A stretch of DNA of 64,000 nt, taken from contig CAYXYJ010000003.1 in the NCBI GenBank assembly GCA_964469295.1, positions 12,595 through 76,594 of the forward strand, read 5' to 3'. The notes below the pieces were generated by a model. That model was given only the letters and a program-made list of their open reading frames with translations, was not told where the DNA came from and ran no database searches. This stretch comes from an uncultured Candidatus Saccharibacteria bacterium. GTDB lineage: Bacteria; Patescibacteriota; Minisyncoccia; Phycocordibacterales; UBA918. Made by a program: the position numbers and the translations under genes. Numbering within the stretch: position 1 is the first letter of the stretch; every line of letters starts with the position of its first letter. Of the stretch, positions 1-64,000 are shown in pieces.

Positions 1-354
1 GTCGCGGCCAAGGCTTCAGTGGAATCCTCCACTAATTCGGGGAACGATCCTTCGGTCACCCCCTCTTGAGCCAACAACCCATCAAGTGATTGTTCCCGCT
101 GCTTACGATACGCATCAATAATCAGATTATTGAGCACTTTGTATAGAAACGGTCGATAATTTTCGACGTGTTGACCATTTTTTACATACATCCACACTTT
201 GGTAAAGGTATCATGAACGAGGTCAATGGCCCGTTCCCGATCACTTATACGCAACAACGCGTGCCGGAATAAGGCATTGTTATATTCTTCGTATGCTTGC
301 AAAAAACGGTGTTCTTGGCTTCCCGCAGCGCTTGTTGAATGAGAACCAGCCATG
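1..354 (-). CDS. RNA polymerase sigma-70 family (ECF-type) factor, C-terminally truncated by window edge
   Basis: Minus-strand translation from ATG at 352-354 gives MAGSHSTSAAGSQEHRFLQAYEEYNNALFRHALLRISDRERAIDLVHDTFTKVWMYV..., a sigma-70 region-2-like sequence. The ORF runs off the window start and was not in the ORF track because no stop is present. Confidence 0.6.
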
Positions 355-524
355 TGGAAACCATTATATAGGTAGACGGCGGGCAATGCCATTCCTTACG
401 GGTTGATTGGTATAAAAAGTGGCGGTCACCACCGTGATGGAAACCGCCTTGGTTTAGGGTGCTTTTGCACCCATCCCTGCAGCCAGGGATACCATTAAGT
501 ATATCAAACCTTCTCAGAAATACC

Positions 525-1448
525 TTAAAACCAACCCTTTTTCTGAAAAACTCGACCCAAAATCACCAAAATAACGACATTTAACCCTAAAATATAGAAA
601 AAGGCGTGCGGGTTATCTTGAAACGGCAACGCCACATTCATACCGTACAAAGACGCCAACACCAGCGGCACGGTCAACAGAATCGTTAAAACCGTCAAAA
701 TACTAAGAGAATTATTCAACCGGCTCGTCATAATGGCTTCAATTCCCCCACGCATATTCTGAATTGTCTTCAAAATAGACCGGGCCTGATTAACCACCTG
801 ATTATTGGCGATAATAATATCTTCCATATCGTCAATATCTTCATTAAAAAGCTGCATGTAATTGCCTTTTGGCACCTGTTGGAGCCAGGCATTAGTCGGC
901 ACGAGCGCATCCACCATACTATTTAAACGAGACTCATATTGTACCAACCGTTCAATTCCTCGCATGCCAATTTTGCTGAGACGCACCCGTTCTCGTTGCA
1001 CGGCTTTACGTAATTTCACCAATTCCACGTCATATGCTTTGGTCAGGGCTTCCACCATCACAATAAAAAGCTTGGCTTTTTGGGTTGTCACCACTGCCTC
1101 TTTCCCATTAAAAAACGCTTCCAAAAACGGCACCGGACGCAATGCGAGGCTCAATACGAAAGACTCTCCCATCACCAGCAACAATGGTGCTGTTTCGCTG
1201 TCTTCTTTGACTTCTGGAAACGGGTAGCGGGTAAAAAAGTATGTACACCCATCTGATTTCTCAAGCCGTGGCACCTCAAAAAAGTCCTCAGCGTCTTCCA
1301 TCAAATCAGCATCCAAGCCAAAATCAGCTTGTAATTGCTGGATTTCTTCAACCGTCGGCGATTCGGCATGTACCCACACCCCCGTCCGCACGGCATCAAG
1401 TTTCTTTAATTCACTGTCTTTAATGGTGCGAAAGTAATAGGTAATCAT
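525..1448 (-). CDS. corA: CorA-family Mg2+/Co2+ transporter
   Basis: 307 aa with two C-terminal TM helices and the signature YGMNV (GMN motif) before the last helix. Confidence 0.8.
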   Translation of the reverse strand: MITYYFRTIKDSELKKLDAVRTGVWVHAESPTVEEIQQLQADFGLDADLMEDAEDFFEVPRLEKSDGCTYFFTRYPFPEVKEDSETAPLLLVMGESFVLSLALRPVPFLEAFFNGKEAVVTTQKAKLFIVMVEALTKAYDVELVKLRKAVQRERVRLSKIGMRGIERLVQYESRLNSMVDALVPTNAWLQQVPKGNYMQLFNEDIDDMEDIIIANNQVVNQARSILKTIQNMRGGIEAIMTSRLNNSLSILTVLTILLTVPLVLASLYGMNVALPFQDNPHAFFYILGLNVVILVILGRVFQKKGWF

Positions 1449-1502
1449 GTATACAGTTTACCAACACAAAAGCGACATCGCTGTCGCTTTTGTGTTGGTA
1501 AG

Positions 1503-1576
1503 TTGTCGGGGAGCCGAGAATCGAACTCGGACCACTCGGTCCCAAACCGAGCACACTACCACTATGCTACACCCCG
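1503..1576 (-). tRNA. tRNA-Pro (anticodon TGG); CCA not genomically encoded
   Basis: The reverse complement folds as a cloverleaf: acceptor CGGGGTG/CTCCCCG with one U-U mismatch at 6-67, a D-arm with GG, anticodon stem CTCGG/CCGAG with loop TTTGGGA (U33, anticodon UGG, G37), T-arm CCGAG-TTCGATT-CTCGG and discriminator A. It overlaps two spurious ORFs in the track. Confidence 0.8.
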
Positions 1577-1661
1577 GTATTTTGTTGTGGCTATGATAGT
1601 AGCACTCTTCTTTAAAAAAAGCGAGTGTAAACAGCCCCTTTTTCAACACCAATTGATAAAC

Positions 1662-2168
1662 TTATACCGACAATTGAACCCACAATTCATCAAGACTTTG
1701 TATGGTTGTAAACCGGTCATCTAGGACTTTACTCCCCTTCGCCCCCGGCCGACATATACGGATCGGCGTTACTACCGGCACTTGTGTAGCTACCACAGAC
1801 AGGTGCTCAACACTATCATCAACAAAATAAGCGACTGTGCCAGGGATACCAATTTCTAAATATGTCTGTATTACAGAGGCTTTACTTCCCTGTTCCACGT
1901 AGAACATTTGATCAAAATATGGCTCTAAACCACTGAGCTTAAACTTGCATTCTTGCACACCGCGACGCCCAAAGGTAACCAAATGGCAAGAAAAATTAGC
2001 CTCTCGCACGTTCAATATGAAACTGAGTACATCAGGATAGAGAAACCGTGAGAAATCAGCTCCAATACTGCCCGCGATAATACCCTCTATATAGGTAAGT
2101 TCAAGGGAATTATAAAACTGCTCTGTATCAAAGAGCGTCCGGTCAAAATCTAAAAAAATATGCTTCAT
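1662..2168 (-). CDS. HAD-superfamily hydrolase/phosphatase
   Basis: The N-terminal motif FLDFDRTLFD matches the DxDxT catalytic motif I of HAD hydrolases; 168 aa. Confidence 0.6.
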   Translation of the reverse strand: MKHIFLDFDRTLFDTEQFYNSLELTYIEGIIAGSIGADFSRFLYPDVLSFILNVREANFSCHLVTFGRRGVQECKFKLSGLEPYFDQMFYVEQGSKASVIQTYLEIGIPGTVAYFVDDSVEHLSVVATQVPVVTPIRICRPGAKGSKVLDDRFTTIQSLDELWVQLSV

Positions 2169-2223
2169 CTTTAATAAAACTATTCTTAGATTGCACTTAG
2201 TTACACATGAAACTAAAATTCAG

Positions 2224-2658
2224 CTAATTTAGCGTGACATTATCAATAATTTTAATAGTTGCATATGTTTCACGTGGCACAAGTCGCACCGCTGCCACAT
2301 CAATTTGCCAATCACCAGTCCAATTTCGTTCAATCAGCCAACTTTCGATTGCCCGTGCTAACTTTTTCAATTTATACGGATGGACATTCTCTTCCGGTCG
2401 CCAAGTTCCATATGAAACTGCCCGTTCCAGATCGGCTTTCGTTTCATATGAAACGGTTTTGACCTCCACAAAGTGGATTTTGTTGGCCCCTTTTACAATC
2501 ACGTCAATTTCTCCCCACTTTTTTAGGTAATTCATCTCCACCACGGTAAAACCTTTCCGTTTTAGGTAATTAGCGGTAATTTGTTCGCCTTTAGCACCAA
2601 TTATCTTGTTTTGTTGCTTTTTACTCTTATTATCAGCTAGTGGTGAGGCTAGTTTCAT
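2224..2658 (-). CDS. YraN/UPF0102 family endonuclease-like protein
   Basis: The pattern GAKGEQITANYLKRKGFTVVEMNY...GEIDVIV...HFVEVKT is typical of the YraN (UPF0102) family. Confidence 0.65.
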   Translation of the reverse strand: MKLASPLADNKSKKQQNKIIGAKGEQITANYLKRKGFTVVEMNYLKKWGEIDVIVKGANKIHFVEVKTVSYETKADLERAVSYGTWRPEENVHPYKLKKLARAIESWLIERNWTGDWQIDVAAVRLVPRETYATIKIIDNVTLN

Positions 2659-3126
2659 GTGTAACTAGTATAGCAATTACTAGATCAAAAACGTCCAATT
2701 ATAATCACCATTACAACAATACCCGCTAGTTTCATGTGCAACATGTACTGAAAACGGCGCTTTTACAATCATTCAAGTATAAATTTAATCTTGTGTATCA
2801 AAACGGCATGATTATTTTAAAAGTTGTCAAAACGAATGGTAACTGCCCAAATGTTTTAAGATAAATCCTGGTTGTTCTACGTGTAACTAGCGTTAATATG
2901 TACCACGTGAAACGTATAATTATGATGCACTATCCACAGCTTTTGCAAAAAAGGGTTTATTTATAAGCATTTTTTTATTGGTATCCTGTCTTTAATCCTT
3001 TGTCCTTTATACACATGTTCACTGTTTTATCCCCACATCAAAATTGCCCTTGTTATTTTGTTGATTGGTTAAACGTTTTCTTAATCATTATAGAAAAAAG
3101 CCCTGTTTAGGACTTTTTTCTGGGTT

Positions 3127-3200
3127 TGGTGCGGCCAGGGGTAATCGAAACCCCGACTAATCCTTGGCAAGGACTCATTATACCACTTAACCATGGCCGC
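3127..3200 (-). tRNA. tRNA-Gly (anticodon GCC) with encoded CCA
   Basis: The reverse complement reads GCGGCCA...AGTCC-TTGCCAA-GGATT...GGGGT-TTCGATT-ACCCC-TGGCCGC-ACCA, with anticodon loop TTGCCAA (GCC). Confidence 0.85.
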
Positions 3201-3206
3201 AATGTA

Positions 3207-3929
3207 TTATGACGCTTTTGTATCTTTTTCGAGCAACTTTACCCAAGTTTCAAGCTTTTTCTTGAGCAAAGTACTGCCGATTATAATATTAAGAACGCCA
3301 AAATGCAATGTTTGTTTTTGCCCTCGTCCTTGGATAACTTGGTTTTTATAAAATTGGGCAGGGGAAATAGTGGTTTGGCGGCACCAATACTTCATACAGC
3401 GCACCTCGTCGTGCTCGGGGTATAGCAGCAGCCAGCAATGGATGGCTTTCTTTTCGGCACCAAGGTATGACAAGAGAAATGTAATAAACAGGCGGTGTAA
3501 CTCTGGACGGCTGGTAGTAAGCCGGATAGTACGCGTGTTGTGGCGGTCACCGACGGTCATGTACACCATAATACCCGCGATAAATTGTGGGGAAGTACGG
3601 TAGTTTTTATACTCAATTTCCGCTAAACGTACGATTTCCGCATGCTGATGCTTACGTTCAGCCACGCGAGCTTTATTAATCAGCTCTAGGCGTTTTTTAT
3701 TCTGTTGCACAGCAAGCTTTTTATTTTGGACGGCCACTCCCTGTGAAAATATTTCGTGACGGAGCCAATTACTCACAGTGCCCTTAGAAACGTTGCAAAT
3801 CTTAGCTATTTCAGCATACGTGAACCCACGTTTACGAAAAGAAACAGCTTGCTCGTACGCTTCTTGCTTGTATGTACCAACTTTTGTCATTATAAACTTA
3901 GTATACATTATACATTTACCAGTGTTCAA
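3207..3929 (-). CDS. Hypothetical protein with N-terminal helix-turn-helix DNA-binding motif
   Basis: GFTYAEIAKICNVSKGTVSNWL is an HTH-like segment. The rest shows no recognisable family, though weak LAGLIDADG-like strings make a homing-endonuclease relationship possible but unsupported. The gene sits immediately next to tRNA-Gly. Confidence 0.4.
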   Translation of the reverse strand: MNTGKCIMYTKFIMTKVGTYKQEAYEQAVSFRKRGFTYAEIAKICNVSKGTVSNWLRHEIFSQGVAVQNKKLAVQQNKKRLELINKARVAERKHQHAEIVRLAEIEYKNYRTSPQFIAGIMVYMTVGDRHNTRTIRLTTSRPELHRLFITFLLSYLGAEKKAIHCWLLLYPEHDEVRCMKYWCRQTTISPAQFYKNQVIQGRGQKQTLHFGVLNIIIGSTLLKKKLETWVKLLEKDTKAS

Positions 3930-3941
3930 ATATAGAGTAAT

Positions 3942-3972
3942 AACTGAGCCGGTAGGGGATACCGGCTCAGTT
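3942..3972. terminator. Hairpin aactgagccggta-gggga-taccggctcagtt, terminator for the 3988..4263 gene
   Basis: It is a perfect 12-bp inverted repeat, followed on the minus strand by a T-rich run. Confidence 0.6.
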
Positions 3973-3987
3973 CGTTGATCTTATTAC

Positions 3988-4263
3988 TTACTCACCGATG
4001 ACGACCTGACACCCAGCTGGGCCGGCATGGACTGCTGTACTCTCATCAGTCACACGATACCGATCACCAGGCAAGACATCACGACACCGATCACCTGACA
4101 CCACGAGGAGTCCTTCAGTCACAAAAACACTGCTACCGATCACCAGTGCTGTCAAAACTGCACCTGGTAGCACTTTTTCTTCGTAGATAGTGGTATATCC
4201 TTCTTTTTCTAATTGTTCTATACAGCGTTCAGATAGTTCCATAGGGGTAATATAGCAGTACAT
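3988..4263 (-). CDS. Small cupin-like protein (hypothetical)
   Basis: 91 aa; VTEGLLVVSGD...VLPGDRYRV...STAVHAGPAG resembles the two conserved cupin barrel motifs. Confidence 0.4.
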   Translation of the reverse strand: MYCYITPMELSERCIEQLEKEGYTTIYEEKVLPGAVLTALVIGSSVFVTEGLLVVSGDRCRDVLPGDRYRVTDESTAVHAGPAGCQVVIGE

Positions 4264-4287
4264 AGTATACTGGGAATTAATTGTCTT

Positions 4288-4737
4288 ATGAAGTTGCTCA
4301 CCCTACAGAATACGTGGATTATTGTAGCGCCACAACTGGTGCGTTGTATCGGCCGACTCACAATCGGTCGTCACGGCGGTGAGAAAGCGTTAGCGTTTGC
4401 CTGTTTCCCGTTTATTGTAGTAAAAAACCAATCAGTTGCCACTCCAATACTCATCAATCACGAAAAAATTCACTTTGCACAACAAATCGAGACATTATTT
4501 ATAGGATTGTTCATCTATACATTACTTGAAGATGTGTACCACTGGTTTATTTTTGGGAAACGTGGCACCGAACGATACTTGTGGCGTAGTAGTGAACAGG
4601 AAGCATACCGAAATCAAGAAAATCTCGATTATATATACACACGACCTCATTTTGCACTCTTTCACTACCGACGTGACAAAAAACAGCTTTTTTTCATTCC
4701 TGACAAGGCACCACAGGTGATTATTCAAGACTGCTAA
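4288..4737 (+). CDS. Hypothetical protein with HExxH(+E) zincin-like motif and a hydrophobic segment
   Basis: INHEKIHFAQQIE contains HEKIH plus a downstream Glu, followed by a TM-like stretch FIGLFIYTLL. No confident family assignment. Confidence 0.4.
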   Translation: MKLLTLQNTWIIVAPQLVRCIGRLTIGRHGGEKALAFACFPFIVVKNQSVATPILINHEKIHFAQQIETLFIGLFIYTLLEDVYHWFIFGKRGTERYLWRSSEQEAYRNQENLDYIYTRPHFALFHYRRDKKQLFFIPDKAPQVIIQDC

Positions 4738-4786
4738 ATACATAAACCACCCCTCGCAGATGTTTTATGTATTTATTAGATCACGT

Positions 4787-4801
4787 GCCAGGACTCGAAC
4801 A
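4787..4801. repeat. 15-nt direct copy of the tRNA-Arg 3' half (tgccaggactcgaac), a partial tRNA-derived fragment
   Basis: It is identical to 4962-4976 inside the tRNA-Arg gene. A second T-loop-like copy (cttcgagtcc) lies inverted at 4858-4867. Neither folds into a full cloverleaf. Confidence 0.5.
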
Positions 4802-4956
4802 CTACATGTCCGGTACACCTTTTGGAACTTTTTTCGACTTCGTCTCAAAAAGTATCTCAAAAGGTCTTCGAGTCCGGTCGTGAGCGACATCTAGTCACTC
4901 ACTCAGCTGCACAAACAAAAAATGGCAAGCTTGCGCTTGCTCATTTTTTGTCTTTG

Positions 4957-5028
4957 TGCACCTGCCAGGACTCGAACCCAGAATAACTGATCCGAAGTCA
5001 GTTGTGATATCCATTTCACTACAAGTGC
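4957..5028 (-). tRNA. tRNA-Arg (anticodon TCG); CCA not encoded
   Basis: The reverse complement reads GCACTTG-TA-GTGA...ACTGA-CTTCGGA-TCAGT-TATT-CTGGG-TTCGAGT-CCTGG-CAGGTGC-A; anticodon UCG. Confidence 0.8.
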
Positions 5029-5091
5029 AATATCTACATCATACGGTGACAACAGGGAAAAAGCAATAATTTCTGCTACAATGTCAACATT

Positions 5092-6561
5092 ATGATTCGT
5101 TTGACTGATATTCCGCTCGAGGTACGAGTAGTGGCTGAGACATTGGAAGTAGCTGGCTATGAAGCCTATCTCGTCGGCGGATGTGTCCGCGATTTACTCC
5201 TCGGCAAGGTGCCTAAAGATTGGGATATTACCACCGATGCTGTACCAGACGCGATTATAGCGTTGTTCCCCGACAGTTATTGCAATAATGAGTACGGCAC
5301 GGTCGGAGTAAAAACGGAGAGCGAAGACCCACGGCTCTCAGTCATTGAAGTCACCCCGTACCGTAGTGAGGGGGCATACACTGACGCCAGACGGCCAGAC
5401 AGTGTCACCTTTGGGGTGTCCTTATCCGAAGACCTCGCTCGCCGTGATTTTACCGTTAATGCCATCGCCTTTCGAATTCATGACGAAAAAACCGTTGATT
5501 TATATGGGGGAATGAGTGATTTAGAAGCGCGACGATTGCGCGCCGTCGGGAATCCCAATGCACGTTTTGCCGAAGATGCTCTGCGGATGATGCGAGCGGT
5601 GCGATTGGCGGCCGAACTTGATTTTATGATTGATGCCGATACCATGCAGGGGATTTTTAGTAATCGCGACCGGCTGGGACAGATTGCCGTCGAACGAATT
5701 AGTGCGGAATTTTCCAAGCTAGTTTTGTCTGCCACCCCCATGCAAGGCATGGTATTTCTTGAAAAACTTGGCTTATTACCGTTTGTATTACCCGAAATCG
5801 AACCGGCAATTGGGTGTGAACAGGGTGGTATTCATGCCTACGACGTATATGAACACTTACTGCGCACCATGCAAGCCGCTGCAGACAAAGAATATACCCT
5901 CGAAATGCGCTTAGCGGGCTTGTTACATGACATCGGAAAGCCAGCGACCAGGCGCACTGGCGGGAAAAATAAGCATTACACGTTTTTCGGCCATGAAGTG
6001 GTTGGTGCGCGGATGGCCAAAGCCATTCTCGAACGCCTGAAATTCCCGCGAGACACCATTATAACGGTCGAAAAACTGGTACGCTGGCACATGTTTTTTG
6101 CGGATACCGAAGAAATCACTTTATCGGCCGTACGCCGCACGATCACGAGAGTCGGGGAAGACCAAATCGAAAACCTGTTAAATTTACGCGTTTGTGACCG
6201 CATCGGCACCGGACGGCCGAAAGAGCAACCCTTCCGCTTCCGCAAATACAAAGCCATGGTCGACGAAGCCTTGCGTGACCCGATTTCGGTCAAAATGCTT
6301 AAAATGGACGGGAATCGAATTATGGAACTTACCGGCGAAAAACCAGGCCGAAAATTAGGCTTTATTTTGCACGCATTATTAGAAGAAGTGCTCGTTGATC
6401 CCGCCAAAAACACTGATGACTACCTCGCAGCACGCGTGAAAGAGCTCATTGTACTTGATGAAATAACGCTTGAAACGCTTGGCAAAGCCGGTAAAGAGAA
6501 ACAAGCTGAGGAGGAAGAAGCCGCTCTCAAAGCCATCGCCCGCGAGCATAAGGTGGGGTAA
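5092..6561 (+). CDS. cca: tRNA nucleotidyltransferase (CCA-adding enzyme) with HD domain
   Basis: The N-terminal pol-beta-like head has GGCVRDLLLG...DWDITT, and the HD domain has LLHDIGK; 489 aa. Its presence is consistent with nearby tRNAs lacking encoded CCA. Confidence 0.85.
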   Translation: MIRLTDIPLEVRVVAETLEVAGYEAYLVGGCVRDLLLGKVPKDWDITTDAVPDAIIALFPDSYCNNEYGTVGVKTESEDPRLSVIEVTPYRSEGAYTDARRPDSVTFGVSLSEDLARRDFTVNAIAFRIHDEKTVDLYGGMSDLEARRLRAVGNPNARFAEDALRMMRAVRLAAELDFMIDADTMQGIFSNRDRLGQIAVERISAEFSKLVLSATPMQGMVFLEKLGLLPFVLPEIEPAIGCEQGGIHAYDVYEHLLRTMQAAADKEYTLEMRLAGLLHDIGKPATRRTGGKNKHYTFFGHEVVGARMAKAILERLKFPRDTIITVEKLVRWHMFFADTEEITLSAVRRTITRVGEDQIENLLNLRVCDRIGTGRPKEQPFRFRKYKAMVDEALRDPISVKMLKMDGNRIMELTGEKPGRKLGFILHALLEEVLVDPAKNTDDYLAARVKELIVLDEITLETLGKAGKEKQAEEEEAALKAIAREHKVG

Positions 6562-6924
6562 GACTGCAAAAAAGACGAAGAAACCACTGATTGCACAATA
6601 GCGCAATTGGCGGTTTCTTCGGTGAGATTTAATTTTTAAGCAGATTTTCGGCAAGGGACCGCGTGGAATAAAAAATATTTTTAAGAATTAGTATTGGATG
6701 AAATACGAAGAAAACAGCCGGAAAAATTACTAACCGTATATGGACATACGGTGCAGCGATTTTTCCGGCTGTTTTGTGAAGTAGTTCGCCAACAATAAGC
6801 TCTAAAAATAGAAAAAGGCCTGGGGGAATCGAAAGCTGTTACTGCGTAACCGCTACCGGTGCCCCGAGGCCTTTTCGAGCTTTAGTGTGAGGTAATTCCT
6901 CTAATTTGGTGCTACATAGTGTAG

Positions 6925-6954
6925 TTTATAACCAATGATTTAAGCTCTTATAAT
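6925..6954 (+). promoter_or_regulatory. Sigma-70-like promoter (TTTATA - 18 nt - TATAAT) pointing into an ORF-poor region
   Basis: -35 tttata at 6925-6930 and -10 tataat at 6949-6954. No downstream CDS of convincing length. Confidence 0.35.
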
Positions 6955-6959
6955 GTGAG

Positions 6960-7333
6960 AAATCAATGTTGCTTGCATATACATTCGGAAGTCCGTTTCA
7001 GCCGACTTTCGACACTACGTGCAAGAAGATTTCTCGTTGTGGTTGGATCTTCTTAAGTTGTTGAACGTTAGAGTTTTGGAGGTAATCTCTATTTTTTACA
7101 AGGATCTCTTTACGGGGGAGATCCAGGGTTCAGGTCGTAATGTCTTTTATGAACTGAACTCTGGATCTTCCTGCGCGCCCTCTCTGGGCCTGTCACTATA
7201 GTATGTCCTTTATAATTACTCGTAAAGGACAGACCTGTGAGTAATTGGGGATTACTCGGAAAAACTTTGTCCTTTATGCGCAATAATGTTCCTGAAAGCA
7301 AAAAGAGCCTTGCAATGCAAGGCTCTTTTTGCT
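6960..7333 (+). ncRNA. Candidate ~370-nt non-coding transcript of unknown class
   Basis: Bracketed by the promoter above and an intrinsic terminator at 7300-7330 (followed by TTTTT). It is rich in local stem-loops, for example gtcctttat-aattactcg-taaaggac and gagtaat-tgggg-attactc. Only short low-quality ORFs are present. No tmRNA tag frame or RNase P P4 consensus was found. Confidence 0.3.
7300..7330. terminator. Bidirectional intrinsic terminator aaaagagccttgc-aat-gcaaggctctttt
   Basis: A perfect palindrome flanked by A-run and T-run. It serves xth on the minus strand and the candidate ncRNA on the plus strand. Confidence 0.7.
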
Positions 7334-7375
7334 TCCTGTTTCTACTATTGACATTTATGAGTTCTGTATTTTTAT

Positions 7376-8185
7376 TTATTCAGTGGAAATTGGTATATTG
7401 ATGGTTACTGAGATGGGGCAGTGATCTGACCCCAACACCTCCGGATAAATGCGTGCTTGTTGTAGCAATGGTACCAACTGTGAAGACACCATAATGTAAT
7501 CAATCCGCCAACCGATGTTTCGTTCACGTGCGTTGCCCCAGTGTGACCACCACGTATAGTGTCCTGGTTCATCCGGATAATACTGACGAAAGGTGTCCAC
7601 AAACCCAGCGTCTATCATCGCCGTAAAACCAGCTCGTTCTTCGTCAGTGAAACCCTTTTTTCCCGTGTTTTCACGTGGGCGAGCCAAATCCAGCGCCGTG
7701 TGTGCCACGTTAAAATCACCACAATAGATGACGGGCTTTTTGGCTTCTAATTCCACCATATACGCGAGAAACGCTGGGTCCCAGGCTTGGCGCATAGGGA
7801 TACGGGACAGATCGTCTTTGGCATTTGGTGTATAGACGGTCACGACAAAAAAATGTTCAAATTCAAGGGTAGTAATCCGTCCTTCGGTAGTGGTATCGCC
7901 ATAGGAATCGGTTAATGTATACCGTTTGGCAATATGCGTCGGTAATCCGTAAAACACTGTAACGGGGGTGTATTTAGTGAAAATAGCGGTACCAGAATAA
8001 CCCTTTTTAGTCGCTGAACACCAATATTCTTCATATTCCCCAAAGTCGATGTTCGTATCAGATTGCTGTGCTTTGGTTTCTTGCACGCAAAATATGTCTG
8101 GGTTGTGTTTTGCTAAAAAATCAGCAAGGAGACCCTTTTTATGAACGGCTCGGATACCATTGACGTTCCATGAATACAGCTTCAT
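7376..8185 (-). CDS. xth: Exodeoxyribonuclease III / AP endonuclease
   Basis: MKLYSWNVNGIRA...CVQETK...SDHCPI, the EEP-family ExoIII signature; 269 aa. Confidence 0.9.
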   Translation of the reverse strand: MKLYSWNVNGIRAVHKKGLLADFLAKHNPDIFCVQETKAQQSDTNIDFGEYEEYWCSATKKGYSGTAIFTKYTPVTVFYGLPTHIAKRYTLTDSYGDTTTEGRITTLEFEHFFVVTVYTPNAKDDLSRIPMRQAWDPAFLAYMVELEAKKPVIYCGDFNVAHTALDLARPRENTGKKGFTDEERAGFTAMIDAGFVDTFRQYYPDEPGHYTWWSHWGNARERNIGWRIDYIMVSSQLVPLLQQARIYPEVLGSDHCPISVTINIPISTE

Positions 8186-8203
8186 CCTGGTATACTATGG
8201 TAC

Positions 8204-9199
8204 ATGAGTGAGAAATACAAACCGCATACCTATTCCGGCGAAACGCCCCATGATTTTGACCGGCCATATCGCACTGATGATTTGGAACCGGTTATCGTTC
8301 CGCCGGAAGGTACAGAAGCGGTCGCTGCGGTGCAGGAGGTAGTCAATCGTATCGATTACCAGGTGTTGCTTGATATTTTTCGCGAGGAGTACAGTAAAGC
8401 TGGTATTGACCGTGATACCCTGGTCGCCATTCCTCGTTCCCGGGTCCAGGTTATCTATGCGCCGGGAGTGACTTTTGTGGGGCGCTATCGATATTATGAT
8501 GAGCAAATACAATTAAACGCAGCCAAACTGATGAAAGCAGGTGGGGTAGATGTAACTAAAACGCTCCACACGTTTATTCATGAACAATTGCACTATATTT
8601 CAACCGCTGAGGAAATAATTGACGATATCACTGACACATTACACGTCGGGGTGGAAAAAACTGCTTTTTTTACTCACGAAGACATCCCAAGCAAAATCAC
8701 CCACGAATTTCTTAACGAAGGATTAACAGAGATTATTACCGGTCGCATCCTGCATGCCTATACGACACGAGTTGGTAATGGGAGCAACAACAGCACCAAA
8801 ATCGACTTCGAGAACGGCTTTAACATTGCCCATTATATACAAAACCAAGGAATAATTCGTCGGTTGATTATATTTTATAGTGTCCTTACTGATGTACCGG
8901 AACCTACCGTCGAAGATAGTTTTGTGCGAGCGTACCTCAGAAACACCAGTTTGTTTACCCATGAAATGACTGCCCTATCACTTACTATTGAGAACACCAC
9001 TATTTCTGGCAGTGACTTAGAAATAATCACTACGTGTCTTGAGGAAGGTATATTCAACGAAGTTGAATGGGCTGAAATCGCGAAAAGGTTTTTGCCAGTA
9101 GAAAAAAGGGTGGATTTTTTACATCGGCTATACGTGCTTGGCGAACAAAAAATAGCCGCTATTGAAAATAAAATAGCGGCTCAGAGGAACGAAATCTAA
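8204..9199 (+). CDS. Hypothetical cytoplasmic protein with HExxH motif
   Basis: 331 aa with no signal peptide. TFIHEQLHYISTAEE contains HEQLH plus a downstream Glu. No family recognised. Confidence 0.4.
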   Translation: MSEKYKPHTYSGETPHDFDRPYRTDDLEPVIVPPEGTEAVAAVQEVVNRIDYQVLLDIFREEYSKAGIDRDTLVAIPRSRVQVIYAPGVTFVGRYRYYDEQIQLNAAKLMKAGGVDVTKTLHTFIHEQLHYISTAEEIIDDITDTLHVGVEKTAFFTHEDIPSKITHEFLNEGLTEIITGRILHAYTTRVGNGSNNSTKIDFENGFNIAHYIQNQGIIRRLIIFYSVLTDVPEPTVEDSFVRAYLRNTSLFTHEMTALSLTIENTTISGSDLEIITTCLEEGIFNEVEWAEIAKRFLPVEKRVDFLHRLYVLGEQKIAAIENKIAAQRNEI

Positions 9200-9368
9200 T
9201 GCGACCAGCGGTGGAAAGTTTCATAGTCTGCCTACTACTGAGTAGGCACTTGTAATTACCGACAGATGTGCTTTAATATACCCAGCGAAACAATTAACTC
9301 CTTGAGGCAAGGACAACGTTGATCAGGTGTAGTGATGTTTTGTTTTAAACAAAAAATAAATAAAAAAT

Positions 9369-9566
9369 ATGACAGGTACAATTGTACGCAAGACTGATAA
9401 GGGCTTTGGTTTTATTCAACCAGACGATGGTGGAAAGGATGTGTTCTTCCACGCACAAAACGTCGTTGACGGTCTCTTTGATGAATTGCAAGAGAAAGAA
9501 AAGGTGGCTTTTGATCTTGAAGAAGGTCCAAAAGGCCCAGCTGCTGTAAACGTTCGTCGTGCCTAA
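9369..9566 (+). CDS. Cold-shock protein (CspA family)
   Basis: KGFGFIQPDDGGKDVFFH carries RNP1/RNP2-like motifs; 65 aa. Confidence 0.85.
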   Translation: MTGTIVRKTDKGFGFIQPDDGGKDVFFHAQNVVDGLFDELQEKEKVAFDLEEGPKGPAAVNVRRA

Positions 9567-9582
9567 TACGCATAGCGTCTAG

Positions 9583-9623
9583 GAAAATCGCGGTGATGAC
9601 GACTGTCATCACCGCGATTTTCT
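9583..9623. terminator. Intrinsic terminator gaaaatcgcggtgatgac-gac-tgtcatcaccgcgattttc
   Basis: A perfect 18-bp palindrome immediately after the csp gene. Confidence 0.75.
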
Positions 9624-9719
9624 AAACCCCGCCGCGCCTTAACCAATCGTTAGGAGCATACAAACCTATGTAACGCTGTACCTGTACCGTCATAGAAAGG
9701 AATACGACGCCGGAAAAGG

Positions 9720-9747
9720 TTGCAATTTTGGCAGAATATGCTATAAT
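9720..9747 (+). promoter_or_regulatory. Sigma-70-like promoter TTGCAA-16nt-TATAAT upstream of rpsO
   Basis: ttgcaattttggcagaatatgctataat leaves a ~100-nt leader before rpsO. rpsO leaders are classically autoregulatory. Confidence 0.5.
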
Positions 9748-9847
9748 GGTAGGAACCTTCGCAGGTTACTATTTGATAGTTACTGTGCCAGCATTGTGAT
9801 ACGGTGCGGGTATCTACACAATAACTATCCTCAATACCATCAATTTT

Positions 9848-10114
9848 ATGTTAAGCAAACGCGTTAAAGAAAACGTTCTCAAACCAGTAAAACGTCACGA
9901 TACTGACACCGGATCACCAGAAGCACAAGTGGCTCTTTTGACTCGTCAGATTGAAGAGTTATCGACTCACCTTCGTAAACACAAAAAGGATTTTCACTCT
10001 CGTCGTGGATTGTTGCAATTGGTAGCAGATCGCCGCAAGCAACTAAAATACCTCGAACGAAAAAATGAGGCCACGTATACTGGACTCATTGAAAAACTCG
10101 GTTTGAAGCGCTAA
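9848..10114 (+). CDS. rpsO: 30S ribosomal protein S15
   Basis: [50 protein letters not shown] is the canonical S15 sequence. Confidence 0.92.
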
Positions 10115-10214
10115 CAGTATTGCTCCATTTGGAGCAATTTGTTTTTTAAGCAAAAAAGCATATCATAAGCGAAGGAGTAGAATTTTTATACAAACACACT
10201 AGTTAATTTTATAT

Positions 10215-10799
10215 ATGGGAATCATTAGACATCCCGAGCAACGCGTTGCCGTGCTCATTGATACACAAAATTTGTATCACAGTGCCAAAAATTTATACAA
10301 ATCGAAAGTAAACTTCGGGGCTGTGGTGAAAGCAGCTGTCGGCGAACGAAAACTGATTCGCGCGTTATCATACGTCGTGAATACTGAAACCGGGGAAGAA
10401 GCGCCGTTTTTTGACGCCCTTGAGAAAGTAGGGATTGAAGTGAAGACGAAGGATTTACAGATATTTTTTGGTGGTGCTAAAAAAGCGGATTGGGACGTAG
10501 GCCTGGCCATTGACGCTATTAAGCTCGCTCAAAAAGTCGACGCTATTATTCTCGCTACCGGCGATGGCGACTTTGTGCCTTTAGTCGAATATGTAAAAAG
10601 CCAAGGATGCCAAGTGGAAGTTATTACTTTTGGTCGGTCAGCTTCGGGACGATTGCGTGATGTAGTGGATGATTTTATTGATCTTGACGAAAATCCACAC
10701 GAATTTTTGATTGGAGCAAAAATTCGTACTCGTGGCGGCGGAAATGGAAAACTTCGTAAACAAATTAAACAAATTGTTGGCACAGATACCGATGACTAA
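10215..10799 (+). CDS. NYN/LabA-like (PIN-related) domain protein
   Basis: RVAVLIDTQNLYH...ILATGDGDFVPLV is the NYN/LabA pattern. It is inserted between rpsO and pnp. Confidence 0.65.
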   Translation: MGIIRHPEQRVAVLIDTQNLYHSAKNLYKSKVNFGAVVKAAVGERKLIRALSYVVNTETGEEAPFFDALEKVGIEVKTKDLQIFFGGAKKADWDVGLAIDAIKLAQKVDAIILATGDGDFVPLVEYVKSQGCQVEVITFGRSASGRLRDVVDDFIDLDENPHEFLIGAKIRTRGGGNGKLRKQIKQIVGTDTDD

Positions 10800-10885
10800 A
10801 CGTGGGACACGGGTATCGTTATCTGTATTCTAGCAACTTCTATCCGCGGTGACTTGCCAGTTTGGGATGGTGGTTGCTATGCTAT

Positions 10886-10908
10886 GAGGGCGGCCTACGG
10901 CCGCCCTC
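10886..10908. terminator. GC-rich hairpin gagggcggcc-tac-ggccgccctc between the NYN gene and pnp
   Basis: A perfect 10-bp stem followed by T-rich sequence. It is one of a recurring family of gggcgg/ccgccc palindromes in this window. Confidence 0.5.
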
Positions 10909-11007
10909 TTCGCTATTATTTATTCACCCACAAGTGTCCGAGGTCGATAGGTTTCAACCATTTGAAATCTAAAACTTCGGACTCTTTGGTTTTACTTCAA
11001 AGTTTTC

Positions 11008-13128
11008 ATGATTACCGAACGTTACGAGATGTCATTTGCTGGGCGGCCGTTAATAATTGAATATACTGATCTCGCCCACCAAGCCAATGGTTCAGTAATG
11101 GTGCGGTATGGTGACACGGTCATTCTCGTGACTGCGGTGATGGGACATACAGTGCAGCCGGATTTACCGTTTTTTCCGCTGTCAGTAGAGTTTGAAGAAA
11201 AATTTTATGCCGCCGGGGCGATTCTAGGTAACCGGTTTCAACGACGGGAAGGGAAACCGAGTGATGAAGCCATTTTAAGTGCCAGAATAGTTGACCGTAC
11301 CATCAGACCATTATTTGACCACCGACTACGTCGTGACGTGCAAATCGTAGTGAGCGTCCTGGCTATCGGTGACGATGATCCAGATATTTTAGCAGTCATC
11401 GGCACGTCATTGGCTCTCGCCAGCTCCAATATCCCTTGGAATGGGCCAGTGGGGGCAGTGCGGATTGCTAAACGCAAAGATACTGGTGCGTTATTGCTCA
11501 ACCCAACCTATACCGAACGGAATGCTGGTCCTTTTGAATTTGAAGTGTTGTCTTGCGGAAAAGGGGGTACTATTAATATGATTGAAACCGCCGCCTACGA
11601 AGTAAGTGAGGACGATATTGTCACTGTTCTTGAAGCAGCGATGACTCTCCACCATGACCTCGTATCATTTCAAAACGAAATCCTGGCCCAACGAACACTC
11701 CCAGTCAAATATGTCATTCCCGCATCACTGCCGCATAATGAAATGGAAACGTTATTCCGTGATACGTTTGCTACCAAATTGGGCGCCACACTGTTCTCTA
11801 ATCAACCCGGGAAACGACACCTCCATACCCTAAAAGATGAGTGGGTTGCCGCCACAGAAGCATTGCCAGATGCCCCAAGTAGCCGAGTAGCCGAAGTGTT
11901 TTTTGAAGAGATGATTAATGATGCCATTCATGTTGGAGCGATTGAATTTGGGAAACGTGCTGATGGTCGAGAGCTTGACGAAGTCAGACCTCTCTATGCA
12001 CAAGCGGGAGGTATTTCGCCAGTCCTTCATGGTTCAGGCATTTTTTATCGTGGTGATACTCATATATTAACCGCACTAACGCTGGGTGGGCCTGGCGACG
12101 CGCAAATCATCGATACCATTGAAGACCGATCATCAAGCAAACGGTTTATGCACCACTATAACTTTCCGCCGTTTTCAGTGGGAGAAACCGGTCGTGTTGG
12201 GGGATTTAACCGACGAATGATCGGACACGGTGCTCTCGCAGAAAAAGCCTTAGTGCCAGTGATTCCCGACCAAGCGACGTTTCCGTACACCATTCGACTC
12301 GTATCTGAAACCATGGCCAGTAACGGATCAAGTTCAATGGGGTCAGTGTGTGGCAGTACTCTGGCGCTCATGGATGGCGGTGTGCCCATTACTCGACCGG
12401 TGGCTGGCATTGCTTCGGGAGTCATGATTGACGGTGATCGGTACGCGTTGTTAACAGATATCCAAGGCCCAGAGGACGAACATGGTGATATGGATTTTAA
12501 AGTGGCCGGTACTCGCGTCGGTATTACCGCCATCCAGATGGATGTAAAAGTAGGCGGTATTTCTTTACCCATCCTAACGGGGGCATTAGAAAAAGCCCGC
12601 CTCGCACGACTCCATATTCTTGATACCATTGAAGCCACCATTGCAAAGCCACGCCCACACCTTTCACCCCGGGCGCCGGAAATTATTTCACTAACGATTG
12701 CTCCCGAACAAATTGGGTTAGTCATCGGCAGTGGTGGCAAAACTATTAATAAAATCAAAGACGATAGCGGTGTTGAAGATATTTCTATTGAAGATTCTGG
12801 AATCGTATTCATCACCGGAAAAAACGGCAGTGCCAGTGTCGCCGCCAACCATATTCGTGCGCTCACCAGAGTGTATACCGTAGGCGAAGAAGTCACCGGC
12901 CCCGTTACACGACTAGCCACCTTTGGTGCTTTTATAAAAATTGACGACCGCAACGAGGGATTGGTTCATATTTCGGAAATCGCCCCAATTCGCCTCGATA
13001 CAGTTGAACGGGTGTTGACCATTGGTGAAACTGTCCGCGCGGTTGTCGTCAAAGTAGAAGATGGAAAAATTGGACTATCGATTAAAAAAATTGATCCTGA
13101 CTTCGCCAAACGTAAGGGGATTGAATAA
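11008..13128 (+). CDS. pnp: Polyribonucleotide nucleotidyltransferase (PNPase)
   Basis: 706 aa with two RNase PH domains and C-terminal KH and S1 domains (ISLTIAPEQIGLVIGSGGKTI..., EEVTGPVTRLATFGAFIKI). It follows rpsO in the classic arrangement. The true start may be the internal Met at 11029. Confidence 0.95.
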   Translation: MITERYEMSFAGRPLIIEYTDLAHQANGSVMVRYGDTVILVTAVMGHTVQPDLPFFPLSVEFEEKFYAAGAILGNRFQRREGKPSDEAILSARIVDRTIRPLFDHRLRRDVQIVVSVLAIGDDDPDILAVIGTSLALASSNIPWNGPVGAVRIAKRKDTGALLLNPTYTERNAGPFEFEVLSCGKGGTINMIETAAYEVSEDDIVTVLEAAMTLHHDLVSFQNEILAQRTLPVKYVIPASLPHNEMETLFRDTFATKLGATLFSNQPGKRHLHTLKDEWVAATEALPDAPSSRVAEVFFEEMINDAIHVGAIEFGKRADGRELDEVRPLYAQAGGISPVLHGSGIFYRGDTHILTALTLGGPGDAQIIDTIEDRSSSKRFMHHYNFPPFSVGETGRVGGFNRRMIGHGALAEKALVPVIPDQATFPYTIRLVSETMASNGSSSMGSVCGSTLALMDGGVPITRPVAGIASGVMIDGDRYALLTDIQGPEDEHGDMDFKVAGTRVGITAIQMDVKVGGISLPILTGALEKARLARLHILDTIEATIAKPRPHLSPRAPEIISLTIAPEQIGLVIGSGGKTINKIKDDSGVEDISIEDSGIVFITGKNGSASVAANHIRALTRVYTVGEEVTGPVTRLATFGAFIKIDDRNEGLVHISEIAPIRLDTVERVLTIGETVRAVVVKVEDGKIGLSIKKIDPDFAKRKGIE

Positions 13129-13145
13129 TTATTAGTGAAAAAGCT

Positions 13146-13169
13146 AATCAGCGATACTAATCGCTGATT
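13146..13169. terminator. Hairpin aatcagcgat-act-aatcgctgatt after pnp
   Basis: A perfect 10-bp stem followed by TATTTT. Confidence 0.6.
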
Positions 13170-13227
13170 ATTTTAAACGTGAAAAACTCACTGCTATTGT
13201 GGTATCGGCATGCGATACTAATAGCAA

Positions 13228-15501
13228 ATGGCGCGTTCATCATCATCGTCAGTTCTTTCGCCCGTGCGAACCTATGCGCACGATCTTGATGATGCCCGAG
13301 AAAAGCGGAGAGTACCGAAAACGGCGACCACTAACAGTAATATCAAATCAGCGACAGCATCTCCGGTTGTATTGGTACATCACCATAGCGACAATGCTTC
13401 AGTAACACCAATAACCACTACACCATCTTTATCCACGACTGCACAACCAACCAAAACCGTTACAGCAACCGCAATCAAGTCCGCCGCGAGCGAAAAGCAG
13501 CCGTCATCATACGCTGACACAACTACCCCAAAACACCCAGCCGAAAAACCACTTCCCGATACACCAGTACTATTAACAGCCACCAATAGTCGTGATACTA
13601 GTTACGAAGCGACTATTATTACTGATGCTAAACATAAACGATTTCGCTTGTTCCCGGCTATTGCCGAAGCGACAACCAATTGGTGGCAAGATAAACAACA
13701 ACAAAAACGTGACAAAAATAAACCAACGTACACTGTTCCTAGTGTGGAACACCGTAAAGGTATCGTCGAAAAAGCCACATCCGTTACCGCCCGGGGCACC
13801 ACCCAAGATCACGCGGCGATTGTTGCCAGATTAAAGACCGAAAAAGAAGAGCGACTGAAATCTGGAGCAGGAGTACCGCCGCCTCAAGCAGTCAGTAAAC
13901 CACTTCCGACTCCCACCTGGGATACTGATACCGCTATTTCAAAAGTGGTAGCGACGGGAATAGATCCAGTTCATTCGTTATCGCTTGATACAGCAACTGC
14001 ATCTGATGTTACCCCGATAAACGTTGTAAAAGAAACGGCCCCAAACACCACAGCAACGGAAAACAATCACCGTGACACGACAACAACAAACAGCCCAACG
14101 ACAATGCCGGACACAGATACAACCAGAACGACAAACACAAACATCTCGCCAACCGCACCCGTAACAAAAAAACCAGCAACCCCTGACAGGGTCCCAACTA
14201 TACTTTCTCAATCCACGAATGAACCGGAATCGATGACATCCCCGACGCCAACAATAGACAACGAGGGAACAAAGGTGACGACGACAACCACAGTTGACAT
14301 CACACCATCAGCAACGGCAATACCCATCTCGAATGTCGTGGTTGTTCCACGAATAAAGCCAAAAATTCCTCAGCTTGCTACTAGGGCTTTTACTCATGAA
14401 GAAGATGCGGAATCTGACAATGAATCATTAGATACGGCTGTTATTGAATCAACCGGTGTGATTACTGAACATGAAGATTCAGTCATTCCTTTGGCCTCAG
14501 ACGCTACCGATGCTGTCTTTGACGCCACTGAGGAAGAACTACCAACAGGAATCACTATCACTCCAATAAAAATCAAAGACCGGATTGTACCAATGATTCC
14601 AACTCCTTATGATGTACCGACTCCGCCAGCAACACCGATGTCAGTTACAGAGAACGTCATCGCTACTCCTGCCCCGCGCACCGTTGAAGACATTGCGCCA
14701 ACATTGTCTCCAAGCGTTACCGCCGTAAAAGACGCAGTTTCAGCTCGGAAAGAAGTTTTGCGCGAACAGGCGATTACTACCGCATCGTTACCAGCCAAAC
14801 GCCGATTGACCTTGCCAGTAATAGCACCGTATCTCGTTGCCGGAATATTTATTCTTATTACTGTTGGTACCATTAGTTATTTTGTTGTGACGAGCACTGC
14901 GACTATTAATGAAACCGTACCGCCAACCAACGGAACCACCTTGCCAACCACCCCAATCACGACTGGTAGCAACACCTCACTGCCACAATCGGCCGTATCA
15001 GCGCGGCTGGCGACAATGAGTCGCAGTGCTTTGTACACCGCGTTAACTATTGGCACCGAAACTGAATCATTTATCACGGTGACACCACTTCATCCCAATA
15101 CCGGATTACCGTTAACTACCCGTGAAATCCTCAATATTATCAACCGTCAATTACCTGCCGATTTTATTGGTGAAACCACGTCGTTGATTACAGGATCATA
15201 TCGTGGCGCCCCTGTCATCGTAATTATTACGAACAATTATGATGTCGCCAAAGGGAGTATGTATGGGTGGGAAGATACCCTGAGCAGTGATTTAGCACCG
15301 TGGTTTGGACCAACCATTCGTTCCCTCGCTACATCGAGTCAACCAGTCGGTTTTACTGATTCGAGCTACAACCAATACGATATTCGAACACTAACTAATG
15401 GGGTCAATCAATTGCTGTACACCGTGACGATGCGGGGTACGATTATTATCACCACCACCGACATGGCATTATCCAATCTATTAAGTTCGTACGGTAATTA
15501 A
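13228..15501 (+). CDS. Large Thr/Pro-rich low-complexity protein with one TM helix (hypothetical surface protein)
   Basis: 757 aa. Long T/P/A-rich repetitive stretches are followed by the TM segment LPVIAPYLVAGIFILITVGTISYFVV and a ~200-aa C-terminal domain. All overlapping ORFs in the track are its alternative frames. Confidence 0.5.
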   Translation: MARSSSSSVLSPVRTYAHDLDDAREKRRVPKTATTNSNIKSATASPVVLVHHHSDNASVTPITTTPSLSTTAQPTKTVTATAIKSAASEKQPSSYADTTTPKHPAEKPLPDTPVLLTATNSRDTSYEATIITDAKHKRFRLFPAIAEATTNWWQDKQQQKRDKNKPTYTVPSVEHRKGIVEKATSVTARGTTQDHAAIVARLKTEKEERLKSGAGVPPPQAVSKPLPTPTWDTDTAISKVVATGIDPVHSLSLDTATASDVTPINVVKETAPNTTATENNHRDTTTTNSPTTMPDTDTTRTTNTNISPTAPVTKKPATPDRVPTILSQSTNEPESMTSPTPTIDNEGTKVTTTTTVDITPSATAIPISNVVVVPRIKPKIPQLATRAFTHEEDAESDNESLDTAVIESTGVITEHEDSVIPLASDATDAVFDATEEELPTGITITPIKIKDRIVPMIPTPYDVPTPPATPMSVTENVIATPAPRTVEDIAPTLSPSVTAVKDAVSARKEVLREQAITTASLPAKRRLTLPVIAPYLVAGIFILITVGTISYFVVTSTATINETVPPTNGTTLPTTPITTGSNTSLPQSAVSARLATMSRSALYTALTIGTETESFITVTPLHPNTGLPLTTREILNIINRQLPADFIGETTSLITGSYRGAPVIVIITNNYDVAKGSMYGWEDTLSSDLAPWFGPTIRSLATSSQPVGFTDSSYNQYDIRTLTNGVNQLLYTVTMRGTIIITTTDMALSNLLSSYGN

Positions 15502-15533
15502 CATTTGACTAAGCGTGTTATACTGAAAGGTAT

Positions 15534-15914
15534 ATGACACCAGAGATATTGGCGAAACAATCAACAGCATTAGTGACTGAACGTGATGCCTTGATGCGAG
15601 ATTTGCTCGACATTGCGACATACAATGCCGAAACCGGTGATTTTGAACCATTACCAGCTACGGATAATGTTGACGATAGCGATGAAGCTGATCTTGGTGA
15701 TGGTTATGAAGAAACCGCCGAGCACATTGCCACCTTGGCCTTACTCGAAACCAGATATCGTAATGTTGTGCGGGCGTTAGAAAAAATCGATCACGGTACT
15801 TATGGAATATGTGAAATCAGTGGGGGACCCATCGAACCAGAACGTCTCCAAGCCAATCCGGCCGCCCGAACGTGTCTCGCTCACCTTGAGGACGAAGCTG
15901 ATTTGCCGTTATAA
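15534..15914 (+). CDS. DksA/TraR-family regulator-like protein (degenerate zinc finger)
   Basis: A coiled-coil N-terminus is followed by GICEISGGPIEPERLQANPAARTCLAH, resembling the DksA C-terminus with only two Cys retained. Confidence 0.5.
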   Translation: MTPEILAKQSTALVTERDALMRDLLDIATYNAETGDFEPLPATDNVDDSDEADLGDGYEETAEHIATLALLETRYRNVVRALEKIDHGTYGICEISGGPIEPERLQANPAARTCLAHLEDEADLPL

Positions 15915-15926
15915 TATTTTTCTACT

Positions 15927-17447
15927 ATGTCCATAGCGACAGTACACACCATTCAGCCAACGGTTATGGGTGGTACGGTCATTACCGTTGAGGCGGACAT
16001 CACGCGCGGGTTACATTCGTTTACCGTCGTCGGTTTGGCTGGCAAAGCGATTGAAGAAGCCAAAGATCGCGTCAGTAGCGCTATTAAGCAAAGTGGGTTT
16101 CCAGCACCAAAAACCCAAAATCACAAAATTGTTATCTCACTATCGCCCGCTGATCTGAAAAAAGAAGGGCCGTTATTTGATGTACCGCTGGCGTTGGCGT
16201 ATTTGATTGCAAGCGATGCCATTACCGTAACAACCGCCGAACAAATTATTACCGTCGGGGAATTAGGCCTTGATGGTAGTATTCGTCCCGTAAAAGGAGT
16301 ACTGAATGTGATTATTGCCGCCAAAGCTGCTGGCGCCTTTGCTGTCATTGTACCCGCCCTCAATCTTGCCGAAGCATCATGTATTGATGGTATTACCATT
16401 TATGGTGCCAACACTCTGACTGAAGTCATTGCGCATTTAACCGCCACCGCAGACAAACCTTCACCATTAACTCCCGCCACCCTCACGGATCTCAATCCTC
16501 ATTGGAATACCGCCGCCGTAAACCTCGAGGATGTAAAAGGACAAGAAAGTGCCAAACGAGCACTCATCATTGCAGCCGCTGGTAGACATAATGTTATCTT
16601 AGTCGGACCGCCCGGAACCGGTAAAACAATGCTTGCCCGTTGCTTTCAAGGATTATTACCACCCTTATCTCGATCGGAGGCGCTCGAAGTGGGTATGATT
16701 CGATCAATTGCGGGTGAAACGATGGATATTGTTAGTACCAAACCACCATTTCGCGCACCTCACCACACCGCCTCGTACACCGCTCTCGTTGGTGGCGGGA
16801 CTCATCCTCGACCGGGTGAAGTCACCCTCGCACATAAAGGGGTCTTATTTATGGATGAGTTTCCCGAATTCGACCGGCGGGCGCTTGATGCATTGCGACA
16901 ACCACTGGAAGATCGAGTCGTCAGTATTGCCCGGATACAGGGAACAATGGTGTTTCCGGCTGATGTGATTTTGGTAGCGGCGATGAATCCTTATCGCGGA
17001 GTTGAAGATGGTACTGTTGATTTAGCTCGGGCCATGACCGAAACGTACCGCGGTAAAATTTCTGGACCAATACTCGATCGAATTGATTTGTGGATTGAAG
17101 TCCCACACGTCCCCTACGAAACCCTGGCTCAAATCCGAACCGCCGTCAACGAAACCGCCGATGCCCGTGAGCTCATTACCCACGCTCGTGAACGACAATC
17201 ACATCGTCTTCGGGGTCGCGGAATTACCACTAACGCCAGTATGACCAGTCGTGACATTGAGGAAACAGTACCATTATCTCCCGACGTCACTGCATTGTTA
17301 GAAACATCAGCCAAAAGATTAAACTTATCGCCACGCAGCTACCATCGATTAATTAAAGTCGCTCGGACAATTGCTGACCTCGATACCGCTGACACCATTA
17401 CCACCGCACATTTACTTGAAGCGTTACAATACCGTATTAAACTATAA
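15927..17447 (+). CDS. comM: YifB/ComM-family Mg-chelatase-like AAA+ ATPase
   Basis: Lon-like N-domain; Walker A GPPGTGKTMLA; Walker B VLFMDEFPEF; 506 aa. Confidence 0.85.
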   Translation: MSIATVHTIQPTVMGGTVITVEADITRGLHSFTVVGLAGKAIEEAKDRVSSAIKQSGFPAPKTQNHKIVISLSPADLKKEGPLFDVPLALAYLIASDAITVTTAEQIITVGELGLDGSIRPVKGVLNVIIAAKAAGAFAVIVPALNLAEASCIDGITIYGANTLTEVIAHLTATADKPSPLTPATLTDLNPHWNTAAVNLEDVKGQESAKRALIIAAAGRHNVILVGPPGTGKTMLARCFQGLLPPLSRSEALEVGMIRSIAGETMDIVSTKPPFRAPHHTASYTALVGGGTHPRPGEVTLAHKGVLFMDEFPEFDRRALDALRQPLEDRVVSIARIQGTMVFPADVILVAAMNPYRGVEDGTVDLARAMTETYRGKISGPILDRIDLWIEVPHVPYETLAQIRTAVNETADARELITHARERQSHRLRGRGITTNASMTSRDIEETVPLSPDVTALLETSAKRLNLSPRSYHRLIKVARTIADLDTADTITTAHLLEALQYRIKL

Positions 17448-17480
17448 ATCCGTTCCATACATGGAACGGATTTATAGTTG
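17445..17480. terminator. Bidirectional terminator ctataaatccgttccat-acatggaacggatttatag
   Basis: A perfect palindrome between convergent comM and the M23 peptidase gene. Confidence 0.7.
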
Positions 17481-17509
17481 TGTCGCAAACAATCGCAAAC
17501 AATTACTCA

Positions 17510-18613
17510 TTAAAAAGGATTTTTAGCGCCACGCACTTCAAAGTGTAGGTGGGGGCCAGTTGATTTGCCCGTATTACCCGAAGCACCAATTACTTCACCA
17601 GCCGTTACATAATCACCAACTCCAACAGTATTTGCTGACAGGTGAGCATAAAGTGACTGTGTGCCGTTAGCATGTTTGATTACAATGTATTGTCCATACC
17701 CACCGTTCCAGCCCGAACTTTTCGATACAATTACTTCACCGGCGGCCGCCGCGCGAACTGACGTTCCAATAGAAACTCCAAAGTCAACCGCATTATAGCC
17801 ATGGATACCCTGAGTCTTAATCGCTCCCGGCACTGGATGAGAGAAGCCGGTAGTGGTTTTGTTACTACCAACACTAGCGGTGACTTTTGCTGGTACCGCC
17901 GTATGCAGTGCACCACCCGGAATTACCAATGTCATACCAACCGTTAAATCACTTTCATTGGTTAATTGGTTGAAACTAAGAATTTCTTCTTTTTTGCCAT
18001 CATATTTCTTGGCAATTGAATCAATGGTGTCACCAGACTTCACCACATGCCGCACTCCTTCAACCGGTAATATAATCAAGGTCTGTCCTGGCTTTATCGC
18101 TTTAGCACTCGCTAAATCGTTCGCCCATAAAATAGTATTGGTGGTCACATCAAACATTTCCGCGATCATCGATAATGAATCTCCATCACGAACTGTGTAG
18201 ACACTAATTTCACCATTATTGCGGTTACTGCTCATTTCGTCTTTTCCTACCGGACCAGTAGCCACCAACGCTCCATCAGTGGCTAAAATGTCCGCTCCAC
18301 CACGAGCATTATTCGGATCAGCATTAACGGCGGCCGTTAACACGGGTGTATCTAACACCAAATCAGTCTTGATAACTTCTGGAAAAGCCACCGCATCAGT
18401 AGTCGTTTCATTAAACAAAGAAAAAACCCCAGCATGTACCGATAATGGAATCACCACGGCGATTAGACCAAGGATACATTCTATAACAATAGAAGCTGAC
18501 TGTGGGGCCTTGTGGTATGTCTGTACAATCGAACGAACGGAAAGACCGGTCGGTACATCATGGGGTTGAGGTTGAATAGAGGTTCTTTTATGGACACGCC
18601 GCACTGCTGTCAT
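17510..18613 (-). CDS. LysM-domain M23-family peptidoglycan metalloendopeptidase
   Basis: Two LysM repeats (YTVRDGDSLSMIAEMF..., HVVKSGDTIDSIAKKY...) plus an M23 core (HGYNAVDF...GNTGKSTGPHLHFEVR). N-terminal TM anchor. Confidence 0.85.
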   Translation of the reverse strand: MTAVRRVHKRTSIQPQPHDVPTGLSVRSIVQTYHKAPQSASIVIECILGLIAVVIPLSVHAGVFSLFNETTTDAVAFPEVIKTDLVLDTPVLTAAVNADPNNARGGADILATDGALVATGPVGKDEMSSNRNNGEISVYTVRDGDSLSMIAEMFDVTTNTILWANDLASAKAIKPGQTLIILPVEGVRHVVKSGDTIDSIAKKYDGKKEEILSFNQLTNESDLTVGMTLVIPGGALHTAVPAKVTASVGSNKTTTGFSHPVPGAIKTQGIHGYNAVDFGVSIGTSVRAAAAGEVIVSKSSGWNGGYGQYIVIKHANGTQSLYAHLSANTVGVGDYVTAGEVIGASGNTGKSTGPHLHFEVRGAKNPF

Positions 18614-18848
18614 TACGGTAAAAAACGGAAGCGAGATATTGCTATCTCGCGAATCATCAACGAACGATGATTGGTGACCATAATTGTACTAAGCAACAAG
18701 AGAAGGACAATTGACGAATGTGAATTTTTGCGGTGTCAGTACTGAATGGGTGATTGGAGCTTAATTTGAAAGTTATAATTACTATTGACTTGTTCCAAAA
18801 AAATGTGTTGTAGTTTAATTATGGTCATCCCCAAGGCATTTTTTACGG

Positions 18849-20837
18849 TTGTGGTATAGTATGGCGGACATGGAATCTCCTTACCCGCCGTACGCAGCAA
18901 TGTTAAATAAAGCGCAACGGCAAGCCGTTTTACACTTACACGGACCGCTCCTCGTACTGGCGGGGGCGGGATCGGGTAAAACTCGCGTCATTACACATCG
19001 TATAGTGCATTTAATCCACTCTGGCGTTAATCCTCGGCATATTTTGGCGGTCACATTCACTAACAAAGCGGCCAAAGAAATGCGCGATCGTGTCGAAACG
19101 CTCATTCACACCTATCTCCCCAGTGACCGGTCGAGTATCGACGCTTGGCCCACGGTTACTACCTTTCATGCGCTCGGAGTACGGATTTTACGTGAACACC
19201 ACGATACGCTTGGCTTGCGGCGACACTTTACCATCTATGATCGCAGCGATAGTACGAGAGCCATGAAACTCGCGATTGAACGAGCCAATTACAATCCCAA
19301 AGAATTCGAGCCGAGAAAAATTCTCGGTAAAATTTCACGAGCCAAAGGTGACGCGGTAACTGCTCGCGAATTTTTGGACAACGCATCATCATACCCTGAC
19401 CGCGTTGCCGGTGAATGTTGGATAAAATACGAAGAAATTTTGCGAGGCGAGCAGGCACTTGATTTTGATGATTTGTTGGTAAAAACTTTATTATTACTGC
19501 GTGAATATCCCTATGTCCGAGATATTTTGGTACAACGATATCAATATATTCATATCGACGAATACCAAGACACCAACCGGGTGCAGTTTGAAATTGCTCG
19601 GTTACTCGCTAGCGATCAACAAAACATTTGTGTTGTCGGTGATATTGATCAAAATATTTATTCTTGGCGCGGAGCCGATATAAAAAACGTTTTACAATTT
19701 GAACGGTATTTCCCGACCGCCACCACAATTTTACTCGAGGAAAATTATCGATCTACCAAAACGATTATTGGTGCTTCCAATGATATTATCAGTCGCAATA
19801 AAAACCGGGTTGATAAAACTGTCTTTACAAGTAATGATGACGGTGAAAAAATCACTCTGTACGCTGCCATGAATGGTACCGACGAAGCTGAATATATTGC
19901 CCGTACGGCCGGAACCTTAATCAAAGATGGAGTCGCACCCTCAGCCATTGCGGTCTTATATCGTACTAATTTCCAATCACGGGCGCTTGAGGAGCAGTTT
20001 CTCAACTATGGGGTGGGATACCAACTTCTTGGCACAAAATTTTACGAACGAAAAGAAATAAAAGACGTGTTGTCCTATCTACGATTAGCGGTTAACCCTG
20101 ACAGTATCGGTGATACCGCTCGGATTATTAACGAACCCGCCCGAGGGATTGGAAAAGTCACGTTGTTAAAAATTCTTGAAGGCAAGCGGGCGGAATTAAC
20201 CGGGGCAACCGCCGAGAAAGTAAACCGTTTTTATACGATGATGTCTGACATCACTGACGAAGCTCGCACCAAAGCGCTTTCGGAAACGATTTCATTTATT
20301 ATTAAACGAACGGGCCTCGAAACTGAATTAAAGAAATCTGGCACTGACGAAGATTTATCCCGATTGGAAAACTTGCGGGAGTTAGTGACCATTGCCGCTC
20401 GGTTTGATGAATTGAGCCCCGATGACGCCGTGGCAGCGTTCCTTGAAACCGTGGCGCTTCAGAGTGATCAAGATGAACTGAAAGACAAAACGGAACAAGA
20501 CGCGGTTCGGCTGATGACGATTCATGCCGCCAAAGGACTTGAATTTCCGTATGTATTTATTTGTGGTCTCGAGGAAGGATTGTTTCCGCATGAACGAATT
20601 GACGACGGAGAAATTGACCTAGAAGAAGAACGACGATTATTTTACGTTGCATTAACGCGAGCCGAGAAAAAAATATATCTGACGTATGCGCATATGCGCG
20701 TTATTTATGGCAGTCAAAGAATAAACGTCCCTTCATCGTTTTTAAATGACATTAGCCGAGATTACGTTGAAAGTAGTAATCCTAGGGGGTGGGGCAACAC
20801 GTCGTCGGGGTACGAAACGACAATTTTTTTAGACTAG
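18849..20837 (+). CDS. UvrD/PcrA-family ATP-dependent DNA helicase
   Basis: LLVLAGAGSGKTRVITHRI (Walker A), DEYQDTN, and the remaining SF1 helicase motifs; 662 aa. Confidence 0.9.
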   Translation: MWYSMADMESPYPPYAAMLNKAQRQAVLHLHGPLLVLAGAGSGKTRVITHRIVHLIHSGVNPRHILAVTFTNKAAKEMRDRVETLIHTYLPSDRSSIDAWPTVTTFHALGVRILREHHDTLGLRRHFTIYDRSDSTRAMKLAIERANYNPKEFEPRKILGKISRAKGDAVTAREFLDNASSYPDRVAGECWIKYEEILRGEQALDFDDLLVKTLLLLREYPYVRDILVQRYQYIHIDEYQDTNRVQFEIARLLASDQQNICVVGDIDQNIYSWRGADIKNVLQFERYFPTATTILLEENYRSTKTIIGASNDIISRNKNRVDKTVFTSNDDGEKITLYAAMNGTDEAEYIARTAGTLIKDGVAPSAIAVLYRTNFQSRALEEQFLNYGVGYQLLGTKFYERKEIKDVLSYLRLAVNPDSIGDTARIINEPARGIGKVTLLKILEGKRAELTGATAEKVNRFYTMMSDITDEARTKALSETISFIIKRTGLETELKKSGTDEDLSRLENLRELVTIAARFDELSPDDAVAAFLETVALQSDQDELKDKTEQDAVRLMTIHAAKGLEFPYVFICGLEEGLFPHERIDDGEIDLEEERRLFYVALTRAEKKIYLTYAHMRVIYGSQRINVPSSFLNDISRDYVESSNPRGWGNTSSGYETTIFLD

Positions 20838-20840
20838 GGG

Positions 20841-20883
20841 GAGACCGGGGCGGGCGGCCCTACGGGCCGCCCGCCCCGGTCTC
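20841..20883. terminator. GC-rich perfect palindrome gagaccggggcgggcggccc-tacg-ggccgcccgccccggtctc
   Basis: A 20-bp perfect stem directly after the uvrD stop. Confidence 0.8.
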
Positions 20884-20936
20884 CTCGGTTTGCACCACCC
20901 TAGATACTTTTGGTATGCTGACCATACACAATATAT

Positions 20937-21758
20937 ATGTCTCAGCCAGCAAAAGACGAGGTTTCAGAAAAATTTCAACACAAAAAATCGCTTGGGCAAA
21001 ACTTTCTTACCAGTGATATCGTCCCGAACTGGATGTGCGACGCCGGCACCGTGACTGCCGGAGATACAGTGGTAGAAATTGGGCCAGGCAGTGGCGCGTT
21101 AACAGCGGTACTCCTCGCCCGCGGTGCCATTGTCCACGCGATTGAAACTGACCATCGAGCAGTAGCGCTGCTATCCGACACTTTCCGCACCGCTCTTGTC
21201 ACGGGACAACTTATACTGCACCACGCTGACATGCGTGCATTTGACCTAACAACAATCTCGCTCACAGTACCGTATAAAGTCATCGCTAATATTCCGTATT
21301 TTTTATCTGGGTTTTTGTTACGAACAATGCTCGAAACGACCCCGCCACCAACAACATTGGTATTTTTGATGCAAAAAGAAATGGTAGAGCGTATCACCAA
21401 AGATCCAAAATCATCATTATTGTCATTATCGGTAAAAGTCTACGGCACGCCAAAATACCTAAAAACGGTATCGCGAGGGCATTTTCTCCCCCAACCAAAC
21501 GTCGATTCCGCTATTTTAGCCGTTACGAACATTAGTCACCAACACTTGCCCACTTCAACTGCTCGCGAACACTTTTTTACCTTATTACACCTCGGTCTTG
21601 GTTCAAGACGAAAACAACTTATTGGTTGTCTCGCTCATATATATGAGCGAGATCGTCTCGCAGAAATTCTCGCTACACTAGATAAGCCGATTACCGTCCG
21701 GGGCGAAGATTTATCCGTTACTGACTGGATTACTCTTGCCACGATGCTCTCCAAATAG
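20937..21758 (+). CDS. rsmA: 16S rRNA (adenine1518/1519-N6)-dimethyltransferase
   Basis: KSLGQNFL hallmark, SAM motif VVEIGPGSGALT, and NIPY. Confidence 0.9.
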   Translation: MSQPAKDEVSEKFQHKKSLGQNFLTSDIVPNWMCDAGTVTAGDTVVEIGPGSGALTAVLLARGAIVHAIETDHRAVALLSDTFRTALVTGQLILHHADMRAFDLTTISLTVPYKVIANIPYFLSGFLLRTMLETTPPPTTLVFLMQKEMVERITKDPKSSLLSLSVKVYGTPKYLKTVSRGHFLPQPNVDSAILAVTNISHQHLPTSTAREHFFTLLHLGLGSRRKQLIGCLAHIYERDRLAEILATLDKPITVRGEDLSVTDWITLATMLSK

Positions 21759-21870
21759 TGACGGTCATTCTCTTACGAGAAATATGTCAATCCGAATAAA
21801 AATACCTCGGGTAGTACACAATTCGTTTATAAACGAGTAATTTATGGTTATGCCCTTGCTATACTAAAGA

Positions 21871-22761
21871 GTGATGCAAGTCAGTCGAAAAGTCGCCGGT
21901 GCGTCCATCGTGGGTATGGGGTTGGTTTGTGTTGCATTTGGTATGAATATGCTTTCACACGAACAATTACAAGAACAATCAACCACCAACCCGGCGACGG
22001 TCATCAATACCCCAGCCCGGACATACATTGCGGTCACTGACACAAATGGTAACGGTATCGAAGATTGGCGCGAAGAATTCCTAACCGAAGAACCCATCGT
22101 CATGGCGAGCACCACCACGTTTGTCATGCCAGAGACTATTACCGACCAAGTCGGTATTGATATGTTTGAATCAATGGTGCGCGGCAAAGCGCTTGGTCCA
22201 TTTGCTGATACCGAAACAGAATTAGTCGATACTGCTACTGCCCGCGCGATTAAAGCTGGTACCGATACCATGTATACCGAACGGGATATTGTCACCACTA
22301 ATACCAACAACATTACAGTGCGGGCGTATGGTAACGCCTTAGGACAAAGTGTGGTCGATAACAGCAGTAAATACGGTGACGAACTCGCCATCGTCAACCG
22401 CGCCCTCCAAACCAATAACGGCACTGAGTTAGACAAACTGAACGATATTGCCCTTTCCTATAAAAAACTTCGTGATGAAGCCCTTAATACTCCCGTTCCA
22501 GACCAATTTATTCGGGTCCATCTCGATCTCATCAACACTTATAATGCGATGTATAACACCATTTCCGGCCTCCAATTAGCTGTGAGTGATCCAATGGTGG
22601 CGCTCGTCCGGATCAAACGGTACCAAGATGATGCTCTCGGGTTACAGTATGCCATCAGCAATCTGATCACCGCACTTGATCCCTATAATTCCGTCTTTTA
22701 TGCTGATGACACGGTGATGATACTCGTGGCGCTTGCTGTTATGCACGAAAATAATCTATGA
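21871..22761 (+). CDS. Hypothetical membrane-anchored or secreted protein, first gene of the T4SS-like cluster
   Basis: An N-terminal hydrophobic segment VAGASIVGMGLVCVAFGMNML precedes a hydrophilic domain. Translationally coupled to the next gene. Confidence 0.4.
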   Translation: MMQVSRKVAGASIVGMGLVCVAFGMNMLSHEQLQEQSTTNPATVINTPARTYIAVTDTNGNGIEDWREEFLTEEPIVMASTTTFVMPETITDQVGIDMFESMVRGKALGPFADTETELVDTATARAIKAGTDTMYTERDIVTTNTNNITVRAYGNALGQSVVDNSSKYGDELAIVNRALQTNNGTELDKLNDIALSYKKLRDEALNTPVPDQFIRVHLDLINTYNAMYNTISGLQLAVSDPMVALVRIKRYQDDALGLQYAISNLITALDPYNSVFYADDTVMILVALAVMHENNL

Positions 22762-24092
22762 AATCAATCACCTCAGCGTTCACCATATTCTTAATTGTTT
22801 GCGTTATTGGTACGTCAGTGCACGTGCAAAAGTCGAACGCCTTCTTTTTTGGATTATTGGGTGGGGGCATTGCTAACAATGCCTACCTTGCACAAATTGC
22901 GGCGAACACCCAAATCAGTTCCACCATGGAAAGTGCCCAAAACTCCCGAGAATTGGCCGACACTATCGCCTGGCAAGTGGCCAAACAAATGGTGAGTAAC
23001 ATGACCCGCAGTTTGATTAACTGGATTAATTCAGGGTTTCAAGGGCGACCAGCCTTTATCCAAGATTTAAACCAGTTTCTTATTGACGCACTGGATAACG
23101 TCGCCGGTGAATACATTGCCGAACTGGCGGGCAGCGATTTTATTTGTTCACCGTTTCGACTGGATGTGCAAGCCGCGCTCACTATTAATTATCAACAAGC
23201 CCGCAGTGGCATGCCCTCCGGTGGCGACGAGAGTATGTGTACGGCTACTGGTATCGTGAGTAACATCGAAAATTTCCTCAATGGCACCATTAATAGTTGG
23301 GATGAGTGGCTCACCGTGACCGCCAATCCGCAGAATACTCCATACGGCGCCTACCTTGAAGCCGAAGCCAAATTAAACGCTCGACTGGTTAATGCCGCTG
23401 GTCAAGAAATAGAAATGGCCGACTGGGGTGACGGTTTTATGTCTCAATCTGTTTGTGAACCAGTCGAAGGGGGCGGGGAAACGTGTACGGTATCCACTCC
23501 CGGAACACTCATTAACGAAGCCCTCAGCTTCCAAATCACGACCGGCCCACGATCACTCATCGAAGCGGACGAAGTCAATGAATTAATTGGTGCCTTAGTC
23601 AACCAACTCGCGCTTCAGATGGTTAATGGTATAAATGGATTATTGGGACTCAGTCAACGAAATCCTTCCACTGGCCGATCGTATCTTGACAACGCCGTCG
23701 CGGACGTACCCGATATTGACCTCACCCCTTATCGCACCGAACTTGATGCTGCCCACGCTCGAGAAGTCGCGTTTCTTACCCTGATTGACGCGACCTATGC
23801 CTCAGCGACCGCCAATCATGCCAGTACGAGTAGTAGCACCGTCGCGGGCATAGTGCGAGAACTTGAAACCTTACGTCCCCAAGTTGTCGCCAACATTGCG
23901 TCAACCTCCGCCTTACGTAACCGTTTTATTAATGCGACAAGTAGCACCGGTACGAGCACTGATAGTATCTACCAACGTATCGTTATTGATTTTCTTGCCT
24001 TAAAGAGTAACGGAACCTTACATAGTCAAGCCTATGTCGATAGTCGACGCGAATATTGGCGATTAGTTCTTGACGGTACCGAGGTTGAATAA
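22758..24092 (+). CDS. Hypothetical secreted protein (signal peptide), T4SS-cluster associated
   Basis: MKSITSAFTIFLIVCVIGTSVHV is a signal peptide. Start overlaps the previous stop (ATGA). Confidence 0.4.
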   Translation: MKSITSAFTIFLIVCVIGTSVHVQKSNAFFFGLLGGGIANNAYLAQIAANTQISSTMESAQNSRELADTIAWQVAKQMVSNMTRSLINWINSGFQGRPAFIQDLNQFLIDALDNVAGEYIAELAGSDFICSPFRLDVQAALTINYQQARSGMPSGGDESMCTATGIVSNIENFLNGTINSWDEWLTVTANPQNTPYGAYLEAEAKLNARLVNAAGQEIEMADWGDGFMSQSVCEPVEGGGETCTVSTPGTLINEALSFQITTGPRSLIEADEVNELIGALVNQLALQMVNGINGLLGLSQRNPSTGRSYLDNAVADVPDIDLTPYRTELDAAHAREVAFLTLIDATYASATANHASTSSSTVAGIVRELETLRPQVVANIASTSALRNRFINATSSTGTSTDSIYQRIVIDFLALKSNGTLHSQAYVDSRREYWRLVLDGTEVE

Positions 24093-24219
24093 TTTGCCTA
24101 TCAATTACGTGTTGCTGGGGAGTGGTTTTTGTTACTTATAGACAGTTTTTAGATAAAAAGGAGCCGCAAAACCATCATCACAATGGTATGATAGAACAGA
24201 CACTTGGAGGTCAACTGTT

Positions 24220-26400
24220 ATGTTGTCGCGTCTTTTTGCAAAACCGCTTACCCGCACCATCTGTATTGGGTTTTTTGTCGGAATTTGTTTATTTTTTGTT
24301 GGGACAATCGTCGTTTCGGCCCAAGTTACTCCTAATAGTGACTATCAGGTCGTACAGTGTACAGGTGAGGAATGTTCCAGTGGGCTGCTGAAATGGTTAT
24401 TGGATTTCGTGATTGTGGTATTTGGTAGTTTAGTGGGACTATTCGGTTCTGCTTTTGACTGGTTTATTGGTAATTTTATCATTGATTTTGGCCTTCATTA
24501 TCAATCAAGCAACTTCGGGGCAGTGATTGACGGAGTCTGGTCGACTGTTCGGGATATTTTCAATTTGACTTTTATTTTTGGTCTTATATATATCGGTTTT
24601 CAAATTATTTTGGGTACCAATGATTCTCAGGCCAAAAAAACCATTCCCATGTTGATTTTGGCGGCTCTCCTCGTTAATTTCAGTCTCTTTATTACCAAAT
24701 TTATCGTAGATTTTTCCAATATCGCTGCAGTGGAGGTCTATCAATTATTTGAAAGTTCAGCGAATGCCTATGGTAGTAGCGTTGGTGGCTATGGCGGAGC
24801 CAGTATTTCGCAAGCCTTTATGAATGCCCTCGGTATCTCTTCGCTTTTTGGTCAATTACCAGCCGGAGCAGAGTTGCTCTACATTTTTGGCATGCTGATT
24901 GTGTTTTTAGTCCTTATTTATGTGTTTCTGGCCGGCGCCATTTTAATTGCTATCCGGTTTGCAATGTTATCTTTGTACCTTGTATTTTCACCCGTAATGT
25001 TTATTGGGTGGGTATTTCCAGGATTTAATAAATATCAACAACAATTTTGGAGTGGATTCTTAGGTCAAGCATTTTTTGCTCCGGCGTTTTTATTCATGTT
25101 GTATTTGTCTTACCAAATTGTCTCGACATTTAGCGGAGATACTCACACTAATTTTAATACATTAACTGTTAGCAATGGGAGCACCGTTACGAGTGGATTT
25201 TTGGCGGTAATGCCACTATTTTTAATGACGGTGGTTTTTTTACTCGCTTCTATGGCTGTCGCCAAAGGCATGAGTCGCCAAGGCTCAGAATACGCGGTCA
25301 AAGGCGTTGATTGGATGTACAAAAAGGGAATGGGTGCGGTGAAGGGTGCCGGGCAAGCAGTTTCTTATGTCCCACGTGCTGGTGCACGATATGGAGTTAA
25401 TAAAACTGGCGAATGGAGTGAAAAGAAACTTAATAGTCTGCAAGCACGGGATGGAAAATTAGGTAAACTATTAAGTACAAACGCCGTGGATAAAGCGTTG
25501 AGAGGTGGAACAACAAAAATGCAGAAAGCCGAAATGGGTACGGGTACTACAAACAAAGCCGAGAAGGAATATAGAGCAATTACCACTAACCGTAATGCGG
25601 GTCTACAAGAAAAGAAGTCTCGTGAAGCGGCGATTGCTACCGCCGCGGCGAATTTTGCTGAACTTGATGCGTTACGCAATAAACCAAACCGTACTAATAA
25701 TGAAACAAATCGATTAATTTCTCTTGAAACTGAGGCTGCTCAAGCTCAAAATTATATTAATCAACTTGACAAGGGTGAAATCGAAAAACTCGACAAAACT
25801 ACGCGTAAGGCATACGCAACTAAATTTAATGCCGATCAAATGAAACATATTCTCGATAGCGAGAAAATTACAAATGACGAAAAGGAATCAATTATTGAAG
25901 CCCGAAGAGAGAAAATTAGAAACAACACGACATCACCTGGCAACATCATGAAGTTGACTCGCGACGAACTTGAGACATTGGGATTTGATTGGATGACAAA
26001 TAATGTCCAGAATTTAACACACTCTCAATTTGATGATTATATTAAAAACAATAAAAAACTCACTCCTGAATTAGTTAATTCATTCAAGTCAGTTAGAGAA
26101 TCGAAGATTTTGCAATCCATTGAAGACGGCTCTGCGGGTGGTTTACTGACCGAATTGAAAAAGAAACCAAAAGAATTTGCTCAGTTACCCAAACAAGTTT
26201 TCACAGATAGACGCTATGTAAATATTATCCCTTACCTGACCGTTGGAGTACTTGAACAAATTGCGCACGAGAGAATTCTTGATCAAAATCAACGGTTTGC
26301 TATAAAAGGATTTTTGACTCATGGCGGACGCGGTAGTACCCCAACTGAAGTGATTGCATATTTAAGTTCAGATAAAGGAAAAGAATATTATGGACCATAA
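24220..26400 (+). CDS. Polytopic membrane protein, VirB6/TrbL-like candidate, with long C-terminal coiled-coil extension
   Basis: A signal/TM segment and at least six TM helices fill the first ~350 aa. A ~370-aa charged coiled-coil tail follows. GGAGG RBS 8 nt upstream. The architecture is that of VirB6-like channel subunits, but sequence similarity cannot be verified here. Confidence 0.4.
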   Translation: MLSRLFAKPLTRTICIGFFVGICLFFVGTIVVSAQVTPNSDYQVVQCTGEECSSGLLKWLLDFVIVVFGSLVGLFGSAFDWFIGNFIIDFGLHYQSSNFGAVIDGVWSTVRDIFNLTFIFGLIYIGFQIILGTNDSQAKKTIPMLILAALLVNFSLFITKFIVDFSNIAAVEVYQLFESSANAYGSSVGGYGGASISQAFMNALGISSLFGQLPAGAELLYIFGMLIVFLVLIYVFLAGAILIAIRFAMLSLYLVFSPVMFIGWVFPGFNKYQQQFWSGFLGQAFFAPAFLFMLYLSYQIVSTFSGDTHTNFNTLTVSNGSTVTSGFLAVMPLFLMTVVFLLASMAVAKGMSRQGSEYAVKGVDWMYKKGMGAVKGAGQAVSYVPRAGARYGVNKTGEWSEKKLNSLQARDGKLGKLLSTNAVDKALRGGTTKMQKAEMGTGTTNKAEKEYRAITTNRNAGLQEKKSREAAIATAAANFAELDALRNKPNRTNNETNRLISLETEAAQAQNYINQLDKGEIEKLDKTTRKAYATKFNADQMKHILDSEKITNDEKESIIEARREKIRNNTTSPGNIMKLTRDELETLGFDWMTNNVQNLTHSQFDDYIKNNKKLTPELVNSFKSVRESKILQSIEDGSAGGLLTELKKKPKEFAQLPKQVFTDRRYVNIIPYLTVGVLEQIAHERILDQNQRFAIKGFLTHGGRGSTPTEVIAYLSSDKGKEYYGP

Positions 26401-27061
26401 CATTTCCAACATAAGAATGGATATCATTAAACAGGCCTCTGATAAGGTGCTGTATCTTTATAATCATGTCAGTTTGAGTAATTTTGCTTCAACACTAGAC
26501 AGTGTGTTCCACACAAATGTAGCACAGGATTATACGTTTGATTTGTTGGTTGGCGACATTATTCTCGGATTTTACCGGATTGAAGACACGGTACCACTGT
26601 TACAACAAGAGCTCGGGCTTGATCCAAAAACCGCGGCGTTATTAGGCGCAGAAGTGTTGGAATTTCTGGCACCATTATCTGATCCCAATTGGCAACCACC
26701 AGCTGAAGAAGAAATGGAGGACACGCCCGGCGAAGGGGAGGTCCCTGTAGTCGCTGCTACTGTGCCAGCTTCAACCACCACTGCTACCACCAAAACAACA
26801 GAGACCACTCCAGTCATACCAACCACCCCAACCCCACTCCATACCATGGCGGCGGATATGGCTACATTGCGACAATCGCCAACTCCGGCGCCAAGCTACC
26901 TGGGAGCACCGACCCCGGTCGAAACGGTTTATCGTTCTGAACAACCGCCGTTGCGGCAAACGTTATCTGATTTGCCAACCTATCAATCACCATCGACACC
27001 ACCGGTTCAACCGCCGACTCCAGCCGCATCTGATCGACCACGATGGAGTACTGACTATTAA
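26390..27061 (+). CDS. Hypothetical Pro/Thr-rich protein (cluster-associated)
   Basis: 223 aa with no TM. Overlaps the upstream gene by 11 nt. Confidence 0.35.
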   Translation: MDHNISNIRMDIIKQASDKVLYLYNHVSLSNFASTLDSVFHTNVAQDYTFDLLVGDIILGFYRIEDTVPLLQQELGLDPKTAALLGAEVLEFLAPLSDPNWQPPAEEEMEDTPGEGEVPVVAATVPASTTTATTKTTETTPVIPTTPTPLHTMAADMATLRQSPTPAPSYLGAPTPVETVYRSEQPPLRQTLSDLPTYQSPSTPPVQPPTPAASDRPRWSTDY

Positions 27062-27127
27062 GTGGAGTAAACAGTGGGCGGGCATAGCCCGCCCGCTGTT
27101 TACTATTCCCATGTATAATAAGCGGAC

Positions 27128-27538
27128 ATGCAGTTTGAAACACCACAATTTATTGAAATTGATGATAAAATCTTTGGCCCCTTAACATGGAAACAATTTC
27201 TTTATGTATTTGGTGGTGGCATTATGACCTTGGTGCTTTTTTTCATGGTACCATTTATTGTCTTTTTACTCATTGGGGTACCGATCGCCGCTCTTTCTGC
27301 CGCTTTGGCGTTTTACCCCATTAACAATCGACCTTTCGAGAATTTTCTCGAAGCGATGTTTAATTATTTTAGTCGGCAGCGGCTGTATCACTGGCAACAA
27401 AAGAAGAATGTCGTGTATCGCGATACTGACACCACCAGTGTTCACAATCCTATTCTCACCGATACCCTCATGAAAAAACGCGACATCAGTGCGATTGCCC
27501 GCCGACTGGAAATTGATGCCATTCAAAAGAAACAATAA
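27128..27538 (+). CDS. Small two-TM membrane protein, VirB3/PrgI-like candidate
   Basis: 136 aa. IEIDDKIFGPLTWKQFLYVFGGGIMTLVLFFMVPFIVFLLIGVPIAALSAALAF shows two hydrophobic helices immediately upstream of VirB4, the conserved VirB3-VirB4 order. Confidence 0.4.
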   Translation: MQFETPQFIEIDDKIFGPLTWKQFLYVFGGGIMTLVLFFMVPFIVFLLIGVPIAALSAALAFYPINNRPFENFLEAMFNYFSRQRLYHWQQKKNVVYRDTDTTSVHNPILTDTLMKKRDISAIARRLEIDAIQKKQ

Positions 27539-27543
27539 TTACT

Positions 27544-28167
27544 ATGGCCAATTCTTCTACCGCTACCCAAGATTTTGTTCCAATCCGTGATATCCAAAAC
27601 GGGATGGTGATTCTTAAAAACGGCCAGTTATGCAAAGTCCTCCTCGCTTCATCCATCAATTTTGCGTTGAAATCAAGTGATGAACAACGAGCTATTTTGT
27701 TTCAGTTTCAAAACTTTCTTAACACGTTAGATTTTTCGATACAAATTTACGTCCAGTCACGACGGCTAAATATCGAACCATACATAGCAAACCTTGAAGC
27801 GCTCGAACCTATCCAATACAACGATTTGATGCGAGTGCAGTTGCGTGAATACATTGAATTTATCCGCACGTTTACCACCGAAGTGGACGTCATGAGTAAA
27901 AATTTCTTTCTCGTTATTCCGTACACGGCGCCCCGTATTGATATTAAAAAAAGCGTTGCTAGTGTACTTGGTCGTGGGAAAATTCTGGAAACAAACACTC
28001 TTGAAGAGCAACGGTTGCAACTTGAACAACGACAATCAGTCGTCGAACAAGGATTAAATCGCATTGGTGTTCGTACCATCGAATTAAATACCGACGAATT
28101 GGTCGAGTTGTTCTATCACATATACAACCCCACTGATGTCACCGGCGCCGCGCCTAAGGTACAATAA
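27544..28167 (+). CDS. VirB4/TrbE-family ATPase, N-terminal domain piece (split gene or frameshift)
   Basis: DFVPIRDIQNGMVILKNGQLCKVLLASSINFALKSSDEQRAILFQFQNFLNTLDFSIQIYVQSRRLN matches the conserved N-terminal region of Gram-positive-type VirB4 proteins. It stops 5 nt before the ATPase ORF, which is in another frame. Confidence 0.55.
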   Translation: MANSSTATQDFVPIRDIQNGMVILKNGQLCKVLLASSINFALKSSDEQRAILFQFQNFLNTLDFSIQIYVQSRRLNIEPYIANLEALEPIQYNDLMRVQLREYIEFIRTFTTEVDVMSKNFFLVIPYTAPRIDIKKSVASVLGRGKILETNTLEEQRLQLEQRQSVVEQGLNRIGVRTIELNTDELVELFYHIYNPTDVTGAAPKVQ

Positions 28168-28172
28168 AATGT

Positions 28173-29969
28173 ATGGGACTATTCGATAAACTTGCGGGCA
28201 ATAATAACACCAGCCCCATTGAAAACGTCAGCGAGGGGTTATTAACCCTCACCGATGTGATTGCGCCGTCAGCAGTATCCATCGGACCACGTAGTGTCAA
28301 TATCAGTGGTACCATTGCTCGGGTATTTCATGCGGTGGCGTACCCGCGGTTTCTTACTGATGGTTGGCTTGAACCAATTCTAAATCTCGAAAAGGAACTG
28401 GATGTATCGATTGTCATTCATCCCATGGATACCGCCGAAACGTTAAAACGCCTCCAGAAAAAAGTGGCTGAAGTCCAGAGCCAAATCAACGTGCGCGCCA
28501 GTAATGGTCAAGTGCGTGACCCCCAACTCGAAGCCGCCTATCGCAACATCGAAGATCTCCGCGACAAATTACAACAATCGGAAGAAAAAATGTTTAAGGT
28601 GGGATTGTACATTGCGATTTATGGCGATTCTGATACCAAAGTAAACAAAGTGGAAAATGATATTAAAGGGATTCTCGATTCACGGTTAATCTACATCAAG
28701 CCGAGCCTCTTTAAACAAGAGCAGGGGATTCATAGCGTGTTGCCAACTGCCACCGATGAGCTCCTCGAACACAGCCAATTTAATTCTTCACCCTTATCTA
28801 GTTTCTTTCCGTTTACCTCATTTGATCTCACCTCTGATAACGGCATTTTATACGGTATCAATCGTCACAATTCCTCACTCGTGCTCTTTGATCGTTTTTC
28901 TCTGACGAACTACAACTCCGTGACGTTTGCTACCTCTGGTGCCGGGAAGTCATACAGTATCAAACTGGAAATTCTCCGGTCACTCATGTTCGGAACGGAA
29001 GTCATCGTCATCGATCCCGAACGAGAATATGAATATCTCGCCGAATCAACTGGCGGCCGCTTCTTTAATATTTCACTGTCTTCCGAGCACCACATCAATC
29101 CGTTTGATATTCCACCACCCAGTGATGATGAGGAACCTGCCGACGTATTACGATCGCAAATTGTTCATTTAATTGGCTTATTCCGTTTGATGCTTGGTGG
29201 TCTATCGCCTGAGGAAGAAACCATTATTGATTTGGCCGTCCGGGAAACGTACGCACTTAAAGATATCACTGAGCAGAGTAATTTTGCTGAACTCGAACCA
29301 CCGTTGTTATCGGATTTTGAAATGGTACTCGCTGGGATGAACGGGAGCGGGTCACTTATCAGCCGGCTACAAAAATACACCTCGGGTACCTGGTCTGGGT
29401 TTATGAACCAACCAACCAACGTTGATATCAACCAAAAATTTGTCGTCTTTAGTCTGCGTGACATGGAAGACGAATTAAAGACCATCGCCATGTTTATTAT
29501 CACCAACTACATTTGGGCCGCCATTCGGCGGCGGTTGGTAAAGCGTCTTCTCGTCATTGATGAAGCGTGGTGGATGATGAAATCCGAAGATACCGCTTCG
29601 TTTTTATTCTCGCTTGCAAAACGCGGCCGTAAATATTATTTGGGTATCGCAACTATTACCCAAGACGTGGACGATTTTTTGCGTTCTCCCTATGGTGTGC
29701 CGATGATCACGAACTCTTCGCTCCAATTTCTGATGAAGCAGTCACCGACGGCGATTGATAACATTCAACGGACTTTCAATTTAACGGATGAAGAAAAGTA
29801 CCTGTTACTCGAATCCGATGTGGGGGAAGGGCTTTTCTTTGTAGGATTGAAACACGTCGCCATCAAAGTCATCGCCTCCTACACCGAAGACCAAATCATT
29901 ACGTCCGATCCGTCGCAATTGCTCAAAATTCAAACCGCTCGACGCGAATTACGCAAACGTGGTGTGTAG
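28173..29969 (+). CDS. VirB4/TrbE-family conjugal transfer ATPase (C-terminal two-thirds)
   Basis: IAPSAVSIGPRSVNISGTIARVFHAVAYPRFLTDGWLEPIL (VirB4 pattern); Walker A TSGAGKSYS; Walker B LLVIDEAWWMM. The upstream in-frame region stays open back to 28158, consistent with a -1 frame change joining it to the N-terminal piece. Confidence 0.8.
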   Translation: MGLFDKLAGNNNTSPIENVSEGLLTLTDVIAPSAVSIGPRSVNISGTIARVFHAVAYPRFLTDGWLEPILNLEKELDVSIVIHPMDTAETLKRLQKKVAEVQSQINVRASNGQVRDPQLEAAYRNIEDLRDKLQQSEEKMFKVGLYIAIYGDSDTKVNKVENDIKGILDSRLIYIKPSLFKQEQGIHSVLPTATDELLEHSQFNSSPLSSFFPFTSFDLTSDNGILYGINRHNSSLVLFDRFSLTNYNSVTFATSGAGKSYSIKLEILRSLMFGTEVIVIDPEREYEYLAESTGGRFFNISLSSEHHINPFDIPPPSDDEEPADVLRSQIVHLIGLFRLMLGGLSPEEETIIDLAVRETYALKDITEQSNFAELEPPLLSDFEMVLAGMNGSGSLISRLQKYTSGTWSGFMNQPTNVDINQKFVVFSLRDMEDELKTIAMFIITNYIWAAIRRRLVKRLLVIDEAWWMMKSEDTASFLFSLAKRGRKYYLGIATITQDVDDFLRSPYGVPMITNSSLQFLMKQSPTAIDNIQRTFNLTDEEKYLLLESDVGEGLFFVGLKHVAIKVIASYTEDQIITSDPSQLLKIQTARRELRKRGV

Positions 29970-29983
29970 TATACTAGTGACAT

Positions 29984-30634
29984 ATGGCCGAACCGCGCTA
30001 CCAAACTATCGATAGTGATTTTCGTGATGAGCAAGAAAAGCGAACTGGATTTGGCATCAGAAACGCTCAAATGCAAACCGGCAACGTACGCCAACAACCA
30101 AGACAATTAATGGCAGAAGAGGGGAAATCCCCAACACCAACCCGACCAGGGAAAATGAGTGTCCCAAAATCAAGCGCTTTCGGTAGTCCAAAAAAACTGG
30201 CGGTTAATCGAGCCAAAGCAACAGCCACCACCCTCCAAATCGTATTATGGGCCGTTGTGCCATCGTTTTTTGTGTTTATTGTCTGCATTGTTTGTTTAAT
30301 AACCTTTGGTGCCTACAATATGACCCCAACCTGGATTCAAGAAGGGGTAAACAAAGTAGCATATATACTCGGTTGGCAACAAGACGTCCTCCAAACGTTG
30401 TTTTGGATTACGTATATCATACAAATGGTAACGGTCCTTACTATCATGGCTGGTGTTGTTGCTCATTATTCCATTCGGGGTGTCCGGTGCTTGGGGGGAA
30501 GAGAGGCTGGTGTGTTTAAAAAAATGATTTTTGGCATGATGGCTGTTTTTTGTTTTATTCCAGGCACGCCGATACTTGTCATACCAATTTTTGGTACCTG
30601 TTGGATGTTATTGGTTTGCGCCTATCCCAACTAA
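29984..30634 (+). CDS. Hypothetical membrane protein (4 predicted TM helices)
   Basis: An N-terminal ~90-aa soluble basic region is followed by four hydrophobic helices. Confidence 0.4.
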   Translation: MAEPRYQTIDSDFRDEQEKRTGFGIRNAQMQTGNVRQQPRQLMAEEGKSPTPTRPGKMSVPKSSAFGSPKKLAVNRAKATATTLQIVLWAVVPSFFVFIVCIVCLITFGAYNMTPTWIQEGVNKVAYILGWQQDVLQTLFWITYIIQMVTVLTIMAGVVAHYSIRGVRCLGGREAGVFKKMIFGMMAVFCFIPGTPILVIPIFGTCWMLLVCAYPN

Positions 30635-30675
30635 CCACTCGTAGAGTGACTAGTCGATTGCTATACTTATGATGT

Positions 30676-31638
30676 ATGCGATTGTTATGTAGCCTGTTCA
30701 TTTTGATGTGGGTGTTGCCCCTGACTACCAACGCTCAATTTACGCAATCATTGTTTAATGAGCAATTTGCTATTTCGGTATCGCCACAATACCCGAATCC
30801 TGGCGACACCGTCACCGCAACAGTGAATGATTATTCACTTGGTGCTACTGGTGGTTCAATTGCCTGGTTTATTGACGGGAAAGCGGCTACATCAAGCGTG
30901 AACGCTCGATCAATCACCTTTATTGCGGGGGCACCACTTACTCCCACAACCGTGCGTGCTGATTTACGGCTCGGTACCGGGGAAGTATTAACTGCCTCAC
31001 AAACTATCGTCCCACGCTATCTCGATATCATTGTCGAACCACAGACATATGTACCACAATGGTATAGTGGTCGCGCTTTACCCACCAACGGATCTTTGGT
31101 GCGACTTACGGCACTGCTCCACGGCCAAAATGGCCCAGTTGACCATACGGCCTATACGTATACTTGGAAAGTAAATAATAATGTCATTGGCGGTGGTGGG
31201 GTTCGCGGTGGCTACCAAACCACTTACACCGTCCCGATTGGACAATCACACTTGGTATCTCTAGAAATTACCGATACTACCGGTCGGATGGTGAGTAAAA
31301 AAAATATCACAGTCGGTACCGGCGAAGTTGACGCAGTTTTATATGAAGCCAACCAACTCTATGGTCTCGGTCACCGGGCCATCGGGAATAATCGTGTCAT
31401 GACTGGAAATTCATTAACCATTGAAGCCGTTCCTTATAATCTTGATCTGCGAGCGTTATACGGCAACATTTTTACTGAATGGAAAATTAACAATCAAAAA
31501 GTCACTGAAGTGGGTAAAAGTCCTTTTACCATTACTCTCGGTCGACAGGGTTTTGGTGCGGTAACCTTAGGTTTCAAGGTACGAAATCCTGACGCCCTCC
31601 TCCAGGGTGACGAAGTCAGTACGGTATTACAATTTTAA
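30676..31638 (+). CDS. Hypothetical secreted beta-rich protein
   Basis: MRLLCSLFILMWVLPLTTNAQ is a signal peptide; 320 aa. Confidence 0.4.
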   Translation: MRLLCSLFILMWVLPLTTNAQFTQSLFNEQFAISVSPQYPNPGDTVTATVNDYSLGATGGSIAWFIDGKAATSSVNARSITFIAGAPLTPTTVRADLRLGTGEVLTASQTIVPRYLDIIVEPQTYVPQWYSGRALPTNGSLVRLTALLHGQNGPVDHTAYTYTWKVNNNVIGGGGVRGGYQTTYTVPIGQSHLVSLEITDTTGRMVSKKNITVGTGEVDAVLYEANQLYGLGHRAIGNNRVMTGNSLTIEAVPYNLDLRALYGNIFTEWKINNQKVTEVGKSPFTITLGRQGFGAVTLGFKVRNPDALLQGDEVSTVLQF

Positions 31639-31640
31639 TT

Positions 31641-32819
31641 ATGAAAAAGATTTGGCTTTTTATCCTTGGCGGTATCCTCATCATTGTATTGGGAGGATTT
31701 TGGATATACAGTTTTCTCTATGGCAGTACTAGTAACAGTAGTGCTGTCTTTACCGATTTTAATCTCTTTGGTGGCAATGACACCCCAATAGTCACCGAGC
31801 CACTGCCACCACCAGTCACGGAAACACCAACCGTTGATGTCGCCAGTGCACCATTGCGACAATTAACGACGAGACCAGTCATTGGTATGCGGGCGATTAC
31901 TGTTGGTACCACTACCGTTATGCGGTATGTCGAAGCGGGTACCGGACATGTCTTTGCGATTGATTTAACCACAGGCGCCGAAACGCGAATTTCACAAATT
32001 TCGGTACCGGTGGCTAGTGAAGCGGTGTTCAGTCCGAGTGGCCAATACGTCGCCATTCGTTCTGGGTACGATACCACCAACGAAGTGAGTGTTATCAATC
32101 TTGATGCCATGACGCCAACATCTACCGTTTTGCCGTACCAAATTGAAGATGTTACCTTCGGGTACAATAACCAACTGTGGTTTACCGAATTTGTGAGTGG
32201 TAAAACGGTTGGAAAACAGTACGACCCTACCACTCGGCTCACAACAAATTTATTCACTATTCCATTTACGGCCGTCACCATTGAATGGAGTACCAGCAGC
32301 AGTACACCGCACTACGCGTATACCAAACCAGCGCCAGATTTTATTGGGTATGGCTACGAAATTAAAAATGGTGGCATCGTGCGCCTACCCTATAGTGGCT
32401 ACAATGTACGACTTTATAGTGTCAACGCTGGACTGGTTATTACCAAATCAGAAGGGGTAAATGGCCAAATAGCAAGCTATTTCTATCATGGTGATGATAA
32501 CGGTAGCCGATCAGTCTATCCAATTTTGGGCCACGAAAAATGTGTGTCCCTGACTCGAACCGGAGTATTTTGCGCCACCAATGACAATACGTATCAAAAC
32601 AGCACTCAACTCACCCGCTGGAGCATGGGGGTATTGTCAAGTTCTGACACCTTGTATCAAATTGGTTTCAGCGGATCGGCACAACGGATATTGGAATTAA
32701 AAACGGAAACTGGTCGAGATATTGATGTCATGAATATGGACAAAACAATCGACGGGAAAATGGTATACTTTACCAACGCCAACGATAAAACCCTGTGGGT
32801 CTATGACATCGATAATTAA
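31641..32819 (+). CDS. Hypothetical N-terminally anchored extracytoplasmic protein
   Basis: KKIWLFILGGILIIVLGGFWIY is an anchor followed by a beta-rich domain. Directly follows the previous gene (TAATTATG). Confidence 0.4.
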   Translation: MKKIWLFILGGILIIVLGGFWIYSFLYGSTSNSSAVFTDFNLFGGNDTPIVTEPLPPPVTETPTVDVASAPLRQLTTRPVIGMRAITVGTTTVMRYVEAGTGHVFAIDLTTGAETRISQISVPVASEAVFSPSGQYVAIRSGYDTTNEVSVINLDAMTPTSTVLPYQIEDVTFGYNNQLWFTEFVSGKTVGKQYDPTTRLTTNLFTIPFTAVTIEWSTSSSTPHYAYTKPAPDFIGYGYEIKNGGIVRLPYSGYNVRLYSVNAGLVITKSEGVNGQIASYFYHGDDNGSRSVYPILGHEKCVSLTRTGVFCATNDNTYQNSTQLTRWSMGVLSSSDTLYQIGFSGSAQRILELKTETGRDIDVMNMDKTIDGKMVYFTNANDKTLWVYDIDN

Positions 32820-33945
32820 CCGCGGTACATTTTTTGTAGCTGGCCTCATTACCATTATCTGGTGTGGTTTTTTTACTGTAGCTTTGGCTGCTGACTATGT
32901 ACCACTCGTGAATATCCCGGCGGTCGCCAACCCCAACAACATCAACGACTATATTAACGCGTTATATAATTTATCGATTAGTATCGCGGCCTTGATTGCG
33001 GTGGTCAAGATTGTTATCGCTGGTGCCAAGTGGATGTTTGGAAGTACTTCGATTAGTAGTATTCAAAGTGCGAAACAAGACATTCAAAATGCGTTAATTG
33101 GGTTGTTGATTATTATTGGTGCCGTGTTGATTCTAAATACTATCAATAGCGATTTGACCAACCTCACCATTTTTGATGAAAGTGATAGGGTAGTGGTAAA
33201 TGATACGCCGTCCAATGGTTTGTTTGTCACTATGGATCAAATAAAGGCAGCTTGTGAAGAAAATCCTGAGGCTATGGATTGTAGCCTGGAAATACGTTGC
33301 AATGACAATGACATTGGTAACTTCATTTTTGGTAGCGCGTTTTGGGGAAATATGGAATATATAACTAATCCCAACGATATTAGCTTAAGTTGTGGAGTGA
33401 TTTGCAAAAACATCGGTGGATATATGGATTACGGCTTGGCAATAGACGGAACAGACGCAAAGTGCCATATCAGTAAAACTTTAATGAACAATTTAATTAG
33501 CGACTATTTTGAAAAATTAGTGACAGATCAATGCTCATCTGGACGGGTTGATGGTGAAATCTGTCAGATTGAACTTTGTAGTGAACACGACTTAAACAAT
33601 AATACCTACAATGGAAATAGCCAACAAGATTTTAGTAGATGCGAAGCAGAATGTCTAGAAGAAAGACAGGGCTCTTATTTTGACACTCGTAGTGGTGCTT
33701 GTATATTTACGGGTGATTATTACCTGACCGAGGAAGAATGTTCGGAACGCGTTCATATGACCTGGTCTGACGAAGAAAATGTTTGTTATGACCAAACCAC
33801 GACTCAAAGCATTGCGTGTGATTTCTTTGAAAGTACTGGTACCTATGATTGTAGTATAGCGAGAGGCGAGTGTATTGATAATACTGATGTACCAGGAACA
33901 CCAGTTACCGCTGCCGACGGGCGATCTATTTACTGTGTACAGTAG
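32803..33945 (+). CDS. VirB2/TrbC-like pilin-type module fused to a ~260-aa Cys-rich extracellular domain
   Basis: Signal peptide ending ALA-ADY, then two hydrophobic helices (LSISIAALIAVVKIVIAGAKWMF and ALIGLLIIIGAVLILNTI). This is the classic T4SS pilin topology in the first ~125 aa. A domain with more than 20 Cys follows (CEENPEAMDCSLEIRCNDND...CIDNTD...). Overlaps the upstream gene by 17 nt. Confidence 0.4.
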   Translation: MTSIINRGTFFVAGLITIIWCGFFTVALAADYVPLVNIPAVANPNNINDYINALYNLSISIAALIAVVKIVIAGAKWMFGSTSISSIQSAKQDIQNALIGLLIIIGAVLILNTINSDLTNLTIFDESDRVVVNDTPSNGLFVTMDQIKAACEENPEAMDCSLEIRCNDNDIGNFIFGSAFWGNMEYITNPNDISLSCGVICKNIGGYMDYGLAIDGTDAKCHISKTLMNNLISDYFEKLVTDQCSSGRVDGEICQIELCSEHDLNNNTYNGNSQQDFSRCEAECLEERQGSYFDTRSGACIFTGDYYLTEEECSERVHMTWSDEENVCYDQTTTQSIACDFFESTGTYDCSIARGECIDNTDVPGTPVTAADGRSIYCVQ

Positions 33946-33962
33946 TTAGCGTCTCTATACAT

Positions 33963-34694
33963 TTATCGATGCTTGCGAACAATGAGTTCCTGCACCACCA
34001 TGGTGAGGTTACTAACAATAAAATATAACGCGATGGCGGCTGAGAAGGTGTAGGAAATGAACGTCGTAAAGATTGGCATGACGTATTTCATCTGCAACTG
34101 CATATTGCGCATAAAATCATCTTTAAAATCTGCCGTTTCACCAGACTTTTTTGGTGGTAATGTAGGCAATGATAGCGACGTACTGGCAAACTGCGTAATC
34201 CCTGCAAGAAGGGCCAAGGCCAGACTCGCTTCGGCGATATTAAAGTGACCCAAAAATAACATCGATATTTCATCCGGCATCGGAACAAACGAATATAAAA
34301 TTTCCGGATTAATATTTGGTAGTTTGATACCACCACTACCATACATCGCCACAATACCTAAAGCAATAATCACCGGAAGCTGGATAAACAGCACAAGAAT
34401 ACTGGCAAACGGACTGACTCCGGCCTCTTTATATAATTCCATCATCGCTTTCGCTTGCGCTTCACGGTTGTCTTTGTGGGAGAGTTTAATTTCTTTAAGT
34501 TTTGGTTCAATCTCACGCATTGCTTTTTGTGTTTTCACCATTTTAATTGACAGTGGAAAGAGGAGTACCTTGACCCCAATAACGGTCGCAATAATCGCTA
34601 ACCCCACATCGCCGTGCGGAAAAACATCCAAAAAGAAAACGAGGGTGTTGTAAATTGGATCAAAGAAAAACGAGTGCCAAATAAATGAAAACAT
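33963..34694 (-). CDS. yidC: YidC/Oxa1-family membrane protein insertase (short form)
   Basis: 243 aa; GLAIIATVIGVKVLLFPLSIKMVKTQKAMREIEPKLKEIK is typical of the YidC core; downstream of rnpA. Confidence 0.8.
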   Translation of the reverse strand: MFSFIWHSFFFDPIYNTLVFFLDVFPHGDVGLAIIATVIGVKVLLFPLSIKMVKTQKAMREIEPKLKEIKLSHKDNREAQAKAMMELYKEAGVSPFASILVLFIQLPVIIALGIVAMYGSGGIKLPNINPEILYSFVPMPDEISMLFLGHFNIAEASLALALLAGITQFASTSLSLPTLPPKKSGETADFKDDFMRNMQLQMKYVMPIFTTFISYTFSAAIALYFIVSNLTMVVQELIVRKHR

Positions 34695-34706
34695 AGTGTG
34701 GCTATT

Positions 34707-35042
34707 TTAGCGCGATTTACTGATTCGCGCGAGAAGCCCGACTAATTCGGTCTGTAATATCAGTCGATTGGCTTTACTGGCACCGGGTTTATATAACACT
34801 ATTACTACTCCAGTTGGTATGCTAGCAACATTGTTAGCAAGTGTGCCATACGCTCGGCGGCGGAGCTTATTTCGCACTACGGCTCGTTTGGATACCTTTT
34901 TACTGACAACAACACTGAATTTTGCCAATTCATGCGGGACAAAAACGACCGATTGCCATTGACCATGAAAACGGAGGGCGTCGCGTTTGGTAAAAAAATT
35001 GCTAAACTCCAAACGAGAGAGACGGGCAGAACGAGCAAACAT
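34707..35042 (-). CDS. rnpA: Ribonuclease P protein component
   Basis: 111 aa; KKVSKRAVVRNKLRRRAYG is the RNR motif of RnpA; between rpmH and yidC. Confidence 0.8.
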   Translation of the reverse strand: MFARSARLSRLEFSNFFTKRDALRFHGQWQSVVFVPHELAKFSVVVSKKVSKRAVVRNKLRRRAYGTLANNVASIPTGVVIVLYKPGASKANRLILQTELVGLLARISKSR

Positions 35043-35086
35043 ACCAAATTATACCAAAACGACTACAGCAATACGTAAAAAAGCTC

Positions 35087-35236
35087 TTATCGAGCTTTTT
35101 TAACCGTCAACTTGGCCCGGCCTTTGCGACGACGAGCTTGGACTACTTTTCGTCCAGAAGTAGTAGCCTGGCGAACGAGAAACCCGTGAGTGGTCGCCCG
35201 CTTTTGCTTACTTGGTTGATACGTTCGTTTACTCAT
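35087..35236 (-). CDS. rpmH: 50S ribosomal protein L34
   Basis: Absent from the ORF track (<60 aa). Minus-strand translation from ATG at 35234-35236 gives [49 protein letters not shown], the canonical L34. Confidence 0.9.
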
Positions 35237-35568
35237 AGCACTATTTCTAAATTATCGCCCAACTATACATGAATATAGCAAAATAGCAACCGCTCTCGTA
35301 AACGACGGTATTTTCATTACATATTCCTACAACAATAAACAACTCCTAACAAAAGCTATGTAAAACGAGCACTTTATTTTTATTAACACCAATCCATCAG
35401 TACATATTCGTCATCTAGTCGCTTGGCAGGGAATAGAGAATACGGAGTGAGGTGTCGGTGTCATTTTATACACAGCTTATACACAGTTGCAGAGTCTGAA
35501 GAAAAAATGAGGGGTACTTTTCATTCATTTTTTTTGTAACCGTTTACAGCAAATATGGAACGGGTATA
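35237..35568. promoter_or_regulatory. AT-rich rpmH-dnaA intergenic region with DnaA-box-like sites and a dnaA promoter (part of oriC region)
   Basis: Two ttatacaca sites (8/9 match to TTATCCACA) near 35470-35490. TATAAT at 35556-35561 with tttaca upstream. Confidence 0.5.
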
Positions 35569-36975
35569 ATGCTTGGTACGTTACCTTCCTGTATGCAACC
35601 AACCACTCATCAACCAACAAACAGCATCGTCCGTACCGAACAGATTGACGTAAAAAAACTGTGGGATGATGCGTTGGTAAAAATTGAGTTGGGAATTACT
35701 CCCGCTAATTTCAAAACTTGGTTTCGCGATACTCAAATTATTTCACTTGAAGATGGTACTCTCACGATTGGTGTGCCTAGTGTCTTTGTACGTGATTGGT
35801 TGCAAGACAAATTTCAATCAATGATTTTAAAAACTCTCCGTGAATTAACTCCCTATGTGCGGAGCCTCGAATATGCCGTGGTACAACGGAGTGATCGACG
35901 GACAGAAACTACTAAGACTCAAACCATCAACGCTGCGTTGCCACTTGAAGATTATTACATCAATAAAAGTGATAACTTAAATCCAAAATATTCTTTTGAA
36001 AATTTTGTGGTTGGTCCCTACAATGCACTGGCTCACGCTGCGGCCAAAACTGTATCGGAAAAACCTGGTATTGCTTATAATCCACTGTTTATTTATGGAA
36101 AAACCGGTCACGGTAAAACTCACTTGATTCAAGCGGTGGGTAATCAAATCAAAAAAACTGGCAAAAAAGTATTTTATGTAACCAGTGAACGCTTTGCAGT
36201 TGATTATTTTAATGCCCTCCAAAGTGGCAGTGCCAATAGTTTCAAAGATAAATACCGCCAATATGATGTTCTCATCATGGACGATGTACAATTTTTAGCC
36301 ACCAAGGAAAAAACTCAAGAGGAATTGTTTCATCTTTTTAATGCTCTCCATGATACGAACAAACAAATCGTTTTCTCGAGTGATATGCACCCAGCATTAT
36401 TATCTGGCATGGAAGATCGATTGCGATCGCGGTTTGCTCAGGGAATGATTGTTGATATTCCAACCCCAGACACCGAATCCCGCGCCGCGATTTTGCGTGC
36501 CAAAGCGGCCCAAAACAGCATTACTTTAAGTGACGATGTAGTGGAACACCTCGCCACCACCATCGAAGGAAATATCCGTGAACTAGAGGGGGCGTTAAAT
36601 ACTATTATGTGTCAGTCACAACTACTTGGTCGGACACTTACGATTGATGAAGTAAAAGCTATCATCAAAAACAGCTCTCGTCCGCGCAAAACCCTCGCAG
36701 TTGGGGATGTGGTTGATAAAGTGGCTCGGTTTTTCGACATCGACGCGGCCAGTATTTACGAAAAAACCAGACGAAAAGAAGTAGTGAAGCCCCGACAAAT
36801 TATCATGTTTATTTTACGGGAAGACTTCCAGGTATCATATCCCGCCATTGGTAAAAAATTAGGTGGTCGCGACCACACCACAGTTATTCATTCCTGTGAA
36901 AAAATTAAACACGATATCAAACTTGATAAAGAACTTGAAGAGGAAATTACCCAAGTGCGATTACTCCTTAAATAA
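35569..36975 (+). CDS. dnaA: Chromosomal replication initiator protein DnaA
   Basis: AAA+ core GKTGHGKTHL, LIMDDVQFL, and C-terminal DNA-binding helix ...MFILREDFQVSYPAIGKKLGGRDHTTVIHSCEKI. The annotated start lies 7 nt after a -10 box, so the true start may be the ATG at 35593. Confidence 0.95.
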   Translation: MLGTLPSCMQPTTHQPTNSIVRTEQIDVKKLWDDALVKIELGITPANFKTWFRDTQIISLEDGTLTIGVPSVFVRDWLQDKFQSMILKTLRELTPYVRSLEYAVVQRSDRRTETTKTQTINAALPLEDYYINKSDNLNPKYSFENFVVGPYNALAHAAAKTVSEKPGIAYNPLFIYGKTGHGKTHLIQAVGNQIKKTGKKVFYVTSERFAVDYFNALQSGSANSFKDKYRQYDVLIMDDVQFLATKEKTQEELFHLFNALHDTNKQIVFSSDMHPALLSGMEDRLRSRFAQGMIVDIPTPDTESRAAILRAKAAQNSITLSDDVVEHLATTIEGNIRELEGALNTIMCQSQLLGRTLTIDEVKAIIKNSSRPRKTLAVGDVVDKVARFFDIDAASIYEKTRRKEVVKPRQIIMFILREDFQVSYPAIGKKLGGRDHTTVIHSCEKIKHDIKLDKELEEEITQVRLLLK

Positions 36976-37006
36976 AAAATCACTTGTAGAATTACAAGTG
37001 ATTTTT
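36975..37006. terminator. Terminator aaaaatcacttgta-gaat-tacaagtgattttt after dnaA
   Basis: A perfect 14-bp stem flanked by A-run and T-run. Confidence 0.7.
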
Positions 37007-37012
37007 TATTTT

Positions 37013-37354
37013 TAAATCAATATCCTTACAAACCACTGTCTTATAAAACTATTCTTACTGGGTATAACTATGCGGATAAACTCGGGTAAAACCACCCTAA
37101 AACCTGTCTAGAGTAGTGGTAAATAAAGTGGTAGTATTACCATATTGCGGTAAAAAGTTGGGGAATAATCATTAGAGTTATACCCAACAAAAAGGTGTCC
37201 TTGGATTCATCCACACCAATTTACCCACGATACACAAGCTAATCACCAATATCTGGTTAACGATTGTGGATGAAAAACATATATAATAGAACATATTTTT
37301 GCGTTATTAACACTTCCACACTCCTAATAAGAGAGTTTAAAATAGTTTTTAAAA
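37013..37354. promoter_or_regulatory. dnaA-dnaN intergenic region with DnaA-box-like sites (candidate oriC core)
   Basis: tgcggataa (37068-37076), tcatccaca (37205-37213) and tgtggatga (37266-37274) are each 8/9 matches to TTATCCACA. AT-rich. Confidence 0.5.
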
Positions 37355-38449
37355 ATGAAAGTAACGGTCAATCAACAAGAACTCATCAACACCCTTGAAC
37401 TCTTAACACGGGTGAGTACCAAACACGTCACCTTACCTGTGTTGCAGTGTGTTCATATTAAAACGTTTGATACGAAAATAGTTTGTACTACCACCAATCT
37501 TGAAATTAGTATTGAATCACCAGTAACAGCAACCGTAATCGAAGCTGGTGTGGTAGCGGTCTACGCACAAACTTTATTACAGTCAATTCAATATAATACC
37601 CAAAAAGACATCACCTTAACGGCAGTTGATGGGGTGTTAAAAATTGAAAGTGGGCGAAGTGTTACAAAAATTAATACAATGGTGGCTGATGATTTTCCGA
37701 TTATTACTCACCTTGAAACCACAGGGGTGATGGTAAAAAGACAAACATTTGCTCTTGGTATTAAAACTGTTGCTTTCGCAGCGTCGGTATCATCTATTAA
37801 GCCAGAATTAGGAAGTGTCTTTATTCAACAAAAAAAAGAACATTCCCTTACCTTTGTAGCGACTGATTCATTTCGTTTAATGGAAAAAACCGTGCCACAA
37901 CAAGGGGTGATATTATCACAATCGCTTCTCGTTCCACAAAAAAATGCGATTGAATTAGCGCGGGTGTGTGAGGTGTTAACGGAAGATCCTGAACTTCTGG
38001 TTACTGATAATCAATGTGCTTTACGGTTTCCGAATGGGGTGTATGTTATTTCTCGCTTGGTAGCAGGAACTTTCCCTGATTATGAAGCAATTATTCCAAA
38101 AGAATATACCACTCATGTAACAGTGTTAAAACAAGACTTGGTGCAGTGTTTTAAAAAGACACAAATTTTCTTAAATAAATTTATGCAGGTGACTCTTGGA
38201 GTGTCTGATGGATCTTTGTTAGTATCGTCTCAAAACGGTGAATTAGGTACTACCGAAGATGTTGTGCGTGTGGATACTGAGGGATCTCCGTTAACACTTA
38301 ATTTTAATCAGCAGTACGTTCTTGATCCACTTTCACATATTACCGACGACAGTATTGTTTTACATTTTGCTGGGATTGGCAGACCGTTGGTATTAGGAGG
38401 GGTGGCTGATATATCTTTGCGGTATTTAGTGATGCCGATGAATCGATAA
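37355..38449 (+). CDS. dnaN: DNA polymerase III beta subunit (sliding clamp)
   Basis: 364 aa with three-domain clamp organisation. N-terminus MKVTVNQQELINTLELLTRV. Position immediately after dnaA. Confidence 0.9.
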   Translation: MKVTVNQQELINTLELLTRVSTKHVTLPVLQCVHIKTFDTKIVCTTTNLEISIESPVTATVIEAGVVAVYAQTLLQSIQYNTQKDITLTAVDGVLKIESGRSVTKINTMVADDFPIITHLETTGVMVKRQTFALGIKTVAFAASVSSIKPELGSVFIQQKKEHSLTFVATDSFRLMEKTVPQQGVILSQSLLVPQKNAIELARVCEVLTEDPELLVTDNQCALRFPNGVYVISRLVAGTFPDYEAIIPKEYTTHVTVLKQDLVQCFKKTQIFLNKFMQVTLGVSDGSLLVSSQNGELGTTEDVVRVDTEGSPLTLNFNQQYVLDPLSHITDDSIVLHFAGIGRPLVLGGVADISLRYLVMPMNR

Positions 38450-38453
38450 AATA

Positions 38454-38495
38454 AGAATAAAAGAACGGTGGCCATGGCCACCGTTCTTTTATTCT
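38454..38495. terminator. Bidirectional terminator gaataaaagaacggtggcc-atg-gccaccgttcttttattc
   Basis: A perfect palindrome between convergent dnaN and tyrS. Confidence 0.75.
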
Positions 38496-39727
38496 ACATT
38501 AATCAACACTCGATCTTTTTTACCGCGTCGTAATACGGCCAATCCTGAGGCGTATGATTCCAGGTTTTTCTCGCTATCAGTGATAATAACTTCATTAATA
38601 GCCACCGCACCGTTTTGAATAAATTCTCGCGCCGCTCGTTTACTGTCTGCTAACCCAACACTGATAAGGGTATCTGTAAGCGAATTATTTGCTGATAGTG
38701 TGACTGCTTTGCCACTTTTTGTGACAGCGGCAATAGTTTCGGCAGAAAGTGAAGAAATGGTAGTAGTGCCAAATAACACATCAGTCACAATCTTGGCGGT
38801 TATTAAGGCTTCCTCACCATGAATAAAACGAATTACCTCGTCCGCCAGTGTCCGTTGTGCGAGACGAAGACTCTTGTCATTGGTATGAGTTTCGGCAATA
38901 GCCGCAATATCATCAAGTGATAAGAATGTAAATAATTTTAGATAATCAACGACACTTTCATCGCTTGTATTAAGCCAGAATTGGTATAATTCGTATGGAG
39001 TGGTTTTGTGATCGCTTAACCACACCGCATTTCCCATACTTTTACCAAATTTTTTACCGGTGGCTTTATCAACGACCAGTGGCATCGTTAAGGCGTAGGT
39101 AGTGTCTCCGGTGACTCGACGAATTAAATCAATACCCGCGACCAGATTGCCCCACTGATCAGAACCGCCAATTTGTACGTCAGCGTTGTGAGTTTGGTGT
39201 AAATGTAAATAATCGTAGGCTTGTAAAAGAGAGTACGAAAACTCGGTATACGAAATACCATTTTCACTTTCCATTCGCTTCGCTACCGATTCTTTTTTAA
39301 TCATCGCGTTAACGGTAAAGTGTTTTCCGACATCACGCATAAAATCCAACGCCGATAGTTTTGACAACCATTCATAATTATTTACAAATGTGATGTCGCC
39401 GGTACTGACGGCACGGATGCCCTTTTCCATGACGGCGCATTGATCGGTGATTTTTTCTACTGACGCTAATTCCCGTTCAGTGTCACGACCAGAAGGGTCG
39501 CCAATCAGGGCTGTCCCGCCGCCAAGTAAGAGGATGACTCTATGTCCGTCATTCATAATGTGGTTTAACAACATAAACGGCACTAAGTTTCCGATATGAA
39601 TCGCATCTGCTGTTGGGTCGATTCCTAAATACACCGTCCGTTTGGTACCGTCTAATATGTCTGCGACAGTCGGGGCTGAATATTGGTAAATAAAGCCTCG
39701 AGCGAGTAATTCTTCGGATAAAGTCAT
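38489..39727 (-). CDS. tyrS: Tyrosyl-tRNA synthetase
   Basis: HIGNLVPFMLL (HIGH-class), KFGKS (KMSKS), and a C-terminal S4-like domain; 412 aa. Confidence 0.9.
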   Translation of the reverse strand: MTLSEELLARGFIYQYSAPTVADILDGTKRTVYLGIDPTADAIHIGNLVPFMLLNHIMNDGHRVILLLGGGTALIGDPSGRDTERELASVEKITDQCAVMEKGIRAVSTGDITFVNNYEWLSKLSALDFMRDVGKHFTVNAMIKKESVAKRMESENGISYTEFSYSLLQAYDYLHLHQTHNADVQIGGSDQWGNLVAGIDLIRRVTGDTTYALTMPLVVDKATGKKFGKSMGNAVWLSDHKTTPYELYQFWLNTSDESVVDYLKLFTFLSLDDIAAIAETHTNDKSLRLAQRTLADEVIRFIHGEEALITAKIVTDVLFGTTTISSLSAETIAAVTKSGKAVTLSANNSLTDTLISVGLADSKRAAREFIQNGAVAINEVIITDSEKNLESYASGLAVLRRGKKDRVLINVE

Positions 39728-39815
39728 GCGTTTACTGTATCACAACCGTATCGTCAAGTAACTAGACATTTTGTGCTACTATTGTTGGTATAATGAAATT
39801 ATTTTCTAAGTCTGT

Positions 39816-42077
39816 ATGCGTTTGTTACAACGAAGTTGGTGGAAAAAGCACTATAAAGACGTCATTATCGACGGGGTTATTGTTCTATTTGTTGGAATGG
39901 TATTACTTGTCAGTGTTGTATTGATTTGGGTATCAACTTTGGAAATCCCTGACCTGTCTTCATTTGAAGATCGTCGAATTTTACAATCAACCAAAATTTA
40001 CGATCGAACGGGTGAAATTTTACTCTACGATTTACACCAAGACGTTAAACGAACGATTATTCCGTACGAACAAATTTCTCGTCATCTTAAAAACGCTACG
40101 GTCGCCATTGAAGATGAACGATTTTATAGTCATTTTGGAATTGACATTCAAGCGATTCTCCGGGCGGCGTTGGTAAATACTTCCCAAGGAGATTTGCTTG
40201 GTGGACAAGGTGGGTCTACGATTACTCAACAAGTAATTAAAAACTCAGTTTTAGAAAACGAAAAGAAACTGTCTCGTAAAGTAAAGGAAGCAATTCTCTC
40301 AATAAAATTGGAACGGACTCTCTCAAAAGATGAAATTTTAGGTGTTTATTTAAATGAAGTGCCGTACGGAGGTACGATTTATGGGGTAGAAGAAGCGTCG
40401 CAGTCATTTTTTGGTAAAAAAGCGGCTGATGTGACACTCGCTGAGGCAGCGTATATTGCGTCACTTCCCCAGGCTCCAACCTATTTATCACCATACGGTA
40501 ATAATCGGGACGCGCTTGAAGCGCGCAAGCGAACAGTACTCGCCAAAATGTATGAACAAGGCATGATTACTAAAGAAGAATTTACGGCTGCCAATGATGA
40601 AGTCGTCACATTTTTACCCCAAGCGGTAACCGGTATTCGAGCGCCACACTTCGTGATGTTTATTCGAGAACAATTGGTCGAAAAGTACGGCGAAGAAGCA
40701 CTCGCCGAACGAGGATTTCGGGTTATTACTACTCTTGATTACACCTTGCAACAAGAAGCGGAAAGAATTGTGGCAGAAAAAGGTGCGTCAAATGTGGAAC
40801 GCTTTAAAGCCGATAATGCCGGTATGGTAGCCGTTGATCCAAAAAATGGTGATTTGCTCGTTATGGTGGGGTCACGCGATTATTTCAGTGAAGATATTGA
40901 CGGTAATTTTAATATCACTCTAGCAGAACGACAGCCGGGCTCTTCGATTAAGCCGTTTATCTACGCCACCGCTTTCAGTAAAGGGTATTTACCAAATACG
41001 ATTTTATTTGATGTAAAAACGCAATTTTCGCCACAATGTCCGCCGGATAGTTGGAGCTCTGAGTCACCATGTTATTCACCCAACAATTATAACGGTAAGT
41101 TTCTTGGTCCAATATCAATGCGTAATGCCTTGGCCCAGTCGCTCAATATTCCAGCGGTAAAAACTCTCTATTTAGCTGGAGTAAAAGACTCTTTAAAATT
41201 AGCGGCTGATATGGGACTCACAACACTTAATGATCCTGATCGGTATGGACTGACGCTCGTGCTTGGCGGCGGCGAAGTGCGATTGATAGATATGTCTTAC
41301 GCCTATGGGGTGTTTGCGAATGAAGGGGTGCGAGCTGAACCTCGCAGTATCCTTAAAATCGAGGATGCCCGCGGTAATTTGGTCTATGAAAGTAAAGTGG
41401 AAACTAAACGGGTACTTGATCGAAATGTCGCATTGATGATTAGTGATGTGTTAACCGATAATGTCGCGCGTACACCGTTGTGGGGAGCTAATTCTTTGGT
41501 TAATTTCACTACCCGAGATGTTGCTTCAAAAACTGGTAGTACAAACAATTTACGTGATGCGTGGCTGATGGGGTATGCCACCAATATTGCGGTGGGAGCG
41601 TGGGTAGGAAATAATGACAATAGTCCGATGGGAGGTGGGTTGTCTGGATTAATTGTGACGCCAATGTGGCGCGAGTTTATGGATTTTGCACTCGAAAAAC
41701 TACCAGACGAAAAGTTTGCTCAACCACAAATTGATTTAGCTGGCTCCAAACCAATTATTCGTGGAGATTATATTGATAGTTCGATGATAATTGAACAATT
41801 AAATGCTTCTCATACCGACCAAGTGAGTGCGGATGCAATTATCGGTAATATTCATAGTATTTTGTACTACGTCGATAAAAATAACCCAAATGGTCCTTAT
41901 CCAACCAATCCAGCCAATGATCCTCAATTTTATAATTGGGAGTGGTCAGTCCAACAGTGGAAAAATGCTACCTATGGGCCAATCTTATCACAAATCGCCA
42001 GTAGTACCTCGATAAATGACAACGATGATGAAGAAGAGGATGACGAAAATGAATCTCGGCCGCGTAATCGTCGATAA
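39816..42077 (+). CDS. Class A penicillin-binding protein (glycosyltransferase + transpeptidase), PBP1A-like
   Basis: GT51 motifs (EDERFYSHFGIDIQAILRA, GGSTITQQ), transpeptidase SSIKPF, SxN and KTG-like motifs, N-terminal TM anchor, acidic C-terminal tail. Confidence 0.9.
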   Translation: MRLLQRSWWKKHYKDVIIDGVIVLFVGMVLLVSVVLIWVSTLEIPDLSSFEDRRILQSTKIYDRTGEILLYDLHQDVKRTIIPYEQISRHLKNATVAIEDERFYSHFGIDIQAILRAALVNTSQGDLLGGQGGSTITQQVIKNSVLENEKKLSRKVKEAILSIKLERTLSKDEILGVYLNEVPYGGTIYGVEEASQSFFGKKAADVTLAEAAYIASLPQAPTYLSPYGNNRDALEARKRTVLAKMYEQGMITKEEFTAANDEVVTFLPQAVTGIRAPHFVMFIREQLVEKYGEEALAERGFRVITTLDYTLQQEAERIVAEKGASNVERFKADNAGMVAVDPKNGDLLVMVGSRDYFSEDIDGNFNITLAERQPGSSIKPFIYATAFSKGYLPNTILFDVKTQFSPQCPPDSWSSESPCYSPNNYNGKFLGPISMRNALAQSLNIPAVKTLYLAGVKDSLKLAADMGLTTLNDPDRYGLTLVLGGGEVRLIDMSYAYGVFANEGVRAEPRSILKIEDARGNLVYESKVETKRVLDRNVALMISDVLTDNVARTPLWGANSLVNFTTRDVASKTGSTNNLRDAWLMGYATNIAVGAWVGNNDNSPMGGGLSGLIVTPMWREFMDFALEKLPDEKFAQPQIDLAGSKPIIRGDYIDSSMIIEQLNASHTDQVSADAIIGNIHSILYYVDKNNPNGPYPTNPANDPQFYNWEWSVQQWKNATYGPILSQIASSTSINDNDDEEEDDENESRPRNRR

Positions 42078-42091
42078 ATTAAAATCCTCAG

Positions 42092-42382
42092 TTATATAAT
42101 CCGGACGGGCGCGCTCTCTACTCCCAGACGCCCTTTAAGGTGGTCAATAATTTCAGCTTCGTGACGACGTACTTCATGGACGACAATAGCGGGCGCTCCA
42201 GTGGCGAGGGTTCTGGTCGTCACCGTATAGCGACACTTGTCTTTGGTAATAGTGATACCGGTAACGTCAAAAATTACTTCTACAGCCGCGTCAATCACGC
42301 TCCCTTGTGGTGCTTTAAGTACGTTGCGGTATTTAGCAAATAAATCACCAGCTTTCACCAGTTCACGATGTCGGTGGGCCAT
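42092..42382 (-). CDS. DUF721/DciA-like small protein (tentative)
   Basis: 96 aa with size and pattern consistent with DUF721 proteins, which are typically near the origin and dnaN. Assignment from memory of the family pattern only. Confidence 0.35.
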   Translation of the reverse strand: MAHRHRELVKAGDLFAKYRNVLKAPQGSVIDAAVEVIFDVTGITITKDKCRYTVTTRTLATGAPAIVVHEVRRHEAEIIDHLKGRLGVESAPVRII

Positions 42383-42411
42383 ATGACATCATGATATGGC
42401 AGTACTGGTAA

Positions 42412-42446
42412 AAAAGAAAGGCCGGCGTACCGCCGGCCTTTCTTTT
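42412..42446. terminator. Terminator aaaagaaaggccggcg-ta-cgccggcctttctttt
   Basis: A perfect 16-bp palindrome overlapping the stop of the acidic-protein gene. Confidence 0.7.
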
Positions 42447-42783
42447 ACATCTCGTCGACGTCGTCAAATCGGTCAAAGTCAACATCCTCAGCATCCTCCT
42501 CGAGATCTTCATCCTCCTCGAGGCTGTCTTCGTCGTCTTCCTCTTCATCATCAGTATCTGATTCTGGTAATATACCAAATCCCTCCATTAAATCGTCCTC
42601 TGTATCAGTTTCATCGCCACCAACATCATCAAGTAAATCATCGGCTAACGTCGCGTCTTCATCTTCTGGTAATTCTTCTTCTAATTCATCGCCGTCGTTG
42701 TGTGTGACAAAATTGATCATATACATTACTACTGTTATGTGTGAAAGGTTGTACCAAAATCTCAGTTGGTTTGCAACTGTCAC
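42445..42783 (-). CDS. Highly acidic (Asp/Glu-rich) small protein, hypothetical
   Basis: About 80 residues downstream of MINFVTHNDGDE... are more than half D/E, with no hydrophobic core. Alternative starts at 42726 or 42720. Confidence 0.45.
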   Translation of the reverse strand: MTVANQLRFWYNLSHITVVMYMINFVTHNDGDELEEELPEDEDATLADDLLDDVGGDETDTEDDLMEGFGILPESDTDDEEEDDEDSLEEDEDLEEDAEDVDFDRFDDVDEM

Positions 42784-42795
42784 GTTCGCACGATT

Positions 42796-43275
42796 TTACC
42801 GATTTCGTCCGTGTTGTGCAAGGGCGGTAATACCAACAGCAATCGCATCGTATTCATCGTCTTTGGCATTAGTATGAATTGTTGGAATTAAACGTTTCAC
42901 CATGGCATAGACTGCATTTTTATCACTACTGCCATACCCGGTGACAGCAACTTTTACTTCTTGTGGTCCAAATTCAAAAATATCAAGCATTGCTTTGCTG
43001 GCTTCATAAATAATGACCCCTCGCGCTTGGGCTACACCAATACCAGTGGTAATATTTTTATTAAAATAGAGTGTTTCAACCCCCAAAGCTGTGGGTGAGT
43101 ACGTATTAATAATAGAAGCAACATGAGTACCAATAACCGCAATACGGTCAGATAAAGACGCTGCCCGGTCGGTTTCGAGGCACGTGGAAAATAGCAATAC
43201 TTCCTTTCCGTTTTGGTATTCTATGACAGCAACCCCACACCGATCATATCCGGGATCAATGGCTAATACGCGCAT
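42796..43275 (-). CDS. ruvC: Crossover junction endodeoxyribonuclease RuvC
   Basis: MRVLAIDPGYDRCGVAV... with the catalytic DPG, E and D/H residues. The ORF-track N-terminal extension (MGPLGPT...) runs through a terminator hairpin and is rejected. Start placed at ATG 43273-43275. Confidence 0.85.
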   Translation of the reverse strand: MRVLAIDPGYDRCGVAVIEYQNGKEVLLFSTCLETDRAASLSDRIAVIGTHVASIINTYSPTALGVETLYFNKNITTGIGVAQARGVIIYEASKAMLDIFEFGPQEVKVAVTGYGSSDKNAVYAMVKRLIPTIHTNAKDDEYDAIAVGITALAQHGRNR

Positions 43276-43296
43276 AAAGTAAGCATACCACGGAGT

Positions 43297-43330
43297 AAAA
43301 AGCGTGGGGCCTAAAGGCCCCACGCTTTTT
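43297..43330. terminator. Hairpin aaaagcgtggggcc-taaa-ggccccacgctttt between yebC and ruvC
   Basis: A perfect 14-bp stem. Possibly a partial terminator or attenuator inside the yebC-ruvC unit. Confidence 0.55.
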
Positions 43331-43880
43331 ACTCAATCTCTTCTTCCGTGCTATCAGCAGTGGTGAAAATTTCCTGTACGTCTTCTTGTTCTTCAATCGC
43401 TTCGATTAATGAGGCCAGCTTTTCGCCATCAGCATCAGACAGTTCAAGCGGATTTTGTGGAATATACCCGTCAGCCGTTTTGGTAAAAGCCCACATCGCT
43501 GTGCCAGGTGTGCCCAAGGTGAGTCCTTGTTTGGTAAAGATGTGGCGAATTTCGGGCGATGTGCGGTTGTTATTGTCCGTGACGGCAGTAATAATCATCG
43601 CGACGCCACCGGGGCCGAAGGCTTCAAAGACCACCTCTTCGAGATTGGCGCCGCCCGCGCCGGCACCTTTGGCGACGGCGCGATCAATGTTCTCTTTGGG
43701 CATAGAATCTTTTTTGGCCCGGTCAATCACTGCAATCAGTCCTGGTGAGGTCAGGTTCCCGTTACATTTGCGCGATTCCATGGCAATCAAGGCCGCGTGT
43801 TTGCTAAATACCTTACTCTTCTGTGCATCGGTCGCCGCTTTCTTGTGTTTAATCTTTGACCATTTGTTATGTCCACTCAT
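43329..43880 (-). CDS. YebC/PmpR-family probable transcriptional regulatory protein (short variant)
   Basis: MSGHNKWSKIKHKKAATDAQKSKVF... is the YebC N-terminus. At 183 aa it appears to lack roughly 60 aa of the usual middle region. Confidence 0.75.
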   Translation of the reverse strand: MSGHNKWSKIKHKKAATDAQKSKVFSKHAALIAMESRKCNGNLTSPGLIAVIDRAKKDSMPKENIDRAVAKGAGAGGANLEEVVFEAFGPGGVAMIITAVTDNNNRTSPEIRHIFTKQGLTLGTPGTAMWAFTKTADGYIPQNPLELSDADGEKLASLIEAIEEQEDVQEIFTTADSTEEEIE

Positions 43881-43922
43881 GCCCGTTTTTCTTAAGAGCG
43901 TAGCGAATTAGAAAAACGAGGC

Positions 43923-43958
43923 CGTCAGAATTGGCTATCCCTAATGCCAATTCTGACG
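43923..43958. terminator. Terminator cgtcagaattggc-tatccctaat-gccaattctgacg downstream of ruvB
   Basis: A 13-bp perfect stem followed on the minus strand by TTTTTCT. Confidence 0.65.
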
Positions 43959-43998
43959 TCGTTATCTAATCGTTGCGCGTGATTAATCTCCGATTCTA

Positions 43999-45012
43999 TT
44001 ACTTTAGTATATTTTGTAAATGTGTGTAAGCGGTAGCACTCGCTACTCGACCGCGGGGTGTTCGTTCAATGAGGCCTTGGCGAATGAGATATGGTTCGAT
44101 GACGTCTTCGATAGTTGACTGTTCTTCGCCAGTAGCGGCGGCGATGGTATTTAGTCCCACTGGCCCACCGCCGAATTTATTAATGATGGCATCAAGGACG
44201 GATCGATCGGGTCGAGTCAGTCCGAGCGTATCAATATCAAGTAATTGAAAGGTGCGGGTAATAATTGTTTCATCAAGGTCGCCTTTTTCTAATTGCGCCA
44301 AATCCCGGCACCGTTTTAACAAATAATTGGCTGTCCGTGGGGTAGCTCGGCACCGTTTCGCAATCGTCGCCAAAATCATGGTGTTGCTCGACACTCCGAT
44401 CAAGTTGGCCGATCGAACGAGAATCTCAGTGATTTCTTCATTCGAATAAAATTCAAGTCGGAAGGTGCCACCAGAAAACCGTGAACGGAGTGGCGCGGAC
44501 AAAAGTGAAATACGAGTCGTTGCCGCCACCAAAGTAAATGGCGGGAGTTCCAATTGCACCGTGCGAGCCGATGGTCCTTTGCCAATAATGATATCAAGGA
44601 CGCCTGATTCCATGGCGGGGTAGAGCACTTCCTCGATGCTTTTTGATAGGCGATGGATTTCGTCAATGAATAATACGTCTCCAGGTGATAGGTTGGTCAA
44701 AATTGCTGCGAGATCAGCGACTCGTTCAATTGCCGGACCAGAAGTCGTTTTCATATTGGTGCCAAGGGTGCGGGCAATGAGATGGGCGAGAGTGGTTTTC
44801 CCAAGACCGGGTGGTCCATATAATAAAATGTGCTCGGCGGCGTGCCCGCGTTCTTTGGCTGCTGTCAGCAAAATACGGAGGTTTTCTTTGATTTTTTCTT
44901 GCCCGATGTATTCGTCCCAGTGTTGCGGGCGCAATGTCTGGTCGAGGTGTCCAGCGTCGTCGCGAGTAATTGGTTTTTCGGTGGCCATGGACTGTAGTAT
45001 AGCAAAAAGCAC
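43999..45012 (-). CDS. ruvB: Holliday junction DNA helicase RuvB
   Basis: LLYGPPGLGKTTLAHLIA (Walker A), FIDEIHRL (Walker B), and a C-terminal winged helix; 337 aa. Confidence 0.92.
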   Translation of the reverse strand: MLFAILQSMATEKPITRDDAGHLDQTLRPQHWDEYIGQEKIKENLRILLTAAKERGHAAEHILLYGPPGLGKTTLAHLIARTLGTNMKTTSGPAIERVADLAAILTNLSPGDVLFIDEIHRLSKSIEEVLYPAMESGVLDIIIGKGPSARTVQLELPPFTLVAATTRISLLSAPLRSRFSGGTFRLEFYSNEEITEILVRSANLIGVSSNTMILATIAKRCRATPRTANYLLKRCRDLAQLEKGDLDETIITRTFQLLDIDTLGLTRPDRSVLDAIINKFGGGPVGLNTIAAATGEEQSTIEDVIEPYLIRQGLIERTPRGRVASATAYTHLQNILK

Positions 45013-45169
45013 ATATAAATGTGGTAACTTGACAAAAAGTCCATACTATGCTAATATGGATTTATACGGTTCTCTTGTTCACAGTGTTATTGCCCTTGCA
45101 ACTCATACTGCTGATATCGGTCTATTACAGTCAAAATAAAAAACGCTCAACAAGAGCGCGATTTTTGTG

Positions 45170-45325
45170 TCTTTTCCATCGAGAAGATAACTCTCTAAGC
45201 AACGCGAATACGTTGCGAGGATTATTGGGGTTCCTCCCTTTGAGGAGGGTGACTCTGGAATTCCTTAGCGCGGTATTCACTTTCAATACGGAAGCTTGCT
45301 TAGAGAGTTATACTCTCGATCAGTC
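45170..45325. ncRNA. Candidate structured RNA element (~155 nt) closed by a 16-bp perfect helix
   Basis: ataactctctaagcaa (45187-45202) pairs perfectly with ttgcttagagagttat (45295-45310), extendable by tcgaga/tctcga. Inside are at least three local hairpins (caacg-cgaata-cgttg; cctcc-ctttg-aggagg; gtatt-cactttc-aatac). A terminator-like hairpin cgctc-aacaa-gagcg with flanking A/T runs lies at 45143-45157. The only ORF here (45048..45392) is implausible. Confidence 0.35.
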
Positions 45326-45432
45326 ACTGCGTTATTTTGTACAGAGAACAAAACGTGCGTTGACTATAGCGCACTCGTTCGTGACTGACTAGATTGACCA
45401 ACTGCAGTTTTGTAGTTGGGATTAAGTCAAGT

Positions 45433-45479
45433 AAACGACAAACGCGGACGGCCCAAAGGGCCGTCCGCGTTTGTCGTTT
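45433..45479. terminator. Terminator aaacgacaaacgcggacggccc-aaa-gggccgtccgcgtttgtcgttt
   Basis: A perfect 22-bp palindrome directly after the pilB stop. Confidence 0.8.
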
Positions 45480-47209
45480 TACACGATGTGAGAAAAAAAG
45501 TCGTCATCATGGTCATCGCTTTTTGTATCCGTCACGACGCGCCGACTTTGATTAACATCAACAACCCGTTCCAATTCGTCAAACGTCGTCAGGCCAGATA
45601 ATACTTTAATTAATCCATCTTGAAGCATGGTGGGAATATGTTGTGGCAAGGCTGCGTCAAGTATCATGTGTTCTCGTGGGTCACGAATGACAATGTCTTC
45701 CACTCGATCATCCATCGCAATAGCTTCAAATACGCCGACCCGACCAGAAAATCCAGTATGACCACACGCATCACAACCGACACTGTCGTACACCACCGTA
45801 TGACCATCTATTGTTACTGGCTCGGGGTAAGAACTCAGTGCTTTTTTTGCCATGGTAATTTCTTCGGTTGAAATTACTCGGGGTTTTTTACAGTGTTCAC
45901 AGAGAACGCGAACCAAACGTTGCCCTAACATAATATTAAGTGAACTACTAATAATACGAGGGTCAACGCCTAAATCAATTAAGCGAGGGAATCCACCGGC
46001 GGCGCTGTTGGTGTGGAGGGTAGAGAAGACAAGGTGTCCCGTTTGAGCGGCGTGAATCGCCGTTTCCGCTACTTCACGATCACGGATTTCGCCAATCATA
46101 ATGATATCGGGGTCTTGACGTAAAATCGCTCGCAAGCCTGACGCAAAAGAATAATCTGGACCGGTTTGGGTTTGTACAATACCATCAAGTTTATATTCAA
46201 CCGGGTTTTCAATCGTAATGATTTTTTTCTCACTATCATGTACCGCCCGTAAAAAGGCATACAGCGCAGTGGTTTTTCCGGAACCAGTTGGGCCGGTGGT
46301 AATAATGAGTCCGTTTGGACGTTTTAACTCTTGTTCCATTCTGGCCCGTAAAAACGGATTAAGGGCCAGTTTATCCATACTGAAACTGGCTACTCCCGGA
46401 TCAAGTAATCGCATAACGATTGATTCGCCGACAGCGCCCGGAATGATTGAACTACGTACTTCAATGGCTCGTTCGCCAAACACAAATTCAAACCGACCAT
46501 CCTGGGCTTCTTTCCGTTCGTTTAGCCGCATGCCCGACAGTAATTTCAAACGTGACATCAAGCGACCGTACAAATGATTGTCAATAGTGGCGACATCTAA
46601 AAGCACACCATCAAGACGATATCGTAAACGAATATGTTGTTCGGTTGGTTCAATATGAATATCTGAAGCACGCAACGCGAGGGCTCCGGCAAACATCAGT
46701 TCGAGAGTTTCGGAAATGCGGCGCGGACTATTAATGCGTGATACCGTATCAATAGCGGTGGCGACATCCTCGATGTTTTCCATGGTATGTGCGCGTCGCA
46801 AAATATCATCAGGATTGATATCCAATACCCCTTTTTTGCTTGCGGTGGTGGTTTTTTGGTCAGCATATCGGGCCAATCCGTGATCAATACTGGCGGTAGA
46901 GGCGATGTGGGGTAGCACGGTAAAGCCCTTTTTTTCTAGGAGCGCCAAGGCGGCTTTGGTAGCAGTATCATTCGGGCGATTAACTGCTACTGACAAAGTA
47001 TTCCGCATTAACGCAAAGGCCACCAGCCGTGATTCTTTGGCAGTTCGTTCAGGAATTTTCATGAGTGCTTCGGGATTGATGGTGACACCAAATAAATTGA
47101 CATACGGAATCCCGTACTGTGGTGCCAGGGCACGCAAATATTCTTCTTCGCCCCGTTTTCGTAAATCAGCGATGTGCGAAAGAGCGTTTGTATCATTAAA
47201 ATCTACCAT
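45479..47209 (-). CDS. Type II/IV secretion system ATPase GspE/PilB family
   Basis: N-terminal T2SSE_N-like domain, Walker A GPTGSGKTT, Asp box, Walker B, and a CxxC...CxxC tetracysteine motif (CEHCK...CDACGHTG); 576 aa. No other pil or gsp genes adjacent. Confidence 0.85.
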   Translation of the reverse strand: MVDFNDTNALSHIADLRKRGEEEYLRALAPQYGIPYVNLFGVTINPEALMKIPERTAKESRLVAFALMRNTLSVAVNRPNDTATKAALALLEKKGFTVLPHIASTASIDHGLARYADQKTTTASKKGVLDINPDDILRRAHTMENIEDVATAIDTVSRINSPRRISETLELMFAGALALRASDIHIEPTEQHIRLRYRLDGVLLDVATIDNHLYGRLMSRLKLLSGMRLNERKEAQDGRFEFVFGERAIEVRSSIIPGAVGESIVMRLLDPGVASFSMDKLALNPFLRARMEQELKRPNGLIITTGPTGSGKTTALYAFLRAVHDSEKKIITIENPVEYKLDGIVQTQTGPDYSFASGLRAILRQDPDIIMIGEIRDREVAETAIHAAQTGHLVFSTLHTNSAAGGFPRLIDLGVDPRIISSSLNIMLGQRLVRVLCEHCKKPRVISTEEITMAKKALSSYPEPVTIDGHTVVYDSVGCDACGHTGFSGRVGVFEAIAMDDRVEDIVIRDPREHMILDAALPQHIPTMLQDGLIKVLSGLTTFDELERVVDVNQSRRVVTDTKSDDHDDDFFSHIV

Positions 47210-47297
47210 AGCTGAGGCTATTGTAGCACCAACTCACGAGACCGTGGTACGGGTAAAGGGGAATCCTCGCACTTTTTTGGGGTGGTGTTACAATGCG

Positions 47298-47750
47298 ATG
47301 GTAATGGAATGGACAATTACGACACCGGAAGAGTTATCGACGGTGGTTAACACCGTGTTAGCGACAGCGACGACTAATGGTGAATCAAATAAAGCGACGG
47401 TCATTGCCTTAGCTGGCGATTTGGGTGCTGGAAAAACCACGTTTGTAAAAATGCTCGCACAGCAGTTGGGGGTGACTGATACGGTAACCAGTCCGACGTT
47501 TGTCGTAATGAAACAATACGAAACACCGTCACCACAATTTTCACATCTCGTTCATATGGATGCGTATCGAATCACTGATCAAGCGGAATTACTACCACTC
47601 CATTTTGCCGCACTCCTTGATCAACCCCAGACGCTCGTGTGTATCGAATGGGCGGAATTGATTGCAGAGGCGTTGCCAGCATCGTATCATCGAATACATA
47701 TCGACACGGTATCAGACACCGTCCGTCACGTTACCTATGAGTCACAATAA
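47298..47750 (+). CDS. tsaE: tRNA threonylcarbamoyladenosine biosynthesis protein TsaE
   Basis: VIALAGDLGAGKTTFVKMLAQQLGV...SPTF is the TsaE/YjeE P-loop signature. The ORF-track start at 46905 is an antisense read-through of pilB. Start placed at ATG 47298 (MVMEW...). Confidence 0.8.
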   Translation: MVMEWTITTPEELSTVVNTVLATATTNGESNKATVIALAGDLGAGKTTFVKMLAQQLGVTDTVTSPTFVVMKQYETPSPQFSHLVHMDAYRITDQAELLPLHFAALLDQPQTLVCIEWAELIAEALPASYHRIHIDTVSDTVRHVTYESQ

Positions 47751-50142
47751 AAAAACCGAAGAAACACTAGTGTTATTGGATACACATGCCATTTTACATC
47801 GGGCGTACCATGCCTTGCCTGATTTTACGTCGCCAACCGGCGAACCGACTGGTGCTTTATATGGAGTGGTGACGATGTTGTTGCGTATTATTGAAGAATT
47901 TTCACCGACGTATATTGCTGCTTGTTATGATTTGCCTGAACCGACTTATCGACACACCGTCTACGAAGCCTATAAAGGAACGCGGAGTAAAACCGACGAG
48001 GCGCTAGTGATGCAAATCAAACGTTCCTATGACATCATCCGGGCGTTCGGTATCCCGGTGTACGAAATGCCTGGTTTTGAAGCTGATGATATACTCGGCA
48101 CAATTGCGGCGGTGACCAAATCTACTCCCGCCTTACGGGTGGTGATCGCCTCTGGTGATATGGATACGTTACAGTGTGTCGACAAAAATCGCGTGGTCGT
48201 ATTTACGTTGAAAAAGGGTATTAAAGACACCGTTGTCTATAACGAACAGGCGGTGATCGAACGATTTGGTTTTGGGCCAGCGCTCGTTCCCGATTACAAA
48301 GGACTTCGCGGTGATGTATCAGATAATATTGTCGGAGTGAAAGGTATTGGTGAGAAAACGGCTACAGAGTTATTAATCAAGTTTGGTTCGCTCGATACCC
48401 TCTATCAAACACTAAAAAAACATCCCGAGAAATTAACCGCCGCTGGTATCAAAGCGCGCATTATTGAATTATTAACGGTGCATGAAGATGAGGCCTTGTT
48501 TTCAAAAATGTTAGCGACGATTCGTACGGATGCGCCAATTGAATGGTCGTTGACTCGCGCTAAATGGCAAGAAACCGCGGATATGACCACCATTCAAAAA
48601 ATTTTTACCGAGCTTGGGTTCCGGTCGGTATTATCACGAGTATTGCAGTTGTTTGAGGGGGCGCCGTTGCTTGAGAATAATGATGTTCCACCGCACGAGT
48701 CCGTGCCAGCGTATGATGAAACACAAATAAAACGAGCAGCGTTATTGTTGTGGCTACTTGAAAGTGAACGAACCAATCCATCAATAGACGATATTATCGA
48801 ATACGGTCGAGCGTATTATAAAACCACTGATCTCGATAAAATTATTATCCACTTGGAAAAGGCATTAAAAGAGCAGGGTATGTGGTCAGTATTTACTGAT
48901 ATTGAAGAACCGCTGATGCCAGTGCTTCAGACAATGTCTGCGGTTGGTATGTGTCTTGATAGTGCGTATTTGGCGTCTCTGTCAAAAACTATGCACAGCG
49001 AGTTGCGGACACTCGAAACAACTATCTATGCGTTAGCGGGTGTGGAATTTAATATTAATTCACCAAAACAACTAGGCAATGTAATTTTTGATACGTTGGG
49101 CTTAAAACCAAAAAATCAGAAAAAAACGGCGGGTGGGCAACGGTCAACCAAAGAATCAGAATTGGAAAAAATGCGTGAGGATCATCCGATTATTCCCGCC
49201 ATTATGCGGTATCGTGAATTGCAAAAACTAGTATCAACGTACATTGATAATTTACCTACTTTTGTCGCGAGTGATGGGCGGTTACATACCACATTTATTC
49301 AAACCGGCGCGGCGACGGGGCGCATGGCGACAGAAAAACCCGGATTGCAAAATATCCCAGTTCGTACCGAAGAAAGTCGCGCCATTCGCCGCGCCTTTAT
49401 CGCCAGTCCCGGGTACACGTTAGTATCAATTGATTATTCACAAATTGAATTACGAGTAGCGGCAATATTAGCGCATGATGAACATTTAATTGATATTTTT
49501 AAACGGCAAGAAGATGTTCATACCGGAGTGGCGGTGCGAGTATTTGGTGTACCGCCAACAGAAGTGACCAAAGAGATGCGGCGGAAAGCCAAGGTGATTA
49601 ATTTTGGCATTTTGTACGGTATGGGCGTCAATGCCCTGCGTGGTAATTTGGGGGCAGATACTCCTCGTGAAGAAGCACAACAATTTTATACTGCGTACTT
49701 TAACACGTTTACCCGTTTAGCGACGTATTTGGAAGAAACTAAAGAATTTGCCAGACAACAGGGCTATACCGAAACGTTATTTGGTCGGCGTCGATTATTC
49801 CCCGGTATTAATTCTGGCGCGCCGTTTATTCGGGCAATGGCCGAACGGATGGCTATTAATGCACCGGTGCAAGGAACGGCGGCTGATATGATGCGTATTG
49901 CCATGGTTCGTATTGCTACCCGGTTGGCAAACGAAAACAGTACCAACACAGTCCGAATGGTATTACAAGTGCACGATGAATTATTATTTGAAATAAAAAC
50001 TGAAAATTTAGACAAAGCCATTCCGGCTTTGGTTCATGATATGGAAACGGTACTCGATGGATACGAAACGTACGGGGTGCCAATATCAGTTGAGGTTGCT
50101 ACGGGTAAAAATTGGGGAGAGTTAGAACCATATAAAAAATAA
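47737..50142 (+). CDS. polA: DNA polymerase I
   Basis: 5'-3' exonuclease domain (LVLLDTHAILHRAYHA...), central domain, polymerase motifs A (LVSIDYSQIELR), B (RRKAKVINFGILYG) and C (VHDE). Start set at ATG 47737 (MSHNKK...), overlapping the tsaE stop. Confidence 0.95.
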   Translation: MSHNKKTEETLVLLDTHAILHRAYHALPDFTSPTGEPTGALYGVVTMLLRIIEEFSPTYIAACYDLPEPTYRHTVYEAYKGTRSKTDEALVMQIKRSYDIIRAFGIPVYEMPGFEADDILGTIAAVTKSTPALRVVIASGDMDTLQCVDKNRVVVFTLKKGIKDTVVYNEQAVIERFGFGPALVPDYKGLRGDVSDNIVGVKGIGEKTATELLIKFGSLDTLYQTLKKHPEKLTAAGIKARIIELLTVHEDEALFSKMLATIRTDAPIEWSLTRAKWQETADMTTIQKIFTELGFRSVLSRVLQLFEGAPLLENNDVPPHESVPAYDETQIKRAALLLWLLESERTNPSIDDIIEYGRAYYKTTDLDKIIIHLEKALKEQGMWSVFTDIEEPLMPVLQTMSAVGMCLDSAYLASLSKTMHSELRTLETTIYALAGVEFNINSPKQLGNVIFDTLGLKPKNQKKTAGGQRSTKESELEKMREDHPIIPAIMRYRELQKLVSTYIDNLPTFVASDGRLHTTFIQTGAATGRMATEKPGLQNIPVRTEESRAIRRAFIASPGYTLVSIDYSQIELRVAAILAHDEHLIDIFKRQEDVHTGVAVRVFGVPPTEVTKEMRRKAKVINFGILYGMGVNALRGNLGADTPREEAQQFYTAYFNTFTRLATYLEETKEFARQQGYTETLFGRRRLFPGINSGAPFIRAMAERMAINAPVQGTAADMMRIAMVRIATRLANENSTNTVRMVLQVHDELLFEIKTENLDKAIPALVHDMETVLDGYETYGVPISVEVATGKNWGELEPYKK

Positions 50143-50147
50143 TCAAA

Positions 50148-50206
50148 GAACGCCGCCGGGCTTGCCCGGCGGCGTTCGCAGCATCACGCCATGGCGTGAT
50201 GCTGCG
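50148..50206. terminator. Two adjacent palindromic hairpins (gaacgccgccgggc-ttg-cccggcggcgttc; cgcagcatcacgcc-atg-gcgtgatgctgcg)
   Basis: The first follows the polA stop. The second overlaps the stop of the minus-strand receiver-like gene. Convergent terminators. Confidence 0.7.
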
Positions 50207-50564
50207 AAATGAGTGATTCGATGATTTCGGTCGTCCAGATGTCACCCTGGAAAAACGTCGCAAACGCGTAATGCACCTGTATCGAAATGGGAATTTGCCA
50301 GCAGTGACATTTGCGGTCCTCGCAAATGTAGTCCGATGGTTGGTGATGACGAATCACCACCAGAGGTTTTTCGTCAAATTCATCACGAACGGCAACCAGA
50401 AATTTTCTGGCCCAGTTGTTTTTCACTTGGGCGTCTGCGAGGACGATATCGAAATTTTCGTTCCCGAGCATTTCGAGACCCTCGTCGTAGGTTTGCACCC
50501 TGGTGATGTCGCCATTCTTGATTACTGGCGACAGTTGCAGTGATACCAATAGGATTTTTGTCAT
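50184..50564 (-). CDS. Orphan CheY-like receiver-domain protein (degenerate)
   Basis: MTKILLVSLQ...FDIVLADAQV...PLVVIR follows receiver beta-alpha order, but the usual acidic pair after beta1 is replaced (SLQ). No kinase nearby. Confidence 0.35.
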   Translation of the reverse strand: MTKILLVSLQLSPVIKNGDITRVQTYDEGLEMLGNENFDIVLADAQVKNNWARKFLVAVRDEFDEKPLVVIRHHQPSDYICEDRKCHCWQIPISIQVHYAFATFFQGDIWTTEIIESLISQHHAMA

Positions 50565-50630
50565 CCTGATCTCCTTTTTTGAGCTGTCCGTCCGCTACCT
50601 TACTGCTTAGTACTGTCTCTGTCAACCAAA

Positions 50631-51365
50631 TTGGTGCACACCCTCTGGTATACTACACCCATGATTACCGTTTTTTACGGCACTGATACCCTTACCATTC
50701 GACAAGCGGCCAGAGACCGGCTCGCGACATTAGTTGACCAAGGGTATCAAATGGAACAATTTTCTGATGATGTACCCACAACGGCGGATATTGCTCGAAT
50801 GGTGGGATCGGTATCGTTATTTGGTGCCGCCTCAGTCTATTTGCTTGATCAGCCATCAGACAGTGAGGAATTCTGGGAAGCGATATTAGCATCAGTAACC
50901 GATTTACTTCACAGTTCTAACCATCTCATTATTATTGAGAGAGGATTACTGGCTCCCGCAAAAAAGAAATTAGGGATACCTGGCGTAGAGATGCACGAAT
51001 GTATGGCAACAGTAGCTAAGAGTAGCTTTGACCCGTTTTTGATTAATGACGCCTTGCTCGCCAAAGATAAAAAATCATTATGGGTATTGTTACAGCGAGC
51101 GCGCCTACAGGGAATTCCGGTTGAAGAAACGATTGGAATTTTGTGGTGGCAGTTAAAATCGTTGCGACTGGTAGCTATGTCCGCATCTGCGGCCATGGCT
51201 GGCATGAAATCGTATCCGTATGATAAAACCAAGAGATCATTGCGGAATTTCAAACCAGGTGAAGTCGAGTCGTTATCACGAACGTTGTTACGGGTCTATC
51301 ACGATGGTCGGGGCGGAGTAAAAGATATCGACAATGCTCTGGAAGAGTGGGTGTTACAGGCATAG
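50631..51365 (+). CDS. holA: DNA polymerase III delta subunit-like (HolA), short form
   Basis: ITVFYGTDTLTIRQAARD... and overall pattern resemble HolA clamp-loader delta. Possible alternative start at 50661. Confidence 0.5.
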   Translation: MVHTLWYTTPMITVFYGTDTLTIRQAARDRLATLVDQGYQMEQFSDDVPTTADIARMVGSVSLFGAASVYLLDQPSDSEEFWEAILASVTDLLHSSNHLIIIERGLLAPAKKKLGIPGVEMHECMATVAKSSFDPFLINDALLAKDKKSLWVLLQRARLQGIPVEETIGILWWQLKSLRLVAMSASAAMAGMKSYPYDKTKRSLRNFKPGEVESLSRTLLRVYHDGRGGVKDIDNALEEWVLQA

Positions 51366-51417
51366 TTGATTTCTTCGGTAAAATACAAGTTTACTCGCTT
51401 GAGTCGTTCGTAAAGTA

Positions 51418-51460
51418 AAACAAAAACTCTATGACAACATTTGTCGTAGAGTTTTTGTTT
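51418..51460. terminator. Bidirectional terminator aaacaaaaactctatgacaa-cat-ttgtcgtagagtttttgttt
   Basis: A near-perfect 20-bp palindrome between holA (+) and tRNA-Lys (-). Confidence 0.7.
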
Positions 51461-51461
51461 G

Positions 51462-51537
51462 TGGTGCGCCCACCAGGGATCGAACCTGGGACCTTCTCCT
51501 TAAAAGGGAGCTGCTCTACCGGCTGAGCTATAGGCGC
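51462..51537 (-). tRNA. tRNA-Lys (anticodon TTT) with encoded CCA
   Basis: The reverse complement reads GCGCCTATAGCTCAGCCGGTAGAGCAGCTCC-CTTTTAA-GGAG...GGTTCGATCCCTGG-TGGGCGC-ACCA. Confidence 0.9.
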
Positions 51538-51648
51538 ATAAATTCCGTGCGAGCACTATACCATATGACACATATTAATCAACTCGTATCTGGTTGGCGA
51601 GAATTGTTGATGCTAGTGATGCTGTTGTTATTTTGGTACCATACCGCA

Positions 51649-52119
51649 ATGCGATATCTCATGCTTGATAATATTCGGAGTGCTCATAACGTAGGTTCAA
51701 TTTTTAGGACGGCTGATGCTGCCGGAGTCAGTAAAATTTTTCTCATCGGCACCACTCCGTGTCCGCGTGATCGGTTTGGTCGGCCGGTGGCAGAAATTGA
51801 AAAGACGTCTCTTGGTGCCACCAAGACTGTGCTCTGGGAATACCACGCAGTGCCTACGACGGTGATGGCACAGTTACAAAAAGAGAACGTGGCGGTGGTA
51901 TCAATCGAGCAAACGCCACAAAGTATATCTCTGTACACGTATGTACCGCCCGTTGCGGTGTGTTACGTTCTTGGTAATGAGGTTACTGGTGTGTCCAAGG
52001 AAATTATTGCCGCGTCAACAGTTGTGGTGGAAATTCCCATGTATGGTCATAAAGAATCATTAAATGTGTCTGTGGCGGCCGGTATTGTGTTGTTTTGTAA
52101 TCGCTCGGCGGTGGCGTAA
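51649..52119 (+). CDS. SpoU/TrmH-family RNA 2'-O-methyltransferase
   Basis: LDNIRSAHNVGSIFRTADAAGV...YVLGNEVTGVS...IPMYG...SLNVSVAAGIVLF are SPOUT motifs. The track start (51547) overlaps tRNA-Lys, so start is placed at ATG 51649. Confidence 0.75.
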   Translation: MRYLMLDNIRSAHNVGSIFRTADAAGVSKIFLIGTTPCPRDRFGRPVAEIEKTSLGATKTVLWEYHAVPTTVMAQLQKENVAVVSIEQTPQSISLYTYVPPVAVCYVLGNEVTGVSKEIIAASTVVVEIPMYGHKESLNVSVAAGIVLFCNRSAVA

Positions 52120-52121
52120 AC

Positions 52122-52154
52122 ACGAGCGGGCGGGGCTACGCCCCGCCCGCTCGT
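52122..52154. terminator. GC-rich palindrome acgagcgggcgggg-ctac-gccccgcccgctcgt
   Basis: A perfect 14-bp stem between convergent trmH-like and Mur ligase genes. Member of the gggcgg/ccgccc palindrome family. Confidence 0.75.
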
Positions 52155-52159
52155 AGGTC

Positions 52160-53434
52160 TTACCCTAATTCAGCCAAGATTTCTTTTGCCACTGCAGCGT
52201 CACTCCAAGGGATTTTGGAATTATTGGCCCCCATAATATACGGATCAGTACCTTTCCCGGTGATAAGGACATACCCACCATCAGGAACCATTTCGACTGC
52301 TTGTTTAATTGCCTCACGACGATCCATGATGATATCGAGTTTACTCTTATCTTCGATTCCTTTCGCCATTTGTTCAACGATTTGCCGCGGGTTTTCATCA
52401 TATGGATCTTCGTTGGTGAGGATAATATGGTCACAATATTGTTCGGCAATGTGAGCCATTTCGGGACGCTTCCAGCTGTCTCGACCGCCGCCACAATTAC
52501 CAAGGACACACACTTTTGGTCCCTGCGGAAACGCTTGATAAAACTGGGTTAACGAATCTGGGGTATGCGCGTAATCAACCACGGCGGTGACGTGTTTTTG
52601 GGCTGTCTCACTCGTATAAAAATGTTCTACCCGACCGTGAATTGGTGGCAGATTACGCAAGGCTCGTTCGATGGTTTTCATCGGTATACCGTACGCGGTG
52701 GCAATGGTCACTGCCGCCAGAGCGTTATAGACATTAAATAATCCAACGAGCGGGACCCGGATAGTGGTACCGTCAATCACAAACGTCACACTGTCTTTGT
52801 GTAGTGAATGTAATGAGAGTCGCCCCAAATGATACGGTAGTTTCTGTTCAACCGGGAAGTCGAGGAAGTCTTGACCGTGCTCATTATCAGTATTGGCAAC
52901 AATATACCGTGGACGCTTTTTAGATACCGCCACGGCTTCGGCAAGACGTAATTTACAGGCTTTATAATTCGCAAATGAACCATGTGATTCGATGTGTTCG
53001 GGACTGAGATTGGTAAATACCAAGGCATCAAAATCAATAAATTTGTGCCGAAATTGTCTGGCTCCTTCGGAGGTCATTTCGAGGATGGCATATTGGCACC
53101 CGGCATCGACCGCTTGGCGCAAAAACCGTTGCACAAAAAATCGTCCGGGCGTCGTCATCTTGTAGAGGTTACGTTCGTGGGTATCGCCAATACAAAATTG
53201 AATAGTTGAAAGCGAGGCCACAAACGCGCCACTTTCACGGAAAATGTGAGCGATGAGTTCGGTGGTGGTTGATTTGCCTTTGGTGCCAGTAACAGCAATC
53301 ACTGTGATGTGCCGACTTGGGTGGCGGTAGAGAGTCGCACCCAACCACGCCAAACTATAATGATAGCCCGGCCGCAACAGCTTCAATACGCCTTTTGGGA
53401 GGACTTTTTTTACGTAGTACAAAATCGAATCCAT
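52160..53434 (-). CDS. Mur ligase family protein, probable UDP-MurNAc-tripeptide synthetase (MurE-like)
   Basis: P-loop AVTGTKGKSTT, Mur ligase middle-domain motifs, and C-terminal DHIILTNEDP; 424 aa. Shorter than typical MurE. Confidence 0.6.
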   Translation of the reverse strand: MDSILYYVKKVLPKGVLKLLRPGYHYSLAWLGATLYRHPSRHITVIAVTGTKGKSTTTELIAHIFRESGAFVASLSTIQFCIGDTHERNLYKMTTPGRFFVQRFLRQAVDAGCQYAILEMTSEGARQFRHKFIDFDALVFTNLSPEHIESHGSFANYKACKLRLAEAVAVSKKRPRYIVANTDNEHGQDFLDFPVEQKLPYHLGRLSLHSLHKDSVTFVIDGTTIRVPLVGLFNVYNALAAVTIATAYGIPMKTIERALRNLPPIHGRVEHFYTSETAQKHVTAVVDYAHTPDSLTQFYQAFPQGPKVCVLGNCGGGRDSWKRPEMAHIAEQYCDHIILTNEDPYDENPRQIVEQMAKGIEDKSKLDIIMDRREAIKQAVEMVPDGGYVLITGKGTDPYIMGANNSKIPWSDAAVAKEILAELG

Positions 53435-53593
53435 ATTTATATTTTATATATAGTATACGCGTAATTATGCGTGCGGTCACGTCGGTGGTGAAAATTGGTC
53501 ATGATTAAGGAATCAGTGTTAAAGTACACTCGTAAAAACCAAAAACCTGCATCATTGCTGACGCAGGTGGTGGGTGGGGGCTAGCCCCCACCC

Positions 53594-53941
53594 TTAGTTC
53601 GTGGTCGTTGCCGGTTTCGGAAGCAGGTCGGGAACCGGTTCGTAGACGTCGAACCGGAAGCCGTCGCGGGTGGTTTGTCCAGCGAGGCGGAAGGTAGCAA
53701 TCCTCCCGTCTGCCATCGACCCGCGAGTCGGCGGCAGGGTAATGTTTCCGCAGACGTCGGCGACGACCGGGATTTCGATCAGATCGAAATTGGGGAAGGT
53801 ATCGCCAGCCGGGGCGAGAAAGGTGTACTCGGCCGGCTCGTTCCAGGTGCAAGCGGCGCTGTCCGCGAGGGTCAGCGCCGCGGCGGTTTCGGTGCTGATG
53901 GTCGCAGCCATGAGCACCGTGGTCAGAAGCAGATGCTTCAT
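53594..53941 (-). CDS. Small secreted hypothetical protein in a GC-rich (~62-65%) island
   Basis: MKHLLLTTVLMAATISTETAAALTLA is a signal peptide. GGAGG RBS 5 nt upstream of ATG (53939-53941). Terminator hairpin gggtggggg-ctag-cccccaccc at 53564-53587. Surrounding DNA is ~35-45% GC. Two conserved Cys. Confidence 0.55.
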   Translation of the reverse strand: MKHLLLTTVLMAATISTETAAALTLADSAACTWNEPAEYTFLAPAGDTFPNFDLIEIPVVADVCGNITLPPTRGSMADGRIATFRLAGQTTRDGFRFDVYEPVPDLLPKPATTTN

Positions 53942-54050
53942 TTGGTCCTCCAAGAGCTCGCTAGACCATCGCGGACACCACAGGTGTGGGCCGGACTAGC
54001 GATTGAACATATTATATACCATATCCTAGACATTTTGTAAAGTACCTTGT

Positions 54051-55025
54051 TTGGTGTGCATAAATATGGCGATATTTTACGCCGTAATTTCGTATACTTA
54101 CGGTATGGATATCGATACATCAGACGCAGTGATTTATGAAAAGAAACAGCTCCCTAAAGGGGTAAAAAAATGGGGATTTATTATCATTTGTACCGTTGGA
54201 GTAGTCGCTGCGTTGTGGTATGGCTGGCGGTGGAATAGCGAACGGGAAATCACCGCTTTGCAGGAAGGTCTCTCACTGGTTGAAGTACCCCCAGAGATGA
54301 TTCACCAGCAACCGGTAGGATATTTGGTGTATGAAGCACCGGATAATTTTTTACCTAAATCACTGGCCGAGCAATTTAACATGATGCCGGGTGAAACTAC
54401 GAACCTAGCGAGTGAAGACGATGAAGAATTGTCTCTCGTGCGTGATAATGACGATGCTCCAATAATTGCGAAAACTACTCCTGAATTGCCAAAACTGTGG
54501 TGGATGCGTGATATCCGTAACAATCTCGATATTCAGGTTGCTGCTGACGACGTCCGGCTAGAAACAACCAATAATTGGTCTATTGAAAATGGTGCCGTGA
54601 TGCGTCGTAACGATGACGGCACGGTGGCGTCGTATGTGCGCGAGGGCGACAATACGCCATTGACGCACTCACTCATCACATCCTCATATGATGAGAGTTA
54701 TATATTTGTAGCCAATCAGCAAATGAATACGCTTACGGTGTATGCGGTGGATCCAGAAAGACCACTCTTGCCGTTGGTCTATACGACGACAGTCGCGCAT
54801 GGCGATATTGTATCAATAACAACCGCACCGGATTTAAATCGGGTAGTCATCGTCACGACCAATAAAATCGGCACTTTCCTTTCGTATTATGATGCGTACA
54901 GCGATCGGGTGATTAAACAAGAACAGTTAGCAGATATGGCCACTCCGGTGACATTATTGGATTGGGTAACAATTAATCCTGTCGCTTCAGATTTACTTGA
55001 AGTAATTGAAGTGGAAGGAAATTAA
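54051..55025 (+). CDS. N-terminally TM-anchored extracytoplasmic beta-rich protein (hypothetical), module copy 1
   Basis: KWGFIIICTVGVVAALWYGW is an anchor. Stop overlaps the start of the giant gene (TAATG), indicating translational coupling. Confidence 0.45.
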   Translation: MVCINMAIFYAVISYTYGMDIDTSDAVIYEKKQLPKGVKKWGFIIICTVGVVAALWYGWRWNSEREITALQEGLSLVEVPPEMIHQQPVGYLVYEAPDNFLPKSLAEQFNMMPGETTNLASEDDEELSLVRDNDDAPIIAKTTPELPKLWWMRDIRNNLDIQVAADDVRLETTNNWSIENGAVMRRNDDGTVASYVREGDNTPLTHSLITSSYDESYIFVANQQMNTLTVYAVDPERPLLPLVYTTTVAHGDIVSITTAPDLNRVVIVTTNKIGTFLSYYDAYSDRVIKQEQLADMATPVTLLDWVTINPVASDLLEVIEVEGN

Positions 55026-57922
55026 TGTATGACTATTGTATGCGTATTTTAACTGAAAAATTTTCCGTTGCCTTTATTATCATGGTGCTGCTGGTACCTT
55101 ACATTACCTATGCATATCCAGCGGGAACACCTTCTTGGGATGATTGGGATGGTGATGGTAATCGATGGACTCATGGTGAAGATAATGATGGTTGGACTTC
55201 GTCTGGAGGTGGTGGTGGAGGTGGAGGTGGGGGGAACAACAATAATCCTCAAACTGTTGAAATTGATAGAAATCTCGGTACAACAGCTAATGTGCAAACA
55301 AATCGTCCGGGCGCAGATTACGTTTTGAGTCATACTCAAGTAATCAATGGTAGAACTTACCAAATATACGATTATACAGGAACCGTACGACCAGTGTTAC
55401 CAGGACAATCAAATCCTAATCCAGCCGGTTTTGTTGCTGTATTAATAAATGATAATAATGATAATGGTCACAGTTGCTCAGCATCGCGTCCCAATCTGGT
55501 GATTGAAGATATTTACCTAGTCCGTACTTCTTCTTCGAGCGAGGATGTGGATGAAGTTAATCTCGGTACAGATATCGAATATCGTCCGTATGCAATTGTA
55601 CGTAATACTTCATGTAAAAGCACAAATAGTTCTGGAAATAATCTTAGCTTACCAAGTGTCGCAGCGAGCGGTTCATTTCCTGTACGACTCCGCATTGATT
55701 ACAACAGTACTGATACGGCCAATCCATCATATGAGTACACCGAACAAATTGGTTTTGTTGGGCCGCTTGGGGGAAACATGAGCATGGCGGTAGCTTTTGA
55801 TCCAGTGACATTTACGAGTTTAGCGAGTCATGTATTTCAGGTGACTGCCGACCCTATTGCCAATCAGCAAAGTTTTGAGACCTGCACGGGCGGTGTGGGG
55901 TGTATCCGGGAAAGTAATGATACTGATAATACTCGCACTGAAACGTTCCGCACAACGCCACCAAGTGTGACGGTTGGGTCGTTTGTGTGGAGCAGTAATG
56001 TGCGTTTAAGTAGCAGTAACAACTATTGGACGACCTGGGATCATTTGACGACACCAGTTCGTGATATGGTCGCCCGGCCGCTCGCCAGTAGTGATCACGA
56101 AGTGGGAATTTATTGGATTGGGAATAAGGTTAATCTCGACCAGTGTACCGGTGTTGGTATTAATAATGATTTGCGTAATACCGCCGATTGGTGGCGAGTG
56201 AATTGGACGGGTTCTAACCATAGTGAGTCAAGATTTTGGGCTGGCCGCAGAGCTAGTGGCGCGTATCCATCGTGGCCAATGGGCTTTTGGTCGGGTGGTG
56301 ACAATTGGGACATTCGGCCGGTGGGGGGGACGATGGAGCAAAAATTAGCGTTTGCTGATAATAAAATCTTTTGGCGGGGTAGTGAGCAATACCATCGGAC
56401 GATGGCAGTGTTTGTGAACCGTGGCTTCCGTCAGGCGGTAGCGGCGGGTAATTATCATGAATATACCGTAACCTGTCCGGCCTATAATGGATCGACGGTA
56501 TCTGATACCCATATCGTCCGGAATGGGACGAGACCGGGGGTGACGTTACCAGTGTCTCTTCAGCCAAATTTACCCGACGTGACAGTGACAGCGGGAGAGG
56601 TGGTAGACCGAGTGCCATTTACGATTCAGAATAATGGGGCGGAAGCCATTTCGGGGATGACCTACACCCTCACTATTAATGGAGTAGCGGTGCATACGGT
56701 AGCGAGTAGTTCACGGGTCACCGCTGGCGGATTATTATCTACTCGTCCGGTAGTGAATTGGACGGCGCCAAATAACGCCCGAAATGTACCCATGGAGTTG
56801 TGCGTGAATCACCCGGGGCGAGCGACGACAACTCCAATCTGTGATCGAGGGGTGATAACAGTTACGGCTGTTCCGACTCACCCATTATCGTGCGATACAT
56901 TCACCATCAGTGACAATACATTAGAAGCTGGCCAAACCGCGACGGTGACTTGGTCAACCAGTAACGCTACATTTGCTACACTACAAGATACGTTAAATGG
57001 CACAACAATGATGGTGGGTGCTAGTGGAACTAGTCCGGCTATCATCTTCAGTCAGAACGCCAATCTTCGTCTCACTGCTTTTCGCGGAGCTGAACGACAA
57101 TCATGTCCAGACATTTTTGTTCAGGTGACTCCAGCGACCAACCCAGATCTCGCGGTAGCAAATTTCACAATTTCTACCTGTACGGATGAAGTGGCAACCA
57201 ATTGCCCAACTACCACTTGGCAGGCAACGGTGCAAAACATTGGTATTACCGCTACCCAGACAGCGCCATATGTACTGCAACGTCGCGTCGGTCCGGCGAC
57301 CTGGACAACCGTAGCGACGGGTAATATTCCCGCATTAGCCATCAGCGCGTCAACGCAAATCAGTGGCACTGTACGCAATATTGTTCCTGGTAATTATGTT
57401 TGGCGGGTGATCGTCAACGAGCCAGAACGGTATCCGGAAGAAACTCGGGCGAATAATATTAGCAATCCGGTTAATTTCATCATCACGCAAATACGAACAC
57501 CGCAATGTAGCGATGGTGATGATAATGATGGTGACGGCTATACCGACCGTAACGATTCTGGCTGCCGTCCCAATCCTAATGAACCGGAAGGACCAACAAA
57601 CACCTACGATCCCGACGACGATTCCGAAGCCGTCGTCGATAATCCCCAAATTACTATTACGGCCAACCCTGCTATTATCCGGTATGGTGATACGGCGACA
57701 ATTGAGTACAGTATTAGTAATCCTAATCCACTGACGTGTACCATGACTGGTCCCGGTATGCCTACAACCATTACCTATCCAGGCAATGTTGGACCAAGTG
57801 AAGCGTTGCAAGGAACGCATATTTCTGCACCACTGACGAGTACCCAAACATTCACTATTACCTGCGGCGCTACTCGAGCTCAGACTACTGTGGAAGTGAT
57901 TCCACTCGCACAGGAAATTTAA
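55025..57922 (+). CDS. Giant secreted surface protein (965 aa) with Gly10 linker, beta-sandwich repeats, CARDB-like domain and Ca-binding-like CSDGxDNDGDG motif, module copy 1
   Basis: N-terminal hydrophobic signal; SSGGGGGGGGGGNNNN; CARDB-like PDLAVANFTISTC...NIGITAT...; PQCSDGDDNDGDGYTDRNDSGC. The last ~33 aa are encoded by sequence identical to the 3' end of 59739..62519. Confidence 0.55.
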   Translation: MYDYCMRILTEKFSVAFIIMVLLVPYITYAYPAGTPSWDDWDGDGNRWTHGEDNDGWTSSGGGGGGGGGGNNNNPQTVEIDRNLGTTANVQTNRPGADYVLSHTQVINGRTYQIYDYTGTVRPVLPGQSNPNPAGFVAVLINDNNDNGHSCSASRPNLVIEDIYLVRTSSSSEDVDEVNLGTDIEYRPYAIVRNTSCKSTNSSGNNLSLPSVAASGSFPVRLRIDYNSTDTANPSYEYTEQIGFVGPLGGNMSMAVAFDPVTFTSLASHVFQVTADPIANQQSFETCTGGVGCIRESNDTDNTRTETFRTTPPSVTVGSFVWSSNVRLSSSNNYWTTWDHLTTPVRDMVARPLASSDHEVGIYWIGNKVNLDQCTGVGINNDLRNTADWWRVNWTGSNHSESRFWAGRRASGAYPSWPMGFWSGGDNWDIRPVGGTMEQKLAFADNKIFWRGSEQYHRTMAVFVNRGFRQAVAAGNYHEYTVTCPAYNGSTVSDTHIVRNGTRPGVTLPVSLQPNLPDVTVTAGEVVDRVPFTIQNNGAEAISGMTYTLTINGVAVHTVASSSRVTAGGLLSTRPVVNWTAPNNARNVPMELCVNHPGRATTTPICDRGVITVTAVPTHPLSCDTFTISDNTLEAGQTATVTWSTSNATFATLQDTLNGTTMMVGASGTSPAIIFSQNANLRLTAFRGAERQSCPDIFVQVTPATNPDLAVANFTISTCTDEVATNCPTTTWQATVQNIGITATQTAPYVLQRRVGPATWTTVATGNIPALAISASTQISGTVRNIVPGNYVWRVIVNEPERYPEETRANNISNPVNFIITQIRTPQCSDGDDNDGDGYTDRNDSGCRPNPNEPEGPTNTYDPDDDSEAVVDNPQITITANPAIIRYGDTATIEYSISNPNPLTCTMTGPGMPTTITYPGNVGPSEALQGTHISAPLTSTQTFTITCGATRAQTTVEVIPLAQEI

Positions 57923-58084
57923 TCACAATTACCTAACATCAACCGCCTGTTCTGGAGAGAACAGGCGGTTGATGTTATTCGTTCATGAGTAAGAGATTTC
58001 GTAAGATCAAAGATATAAAAATCACACCAATGAAAGTGTGATAGTGGGGGTGCGGGCGGTGCGAATGCATCGCCCGCAATGCGC

Positions 58085-58396
58085 TTAGAGCAGGCACTCA
58101 TCGCGCTGCGAGAGCGCGATGTAGCCCTTGACCTCACCGTCTTCTTGAAGAGCGAAAACGATGGGATGGCCATAGTGACCCCAGTCTTCGATGGCCGCCG
58201 CCGCAGCCCAGGCCATTTCTTCGGTGTCGAAGATGACATGGGTCCGGCCACGGCCGTCAACGAAGTCTTGAGACAGGGCAACGATATGCCCCATGTCACC
58301 GGCGGTCAGACACCGCACCGGGGCATCGGCAGCCACGGCGGTAGCAAAGGTAGCGGCGAAGAGTGTCGCCACCATGGCAGTGAAGGCGTTATTCAT
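58085..58396 (-). CDS. Small secreted hypothetical protein in a second GC-rich island
   Basis: MNNAFTAMVATLFAATFATAVAADA is a signal peptide. AGGAG RBS 7 nt upstream. Local GC is far above flanks. A GC hairpin lies downstream at ~58058-58080. Unrelated in sequence to the 53594 gene. Confidence 0.5.
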   Translation of the reverse strand: MNNAFTAMVATLFAATFATAVAADAPVRCLTAGDMGHIVALSQDFVDGRGRTHVIFDTEEMAWAAAAAIEDWGHYGHPIVFALQEDGEVKGYIALSQRDECLL

Positions 58397-58642
58397 CTTC
58401 TTCTCCTAGGAACTCGTCGGATCGCTGTAATAGCTATAAAGAAATTACCCGACGATTGAACTTATTATATAGCACACATGTATTGATTTGTAAATACTGC
58501 ACTTATATATTGAGGTGTTTTGGTAGTTATTTAATTTTGTCACGGACAGCGCAGATTGAAAGTGGATAATGATTATATTGGGGAGTCATAATCGTTATAC
58601 TGGAGTTAATAACACTAACAGCGTTAATTCCATTACTATATT

Positions 58643-59737
58643 ATGAACCCCGAAACTGATGCCGCATTTAGCGGCGAACGAATCAAACTCACTCCAGGCG
58701 AACGTTTTCGTCAAATTGTCATGGTGGTGGGAATAGTTTTGCTCGTCATAGTTGGAGCCAGTAGTTGGTATGTGTGGCACTGGCAACAGACACAGCCAGT
58801 TACGGTGATTAGCCATGGTCTCGAAGAGACCCAGGTGCCAACTAAAAATTTTCTAGTTGGGCAACTGTATTTTAGTGCTATCAGATCTGATGATGACACT
58901 GCTGCACCGTATATATACAAGAAAGATTTCACTGACGATTATATAAATCGAGCATTTGATTTTTCTGCTCTTTCTTATGCGTACAGCAATACACAATACG
59001 ACACAATGGTGACATATATTAATGAATCAGTTGATCCTGATGGACTGCAATTAATTTGGAGAGATCGGCAGACGGGAGAAACTGGGACGCTACCTCGCCT
59101 TACGGGATATTCGGAAATGGAATTAACGGTTTCACCAGATAATATTTATTACGCCTATTCTTATCTTGAAACTGCAGCTAAAAATCCTTCCCAACTAACT
59201 GATTGGGATATAGTACTGATAAATTCTGATACGTTAAAAATTACGGTGGTTAACGGAGCCATGGAACCGCACTTTACTGCTAATGGAAAGTATTTGTACT
59301 ACATGAAAACTGACGGTATTTACCGATATGATATTGAAACAGAGACTCACACATTGGTAAGTAATATCTATCAAGATCTGACTCCAATTGATGATTACAC
59401 TATTTCTGATAATGGTAATGTGCTGGTATTTACTTCACCATCACTGCGTACTATTTCGATACAAGAATTAGATGCAGAGGGGCACAGCACTGAAGTTGGC
59501 GCTGAAGTCGGGGTCGCGGTGCGGTATCGTCAACCGATGATGAGTCCGGATGGAGAAACGTATATTGTGATGGTCGCTAGAGATAACGATTTTGATACTA
59601 CGACACAAACGTATCATACGGTTTTCGGCGAGATTCGTTCATTGTATGGCAAAACAGTTCTTGATACTGTGCCATTTACGGGATTTGTACCTGGTTCGGT
59701 ACAGTTAAATGAATGGAGAGATGATATCCAAAATTAA
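58643..59737 (+). CDS. N-terminally TM-anchored beta-propeller-like protein (hypothetical), module copy 2
   Basis: FRQIVMVVGIVLLVIVGASSWYVW is an anchor. It is rich in Y/D/T repeats (PD40/TolB-like impression only). Stop TAA is 1 nt before the next ATG. Confidence 0.45.
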   Translation: MNPETDAAFSGERIKLTPGERFRQIVMVVGIVLLVIVGASSWYVWHWQQTQPVTVISHGLEETQVPTKNFLVGQLYFSAIRSDDDTAAPYIYKKDFTDDYINRAFDFSALSYAYSNTQYDTMVTYINESVDPDGLQLIWRDRQTGETGTLPRLTGYSEMELTVSPDNIYYAYSYLETAAKNPSQLTDWDIVLINSDTLKITVVNGAMEPHFTANGKYLYYMKTDGIYRYDIETETHTLVSNIYQDLTPIDDYTISDNGNVLVFTSPSLRTISIQELDAEGHSTEVGAEVGVAVRYRQPMMSPDGETYIVMVARDNDFDTTTQTYHTVFGEIRSLYGKTVLDTVPFTGFVPGSVQLNEWRDDIQN

Positions 59738-59738
59738 T

Positions 59739-62519
59739 ATGAAAAATCACCATATGAAACTTAAAATATTTTTTTTCGCCATCTCAGCCATTATTGTGCT
59801 TAGTGTTACTCCATCAAACGCACTCGCTACTGTTGGTGGCCCAACCGAAGTAGGACAAACTGGGTCGGTAACAAATGACGGTTACTTTCAAAATTTTGAT
59901 ACCGGACGAGAACATCTCATTCAATCATCATACGATCAGGCTCGTGATATGGGGAATGTGATTGCGGCAGCCACGGGTCATAATGTCGTAACAGTTTTTG
60001 CGTTGCAAAATGCACGTACTGGAGCCATTCAAGGTTATATTGTTGTGACTCGGTATGTGCCACCAATCGCCACGAGCGGCAGTCGGGATGATGACACTTG
60101 CGATAGTGCTCCCGGTGTAGGATTTAGAGACGATTCAATTAGATTTATCCGTATTACTGATGGGATGCCGGTTGATCGAACGGCGTTATTAACCAATGTA
60201 CCGTATCGCGTGACCGCGGGTGTACAAAACAGTAATTGTTGGCCAACCAATGGTATTTCTCGGTACCACTATAATGACAGCGCGTGGTATACCGGTACGG
60301 AATTTGTCCGTATTAATAATCCGGCTCAATCGTATGGGCAACCACCAGCTAACCGTGGAAACACACCGTATCGTAACCAATTACCGTTTGGTGAAAATGG
60401 TACATTTCCAGTGGAAATCCAAATTGATGAAGGTGACAATGGATCAGTGGATACACGAATGAGCATTAATCAAGTCGGTCCACTTGATGGACAAAGTGGT
60501 TCTAAAACGCATATGATTGCTACAGATAGCAATCTCGACACCCCACGGCAATATCCCTATGAACATTTCTATGTGCACCCGAATACGCTTGATGTGCCAA
60601 CCGGGTACACTACCTTAAATATAAACTCACTCGATCCAACCGAGGGGACTTTTACGCATTCAATGTGGCGATCGCTCCCGTTTGCAGATAGTCGTTGGCG
60701 TATGGGTCCTGGGATAACGGTGATTTCACCAGTGGTGGAATTTGATACAGCCACCACTGGTCGGGTGCGGGCGTACACTGATGTGGGTTGTGGCGGATCA
60801 TTTGGGTGCATCGTTGGGAGTTCAGATGGACAAGGGTTGGATTTTCGAGTGCTTGGTGCACCACAAATAACATTGGGATCGTATATTATTGGGAATAACA
60901 CAATTACTGACGTCAGTACGCGTGAACGACGAGACGTTACTGCCGGACAACAAATTGGTTTGTATTGGAGCGGGAGCAATGTTGATGTAAGTACCTGTAC
61001 TGGTCGAGTGCGATTAGAAAATGGCAGTACCGACAACGATTTTACGGCAGTTGGTGATACGACTGGCCTGACCGCCAATCAGTTGTTACTTATCCCCGCT
61101 AATACCAGTCGTATTGATTCCACTATTACTGAACCGACGACACAATACCGAACATATACCATTACCTGTGGCGTGGCTGGTGGTGGAGATACTGTGTCTG
61201 ATAGTATTATTTTATCCAACGGACCATTATCAGCTACGGTGCAACTTGACCCATTACTGGCAAATATGAGTGTGGCGTATCCCGATACCATCACTTCTAT
61301 TCCGTTTCGTGTACACAACGCTGGGACAATTGGGGTAAATAACTTTACCTATACCTTCACCATTGATGGCCAAACGTATCCGTCTGGGGCGTTTGCTGGT
61401 AGTTTACCAATCGCTACTAATTCTGACGTTTTGTATGGTGTAGTTAATTACCAAGTACCGTTGCGTGATGATGATACGTATACCATCCCAATGCGAGTCT
61501 GTGTGCAGCGTCCACAAATGACTACTGAACAATGCGACAATGCGACAATTACCGTGACCGTGGGGAGTACTATAGCTTCAGAATGTAGCGATGGTATTGA
61601 TAATCTGGATGAGGAAGATACTCTGGCCGATGCGGATGATCCGGGATGTTGGACCAATCCAACTGACCCAATGACGTATTATCCACAAGACACTTCCGAA
61701 ACGAATAATCGGGTTGATACAGCAGTGCCGGATTTGTTGGCAAGTGTTCGACCAATTGATGACTGTACCACCAATACTACTACCTGCTCGATGACGTATC
61801 GCGCTCGTATCAGTAACCTTGGTACCGCCACACCGGTAGGCGAACCGATTCCATATGTTTTTGAACGTCGTCTACGACCAACTGGTGCGTGGCAAACGAT
61901 ACAGACAGGAACCATAATCAATACTATCAATCAAGGAAATTACCGTGATGTCACATTCACTGAAACGTTGACTCTCGGTAATTACGAAGTGCGGGCCCGA
62001 GTAAATCAACCAACACCAAACAGTAATCTTCGAGAAACCATATTCACGAATAATACGAGTGGTCCGGTAGCGTTTACCGTGATGAGGGATGCTATCCCGC
62101 AGTGTTCTGATGGAGTGAACAATGACGCTCCCGAAGATACGTATATCGACGCCGCCGACCCTGGTTGCTGGGCGAGTTCAACCGATTCAACAACATATGA
62201 TCCAAATGATACTACCGAGTCGTTAGTTGTCGCGCCAACCATTACTATTTCGGCACGGCCACAAATCGTACGGTACAACGACACTGCTTCAATTACCTAC
62301 ACTATCAGAGGGGTGAATCCGGTGTCCTGTCAATTGACTGGTCCCGGTATACCGACAGCATCCATATCGTATCCAACGGTAGCCTCTGGCATAACCAATA
62401 CCATTACGGGAACGCACATTTCCGCACCACTGACGAGTACCCAAACATTCACTATTACCTGCGGCGCTACTCGAGCTCAGACTACTGTGGAAGTGATTCC
62501 ACTCGCACAGGAAATTTAA
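59739..62519 (+). CDS. Giant secreted surface protein paralog (~927 aa) with CARDB-like domain and two CSDGxDN...DPGC motifs, module copy 2
   Basis: Start set at MKNHHMKLKIFFFAISAIIVLSVTPSNALA (signal peptide). The track start 59709 overlaps the upstream gene. CARDB-like PDLLASVRPIDDCTT...; motifs SECSDGIDNLDEEDTLADADDPGC and PQCSDGVNNDAPEDTYIDAADPGC. C-terminus identical to 55025..57922. Confidence 0.55.
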   Translation: MKNHHMKLKIFFFAISAIIVLSVTPSNALATVGGPTEVGQTGSVTNDGYFQNFDTGREHLIQSSYDQARDMGNVIAAATGHNVVTVFALQNARTGAIQGYIVVTRYVPPIATSGSRDDDTCDSAPGVGFRDDSIRFIRITDGMPVDRTALLTNVPYRVTAGVQNSNCWPTNGISRYHYNDSAWYTGTEFVRINNPAQSYGQPPANRGNTPYRNQLPFGENGTFPVEIQIDEGDNGSVDTRMSINQVGPLDGQSGSKTHMIATDSNLDTPRQYPYEHFYVHPNTLDVPTGYTTLNINSLDPTEGTFTHSMWRSLPFADSRWRMGPGITVISPVVEFDTATTGRVRAYTDVGCGGSFGCIVGSSDGQGLDFRVLGAPQITLGSYIIGNNTITDVSTRERRDVTAGQQIGLYWSGSNVDVSTCTGRVRLENGSTDNDFTAVGDTTGLTANQLLLIPANTSRIDSTITEPTTQYRTYTITCGVAGGGDTVSDSIILSNGPLSATVQLDPLLANMSVAYPDTITSIPFRVHNAGTIGVNNFTYTFTIDGQTYPSGAFAGSLPIATNSDVLYGVVNYQVPLRDDDTYTIPMRVCVQRPQMTTEQCDNATITVTVGSTIASECSDGIDNLDEEDTLADADDPGCWTNPTDPMTYYPQDTSETNNRVDTAVPDLLASVRPIDDCTTNTTTCSMTYRARISNLGTATPVGEPIPYVFERRLRPTGAWQTIQTGTIINTINQGNYRDVTFTETLTLGNYEVRARVNQPTPNSNLRETIFTNNTSGPVAFTVMRDAIPQCSDGVNNDAPEDTYIDAADPGCWASSTDSTTYDPNDTTESLVVAPTITISARPQIVRYNDTASITYTIRGVNPVSCQLTGPGIPTASISYPTVASGITNTITGTHISAPLTSTQTFTITCGATRAQTTVEVIPLAQEI

Positions 62520-62534
62520 TCGATAAAGAGCACA

Positions 62535-62583
62535 ACTATAACCGAAGAGCCGCCGGGCTTGCCCGGCGGCTCTTCGGTTATAG
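62535..62583. terminator. 49-nt perfect palindrome ctataaccgaagagccgccgggc-ttg-cccggcggctcttcggttatag
   Basis: Lies between convergent giant gene 2 and ruvA. Shares the 22-nt core gccgccgggcttgcccggcggc with the hairpin at 50151-50174. Confidence 0.8.
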
Positions 62584-63141
62584 TTGTTGCAAGGCTGCTT
62601 TCACCAGAGTGGTAGTGCTGGCGTTTTGATCCATCGTGTCGAGCACCTGCCGTACTGATTGAGGATTGTATCCAAGTGCGAGCAAAGTATCAAAAGCATC
62701 CTGATACTGTGCATTTTTTATACCGGTAATTGGTGTCGCGATGATGGCGGTGTCAATTTTATCCTTGAGACCAAGGATAATTTTCTCGGCTGTTTTGCGA
62801 CCAAGACCAGCTAACGTGACTAACTGATCCGCATCATTGTTGCTCACTGCGGTCAAAATAAGCGTGCGGTCGGCTTTATCCAAAATATCCATAGCTGATT
62901 TTGGTCCAATTCCCGAGATGGTGAGTAATAACTCAAAAATTTCTAAATCATGTGGCGTGACAAATCCATACAAATCGTCAGCGGTTTCTCGTAGTGCGTG
63001 GTGGGTGTAGAGAGTCACGGTGTCGTGGGGGAGTAGTGCCGTTCGTTTCGGACACGTAACCAGATACCCTACACCGCTTCCGGTCATAATAACGGTTTCA
63101 GGGATGGTTTCTATGACGGTACCAGTGAGTCGACGAATCAT
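62578..63141 (-). CDS. ruvA: Holliday junction DNA helicase RuvA
   Basis: MIRRLTGTV... OB-fold N-domain, helix-hairpin-helix pair (ISGIGPKSAMDIL, LAGLGRKTAEKII), and C-terminal domain III. The track start at 63237 would overlap rpsT, so the internal Met at 63141 is preferred. Confidence 0.8.
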   Translation of the reverse strand: MIRRLTGTVIETIPETVIMTGSGVGYLVTCPKRTALLPHDTVTLYTHHALRETADDLYGFVTPHDLEIFELLLTISGIGPKSAMDILDKADRTLILTAVSNNDADQLVTLAGLGRKTAEKIILGLKDKIDTAIIATPITGIKNAQYQDAFDTLLALGYNPQSVRQVLDTMDQNASTTTLVKAALQQL

Positions 63142-63230
63142 ACAGTATATTGTACCGCACCAAGCCCAGAAATGGTGGTATTGATTTATTTTAGCAAATA
63201 CCGTATAGTGTGCGGACTTAGAAAAAGTAT

Positions 63231-63503
63231 ATGGCAATTACCAAAAACGCAAAGAAAGCAATCCGCACCAGTGAACGAAAGCGTGTTTACAATGTGCGCC
63301 GAACAACCGCGATGCGCGAAGTTGTAAAATCTGTCCGCAAATCTGTTGCCTCTGGCGATATCGATAATGCAAAGACTTTATTACCAAAAGCTTATAAAGC
63401 GATTGATAAAGCTGCCAAACGTGGTGTTATCAAAGATAATACAGCCGCACGTAAAAAGTCTCGATTGATGGCAGCGATCAAGAAAATTGAAAAGCCTTCA
63501 TAA
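63231..63503 (+). CDS. rpsT: 30S ribosomal protein S20
   Basis: MAITKNAKKAIRTSERKRVYNVRRTTAMREVVK...AARKKSRLMAAIKK is the typical S20. Confidence 0.88.
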   Translation: MAITKNAKKAIRTSERKRVYNVRRTTAMREVVKSVRKSVASGDIDNAKTLLPKAYKAIDKAAKRGVIKDNTAARKKSRLMAAIKKIEKPS

Positions 63504-63565
63504 TTAATGTATGGAGGATACCAAAAACCACCGCACTGCGGTGGTTTTTGGTATACTATGAGTCA

Positions 63566-64000
63566 TGAAAACATCAAACATTATATTAGTTCTAGCGGTC
63601 ATCGTGATTCTTGCCGGTGTCGCTTGGCAGCTTATTTTTAAAAAGCCAATTGCCCCGGTTCCGCCGCCAATGCTCGGAGATGCAACCGTAGTTTCGTATC
63701 AGGATGAAACTGGGAGTGTATGGTCATTGGCCTATGCTGGTGACAAAGTGCAGGTGACGATTGATGGTGAGGTTATTACGGCTGAACAAGTAGTGGCGGC
63801 ATCGGGAGCAAAATACGAAGATAAAACTACCCATACGGTAGTGTGGTCAAAAGGAAATGAAGTAACTGTGACCCGGGGTCAGTCCACCTTGTTTGTTGGT
63901 GCCAAGGTCGAAACAGAGACTACTGAATCTACTGACACCGTAGATACTAATGAAACAACGACGAGCGACAGCGAAAACGAAATGTCTGCCGATGAGATTG
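63566..64000 (+). CDS. MliC-like (membrane-bound lysozyme inhibitor) domain protein, C-terminally truncated by window edge
   Basis: Signal/anchor MKTSNIILVLAVIVILAGVAW, then AASGAKYEDKTTHTVVWSKGNEVTV resembling the MliC SGA(R/K)Y...W.KG motif, followed by an acidic T/E-rich tail. Start chosen at ATG 63566 rather than 63558, which gives a short dead-end frame. Confidence 0.45.

Follow-up and report, generated by a model that had tools for sequence, protein, structure and literature searches.

The gene at 32803-33945 (+ strand) of the 64,000-nucleotide stretch analysed here (the window) probably encodes a modular VirB2-like pilin, whose outward C-terminus would display a hypervariable disulfide scaffold for host contact. 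The identity, topology and disulfide scaffold of the protein, taken jointly, are considered very probable; its polymerisation and display, also taken jointly, are put forward tentatively. The open reading frame begins with ATG and encodes 380 aa in the ORF listing of the window, confirming the coding region described in the earlier note. An ORF arising by chance, or a fusion produced by mis-joining, can be given practically no credence. Nothing was found in favour of this, and it is refuted by the conservation data: 122 homologues were detected, the gene occupies the equivalent place in five syntenic loci and it is under purifying selection. As judged from sequence, the host is an uncultured member of the Patescibacteria (CPR) with Ca. 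Kaiserbacteria/Paceibacteria as the nearest named relatives, and a GTDB scan placed relatives of the gene in Ca. Kaiserbacteria, Paceibacteria and others.

Hydropathy analysis revealed three hydrophobic segments (aa 8-36, 50-81 and 92-119), and the AlphaFold2 (AF2) model of the 380-aa protein contained helices at 3-24, 47-79 and 84-114. The first of these lies in a predicted signal peptide (aa 1-29; 32803-32889, +) with R7 in the n-region, a hydrophobic core and, on inspection of the sequence, a signal peptidase I-compatible A-L-A/A site at residues 27-29/30. Cleavage there is predicted to leave a mature protein of 351 aa, of which 256 aa constitute a C-terminal extension. Residues 30-124 (32890-33174, +) make up the VirB2-like pilin module of the PF18895 family, which was delineated from Pfam, a weak NCBIfam match, near-invariant columns and the AF2 helices. 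In this module a conserved stretch at the mature N-terminus (..VPLVNIP..) is followed by helix 1 (aa 47-79), a basic loop (K76/K91), helix 2 (aa 84-114) and a closing conserved motif, ILNTINSDLTNLTI. The distribution of charges, with K76 and K91 between the two helices and D31, D49, D117, D125, E126 and D128 on the flanks, fits a hairpin with the loop in and both termini out. The signal peptide and two-helix hairpin that the earlier note had seen at the N-terminus were thus supported by hydropathy, the AF2 helices and the predicted cleavage site.

Against the PF18895 profile, the 380-aa protein scored 18.9 bits (E 1.6e-3). Because this is below the curated threshold of 26.6 bits, it is placed in the family by transitive homology, with E-values against members as low as 1e-47. 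PF18895 matched 111 of 116 aligned relatives (E<=0.01), and the family consensus reached 42.2 bits, over the cut-off. For TrbC (PF04956), the match covered almost the whole model (positions 10/12-98 of 98), with 21.1 bits (E 3.8e-4) for the protein and 25.2 bits for the consensus, both under the gathering score of 27.9 bits; the relation to TrbC/VirB2 would be a distant one at best. A weak match of the N-terminal module to a pilin-like conjugal transfer protein was found in NCBIfam. Based on these matches, the N-terminal module is assigned to PF18895, the family of Patescibacteria T4SS pilins, which is distantly TrbC/VirB2-like. This agrees with the pilin likeness first noticed at the N-terminus, and the opposite case, in which no pilin-like homologues exist, did not hold.

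The alignment of relatives revealed about 30 near-invariant positions in the hairpin, and the identity of the N-terminal module was 50-65% even where the tails of the relatives were unalignable. Relatives possessing the pilin only were found to stop exactly at the module boundary, ..NLT[IL]. In comparison with a sister strain, the module showed no nonsynonymous changes. Given this conservation and the lack of nonsynonymous change, the hairpin appears to be more than a passive anchor. When PDB sequences were searched with the family profile, there were no matches at E<=10, hence no solved pilin, and solved conjugative pilins were absent from the top Foldseek matches of the AF2 model.

The pilin is the last gene of a T4SS cluster, adjoining the replication origin, with all genes on the + strand. 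The cluster opens with a VirB6/TrbL-like polytopic membrane protein (24220-26400; 726 aa, about 6 TM in the TM profile), whose syntenic orthologue in locus L002 matches PF19590 TrbL_3. It is followed by PrgI (VirB3-like; 27128-27538; PF12666, E 1.1e-9), a TrsD-like protein akin to the N-terminal region of VirB4 (27544-28167; NCBIfam TrsD and VirB4 N-terminal, with orthologues matching PF26593 TraC-like) and a VirB4-type ATPase of 598 aa (28173-29969; NF045971, 359 bits, above the cut-off; P-loop_TraG). Three conserved genes of unassigned role (29984-32819) encode proteins of 216 aa with 3 TM, 320 aa with a weak PKD-like match and 392 aa with an N-terminal TM. Their order and sizes are kept in loci L001-L005, and the 392-aa gene overlaps the start of the pilin gene by 17 nt. 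After the pilin come yidC-rnpA and dnaA, with 1.6 kb between the pilin stop codon and the dnaA start, and the synteny is identical in five other loci.

No second pilin gene was present in the cluster or window, and none of the scanned window ORFs matched a relaxase or coupling protein (T4CP) family. A pilin encoded on the chromosome beside VirB4, TrsD, PrgI and VirB6 is as expected of a Patescibacteria T4SS. The presence of VirB4 with adjacent TrsD, PrgI/VirB3 and VirB6 near dnaA, and without a relaxase or T4CP, corresponds to the MPF-FATA-like type (PMC12102498). The T4SS to which the gene belongs is inherited vertically, lies close to the origin and is of the monoderm-conjugation type, with this gene as its one pilin-family member. 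Since neither the cluster nor the window contains another pilin gene, the tip role that had been suggested for it is unlikely.

Beyond the pilin module, an acidic linker (aa 125-143; 33175-33231, +) is probably flexible, with a pLDDT of 45-58 in the AF2 model, and strain differences are clustered in it. The remainder is a Cys-rich acidic ectodomain (aa 144-380; 33232-33942, +; 18 Cys, pI 4.05), delineated from the Cys spacing, the tail alignment and AF2. The earlier note was correct in describing some 255 further residues as strongly Cys-enriched: 18 Cys were counted in the 261 aa of the tail (6.9%), compared with 0.9% over the 54 ORFs of the window (binomial P = 5e-11). Its count of more than 20, or about two dozen, was too high, since the total is 19 and the sole Cys outside the tail, C21, sits within the signal peptide. 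Of the two spacings it named, C-x4-C occurs once (254/259) and C-x-C is absent, as are CxxC pairs. The other short spacings are C-x3-C, found twice (197/201 and 280/284), and C-x5-C, found once (160/166).

The tail Cys could be arranged into two six-Cys units, C151..C221 and C244..C300, sharing the pattern C-x5-9-C-x4-5-C-x8-30-C-x3-C-x13-28-C, followed by a more variable C-terminal part (C313..C378). Across 18 tails, 12 Cys were invariant at a mean column identity of 22%, and the tail blocks of the AF2 model had pLDDT values mostly of 70-89. An internal sequence repeat was rejected as not significant (z about 1.6, with 159 of 2000 shuffles scoring equally high), so that the two-unit proposal is based solely on the recurrence of the Cys spacing and on the likeness of the predicted helix-hairpin elements. 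The tail matched no model in Pfam or NCBIfam, and in the whole protein nothing beyond the two pilin models was found in Pfam at E<=1, including TraN and metal-binding families. Neither profile nor fold matched EGF, knottin, CS-alpha-beta or zinc ribbon domains in the tail. The Foldseek search of the tail proposed in the earlier note gave no structural analogue, the best E-values being 0.5 and 0.84 (PDB) and 0.31 (BFVD).

Tails of at least 80 aa were present in 158 of 167 non-redundant relatives. They contained between 2 and 48 Cys, none had zero, and the count was even in 151 of the 158 (p=2e-36). These even counts point to disulfides rather than metal sites, and the tail is probably a disulfide-bonded extracellular domain. 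Of the disulfide or metal stabilisation offered previously, the former therefore stands, in keeping with the topology and the family counts. Binding of metal ions or clusters by the Cys in place of disulfides would suit the high Cys density and the two C-x3-C motifs, but it is considered highly improbable for a tail that is predicted to be extracellular, contains just 3 His, lacks CxxC pairs, belongs to a family with even counts in 96% of its tails over the whole range of 2 to 48 Cys, and matched no metal-binding family. An MdbA-like oxidoreductase and VKOR have been reported to be enriched in CPR (bioRxiv 10.1101/335083). Among the scanned window ORFs there was no DsbA, MdbA or VKOR; a Cys-rich ORF at 43348-43911 was considered as a VKOR and rejected, being of low complexity and probably spurious.

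The Cys-rich or enzymatic extensions of the relatives span 100-440 aa, with at least two recurrent Cys frameworks among the tails. In some relatives the Cys-rich tail is replaced by peptidoglycan peptidases (VanY, M15) or a GH5/TIG domain, and cargo was found at either terminus, in keeping with termini that face outwards. A long Cys-rich tail is typical for the lineage, and the window gene is an ordinary member of this lineage-wide pattern. The architecture is thus unusual, as had been remarked, when compared with classical VirB2 but not among its Patescibacteria relatives. Every detectable tail homologue was itself fused to a pilin module. A tail-only search of 1.84 billion representative proteins gave just 3 matches, and profiles built from 7 and 18 tails retrieved 2 and 3 proteins from a word-indexed database, all of them already found; all these matches were pilin-fused. 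Little weight can be placed on the failure to find stand-alone tails, the word index being evidently insensitive for the tail composition. Homologues with the two parts as separate genes, which the earlier note had envisaged, were not found. One relative, L033, was considered as a natural split into pilin and tail genes and rejected: one in-frame TGA is all that separates the two, and no signal peptide is present on the tail part, so the split is probably a nonsense mutation or assembly artefact.

The tail diverges far faster than the machinery. Identity to the syntenic locus L001 was 92.5% for DnaA and 86.6% for VirB4, and 37.7% for the pilin. Relative to a 98.8%-identical strain, there were 8 amino-acid differences, 5 of them at aa 130-140. 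Against the sister strain, the pN/pS of the tail was about 0.28, a value that indicates relaxed purifying selection and does not demonstrate positive selection. By these comparisons, the tail is a hypervariable, Cys-scaffolded, acidic domain joined at the point where pilin-only relatives end.

In the proposed mechanism, the precursor would be inserted via Sec/YidC and cut after Ala29, giving a hairpin with its basic loop in the cytoplasm and its termini outside, and once exported the 18 tail Cys would pair into 9 disulfides, with 244-254, 313-328, 339-350 and 357-378 as predicted pairs. The hairpin would then be pulled from the membrane by the TrsD/VirB4 ATPase, acting with PrgI and VirB6, and polymerised into a pilus or a cell-wall-spanning conduit. 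[quoted passage not shown] By a packing estimate, such a decorated filament is sterically feasible with a tight footprint (~660 A^2 per subunit at the pilus surface). A 28-kDa domain on each subunit would be unprecedented among VirB2-type pili, and no observation of a filament, polymerisation or binding was found for Patescibacteria VirB2-like proteins in the literature searched. The tail may serve as a partner- or host-recognition surface, which would explain its divergence far faster than that of the machinery.

The hairpin could instead tether or dock the ectodomain at the T4SS channel, the protein being a non-polymerising, membrane-anchored surface protein that acts as a cap, stalk or receptor-binding subunit. 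This is considered unlikely, though by no means negligible. Monoderm T4SSs are generally without pili (PMC12102498; PMC12857230), the tail is bulky for the pilus surface that each subunit would have available, and a membrane anchor would serve equally well for the VanY, M15 and GH5/TIG domains carried on the same hairpin in relatives. Cryo-EM of one species has to date identified CPR filaments as Pam pili and not VirB2 polymers (bioRxiv 10.64898/2026.03.03.709456); Pam pili were considered as the present system and rejected as unrelated. However, the conservation of the hairpin is far beyond the need of a simple anchor, the family includes pilin-only members, and translational coupling to the VirB4-containing operon was seen in every relative examined.

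Cutting of a pro-protein at the ..NLT[IL] boundary, to give a short classical pilin and a released soluble disulfide-rich effector, toxin or adhesin, would account for pilin-only relatives terminating at exactly this point, and the linker that follows is predicted to be flexible and is mutation-tolerant. C-terminal processing is established for TrbC-type pilins (RP4 TrbC/TraF) and provides a precedent. Such a release is nevertheless quite improbable, as no TraF-like or other dedicated peptidase was recognisable in the cluster, a Sec-exported domain in a monoderm would need no pilin carrier and the tail searches above found no stand-alone homologues.

The modular pilin favoured here can be compared with several known systems. 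Published Patescibacteria T4SSs comprise TrsD, PrgI, VirB6 and VirB2-like pilins, with dnaA, rnpA and ksgA as neighbours (Quinonero-Coronel et al. 2025, PMC12102498). The present gene is placed in the same family through the profile matches of its relatives and of the family consensus, and shares the partners TrsD, VirB4, PrgI and VirB6, the site next to dnaA, rnpA and ksgA, and the lack of a recognisable relaxase or T4CP nearby. It differs in its long tail, the pilins being treated as small VirB2-like proteins in the published work (PMC12102498, PMC10633639). It also differs from S. epibionticum, where an essential pilin array is present (Wang et al. 2023, PMC10633639), in being a single pilin gene. 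Classical TrbC/VirB2/TraA conjugative pilins (PF04956) polymerise into helical pili that usually contain lipid, and in F-pilus TraA both termini lie outside and the loop is in the lumen (PMC5018250). The signal peptide, two-helix hairpin, basic lumen/cytoplasmic loop and outward termini of this class are predicted here from hydropathy, charge and AF2, and the gene is likewise encoded with VirB3, VirB4 and VirB6. The mature length of 351 aa departs from the roughly 70-100 aa, without an extra domain, of these pilins, the host is monoderm, and there is no cyclisation or peptidase partner and no sequence or Foldseek match to solved pilins.

TraN of F-like plasmids, a T4SS-associated surface protein, is a mating-pair stabilisation adhesin; its conserved Cys, about 22 in number, are all predicted to be disulfide-bonded, and partner specificity is determined by a variable region (PMC9246713). 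The tail possibly works alike, a functional analogy only; there is no detectable homology, and TraN is a separate diderm outer-membrane protein, unfused to a pilin. The modular type 4 pilins PilB and PilC of Streptococcus sanguinis carry an adhesive module grafted C-terminally, and share the design principle of a polymerisation module plus a C-terminal functional module (PMC9934059). They belong to an unrelated superfamily (type 4 pili, with a single N-terminal helix and a prepilin peptidase) and have an unrelated fold.

The T4SS itself has already been published, while a description of the tail was not found in the literature searched. The searched text and supplements of PMC12102498 and PMC10633639 held no mention of the 100-440-aa Cys-rich or enzymatic extensions, and no account of Cys-rich or modular T4SS pilins from Patescibacteria came up in literature searches. 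Epibiotic growth depends on T4SS genes, those for the pilins among them, as essential genes (PMC10633639), reviews mark the pilins as an oddity of a monoderm system (PMC12857230), and a 2024 perspective termed the T4SS role in Saccharibacteria 'completely unknown' (PMC11665869). That most of these 'pilins' appear to be hairpins with large, fast-evolving, disulfide-scaffolded or enzymatic ectodomains offers a testable handle. More speculatively, and with considerable doubt on our part, Patescibacteria VirB2-like pilins might form a modular display platform, a filament or conduit built by the essential T4SS of these epibionts, in which the outward cargo of every subunit is a hypervariable disulfide scaffold in this lineage and a peptidoglycan DD-peptidase or a glycoside-hydrolase/TIG domain in others; the pilus would then be an organ of host recognition and host-wall attack. 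The tails, as candidates for what sets host specificity and host range, could serve as natural antigens or tags to locate the machine by microscopy, and they define at least one new domain family without structural precedent.

The pilin ORF (32803..33945, + strand, 380 aa) opens with ATG, its first 17 nt being shared with the end of the preceding gene (31641..32819). In a 19-residue hydropathy scan, three segments, spanning aa 8-36, 50-81 and 92-119, were hydrophobic, and an AlphaFold2 model with a 116-sequence alignment as input (mean pLDDT 75.2) predicted helices at 3-24, 47-79 and 84-114. The residues A-L-A at positions 27-29, with A30 next, are typical of a signal peptidase I site. K76 and K91 were the sole basic residues between the long helices, and acidic residues (D31, D49, D117, D125, E126 and D128) flanked the hairpin. 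Given this basic loop and its acidic flanks, the positive-inside rule predicts that the loop of the mature hairpin is cytoplasmic and that the N- and C-termini are both outside.

The window protein itself scored below threshold on both the classical TrbC/VirB2 profile (21.1 bits, E 3.8e-4, model positions 12-98 of 98) and PF18895 (T4SS_pilin; 18.9 bits), the family of Patescibacteria VirB2-like pilins. A weak NCBIfam match was to a mycoplasma ICE 'pilin-like conjugal transfer protein'. Database searching returned 122 homologues of 220-520 aa, some with the source names 'pilin' or 'Type IV secretion system pilin'. PF18895 matched 111 of 116 aligned homologues and TrbC 16 of them, and the consensus of the N-terminal module reached 42.2 bits on PF18895 (cut-off 26.6) and 25.2 bits on TrbC. 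Approximately 30 hairpin positions were invariant or at least 90% conserved. Based on the homologue matches, the consensus score and the conserved hairpin, the module belongs, as judged from sequence profiles, to the Patescibacteria pilin family and is a distant relative of classical VirB2/TrbC, bearing out the T4SS-pilin-like N-terminus claimed in the earlier note. No sequence or Foldseek similarity between the module and solved pilins was detectable.

The remaining ~255 residues form a hydrophilic, acidic tail (pI 4.05; 43 D/E vs 13 K/R) with 3 His and 18 Cys, which matched no Pfam or NCBIfam family. The earlier note had counted more than 20 Cys, about two dozen; the actual total is 19, one of which (C21) lies in the signal peptide. 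The enrichment itself was clear, at 6.9% of the tail vs 0.9% across 54 window ORFs (P = 5e-11). Of the spacings it had named, C-x4-C occurs once and C-x-C is absent; C-x3-C (twice) and C-x5-C (once) were also found. A tail-only query against 1.84 billion representative proteins gave three matches, every one pilin-fused. Two tail profile searches returned nothing beyond known proteins, the word index probably being insensitive for such sequence. Another Cys-rich ORF, at 43348-43911 (+ strand, 187 aa) between ruvC and ruvB, is probably no gene; it is Ser/Ala/Pro-rich, of low complexity and matched no family.

Database matches and ORFs from 85 loci yielded 167 non-redundant pilin-module proteins. 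Tails of at least 80 aa were present in 158 of the 167 (median 211 aa, 10 Cys); the architecture, first taken to be unusual, is thus the rule within the family. None of these 158 tails was Cys-free, and the Cys count was even in 151 (binomial p = 2e-36). Across 18 tails with a mean column identity of 22%, 12 Cys were invariant and three further Cys were present in at least 90% of sequences. The Cys spacing of these tails follows a six-Cys pattern, C-x5-9-C-x4-5-C-x8-30-C-x3-C-x13-28-C, that occurs two times in succession, and a second tail group exhibited a differing framework with CC doublets. The Cys spacing suggests a two-unit internal repeat, which stays a suggestion because no repeat was significant at the sequence level. 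A domain stabilised by disulfides or metal had been proposed; disulfides are favoured by the even counts, by Cys retention in otherwise diverged sequence, by the extracellular topology and by the low numbers of His and CxxC, and metal coordination by the tail Cys is very improbable. CPR genomes are reported to be enriched in MdbA-like oxidoreductases encoded next to VKOR (bioRxiv 10.1101/335083); no such gene was found in the window.

Three pilin-only relatives (120-135 aa) terminate at ..ILNTINP.L.NLT[IL], which coincides exactly with the point where the tail starts in the window protein, between ILNTINSDLTNLTI and FDESD. In two relatives (P0114 and P0119), a peptidoglycan peptidase domain, Peptidase_M15_4 or VanY, lies C-terminal to the PF18895 hairpin. 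At a Ca. Yanofskybacteria locus (L076), a weak GH5-like region and a TIG domain are N-terminal to it, and in a protein of locus L056 (48 Cys) the hairpin is flanked on each side by a Cys-rich region. Attachment of cargo at either terminus is consistent with both hairpin ends being extracellular. The cargo in L076, P0114 and P0119 is not Cys-rich. L076 encodes two proteins in tandem, 738 and 776 aa long (8216-10432 and 10464-12794), with large N-terminal domains ahead of the hairpin; the GH5-like match and TIG belong to the first. The pilin-module proteins of L051, L056 and L067 (517-631 aa, 40-48 Cys) contain short repeated Cys-Gly-rich motifs. Their MAGs are labelled Gammaproteobacteria, and these and several 'Saccharibacteria' labels look unreliable for Patescibacteria-type genes. 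At locus L033 (3243-4229), one in-frame TGA divides a divergent pilin-like ORF of 129 aa from a 191-aa, 12-Cys ORF without a signal peptide; the pair occupies the long-pilin position immediately before yidC, and the cause is either a nonsense mutation splitting the pilin or recoding.

Relative to syntenic locus L001, identity was 92.5% for DnaA, 86.6% for VirB4, 82% for PBP and 37.7% for the pilin, which was alignable only over aa 28-302. Compared with a 98.8%-identical strain (L086), no nonsynonymous changes were found in dnaA, yidC or the pilin module, and the tail carried ~10 nonsynonymous and ~9 synonymous changes (pN/pS ~0.28, which does not demonstrate positive selection). Five of eight pilin amino-acid replacements fell at aa 130-140, in the low-confidence linker, and none affected a Cys. 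This substitution pattern indicates that the tail is functional yet far less constrained than the hairpin.

The pilin gene is the final member of a co-directional T4SS block on the + strand. The block comprises a 726-aa protein with ~6 TM (24220-26400), considered VirB6-like because its syntenic orthologue matches TrbL_3; the VirB3-like PrgI (27128-27538); a 207-aa TrsD-like protein resembling the VirB4 N-terminal part (27544-28167); a 598-aa VirB4 ATPase (28173-29969; NF045971, 359 bits, exceeding the model cut-off); and three conserved proteins of 216, 320 and 392 aa without family assignment (29984-32819). VirB4 is thus split over two ORFs 5 nt apart, and since the split recurs with equal sizes in all syntenic loci, it is a genuine arrangement rather than a frameshift. 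The 216-aa protein has a disordered N-terminus, 3 TM and 6 Cys; the 320-aa protein has a weak PKD/Ig-like match; and the 392-aa protein has an N-terminal TM, faint beta-propeller-like matches and a pN/pS of ~0.9 vs the sister strain, a value resting on only 12 differences. ksgA (RrnaAD) lies immediately upstream of the block, and yidC and rnpA, which are on the opposite strand, come immediately after the pilin, with dnaA and dnaN next. Five related metagenomic/MAG loci share the gene order, with near-identical gene sizes and the pilin-start overlap retained; one has two tandem long pilins. In one relative (L003/L004, 11273-12189), a toxin-antitoxin-like DUF6922 + AbiEii pair sits between the pilin gene and yidC, so this junction tolerates insertions. 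No scanned window ORF matched a relaxase or coupling-protein family, and no second pilin-like ORF was found in the 64 kb.

The block is the Patescibacteria T4SS of Quinonero-Coronel et al. 2025, a monoderm (MPF-FATA) type with TrsD, PrgI, VirB6 and VirB2-like pilins, usually without a relaxase and often adjoining dnaA, dnaN, rnpA, ksgA and rpmH (PMC12102498). In S. epibionticum, the T4SS genes, pilins included, are essential for epibiotic growth (PMC10633639, PMC12857230). Scanning GTDB species representatives gave Ca. Kaiserbacteria, Paceibacteria and Parcubacteria MAGs as the nearest named relatives. Earlier publications cover the system, the pilin family and the location close to the origin, and the window gene is typical of its lineage. 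Most 'VirB2-like pilins' of the family carry large Cys-scaffolded or enzymatic extensions, of which no description was found in literature searches or in the main Patescibacteria T4SS papers, the supplements of one included; the 2025 survey mentions the protein's 'small size' (PMC12102498).

The evidence supports the pilin identity, the topology, a disulfide scaffold and a modular build; the mechanistic steps beyond these are inferred. The F pilus is an 87 A wide filament of pentameric layers with a rise of 12.1-13.2 A, in which the inter-helix loop lines the lumen and both termini are outside (PMC5018250). Were the hairpin to polymerise likewise, every subunit would project its tail outward via the ~19-aa linker. 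By volume estimate, with a core surface of ~660-720 A^2 per subunit, such a decorated filament would measure about 16-21 nm, which is tight but feasible. The hairpin may instead merely anchor or dock the ectodomain without polymerising, a plausible if less likely reading since pili are normally absent from monoderm T4SSs (PMC12102498, PMC12857230) and a VirB2-type filament has so far not been demonstrated in CPR. Cleavage of the tail at the module boundary is unlikely. In function, TraN of F-like plasmids offers the closest analogy, without homology: this T4SS surface protein has ~22 conserved Cys in predicted disulfides and a variable region that selects the partner's surface protein (PMC9246713). 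In design, the analogy is with the 'modular pilin' of type 4 pili (PMC9934059). Tail display on a filament would gain in interest if it held across the family.

Elsewhere in the window, a LysM + Peptidase_M23 protein (17510-18613, - strand), situated ~3 kb upstream of the block, is a candidate for a VirB1-like wall hydrolase; such hydrolases are reported in association with virB4 in Paceibacteria. The presence of a PilB/GspE-type ATPase (45479-47209, - strand; T2SSE plus MshEN) points to a type IV pilus system encoded nearby as well. Proteins of 965 and 936 aa (55025-57922 and 59709-62519), each with an N-terminal TM/signal segment and with 17 and 16 Cys, respectively, matched no convincing Pfam family, the second having a weak CARDB match; both are probably further surface proteins.

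Follow-up and report, generated by a model that had tools for sequence, protein, structure and literature searches.

The interval 45178–45320 on the plus strand of the window (the whole 64,000-nt stretch of DNA that was analysed) is, to judge from its sequence, almost certainly the core of a structured small RNA gene with transcription of its own. This gene is located head-to-head with ruvB and tail-to-tail with pilB, covariation shows its plus-strand-specific fold to be conserved, and it belongs to a family of lineage-specific structured small RNA genes that is spread across Paceibacteria-type Patescibacteria.

A long closing helix between ruvB and pilB

Pfam searches agreed with the gene names proposed in the first-pass annotation, identifying ruvB (43999–44988), yebC (43329–43880), ruvC (42796–43323) and a gene for a PilB/GspE-type ATPase (pilB, 45479–47209), all on the minus strand. 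The gap between the ruvB ATG (44988) and the pilB stop codon (45479–45481) is 490 bp; the 465 bp given earlier is reproduced (as 466 bp) if ruvB starts at the upstream GTG at 45012. A repeat search found in this gap an inverted repeat with 25-nt arms (45178–45202 and 45296–45320) that are 92% complementary and have 93 nt between them. The arms form the closing helix P1, which has a perfect 16-bp core (45187–45202/45296–45311) and 23 bp in total, just where the first-pass annotation had placed a long helix. Its 5' strand consists of an outer part (45178–45184), a 2 × 2 internal loop and a conserved inner part (45187–45202, AUAACUCUCUAAGCAA), and its 3' strand (45296–45320) begins with UUGCUUAGAGAGUUAU, followed by the outer part. 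The consensus pairs of P1 map to 45180–45184/45314–45318 and 45187–45202/45296–45311 in the window and can be extended to 45178/45320. Folding of positions 45170–45330, the check recommended at the outset, yielded −65.1 kcal/mol for the plus strand (z = −6.8, with none of 200 shuffled sequences as good) and −57.0 kcal/mol for the minus strand (z = −5.9).

Inside P1, the window folds into a tight multi-helix junction whose connecting strands are 1–4 nt long. The enclosed helices include a long rod, P3, whose 5' strand (45207–45231) comprises a lower helix (45207–45216), GAGGA (45217–45221) and a G.U-rich segment (45222–45231); according to the consensus of the window's clade mapped to the window, it pairs with 45252–45277, with GAGGA opposite UUCCU. 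The rod is capped by the apical hairpin P4 (45233–45248, CCUCC/GGAGG with the loop CUUUGA), and a second hairpin, P5 (45281–45294, UUUC/GGAA with a U.G pair), adjoins the 3' strand of P1. Members of other clades carry a small additional hairpin, P2, after P1, which is absent from the window. Of the three hairpins described earlier within this span, two are P4 and P5, and their place in the fold was upheld; the first one (CAACG...CGTTG, ∼45200–45216) is not supported by covariation and would form at the expense of P1 and the rod. Apical loops vary among the relatives and include UUCG, CUUG, CUUUGA and others; by eye, the UUCG loops of several relatives are on the plus-equivalent strand.

Pfam found nothing in the 114-aa open reading frame that overlaps the element (45048–45392), in line with the earlier remark that it has no plausible features. 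The lack of a Pfam match and the indels that, by eye, break the reading frame in the element alignments led us to reject a protein-coding reading of 45048–45392.

No second copy of the 16-nt arm was found in the 64 kb, the single match with three mismatches being within chance expectation. This bears on the idea of a feature acting at the level of DNA, either a miniature inverted-repeat mobile element or paired inverted sites for a binding protein, which would account for the resemblance of the arms to 25-bp terminal inverted repeats around ∼93 bp and for the conserved sequence of the inner arms. Such a reading is already contradicted, and we give it hardly any credence: there is just one copy of the element in the window and one in each locus, it retains a fixed syntenic position while RuvB identity among the relatives drops to 63%, its internal helices covary and its mismatches are biased towards G.U over A.C. 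A miniature inverted-repeat transposable element in particular was rejected, as there is one copy per locus, always between ruvB and pilB. Possible copies on viral contigs were dismissed as well, the four pattern matches being AT-rich, unrelated by eye and devoid of a covariance model (CM) match; a search for similarity to phage DNA gave no match.

Covariation, strand and distribution

The RuvB matches place the window among the Paceibacteria-type Patescibacteria, the best of them being labelled Kaiserbacteria, Nomurabacteria, Zambryskibacteria, Ryanbacteria, Sungiibacteriota and Minisyncoccia. A related element was found just upstream of ruvB in 18 of the 19 closest loci (L001–L019, with L019 as the exception), the nearest of which, L001, has 83% identity to the window over 143 nt. 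A CM built from 19 sequences recovered 107 of the 120 metagenome stretches listed (at least 120 had been retrieved by a DNA pattern for the two inner P1 arms), in addition to L001–L018 and the window. There are at least 126 CM matches including the window, that is, at least 125 related loci, with scores of 68–137 bits and one match per locus. The window scores 94.5 bits at 45180–45318 on the plus strand, and in the CM search the reverse strand was always ∼35–85 bits below. Loci of Buchananbacteria and of two further distant lineages gave no CM match, and a more distant relative (L025) showed a weak match (28 bits) with the same layout but an unrelated P1 sequence.

Covariation was assessed in an alignment of 100 members, less than 90% alike, that was fitted to the CM. 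Two-sided changes were seen in 34 of the 38 pairs, including 21 of the 23 pairs of P1; 93.0% of paired cells could pair, compared with 79.6% in shuffled alignments and 36–52% when the 3' partners were slid, and none of 500 shuffles matched any of the observed measures. MAFFT alignments, which are independent of the model, led to the same helices, with 30 of 38 pairs compensated in the 19-sequence set, 27 of 51 in the set from the window's clade and 22 of 51 in a set from another clade. The covariation check set by the first-pass annotation was thus passed, and of the candidates that it had listed the one borne out is a small RNA of some other kind, with helices conserved and covarying in more than 100 relatives.

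The helices differ in how they vary. The outer pairs of P1 change with compensation and the inner ones are 79–95% conserved in the unbiased RuvB-derived set (n = 19), where 14–18 of the sequences have the commonest pair at each of columns 24–30 and the others (L005, L012, L016 and L018 among them) show compensation. Because the retrieval pattern required the inner arms, the near-invariance of inner P1 in the 100-sequence alignment is in part a product of the selection, and the metagenome set is given no weight as evidence that the P1 sequence is conserved. Compensatory changes are found in the lower helix of the rod (for example, AU/GC at alignment columns 31/99), which continues into an invariant AGGA/UCCU helix and then a G.U-rich helix. 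The sequence of P4 varies among the relatives, with two-sided changes in four of its five pairs in the window's clade, and P5 covaries in other clades. Over the whole core, conservation falls on inner P1, the base of P5, the AGGA/UCCU helix and the G.U-rich helix next to it.

Each G.U pair on one strand corresponds to an A.C mismatch on the other. On the plus strand, G.U outnumbers A.C by 395:74 overall, by 207:14 in the P3 rod and by 68:7 in the window's clade, an excess that points to selection on RNA and not on DNA. For 24 sequences of the window's clade, the plus-strand consensus has 51 pairs (−44.9 kcal/mol) and the minus-strand consensus 28 (−30.0 kcal/mol); P5 is lost from the latter, in which just P1 and P4 survive. 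The first-pass annotation had also considered a leader or attenuator of the ruvB-yebC-ruvC unit, and this suggestion is not sustained, the structure being on the opposite strand.

The element spans Kaiser-, Nomura-, Zambryski-, Ryan- and Sungbacteria and other candidate lineages of the Patescibacteria (CPR), in which hardly a non-coding RNA, apart from the universal ones, is known to have been characterised. Genomes of these bacteria are tiny and have discarded almost everything dispensable; retention of the promoter, the fold and the position next to ruvB in genomes that shed dispensable DNA indicates strong selection and points to an important role.

Resemblance to known RNAs

A cmscan search of the whole window against Rfam at gathering scores returned four tRNAs only, none of them at the element, and at E ≤ 10 nothing in the interval 44950–45520 overlapped it. 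Among the relatives (18 loci at gathering score, 20 at E ≤ 10) there was no consistent family, the weak matches being noise. A full-text literature search that included the arm sequence found no description of such an RNA. The family thus appears to be new, although the kind of thing that it is, a lineage-specific structured small RNA gene, is already known. Orphan RNA motifs are newly found on a regular basis, and for now this one constitutes a well-supported new family and not a new mechanism. It shares with such orphan classes as the raiA motif, OLE and similar sRNA motifs of Rfam a definition by covariation, confinement to one lineage, a fixed gene neighbourhood and the absence of a function at the time of discovery; it differs from them in that it has no relation to any of them in sequence or structure (no Rfam match), occurs in CPR bacteria and interlocks with a repair gene at the promoter and start codon of the latter.

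The first-pass annotation had named a 6S-like RNA, which would mimic an open promoter and sequester the RNA polymerase holoenzyme. The likeness to 6S RNA (SsrS, RF00013) is considerable: the element appears to stand alone behind a strong promoter, its size of ∼140–170 nt is in the range of the ∼150–200 nt of 6S RNA, and it has a long closing stem formed by the 5' and 3' ends and a terminal stem-loop. Nevertheless, neither the window nor 20 relatives matched RF00013 or related models at E ≤ 10, and the strands between P1 and the AGGA/UCCU helix, which would have to form the large central bubble, pair and covary, so that such a bubble is lacking. The element has a multi-helix junction instead, from which P5 projects as a side hairpin (together with P2 in other clades), and the partner gene is ruvB, that of 6S RNA being ygfA. 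We therefore consider a 6S-like function improbable.

Still less probable is a diverged universal housekeeping RNA (SRP/4.5S RNA, 5S rRNA, RNase P RNA or tmRNA) missed by Rfam. A strong promoter, class-wide conservation and a closing helix that joins the 5' and 3' ends are typical of such RNAs, but there was no sub-threshold Rfam match, and ARAGORN found no tRNA or tmRNA at the element. With regard to SRP RNA, the apical loop and stem are variable and are not those of the conserved domain IV, with its apical GNAR tetraloop and its symmetric and asymmetric loops, and SRP models gave no match. In comparison with 5S rRNA, P5 at 14–25 nt falls far below the size of the loop-E arm (∼40–50 nt), the closing helix is 22–34 bp long and RF00001 gave no match; an RNase P RNA would have to be larger than 140 nt. 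Small ribozymes such as the hammerhead and twister were rejected as well: the strands at the junction are not long enough, the core motifs are missing and Rfam gave no match.

Two further likenesses concern the closing helix. As in the RNase III stems of pre-rRNA, a near-perfect helix of more than two turns flanks a structured RNA, its outer part compensates freely, and the leader and trailer beyond it differ in both length and sequence. P1 is 22–34 bp long in the relatives (median 27) and 23 bp in the window, which puts it within the length expected of an RNase III stem (at least ∼20–22 bp). The differences are that the enclosed RNA is ∼95–125 nt long and is neither rRNA nor tRNA, that half of the helix, the inner one, is conserved in sequence, and that cleavage is here a prediction. 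The other likeness, a possible one, is to the Y RNAs and YrlA bound by Ro60 or Rsr, in which the paired ends also make a long stem with a sequence-conserved segment and the rest is a variable module; in Y RNAs the conserved stem segment is the protein-binding site. The element differs from these in having no Rfam match and no conserved bulged Ro-site helix, and no rsr gene was seen near it.

Transcription, the link to ruvB and possible function

Upstream of the core, the plus strand carries a near-consensus σ70-type promoter sequence (45029–45057), in which the −35 element TTGACA (45029–45034) is followed by a 17-nt spacer and the extended −10 element TGCTAATAT (45049–45057). In a consensus scan it matched 10 of 12 positions and had the TG in addition. 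Among the matches listed, 113 of 121 loci have TTGACA-N16–18-TAnnnT on the RNA strand in the 300 nt upstream, 109 of them with TG; on the opposite strand it is found in none of the 121, the background being 0.029 per 300 nt. The predicted transcription start in the window is near 45064. The distance from the end of the −10 element to the start of the model ranges from 10 to 219 nt (median 62), so that the leader, at ∼5 to 210 nt in the relatives, is variable and sometimes absent.

The leader predicted for the window (45064–45177) is specific to its clade, contains GTTC-N4-GTTC (45069–45080) followed by a hairpin and a T-run, and has no significant fold (z = −1.3). The hairpin (45143–45166), with a CGCTC/GAGCG stem and flanking A- and T-runs, is the one that had been noted earlier as a separate element, and it is real: it is terminator-like on both strands, with the T-run better placed on the minus strand, where TTTTTATTTT directly follows the stem (45159–45143), than on the plus strand, where the stem (45144–45158) is followed by CGATTTTTGT. 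Being located between the promoter and the core, it could halt plus-strand transcription prematurely; for the clade of the window, a transcript of the minus strand that ends at 45133–45165 is possible. Similar hairpins occur in the long-leader relatives of the window's clade. An antiterminator formed by CUCUUGUU (45071–45078) and AACAAGAG (45149–45156) was considered and rejected, given the z of −1.3 and the loss of the pairing, by eye, in two relatives (L148 and L191).

On the other side of the core there is a trailer domain (45321–45388), again specific to the window's clade, with the closing stem CAGUCAC/GUGACUG and CAGAGAAC at 45343–45350; the motifs CGACTATAGCA and TTGACC are conserved in the alignment of this clade. 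The trailer also includes, on the minus strand, the −10-like sequence GCGCTATAGT (45372–45363). This −10-like element, TGCTATAGT, is conserved in the window's clade and points back through the core, so an antisense transcript may exist; either that or regulated read-through may operate in this clade, which is in these respects the least regular part of the family. Farther downstream, a perfect 22-bp hairpin with U-rich arms (45433–45479), an inverted repeat that abuts the pilB stop codon, presumably serves as a bidirectional terminator common to pilB on the minus strand and the primary transcript of the RNA on the plus strand. Among the matches listed, 50 of 125 loci have a U-run directly after P1, in which case P1 itself would be the terminator. 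Separate downstream hairpin terminators were seen by eye in several other loci. By sequence prediction, the structured strand thus has a promoter and a terminator of its own, as a stand-alone small RNA gene should.

The minus-strand −10-like element raises the possibility that the structure works on the other strand, as a 5' leader or attenuator of ruvB-yebC-ruvC or as a small RNA running from the TGCTATAGT-like site (45372–45363) to a terminator at 45159–45133. The conservation of this element beyond the core, the good terminator before ruvB (both in the window's clade) and the z of −5.9 for the minus-strand fold are compatible with such a reading. It is nonetheless improbable, as the rod and P5 collapse on that strand (28 pairs vs. 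51), with A.C mismatches in place of the plus-strand G.U pairs. In loci outside the window's clade, the sole promoter-like element seen on the ruvB strand, found in 43 of 79 loci of one class, falls between the element and ruvB; a TGCTATAAT on the ruvB strand in this position would leave the element outside the ruvB transcript. In one locus (L007) the element abuts the pilB stop codon, leaving no room for a minus-strand promoter. Nor does the element have the place of a ruvB leader, on the coding strand between promoter and start codon: its own predicted promoter points away from ruvB, and the ruvB-strand TGCTATAAT falls between the two in many relatives, so that the leader suggestion fails on this count too. 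On the strand of the element itself there is no gene for it to lead into, because pilB is convergent.

The association with ruvB is very tight. Among the matches listed, ruvB is divergent and adjacent in 117 of the 118 loci with enough sequence, and in 106 of 111 a convergent pilB follows downstream. The in-frame ruvB ATG forms part of the −35 hexamer of the RNA promoter in 62 of 109 loci (TTGACAT reversed being ATGTCAA), a clear case of interlocked genes in which a repair gene has its start codon within the −35 element of an RNA gene. In large subclades a perfect TGCTATAAT is found on the ruvB strand inside the RNA leader, which puts the promoters face to face and their start sites ∼12–35 bp apart (L006- and L101-type loci). 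The arrangement in the window is another one: an extended −10-like TGCTATACT (45004–44996, minus strand) is separated by 7 nt from the ruvB ATG (44988–44986), which suggests that ruvB mRNA is leaderless there and that its promoter is back-to-back with that of the RNA, 25 bp from the −35 element. The single exception to the linkage is L175, in which the RNA and its promoter are retained but the 1.5 kb upstream lacks ruvB and has a methyltransferase gene and a toxin–antitoxin pair in its place; the RNA and promoter thus make up a self-contained unit.

This linkage is the main attraction of a cis-encoded regulator of ruvB, working by promoter occlusion or collision or through a 5' leader that pairs with the ruvB 5' UTR, with the core as a stabilising and terminating module. 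Synteny that is almost absolute, the ruvB ATG within the −35 hexamer and, in L006- and L101-type loci, the facing start sites, from which the transcripts of the RNA and ruvB would overlap, all speak for it. We consider such a regulator unlikely, albeit worth keeping in mind. In the window's clade, the back-to-back promoters and the leaderless appearance of ruvB leave no antisense overlap; a mere stabiliser needs no class-wide conserved and covarying rod, junction and P5; L175 retains the RNA without ruvB; and synteny could persist simply because interlocked promoters cannot separate.

Our best guess is a stable, probably protein-bound RNA in which the long P1 helix is a processing or termination stem and whose promoter competes with that of ruvB. 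In the window's genome, transcription would start near 45064 and run to the terminator at 45433–45479. The outer, freely covarying half of P1 would act as a stem for processing, termination or both, and cleavage by RNase III, a likely enzyme because P1 spans more than two helical turns, would detach the leader and trailer from the core. A long perfect helix would fit equally well with a simple terminator or with binding by a dsRNA-binding protein. Once mature, the core would be a stable RNA that is bound by protein and works in trans: a conserved single-stranded 'seed' is almost wholly lacking, the conserved positions being in the helices and the junction, and so few conserved unpaired bases fit a protein-bound RNA better than a base-pairing regulator. 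Since the start and promoter of ruvB adjoin or overlap the promoter of the RNA, occupation of one promoter by RNA polymerase should shut out the other, and the strong RNA promoter would hold ruvB transcription down. We regard the whole of this explanation, from the small RNA gene through processing and action in trans to promoter competition, as on balance probable; the mechanistic package by itself, leaving aside the identity of the RNA gene, is tentative, and we would not bet on it. In either case, the RNA is a concrete target for metatranscriptomics, structure probing and a search for its partners.

A bolder proposal, which we offer as a long shot, is that this is an abundant, class-wide ribonucleoprotein RNA of the Paceibacteria tied to Holliday-junction processing, the linkage to ruvB being functional and not a frozen accident. 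In one form, the three- or four-way junction and the long duplex would act as a mimic that titrates or regulates RuvAB or RuvC; in another, the RNA would be part of a switch that couples recombination capacity to growth state via the shared promoter region. A replication origin at this site was rejected, since the pair of DnaA boxes and the GC-skew minimum of the window are near 33–35.5 kb and not 45 kb. DnaA-box-like repeats are present in the leaders of some relatives, and one perfect box adjoins the RNA of L003.

Putative promoters of ruvB and the RNA gene

At the start of ruvB in the window (44986–45004, minus strand), TGCTATACT is separated by 7 nt from the ATG codon, and the gene appears to be leaderless. 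The related locus L001 has a similar arrangement (TGGTAGAAT, 6 nt, ATG) and L002 looks alike too. The –35 hexamer of the small-RNA promoter contains the ATG codon of ruvB in 62 of 109 loci. In several loci (L006, L009, L092, L096, L101, L107, L112, L114 and others), the RNA leader, between the RNA promoter and the long closing helix P1, includes a perfect match to TGCTATAAT when read on the strand of ruvB. The ruvB and RNA promoters of these loci are thus oriented towards one another, and their start sites are ∼12–35 bp apart.

Conserved motifs in the leader and trailer

The leader of the window RNA contains a GTTC-N4-GTTC site (45069–45080), located 12–20 nt downstream of the RNA promoter, and the GTTCYY motif is kept at this site in the leaders of the window clade. 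Its complement, CAGAGAAC, is found in the window trailer (45343–45350). Taken together, the two motifs could reflect either leader–trailer pairing or an operator that is common to two promoters.

A conserved extended –10-like element, TGCTATAGT, found only in the window clade, lies on the ruvB strand 40–60 nt past the RNA core and is directed back through it; the window version is GCGCTATAGT (45363–45372, minus strand). About 18 nt past this element, the clade has a conserved plus-strand (C)TTGACC (45392–45397 in the window), which falls in either the stem or the loop of the hairpin that follows. Both are found at the same positions in L001, L118, L134, L135, L148, L154, L156, L185 and L191. 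This may be a promoter for an antisense transcript; as a pair, the two elements form no canonical –35/–10 arrangement on either strand. At the pilB end, a perfect 22-bp hairpin with U-rich arms on both strands (45433–45479) adjoins the pilB stop codon and is predicted, from its sequence, to be an unusually strong bidirectional terminator.

Outlying loci

In L025 (2555–2790, minus strand), which comes from a Paceibacterota genome whose RuvB is only 56% identical, the layout upstream of ruvB is unchanged: a promoter-like sequence (TTGACA-17-TAGTAT) and an element with a 26-bp closing helix that is unrelated in sequence, internal hairpins and a U-run. Because this locus shares the layout yet scores only 28 bits with the covariance model, the RNA family may be wider than detected.

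The sole locus with no ruvB beside the RNA is L175, in which its place (130–1400) is taken by what looks like an insertion, comprising a split methyltransferase ORF together with a toxin–antitoxin pair whose toxin is RelE/ParE-like.

DnaA-box-like sites

Three spaced TGTTGATA(A/C) repeats are located directly past the ruvB-strand –10, in the ruvB 5' UTR region, in L101, L102, L107, L112, L114, L123, L131 and L139; on the opposite strand they read TTATCAACA, a DnaA box with one mismatch. A perfect TTATCCACA is found closely downstream of the RNA in L003. The window itself carries two tandem DnaA-box-like TTATACACA sites, 11 bp apart (35466–35485), near its cumulative GC-skew minimum at about 33000, which together mark a possible replication origin, unrelated to the RNA.

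Follow-up and report, generated by a model that had tools for sequence, protein, structure and literature searches.

A 64-kb stretch of DNA (hereafter, the window) from an ultra-small Patescibacteria bacterium carries two side-by-side copies of an operon, type A at 54.05–57.92 kb and type B at 58.64–62.52 kb, in which a membrane-anchored protein with a β-rich ectodomain is paired with a large β-sandwich protein. On balance, and from features read in the sequence, we favour the view that these pairs, with small GC-rich secreted genes as their neighbours, encode a lineage-specific cell-surface complex for which a role in host contact is possible. Our literature search turned up no account of the operon or of the GC anomaly of the small genes.

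Two operons at one chromosomal address

The ORF list of the window confirmed six ORFs arranged as two triads, each with a small gene on the minus strand followed by an anchor gene and a large gene on the plus strand. The repeated order and orientation, already noted in the initial annotation, were verified together with the coupled junctions. In copy 1 the anchor and large genes overlap in a TAATG (GGAAATTAATGTATG; stop codon at 55023–55025, ATG at 55025), and in copy 2 they abut in a TAATATG (AAAATTAATATGAAA; stop codon at 59735–59737, ATG at 59739). Large gene 1 is followed by a perfect 20-nt inverted repeat, a terminator-like hairpin (I3, 57934–57977). Large gene 2 and the convergent ruvA gene are separated by a perfect 27-nt inverted repeat (I1, 62532–62587) that resembles a bidirectional terminator. 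Both operons occupy a variable chromosomal slot bounded by a Mur ligase gene and ruvA.

About ten loci in relatives contain one or two anchor-plus-large-gene pairs, most of them in this same slot. In L003 and L005 a single module lies between the Mur ligase gene and ruvA/S20. L004 and L009 each carry two pairs, placed immediately upstream of ruvA/S20; upstream of these, L004 has an ORF at the Mur ligase position, and the part of L009 that was fetched shows none. The order of the full triad was found again in L002, L003, L004, L005 and L007.

Pairwise alignment showed that the two modules are homologous, and that the homology of both the anchors and the large proteins reaches beyond the C-terminal block. 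The large proteins are related along nearly all of their sequence: the C-terminal ~490 residues are 37% identical (BLASTP, E=4e-65), and hhalign extends the homology to the N-terminal halves (probability 99.7%, E=3e-26, 285 columns). The N-terminal two-thirds had been described as diverged, which they are, but homology extends from about residue 140 on. The anchor of L002 shares 42% identity with anchor 1, against ~20% between anchors 1 and 2; anchor 2 clusters with its orthologues P0007 and P0009. Between large protein 1 and its orthologue P0005, identity is 45%. Since each copy has an orthologue elsewhere that is closer than its neighbouring copy, a fresh tandem duplication is out, and sequence comparison indicates that the type A and type B operons are old, diverged paralogues, lineage-specific in Patescibacteria.

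The two copies have nevertheless exchanged sequence. The final 113 nt of the large genes (57812–57924 and 62409–62521, both on the plus strand) are identical at 111 of 113 positions (98%) in surroundings of ~55% identity, and the tract stops just past the stop codon, pointing to a recent gene conversion between the large genes. The module can thus be called tandemly duplicated only if this means an ancient paralogy that gene conversion patched later, not a recent event.

Other origins were considered and rejected. A diversity-generating retroelement would call for a reverse transcriptase, for which Pfam searches of 30 flanking window ORFs and the six proteins gave no match, and for a template/variable repeat pair with differences at adenines, which is absent; the 113-nt tract is the only long repeat. 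Nor is this tract a retroelement repeat: both of its mismatches are T/C changes, and its place is in the conserved rather than the variable part. A scan of the six proteins against PADLOC-DB 2.0 gave no family at E≤0.01, so an anti-phage defence system was dismissed, as was a phage or mobile origin, small1, small2 and the large proteins having no relatives in IMG/VR. No named system had been recognised initially, and no Pfam, NCBIfam, PADLOC or Rfam family was reached at threshold here.

A predicted membrane propeller and the large protein encoded next to it

Anchor 1 (type A, 54051–55025, plus strand) exists as an ORF as annotated, but its start codon is uncertain: the candidates are TTG at 54051, ATG at 54066 (as in the deposited protein P0008) and ATG at 54105 (from alignment with the L002 orthologue). 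Anchor 2 (type B, 58643–59737, plus strand) has 364 residues. Both have a short, positively charged cytoplasmic N-terminal tail, a single transmembrane helix (residues 18–50 in anchor 2) and a β-rich ectodomain, in keeping with their earlier description as membrane-anchored β-rich proteins. They match each other over only 44 residues in BLASTP (E=6e-5), and hhalign confines their homology to residues 1–79 (probability 94%, E=1e-7), with ectodomains that are not alignable by sequence.

An AlphaFold model, obtained for anchor 2 only, reaches a pLDDT of 70–89 across residues 190–340. Foldseek returned 639 PDB matches to it at E≤0.001; the 50 listed are nearly all β-propellers, with 3scy first, and the matches include TolB (2ojh) and WD40 proteins. 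The ectodomain of anchor 2 is predicted by this model to be a β-propeller. A profile of both anchor types also matched 3scy in the PDB (E=2.9e-5), while the family scores stay below their cut-offs (PD40, PF07676, 19.1 versus 20.9 bits in anchor 2; the 7-bladed propeller family PF10282, 12.6 versus 21.7 bits in anchor 1). The fold class is common to TolB/PD40 and lactonase-type periplasmic propellers (2ojh, 3scy); the anchors differ from these in being tethered by an N-terminal transmembrane helix, in having no Tol-Pal context and in their sub-cut-off scores.

An architectural likeness is offered by PilX2, which, like Pseudomonas PilY1, is a β-propeller adhesin of type IV pili and is required for efficient host binding in Saccharibacteria TM7x (PMC11623550). 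Like the anchors, this Patescibacteria surface protein combines an N-terminal hydrophobic helix with a C-terminal β-propeller (PMC11623550). The anchors, however, have no pilin-type leader (no G then [FM]xxxE), lie outside a pilus locus and are paired with a large β-sandwich protein; the likeness seen is one of architecture. The anchor N-termini (MNPETDAAFSGERIKLTPGERFRQIVMVVG...; ...KGVKKWGFIIICTVG...) contain no pilin motif and no Glu at +5, and type IV (pseudo)pilin identity was rejected because the class III leader (Gly, then a helix with Glu at +5) is missing.

The partners of the anchors, large protein 1 (type A, 55025–57922, plus strand) and large protein 2 (type B, 59739–62519, plus strand), have 965 and 926 residues, respectively, which is the size behind their first description as giant. 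Large protein 1 begins with an N-terminal signal or transmembrane segment, followed by a low-complexity Gly/Asn stretch, β-sandwich domains, an acidic Cys-bounded motif and a C-terminal Ig-like domain, and large protein 2 has the same architecture. A CARDB-like domain had been assigned to both. CARDB (PF07705) does match both proteins, with scores under the Pfam gathering cut-off of 22.7 bits (19.6 bits at residues 707–813 of large protein 1 and 21.4 at residues 510–547 of large protein 2), and only two of seven members of the large-protein family have a match at E≤0.1. The reported CSDGxDN...GC motif is real and resembles NCBIfam NF033662, an acidic double-disulfide repeat, at 27.2 and 35.2 bits, where the cut-off is 41; we read CSDGxxND...GC as a motif shared by the large proteins, not as NF033662 membership. 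Large protein 1 has one copy (CSDGDDNDGDGYTDRNDSGC; 57504–57575, plus strand, repeat family D1, 27.2 bits, also found by regular expression) and large protein 2 has two to three (from 61582 and 62101).

The structural model of the large protein is all-β but poor (mean pLDDT 41.6), with a confident C-terminal β-sandwich at residues 875–961. Foldseek searches with this poor model yielded strings of β-sandwiches alone, at a TM-score of ~0.1, the list including PrgB Ig-like domains and SdrD; the PDB sequence search with the large-protein profile gave no match. Gram-positive Ig/CARDB adhesins of the SdrD and PrgB type likewise have an export signal, a string of β-sandwiches and a variable N-terminus with a conserved C-terminus. 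The large proteins differ from them in being translationally coupled to a membrane propeller and in lacking an LPXTG/sortase signal or C-terminal hydrophobic segment. Both end in TVEVIPLAQEI directly before the stop codon, with no LPXTG, hydrophobic segment and positive tail, and neither has a Por_Secre_tail or other type IX C-terminal domain family at E≤1 in Pfam and NCBIfam; sortase and type IX sorting signals were accordingly rejected for these C-termini. In Bacteroidota, the type IX secretion CTD is likewise an Ig-like domain of ~90 residues at the extreme C-terminus, common to unrelated secreted proteins, but the domain found here matches no Pfam or NCBIfam sorting domain, and Patescibacteria have no outer membrane. 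By analogy, the C-terminal domain might still serve as a sorting domain.

This domain is shared by both large proteins, as first described, and the 113-nt tract makes the common 3′ end of their genes sharper than in that description. In the window the two copies are 68% identical to each other and 49% and 32% identical to their respective orthologues; the L004 pair is 76% identical. These identities suggest that the domain evolves in concert within a genome, the L009 pair excepted, which at 34% identity shows no concerted evolution. In L010 and L011 the domain sits on an unrelated secreted (repeat) protein that has no propeller partner.

Small secreted genes of exceptional composition

The gene small1 (53594–53941, minus strand) encodes a 115-residue secreted protein with two cysteines, and small2 (58085–58396, minus strand) an orphan of 103 residues, likewise secreted and with two cysteines. 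The signal peptides, strong ribosome-binding sites and anomalous GC attributed to them were seen in both copies: each has a GGAG-type site and a hydrophobic, signal-like N-terminus. The two proteins show no mutual similarity, again as noted before.

Promoter regions of the two genes are built alike on the minus strand. That of small1 (53942–54041) has TTTACA at 54041–54036, 17 nt, TATATAAT, GTTCAATCG, a basal 7-bp stem and GGAGGA; that of small2 (58397–58494) has TTTACA at 58494–58489, 17 nt, TATATAAT, GTTCAATCG, a CGUCGG/CCGACG stem and AGGAG. The 19-mer TATATAATAWGTTCAATCG occurs in the window only in the small1 promoter region and at 58453–58471, against 0.07 occurrences expected, a further sign that the two modules are homologous. 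Among four sequences the stem in the 5′ UTR shows changes on both sides, with individual fold z-scores that are not significant, making it a candidate element drawn from these four sequences. Downstream, two successive GC-rich hairpins follow small1 (53545–53593, minus strand), the second with a T-run (53568–53545 in the terminator scan), and two hairpins follow small2 (58021–58075, minus strand), the distal one with a T-run (58042–58021); each hairpin with its T-run reads as an intrinsic terminator. By these signals, small1 and small2 are real genes in transcription units separate from the operons; each operon is preceded by such a unit, which is divergent and independent, holds one gene and is probably strongly expressed.

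A family of three metagenomic homologues, with both cysteines conserved, surrounds small1. Protein-level homologues are found at 44–47% identity, and the syntenic orthologue, L015, is 74% identical, with the same promoter and an adjoining Mur ligase gene. A search of 5.8 billion proteins matched small2 to nothing but the copy from its own organism.

Could the small protein be a cognate partner or ligand that diversifies together with the anchor and large protein, making the cassette a three-component one? A small signal-peptide gene adjoins a pair twice in the window and in L002, L003, L004, L005, L007, L009 and L012/L014, and the divergent intergenic region and promoter element are common to both window modules. 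Nevertheless, at least seven mutually unrelated families of small proteins are found at this position, next to anchors and large proteins that remain homologous. The second pairs of L004 and L009 have no small gene; L009 and L012 place and orient it differently (in L012/L014 it follows the large gene on the downstream side), L007 has a truncated copy, and L011 and L016 possess comparable GC-rich small secreted genes with no such operon beside them. The small gene is therefore not the fixed third component that the original three-gene module implied, and we consider the three-component reading quite unlikely. We regard the small genes instead as fast-turnover neighbours rather than obligatory subunits. 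Alignment of the 3′ flanks gave nothing convincing as the 3′ boundary of a replaceable cassette.

No other 200-nt stretches in the 64 kb are as rich in GC as those of the small genes (0.60–0.655 against a mean of 0.449, sd 0.052), whose overall GC is 0.63 and 0.61. Codon-position GC in small1 is 0.59/0.52/0.78, and GC3 lies at z=+7.6 for small1 (0.78) and z=+5.8 for small2 (0.69) relative to 38 long ORFs; the genome value is 0.42. Across relatives the small genes have a GC3 of 0.66–0.78, compared with 0.32–0.42 for other genes, highly expressed ones included. Expression-linked codon bias was rejected as a cause, the genes for EF-Tu, EF-G, GroEL, GroES and S20 having a GC3 of only 0.32–0.39.

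GC islands in a low-GC genome are a typical sign of structured RNA, and the islands might accordingly be non-coding RNAs or regulatory leaders, the ORFs being by-products of high GC. Several overlapping ORFs are indeed open on both strands. In folding tests, 16 control coding pieces had z-scores of −0.2 ± 0.84, whereas the window genes reached −5.6 and −5.7 and most relatives lay between −2 and −5.7. However, the L004, L005 and L009 genes are GC-rich with no unusual structure (z ~0), and a ribosome-binding site and signal-peptide-like N-terminus accompany every copy, including that of L003, which is not GC-rich. Substitutions between the L004 and L009 genes fall at codon positions 1, 2 and 3 in the numbers 29, 24 and 49, and the conserved cysteines of the small1 homologues also speak for a protein. 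Together with the lack of any Rfam covariance-model match in the islands, at gathering score or even at E≤1, which excludes a known RNA family, this makes a purely non-coding RNA extremely improbable, though less so an RNA with a dual function.

Recent horizontal acquisition from high-GC donors, such as actinobacterial hosts or mobile elements, with amelioration still to come, would account for the excess of GC3 over the genome, the Ala-rich signal peptides and the turnover of family content at the small-gene position, and small1 weakly matches a repeat protein of Streptomyces over 45 residues (E=1e-8). The small1 family, however, is found entirely in flanks of ~43–50% GC and includes the syntenic L015 gene, small2 has no relative in the protein collection apart from its own copy, and IMG/VR holds no small-gene relatives. 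In the orthologues of L004 and L009, 49 of 73 third positions differ, yet GC3 is still 0.69–0.76 in genomes of 0.34–0.35. High GC3 thus recurs in relatives despite the replacement of these third positions, which argues against a simple recent transfer and leaves this explanation improbable. In our view, some pressure exerted at the level of the nucleic acid keeps the mRNAs of the small genes GC3-rich and highly structured. It is a decidedly speculative idea, to which we give very little weight, that the composition is actively maintained for a second role of the nucleic acid. Such a role could be that of a very stable dual-function RNA; alternatively, the codons could be tuned to a high-GC host that receives delivered DNA or RNA, in which case the near-consensus promoter and the adjacent surface-contact operons would be parts of a host-manipulation toolkit.

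A putative surface complex

To the initial annotation the locus looked like a diversifying surface or host-interaction cassette, and the transmembrane helix, export signal and β domains of its proteins are indeed envelope or surface features. We propose that the cell surface would display a complex of the propeller protein and the large protein, the two being produced in a fixed ratio. Through its conserved C-terminal domain the large protein may be docked or retained, either at the propeller or at an envelope component held in common, a role that would explain the concerted evolution of this domain within a genome. Such docking need not be genome-specific, since the L009 pair diverges so strongly, and the idea of the propeller as receptor is weakened because the domain occurs in L010 and L011 with no propeller partner. 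The diverged N-terminal domains would face outward and bind an external target, most plausibly the surface of a host cell, because cultivated Patescibacteria are epibionts, attached to other microbes.

The architecture of a membrane propeller with a β-sandwich protein also fits a structural envelope layer, as opposed to an adhesin that binds a ligand, with the propeller as anchor and the β-sandwich protein as lattice subunit of an S-layer-like coat. The conserved position of the locus among housekeeping genes in many relatives agrees with this, and a C-terminal domain common to several secreted proteins would suit a common envelope attachment. Against it, the family is very rare (2–3 matches among 5.8 billion proteins) and fast-changing (orthologues are 30–45% identical), its copy number varies between loci and its length from 367 to 1013 residues, unlike a core structural coat, and Pfam and NCBIfam scans matched no S-layer family. 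An envelope layer therefore seems unlikely to us, and the surface complex is the reading that we carry forward.

To our knowledge, very few surface molecules are known by which Patescibacteria attach to other microbes. The locus described here defines a compact, testable family, a membrane propeller with a large β-sandwich protein. This pairing, its fixed chromosomal address and variable copy number, and the homogenisation of the C-terminal domain within genomes are what one would expect of host-range determinants. If the GC3 anomaly of the small genes is general in the lineage, it would offer a natural case for learning what holds synonymous sites off the genomic norm, be it biased gene conversion, the structure or stability of the mRNA, or some stranger cause.

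Layout and age of the two modules

All six ORFs proposed in the initial annotation are present: small1 (53594–53941, −), anchor 1 (54051–55025, +) and large protein 1 (55025–57922, +) in module 1 (type A), and small2 (58085–58396, −), anchor 2 (58643–59737, +) and large protein 2 (59739–62519, +) in module 2 (type B). The anchor and large genes are tightly coupled, with the junctions TAATG (one-base overlap, module 1) and TAATATG (one-base gap, module 2) just as initially read. The start of anchor 1 is ambiguous: TTG 54051 opens the longest ORF, P0008 as deposited begins at ATG 54066, and aligning the protein with its nearest orthologue points to ATG 54105. A perfect 20-nt inverted repeat (57934–57977) follows large gene 1, and a perfect 27-nt inverted repeat (62532–62587), likely a bidirectional terminator, lies between the convergent large gene 2 and ruvA.

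Sequence comparison indicates that the two large proteins are clearly homologous. BLASTP aligns their C-terminal ~490 residues at 37% identity (E = 4e-65), and profiles built from each protein with its own orthologues match across the N-terminal halves (probability 99.7%, E = 3e-26, 285 columns). The N-termini are thus diverged, as had been proposed, but still homologous; only a signal segment and a low-complexity linker, together ~140 residues at the start, cannot be aligned. The anchors are far more diverged, with a 44-residue BLASTP match (E = 6e-5) and an hhalign alignment of residues 1–79 only (probability 94%, E = 1e-7), which comprise the cytoplasmic tail, transmembrane helix and juxtamembrane stretch. 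The small1 and small2 proteins, already noted to differ in sequence, proved unrelated in pairwise comparison. A 19-nt element, TATATAATAWGTTCAATCG, is shared by the two divergent intergenic regions and found at no other site in the 64-kb window (chance expectation 0.07).

Each copy is nearer to orthologues elsewhere: anchor 1 shares 42% identity with the anchor of L002, a locus in a relative, versus ~20% with anchor 2; large protein 1 shares 45% with the deposited protein P0005 of L002; and anchor 2 groups with P0007 (locus L003) and P0009 (locus L007). These relationships indicate that types A and B split long ago and that the window carries one of each. On top of this old paralogy comes a recent exchange between the large genes: 57812–57924 and 62409–62521 are identical at 111 of 113 positions, in surroundings that are ~55% identical, and the tract stops just past the stop codon. 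The C-terminal domain evolves in concert: in their final 90 residues the two window proteins share 68% identity with each other and 49% and 32% with their respective orthologues, and the pair at locus L004 shares 76%; the L009 pair (34%), not homogenised, is an exception.

The second large proteins of L004 (8591–9694) and L009 (2605–3951) are short (367–448 aa). Ahead of the shared C-terminal domain they have another kind of N-terminal domain (GYFDVADSSxCTVxGWAYDPD...), suggesting that domains have been shuffled onto a tail that stays constant. At L010 (5056–6282) and L011 (4996–6276), this domain, ending VELIPVAKEV or VEVIPVAQEV, is borne by a 408–426-aa secreted protein with repeated GYAWSSNIGWI motifs, encoded by a gene inserted between fusA and tuf; a small transmembrane protein gene follows it.

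Distribution and genomic setting

Among 5.8 billion proteins, and apart from those of the window, only P0005 and P0006 matched the large protein and only P0007 and P0009 the anchors; the family is rare and narrowly distributed. Pattern scans of species-representative genomes and metagenomes added further loci, those named here being Patescibacteria MAGs. Operon order and location are conserved. At L003 and L005 a single module (minus-strand small gene, then anchor and large gene) is flanked by a Mur-ligase gene and ruvA/rpsT, precisely as in the window. L004 carries two anchor–large pairs immediately upstream of ruvA/rpsT, with an ORF in the Mur-ligase position upstream; its second pair lacks a small gene and encodes a shorter large protein. 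L009 also has two pairs upstream of ruvA/rpsT and, upstream of these, a small gene and one for a 332-aa membrane protein; no Mur ligase gene was seen within the stretch examined. L002 has the triad in a different neighbourhood, L007 a partial triad, and L012–L014 a shorter anchor-like protein, a ~600-aa large protein and two small secreted genes before ruvA.

The proposed three-gene module holds as a recurring order, but the small gene is missing from some pairs, so we do not count it as obligatory, and the small proteins at or near the operons form at least seven mutually unrelated families.

A PilB-type (T2SSE) ATPase gene (45479–47209, −) lies ~6 kb upstream of the two-module locus. The replication origin probably lies within the window, with dnaA (35569–36975) and dnaN (37355–38449) in the region 33000–38500 and a cumulative GC-skew minimum at about 32–33 kb. 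Adjoining yidC and this origin region, a block of ORFs without Pfam matches (21800–34000) around a VirB4/TraG-like P-loop ATPase (28173–29969) resembles a type IV secretion-type cluster. A 757-aa ORF (13228–15501), also without a Pfam match, sits where AT skew is unusually strong (+0.22) and GC skew is negative.

The GC-rich small genes

Both small1 and small2 are real, separate transcription units. Both have a TTTACA-17-TATATAAT promoter, two 3' hairpins of which the distal has a T-run, two Cys in the mature protein, a GGAG-type ribosome-binding site and a signal-like N-terminus, in line with the strong RBS and signal peptide initially described. A syntenic orthologue of small1 at L015 (74% identical) has the same promoter and 5' UTR and an adjoining Mur ligase gene, and two more distant homologues keep both Cys; small2 was an orphan in the protein database search. 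Differences between the L004 and L009 small-gene orthologues fall 29/24/49 by codon position, as expected for a protein-coding gene.

The anomalous composition reported earlier is real: GC3 is 0.78 in small1 (z = +7.6) and 0.69 in small2 (z = +5.8), versus 0.42 ± 0.05 in 38 long window ORFs. Corresponding values are 0.66–0.76 versus 0.34–0.36 in L004, L005 and L009, 0.67 and 0.70 in L012, and 0.59–0.74 in small1 homologues (flanks ~45% GC). Recent un-ameliorated transfer is argued against by the L004 and L009 genes: with 49 of 73 third positions differing between them, these positions have largely turned over, yet both genes are still GC3-rich. Translational codon bias is argued against by the highly expressed genes for EF-Tu, EF-G, GroEL, GroES and S20, at 0.32–0.39. 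Compared with dinucleotide shuffles, ten of 13 GC-rich small genes have more stable folds (z −2 to −5.7; −5.6 and −5.7 in the window; control coding pieces −0.2 ± 0.84, n = 16), but the L004/L005/L009 family has z about 0, so RNA structure alone is no full answer. A candidate 7-bp 5' UTR stem changes on both sides (CGCUAG/CUAGCG versus CGUCGG/CCGACG) in a small sample of four sequences, and no Rfam family matches the GC-rich islands.

Further GC-rich small genes whose products have signal-like N-termini lie away from the anchor–large operon (L011 1456–1902, −; the whole L016 contig, within a cluster of small secreted-protein genes) and downstream of it (L012 2493–3317); the class therefore seems genome-wide in the lineage. 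At L007 (88–246, −), a stop shortens the L003 small gene's orthologue to 52 codons, and this may be a decaying copy.

Envelope architecture and possible function

Anchor and large protein have envelope-type architecture. The anchor 2 model shows a transmembrane helix (18–50), a low-confidence linker and a beta-propeller (pLDDT 70–89 over residues 190–340), and its top Foldseek matches are almost all beta-propeller proteins (3scy, TolB 2ojh, WD40 proteins). A profile of both anchor types matches 3scy by sequence (E = 2.9e-5); Pfam PD40 and 7-bladed lactonase matches fall under the cut-off. The model of the large protein is all-beta but of poor quality (pLDDT 41.6), its C-terminal beta-sandwich (875–961) being better defined, and from such a model the fold matches indicate tandem beta-sandwiches, nothing more specific. 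The CARDB-like domain initially assigned to both large proteins is detected in each, but below threshold (19.6 and 21.4 versus 22.7 bits), as is an acidic double-disulfide repeat (27.2 and 35.2 versus 41 bits). We found no LPXTG signal or pilin leader on sequence inspection, no T9SS C-terminal domain in family scans, no defence-system match in PADLOC, and no reverse transcriptase among 30 flanking window ORFs (Pfam) or the six module proteins.

We propose that anchor and large protein would form a 1:1 surface complex, the large protein docking via its C-terminal domain while its variable N-terminal domains may point outward to bind something external, probably the surface of a host. The main rival is that the pair plays a structural role in the envelope. 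A cultivated Saccharibacterium needs PilX2, a beta-propeller-bearing surface protein, to bind its host efficiently (PMC11623550), which makes the surface-complex reading reasonable but does not amount to proof. The tandem module first noticed is thus confirmed and extended, and its initial interpretation partly supported. The locus is a surface-protein operon with duplication and gene conversion, which is of a familiar kind, and this narrowly distributed form of it is new.
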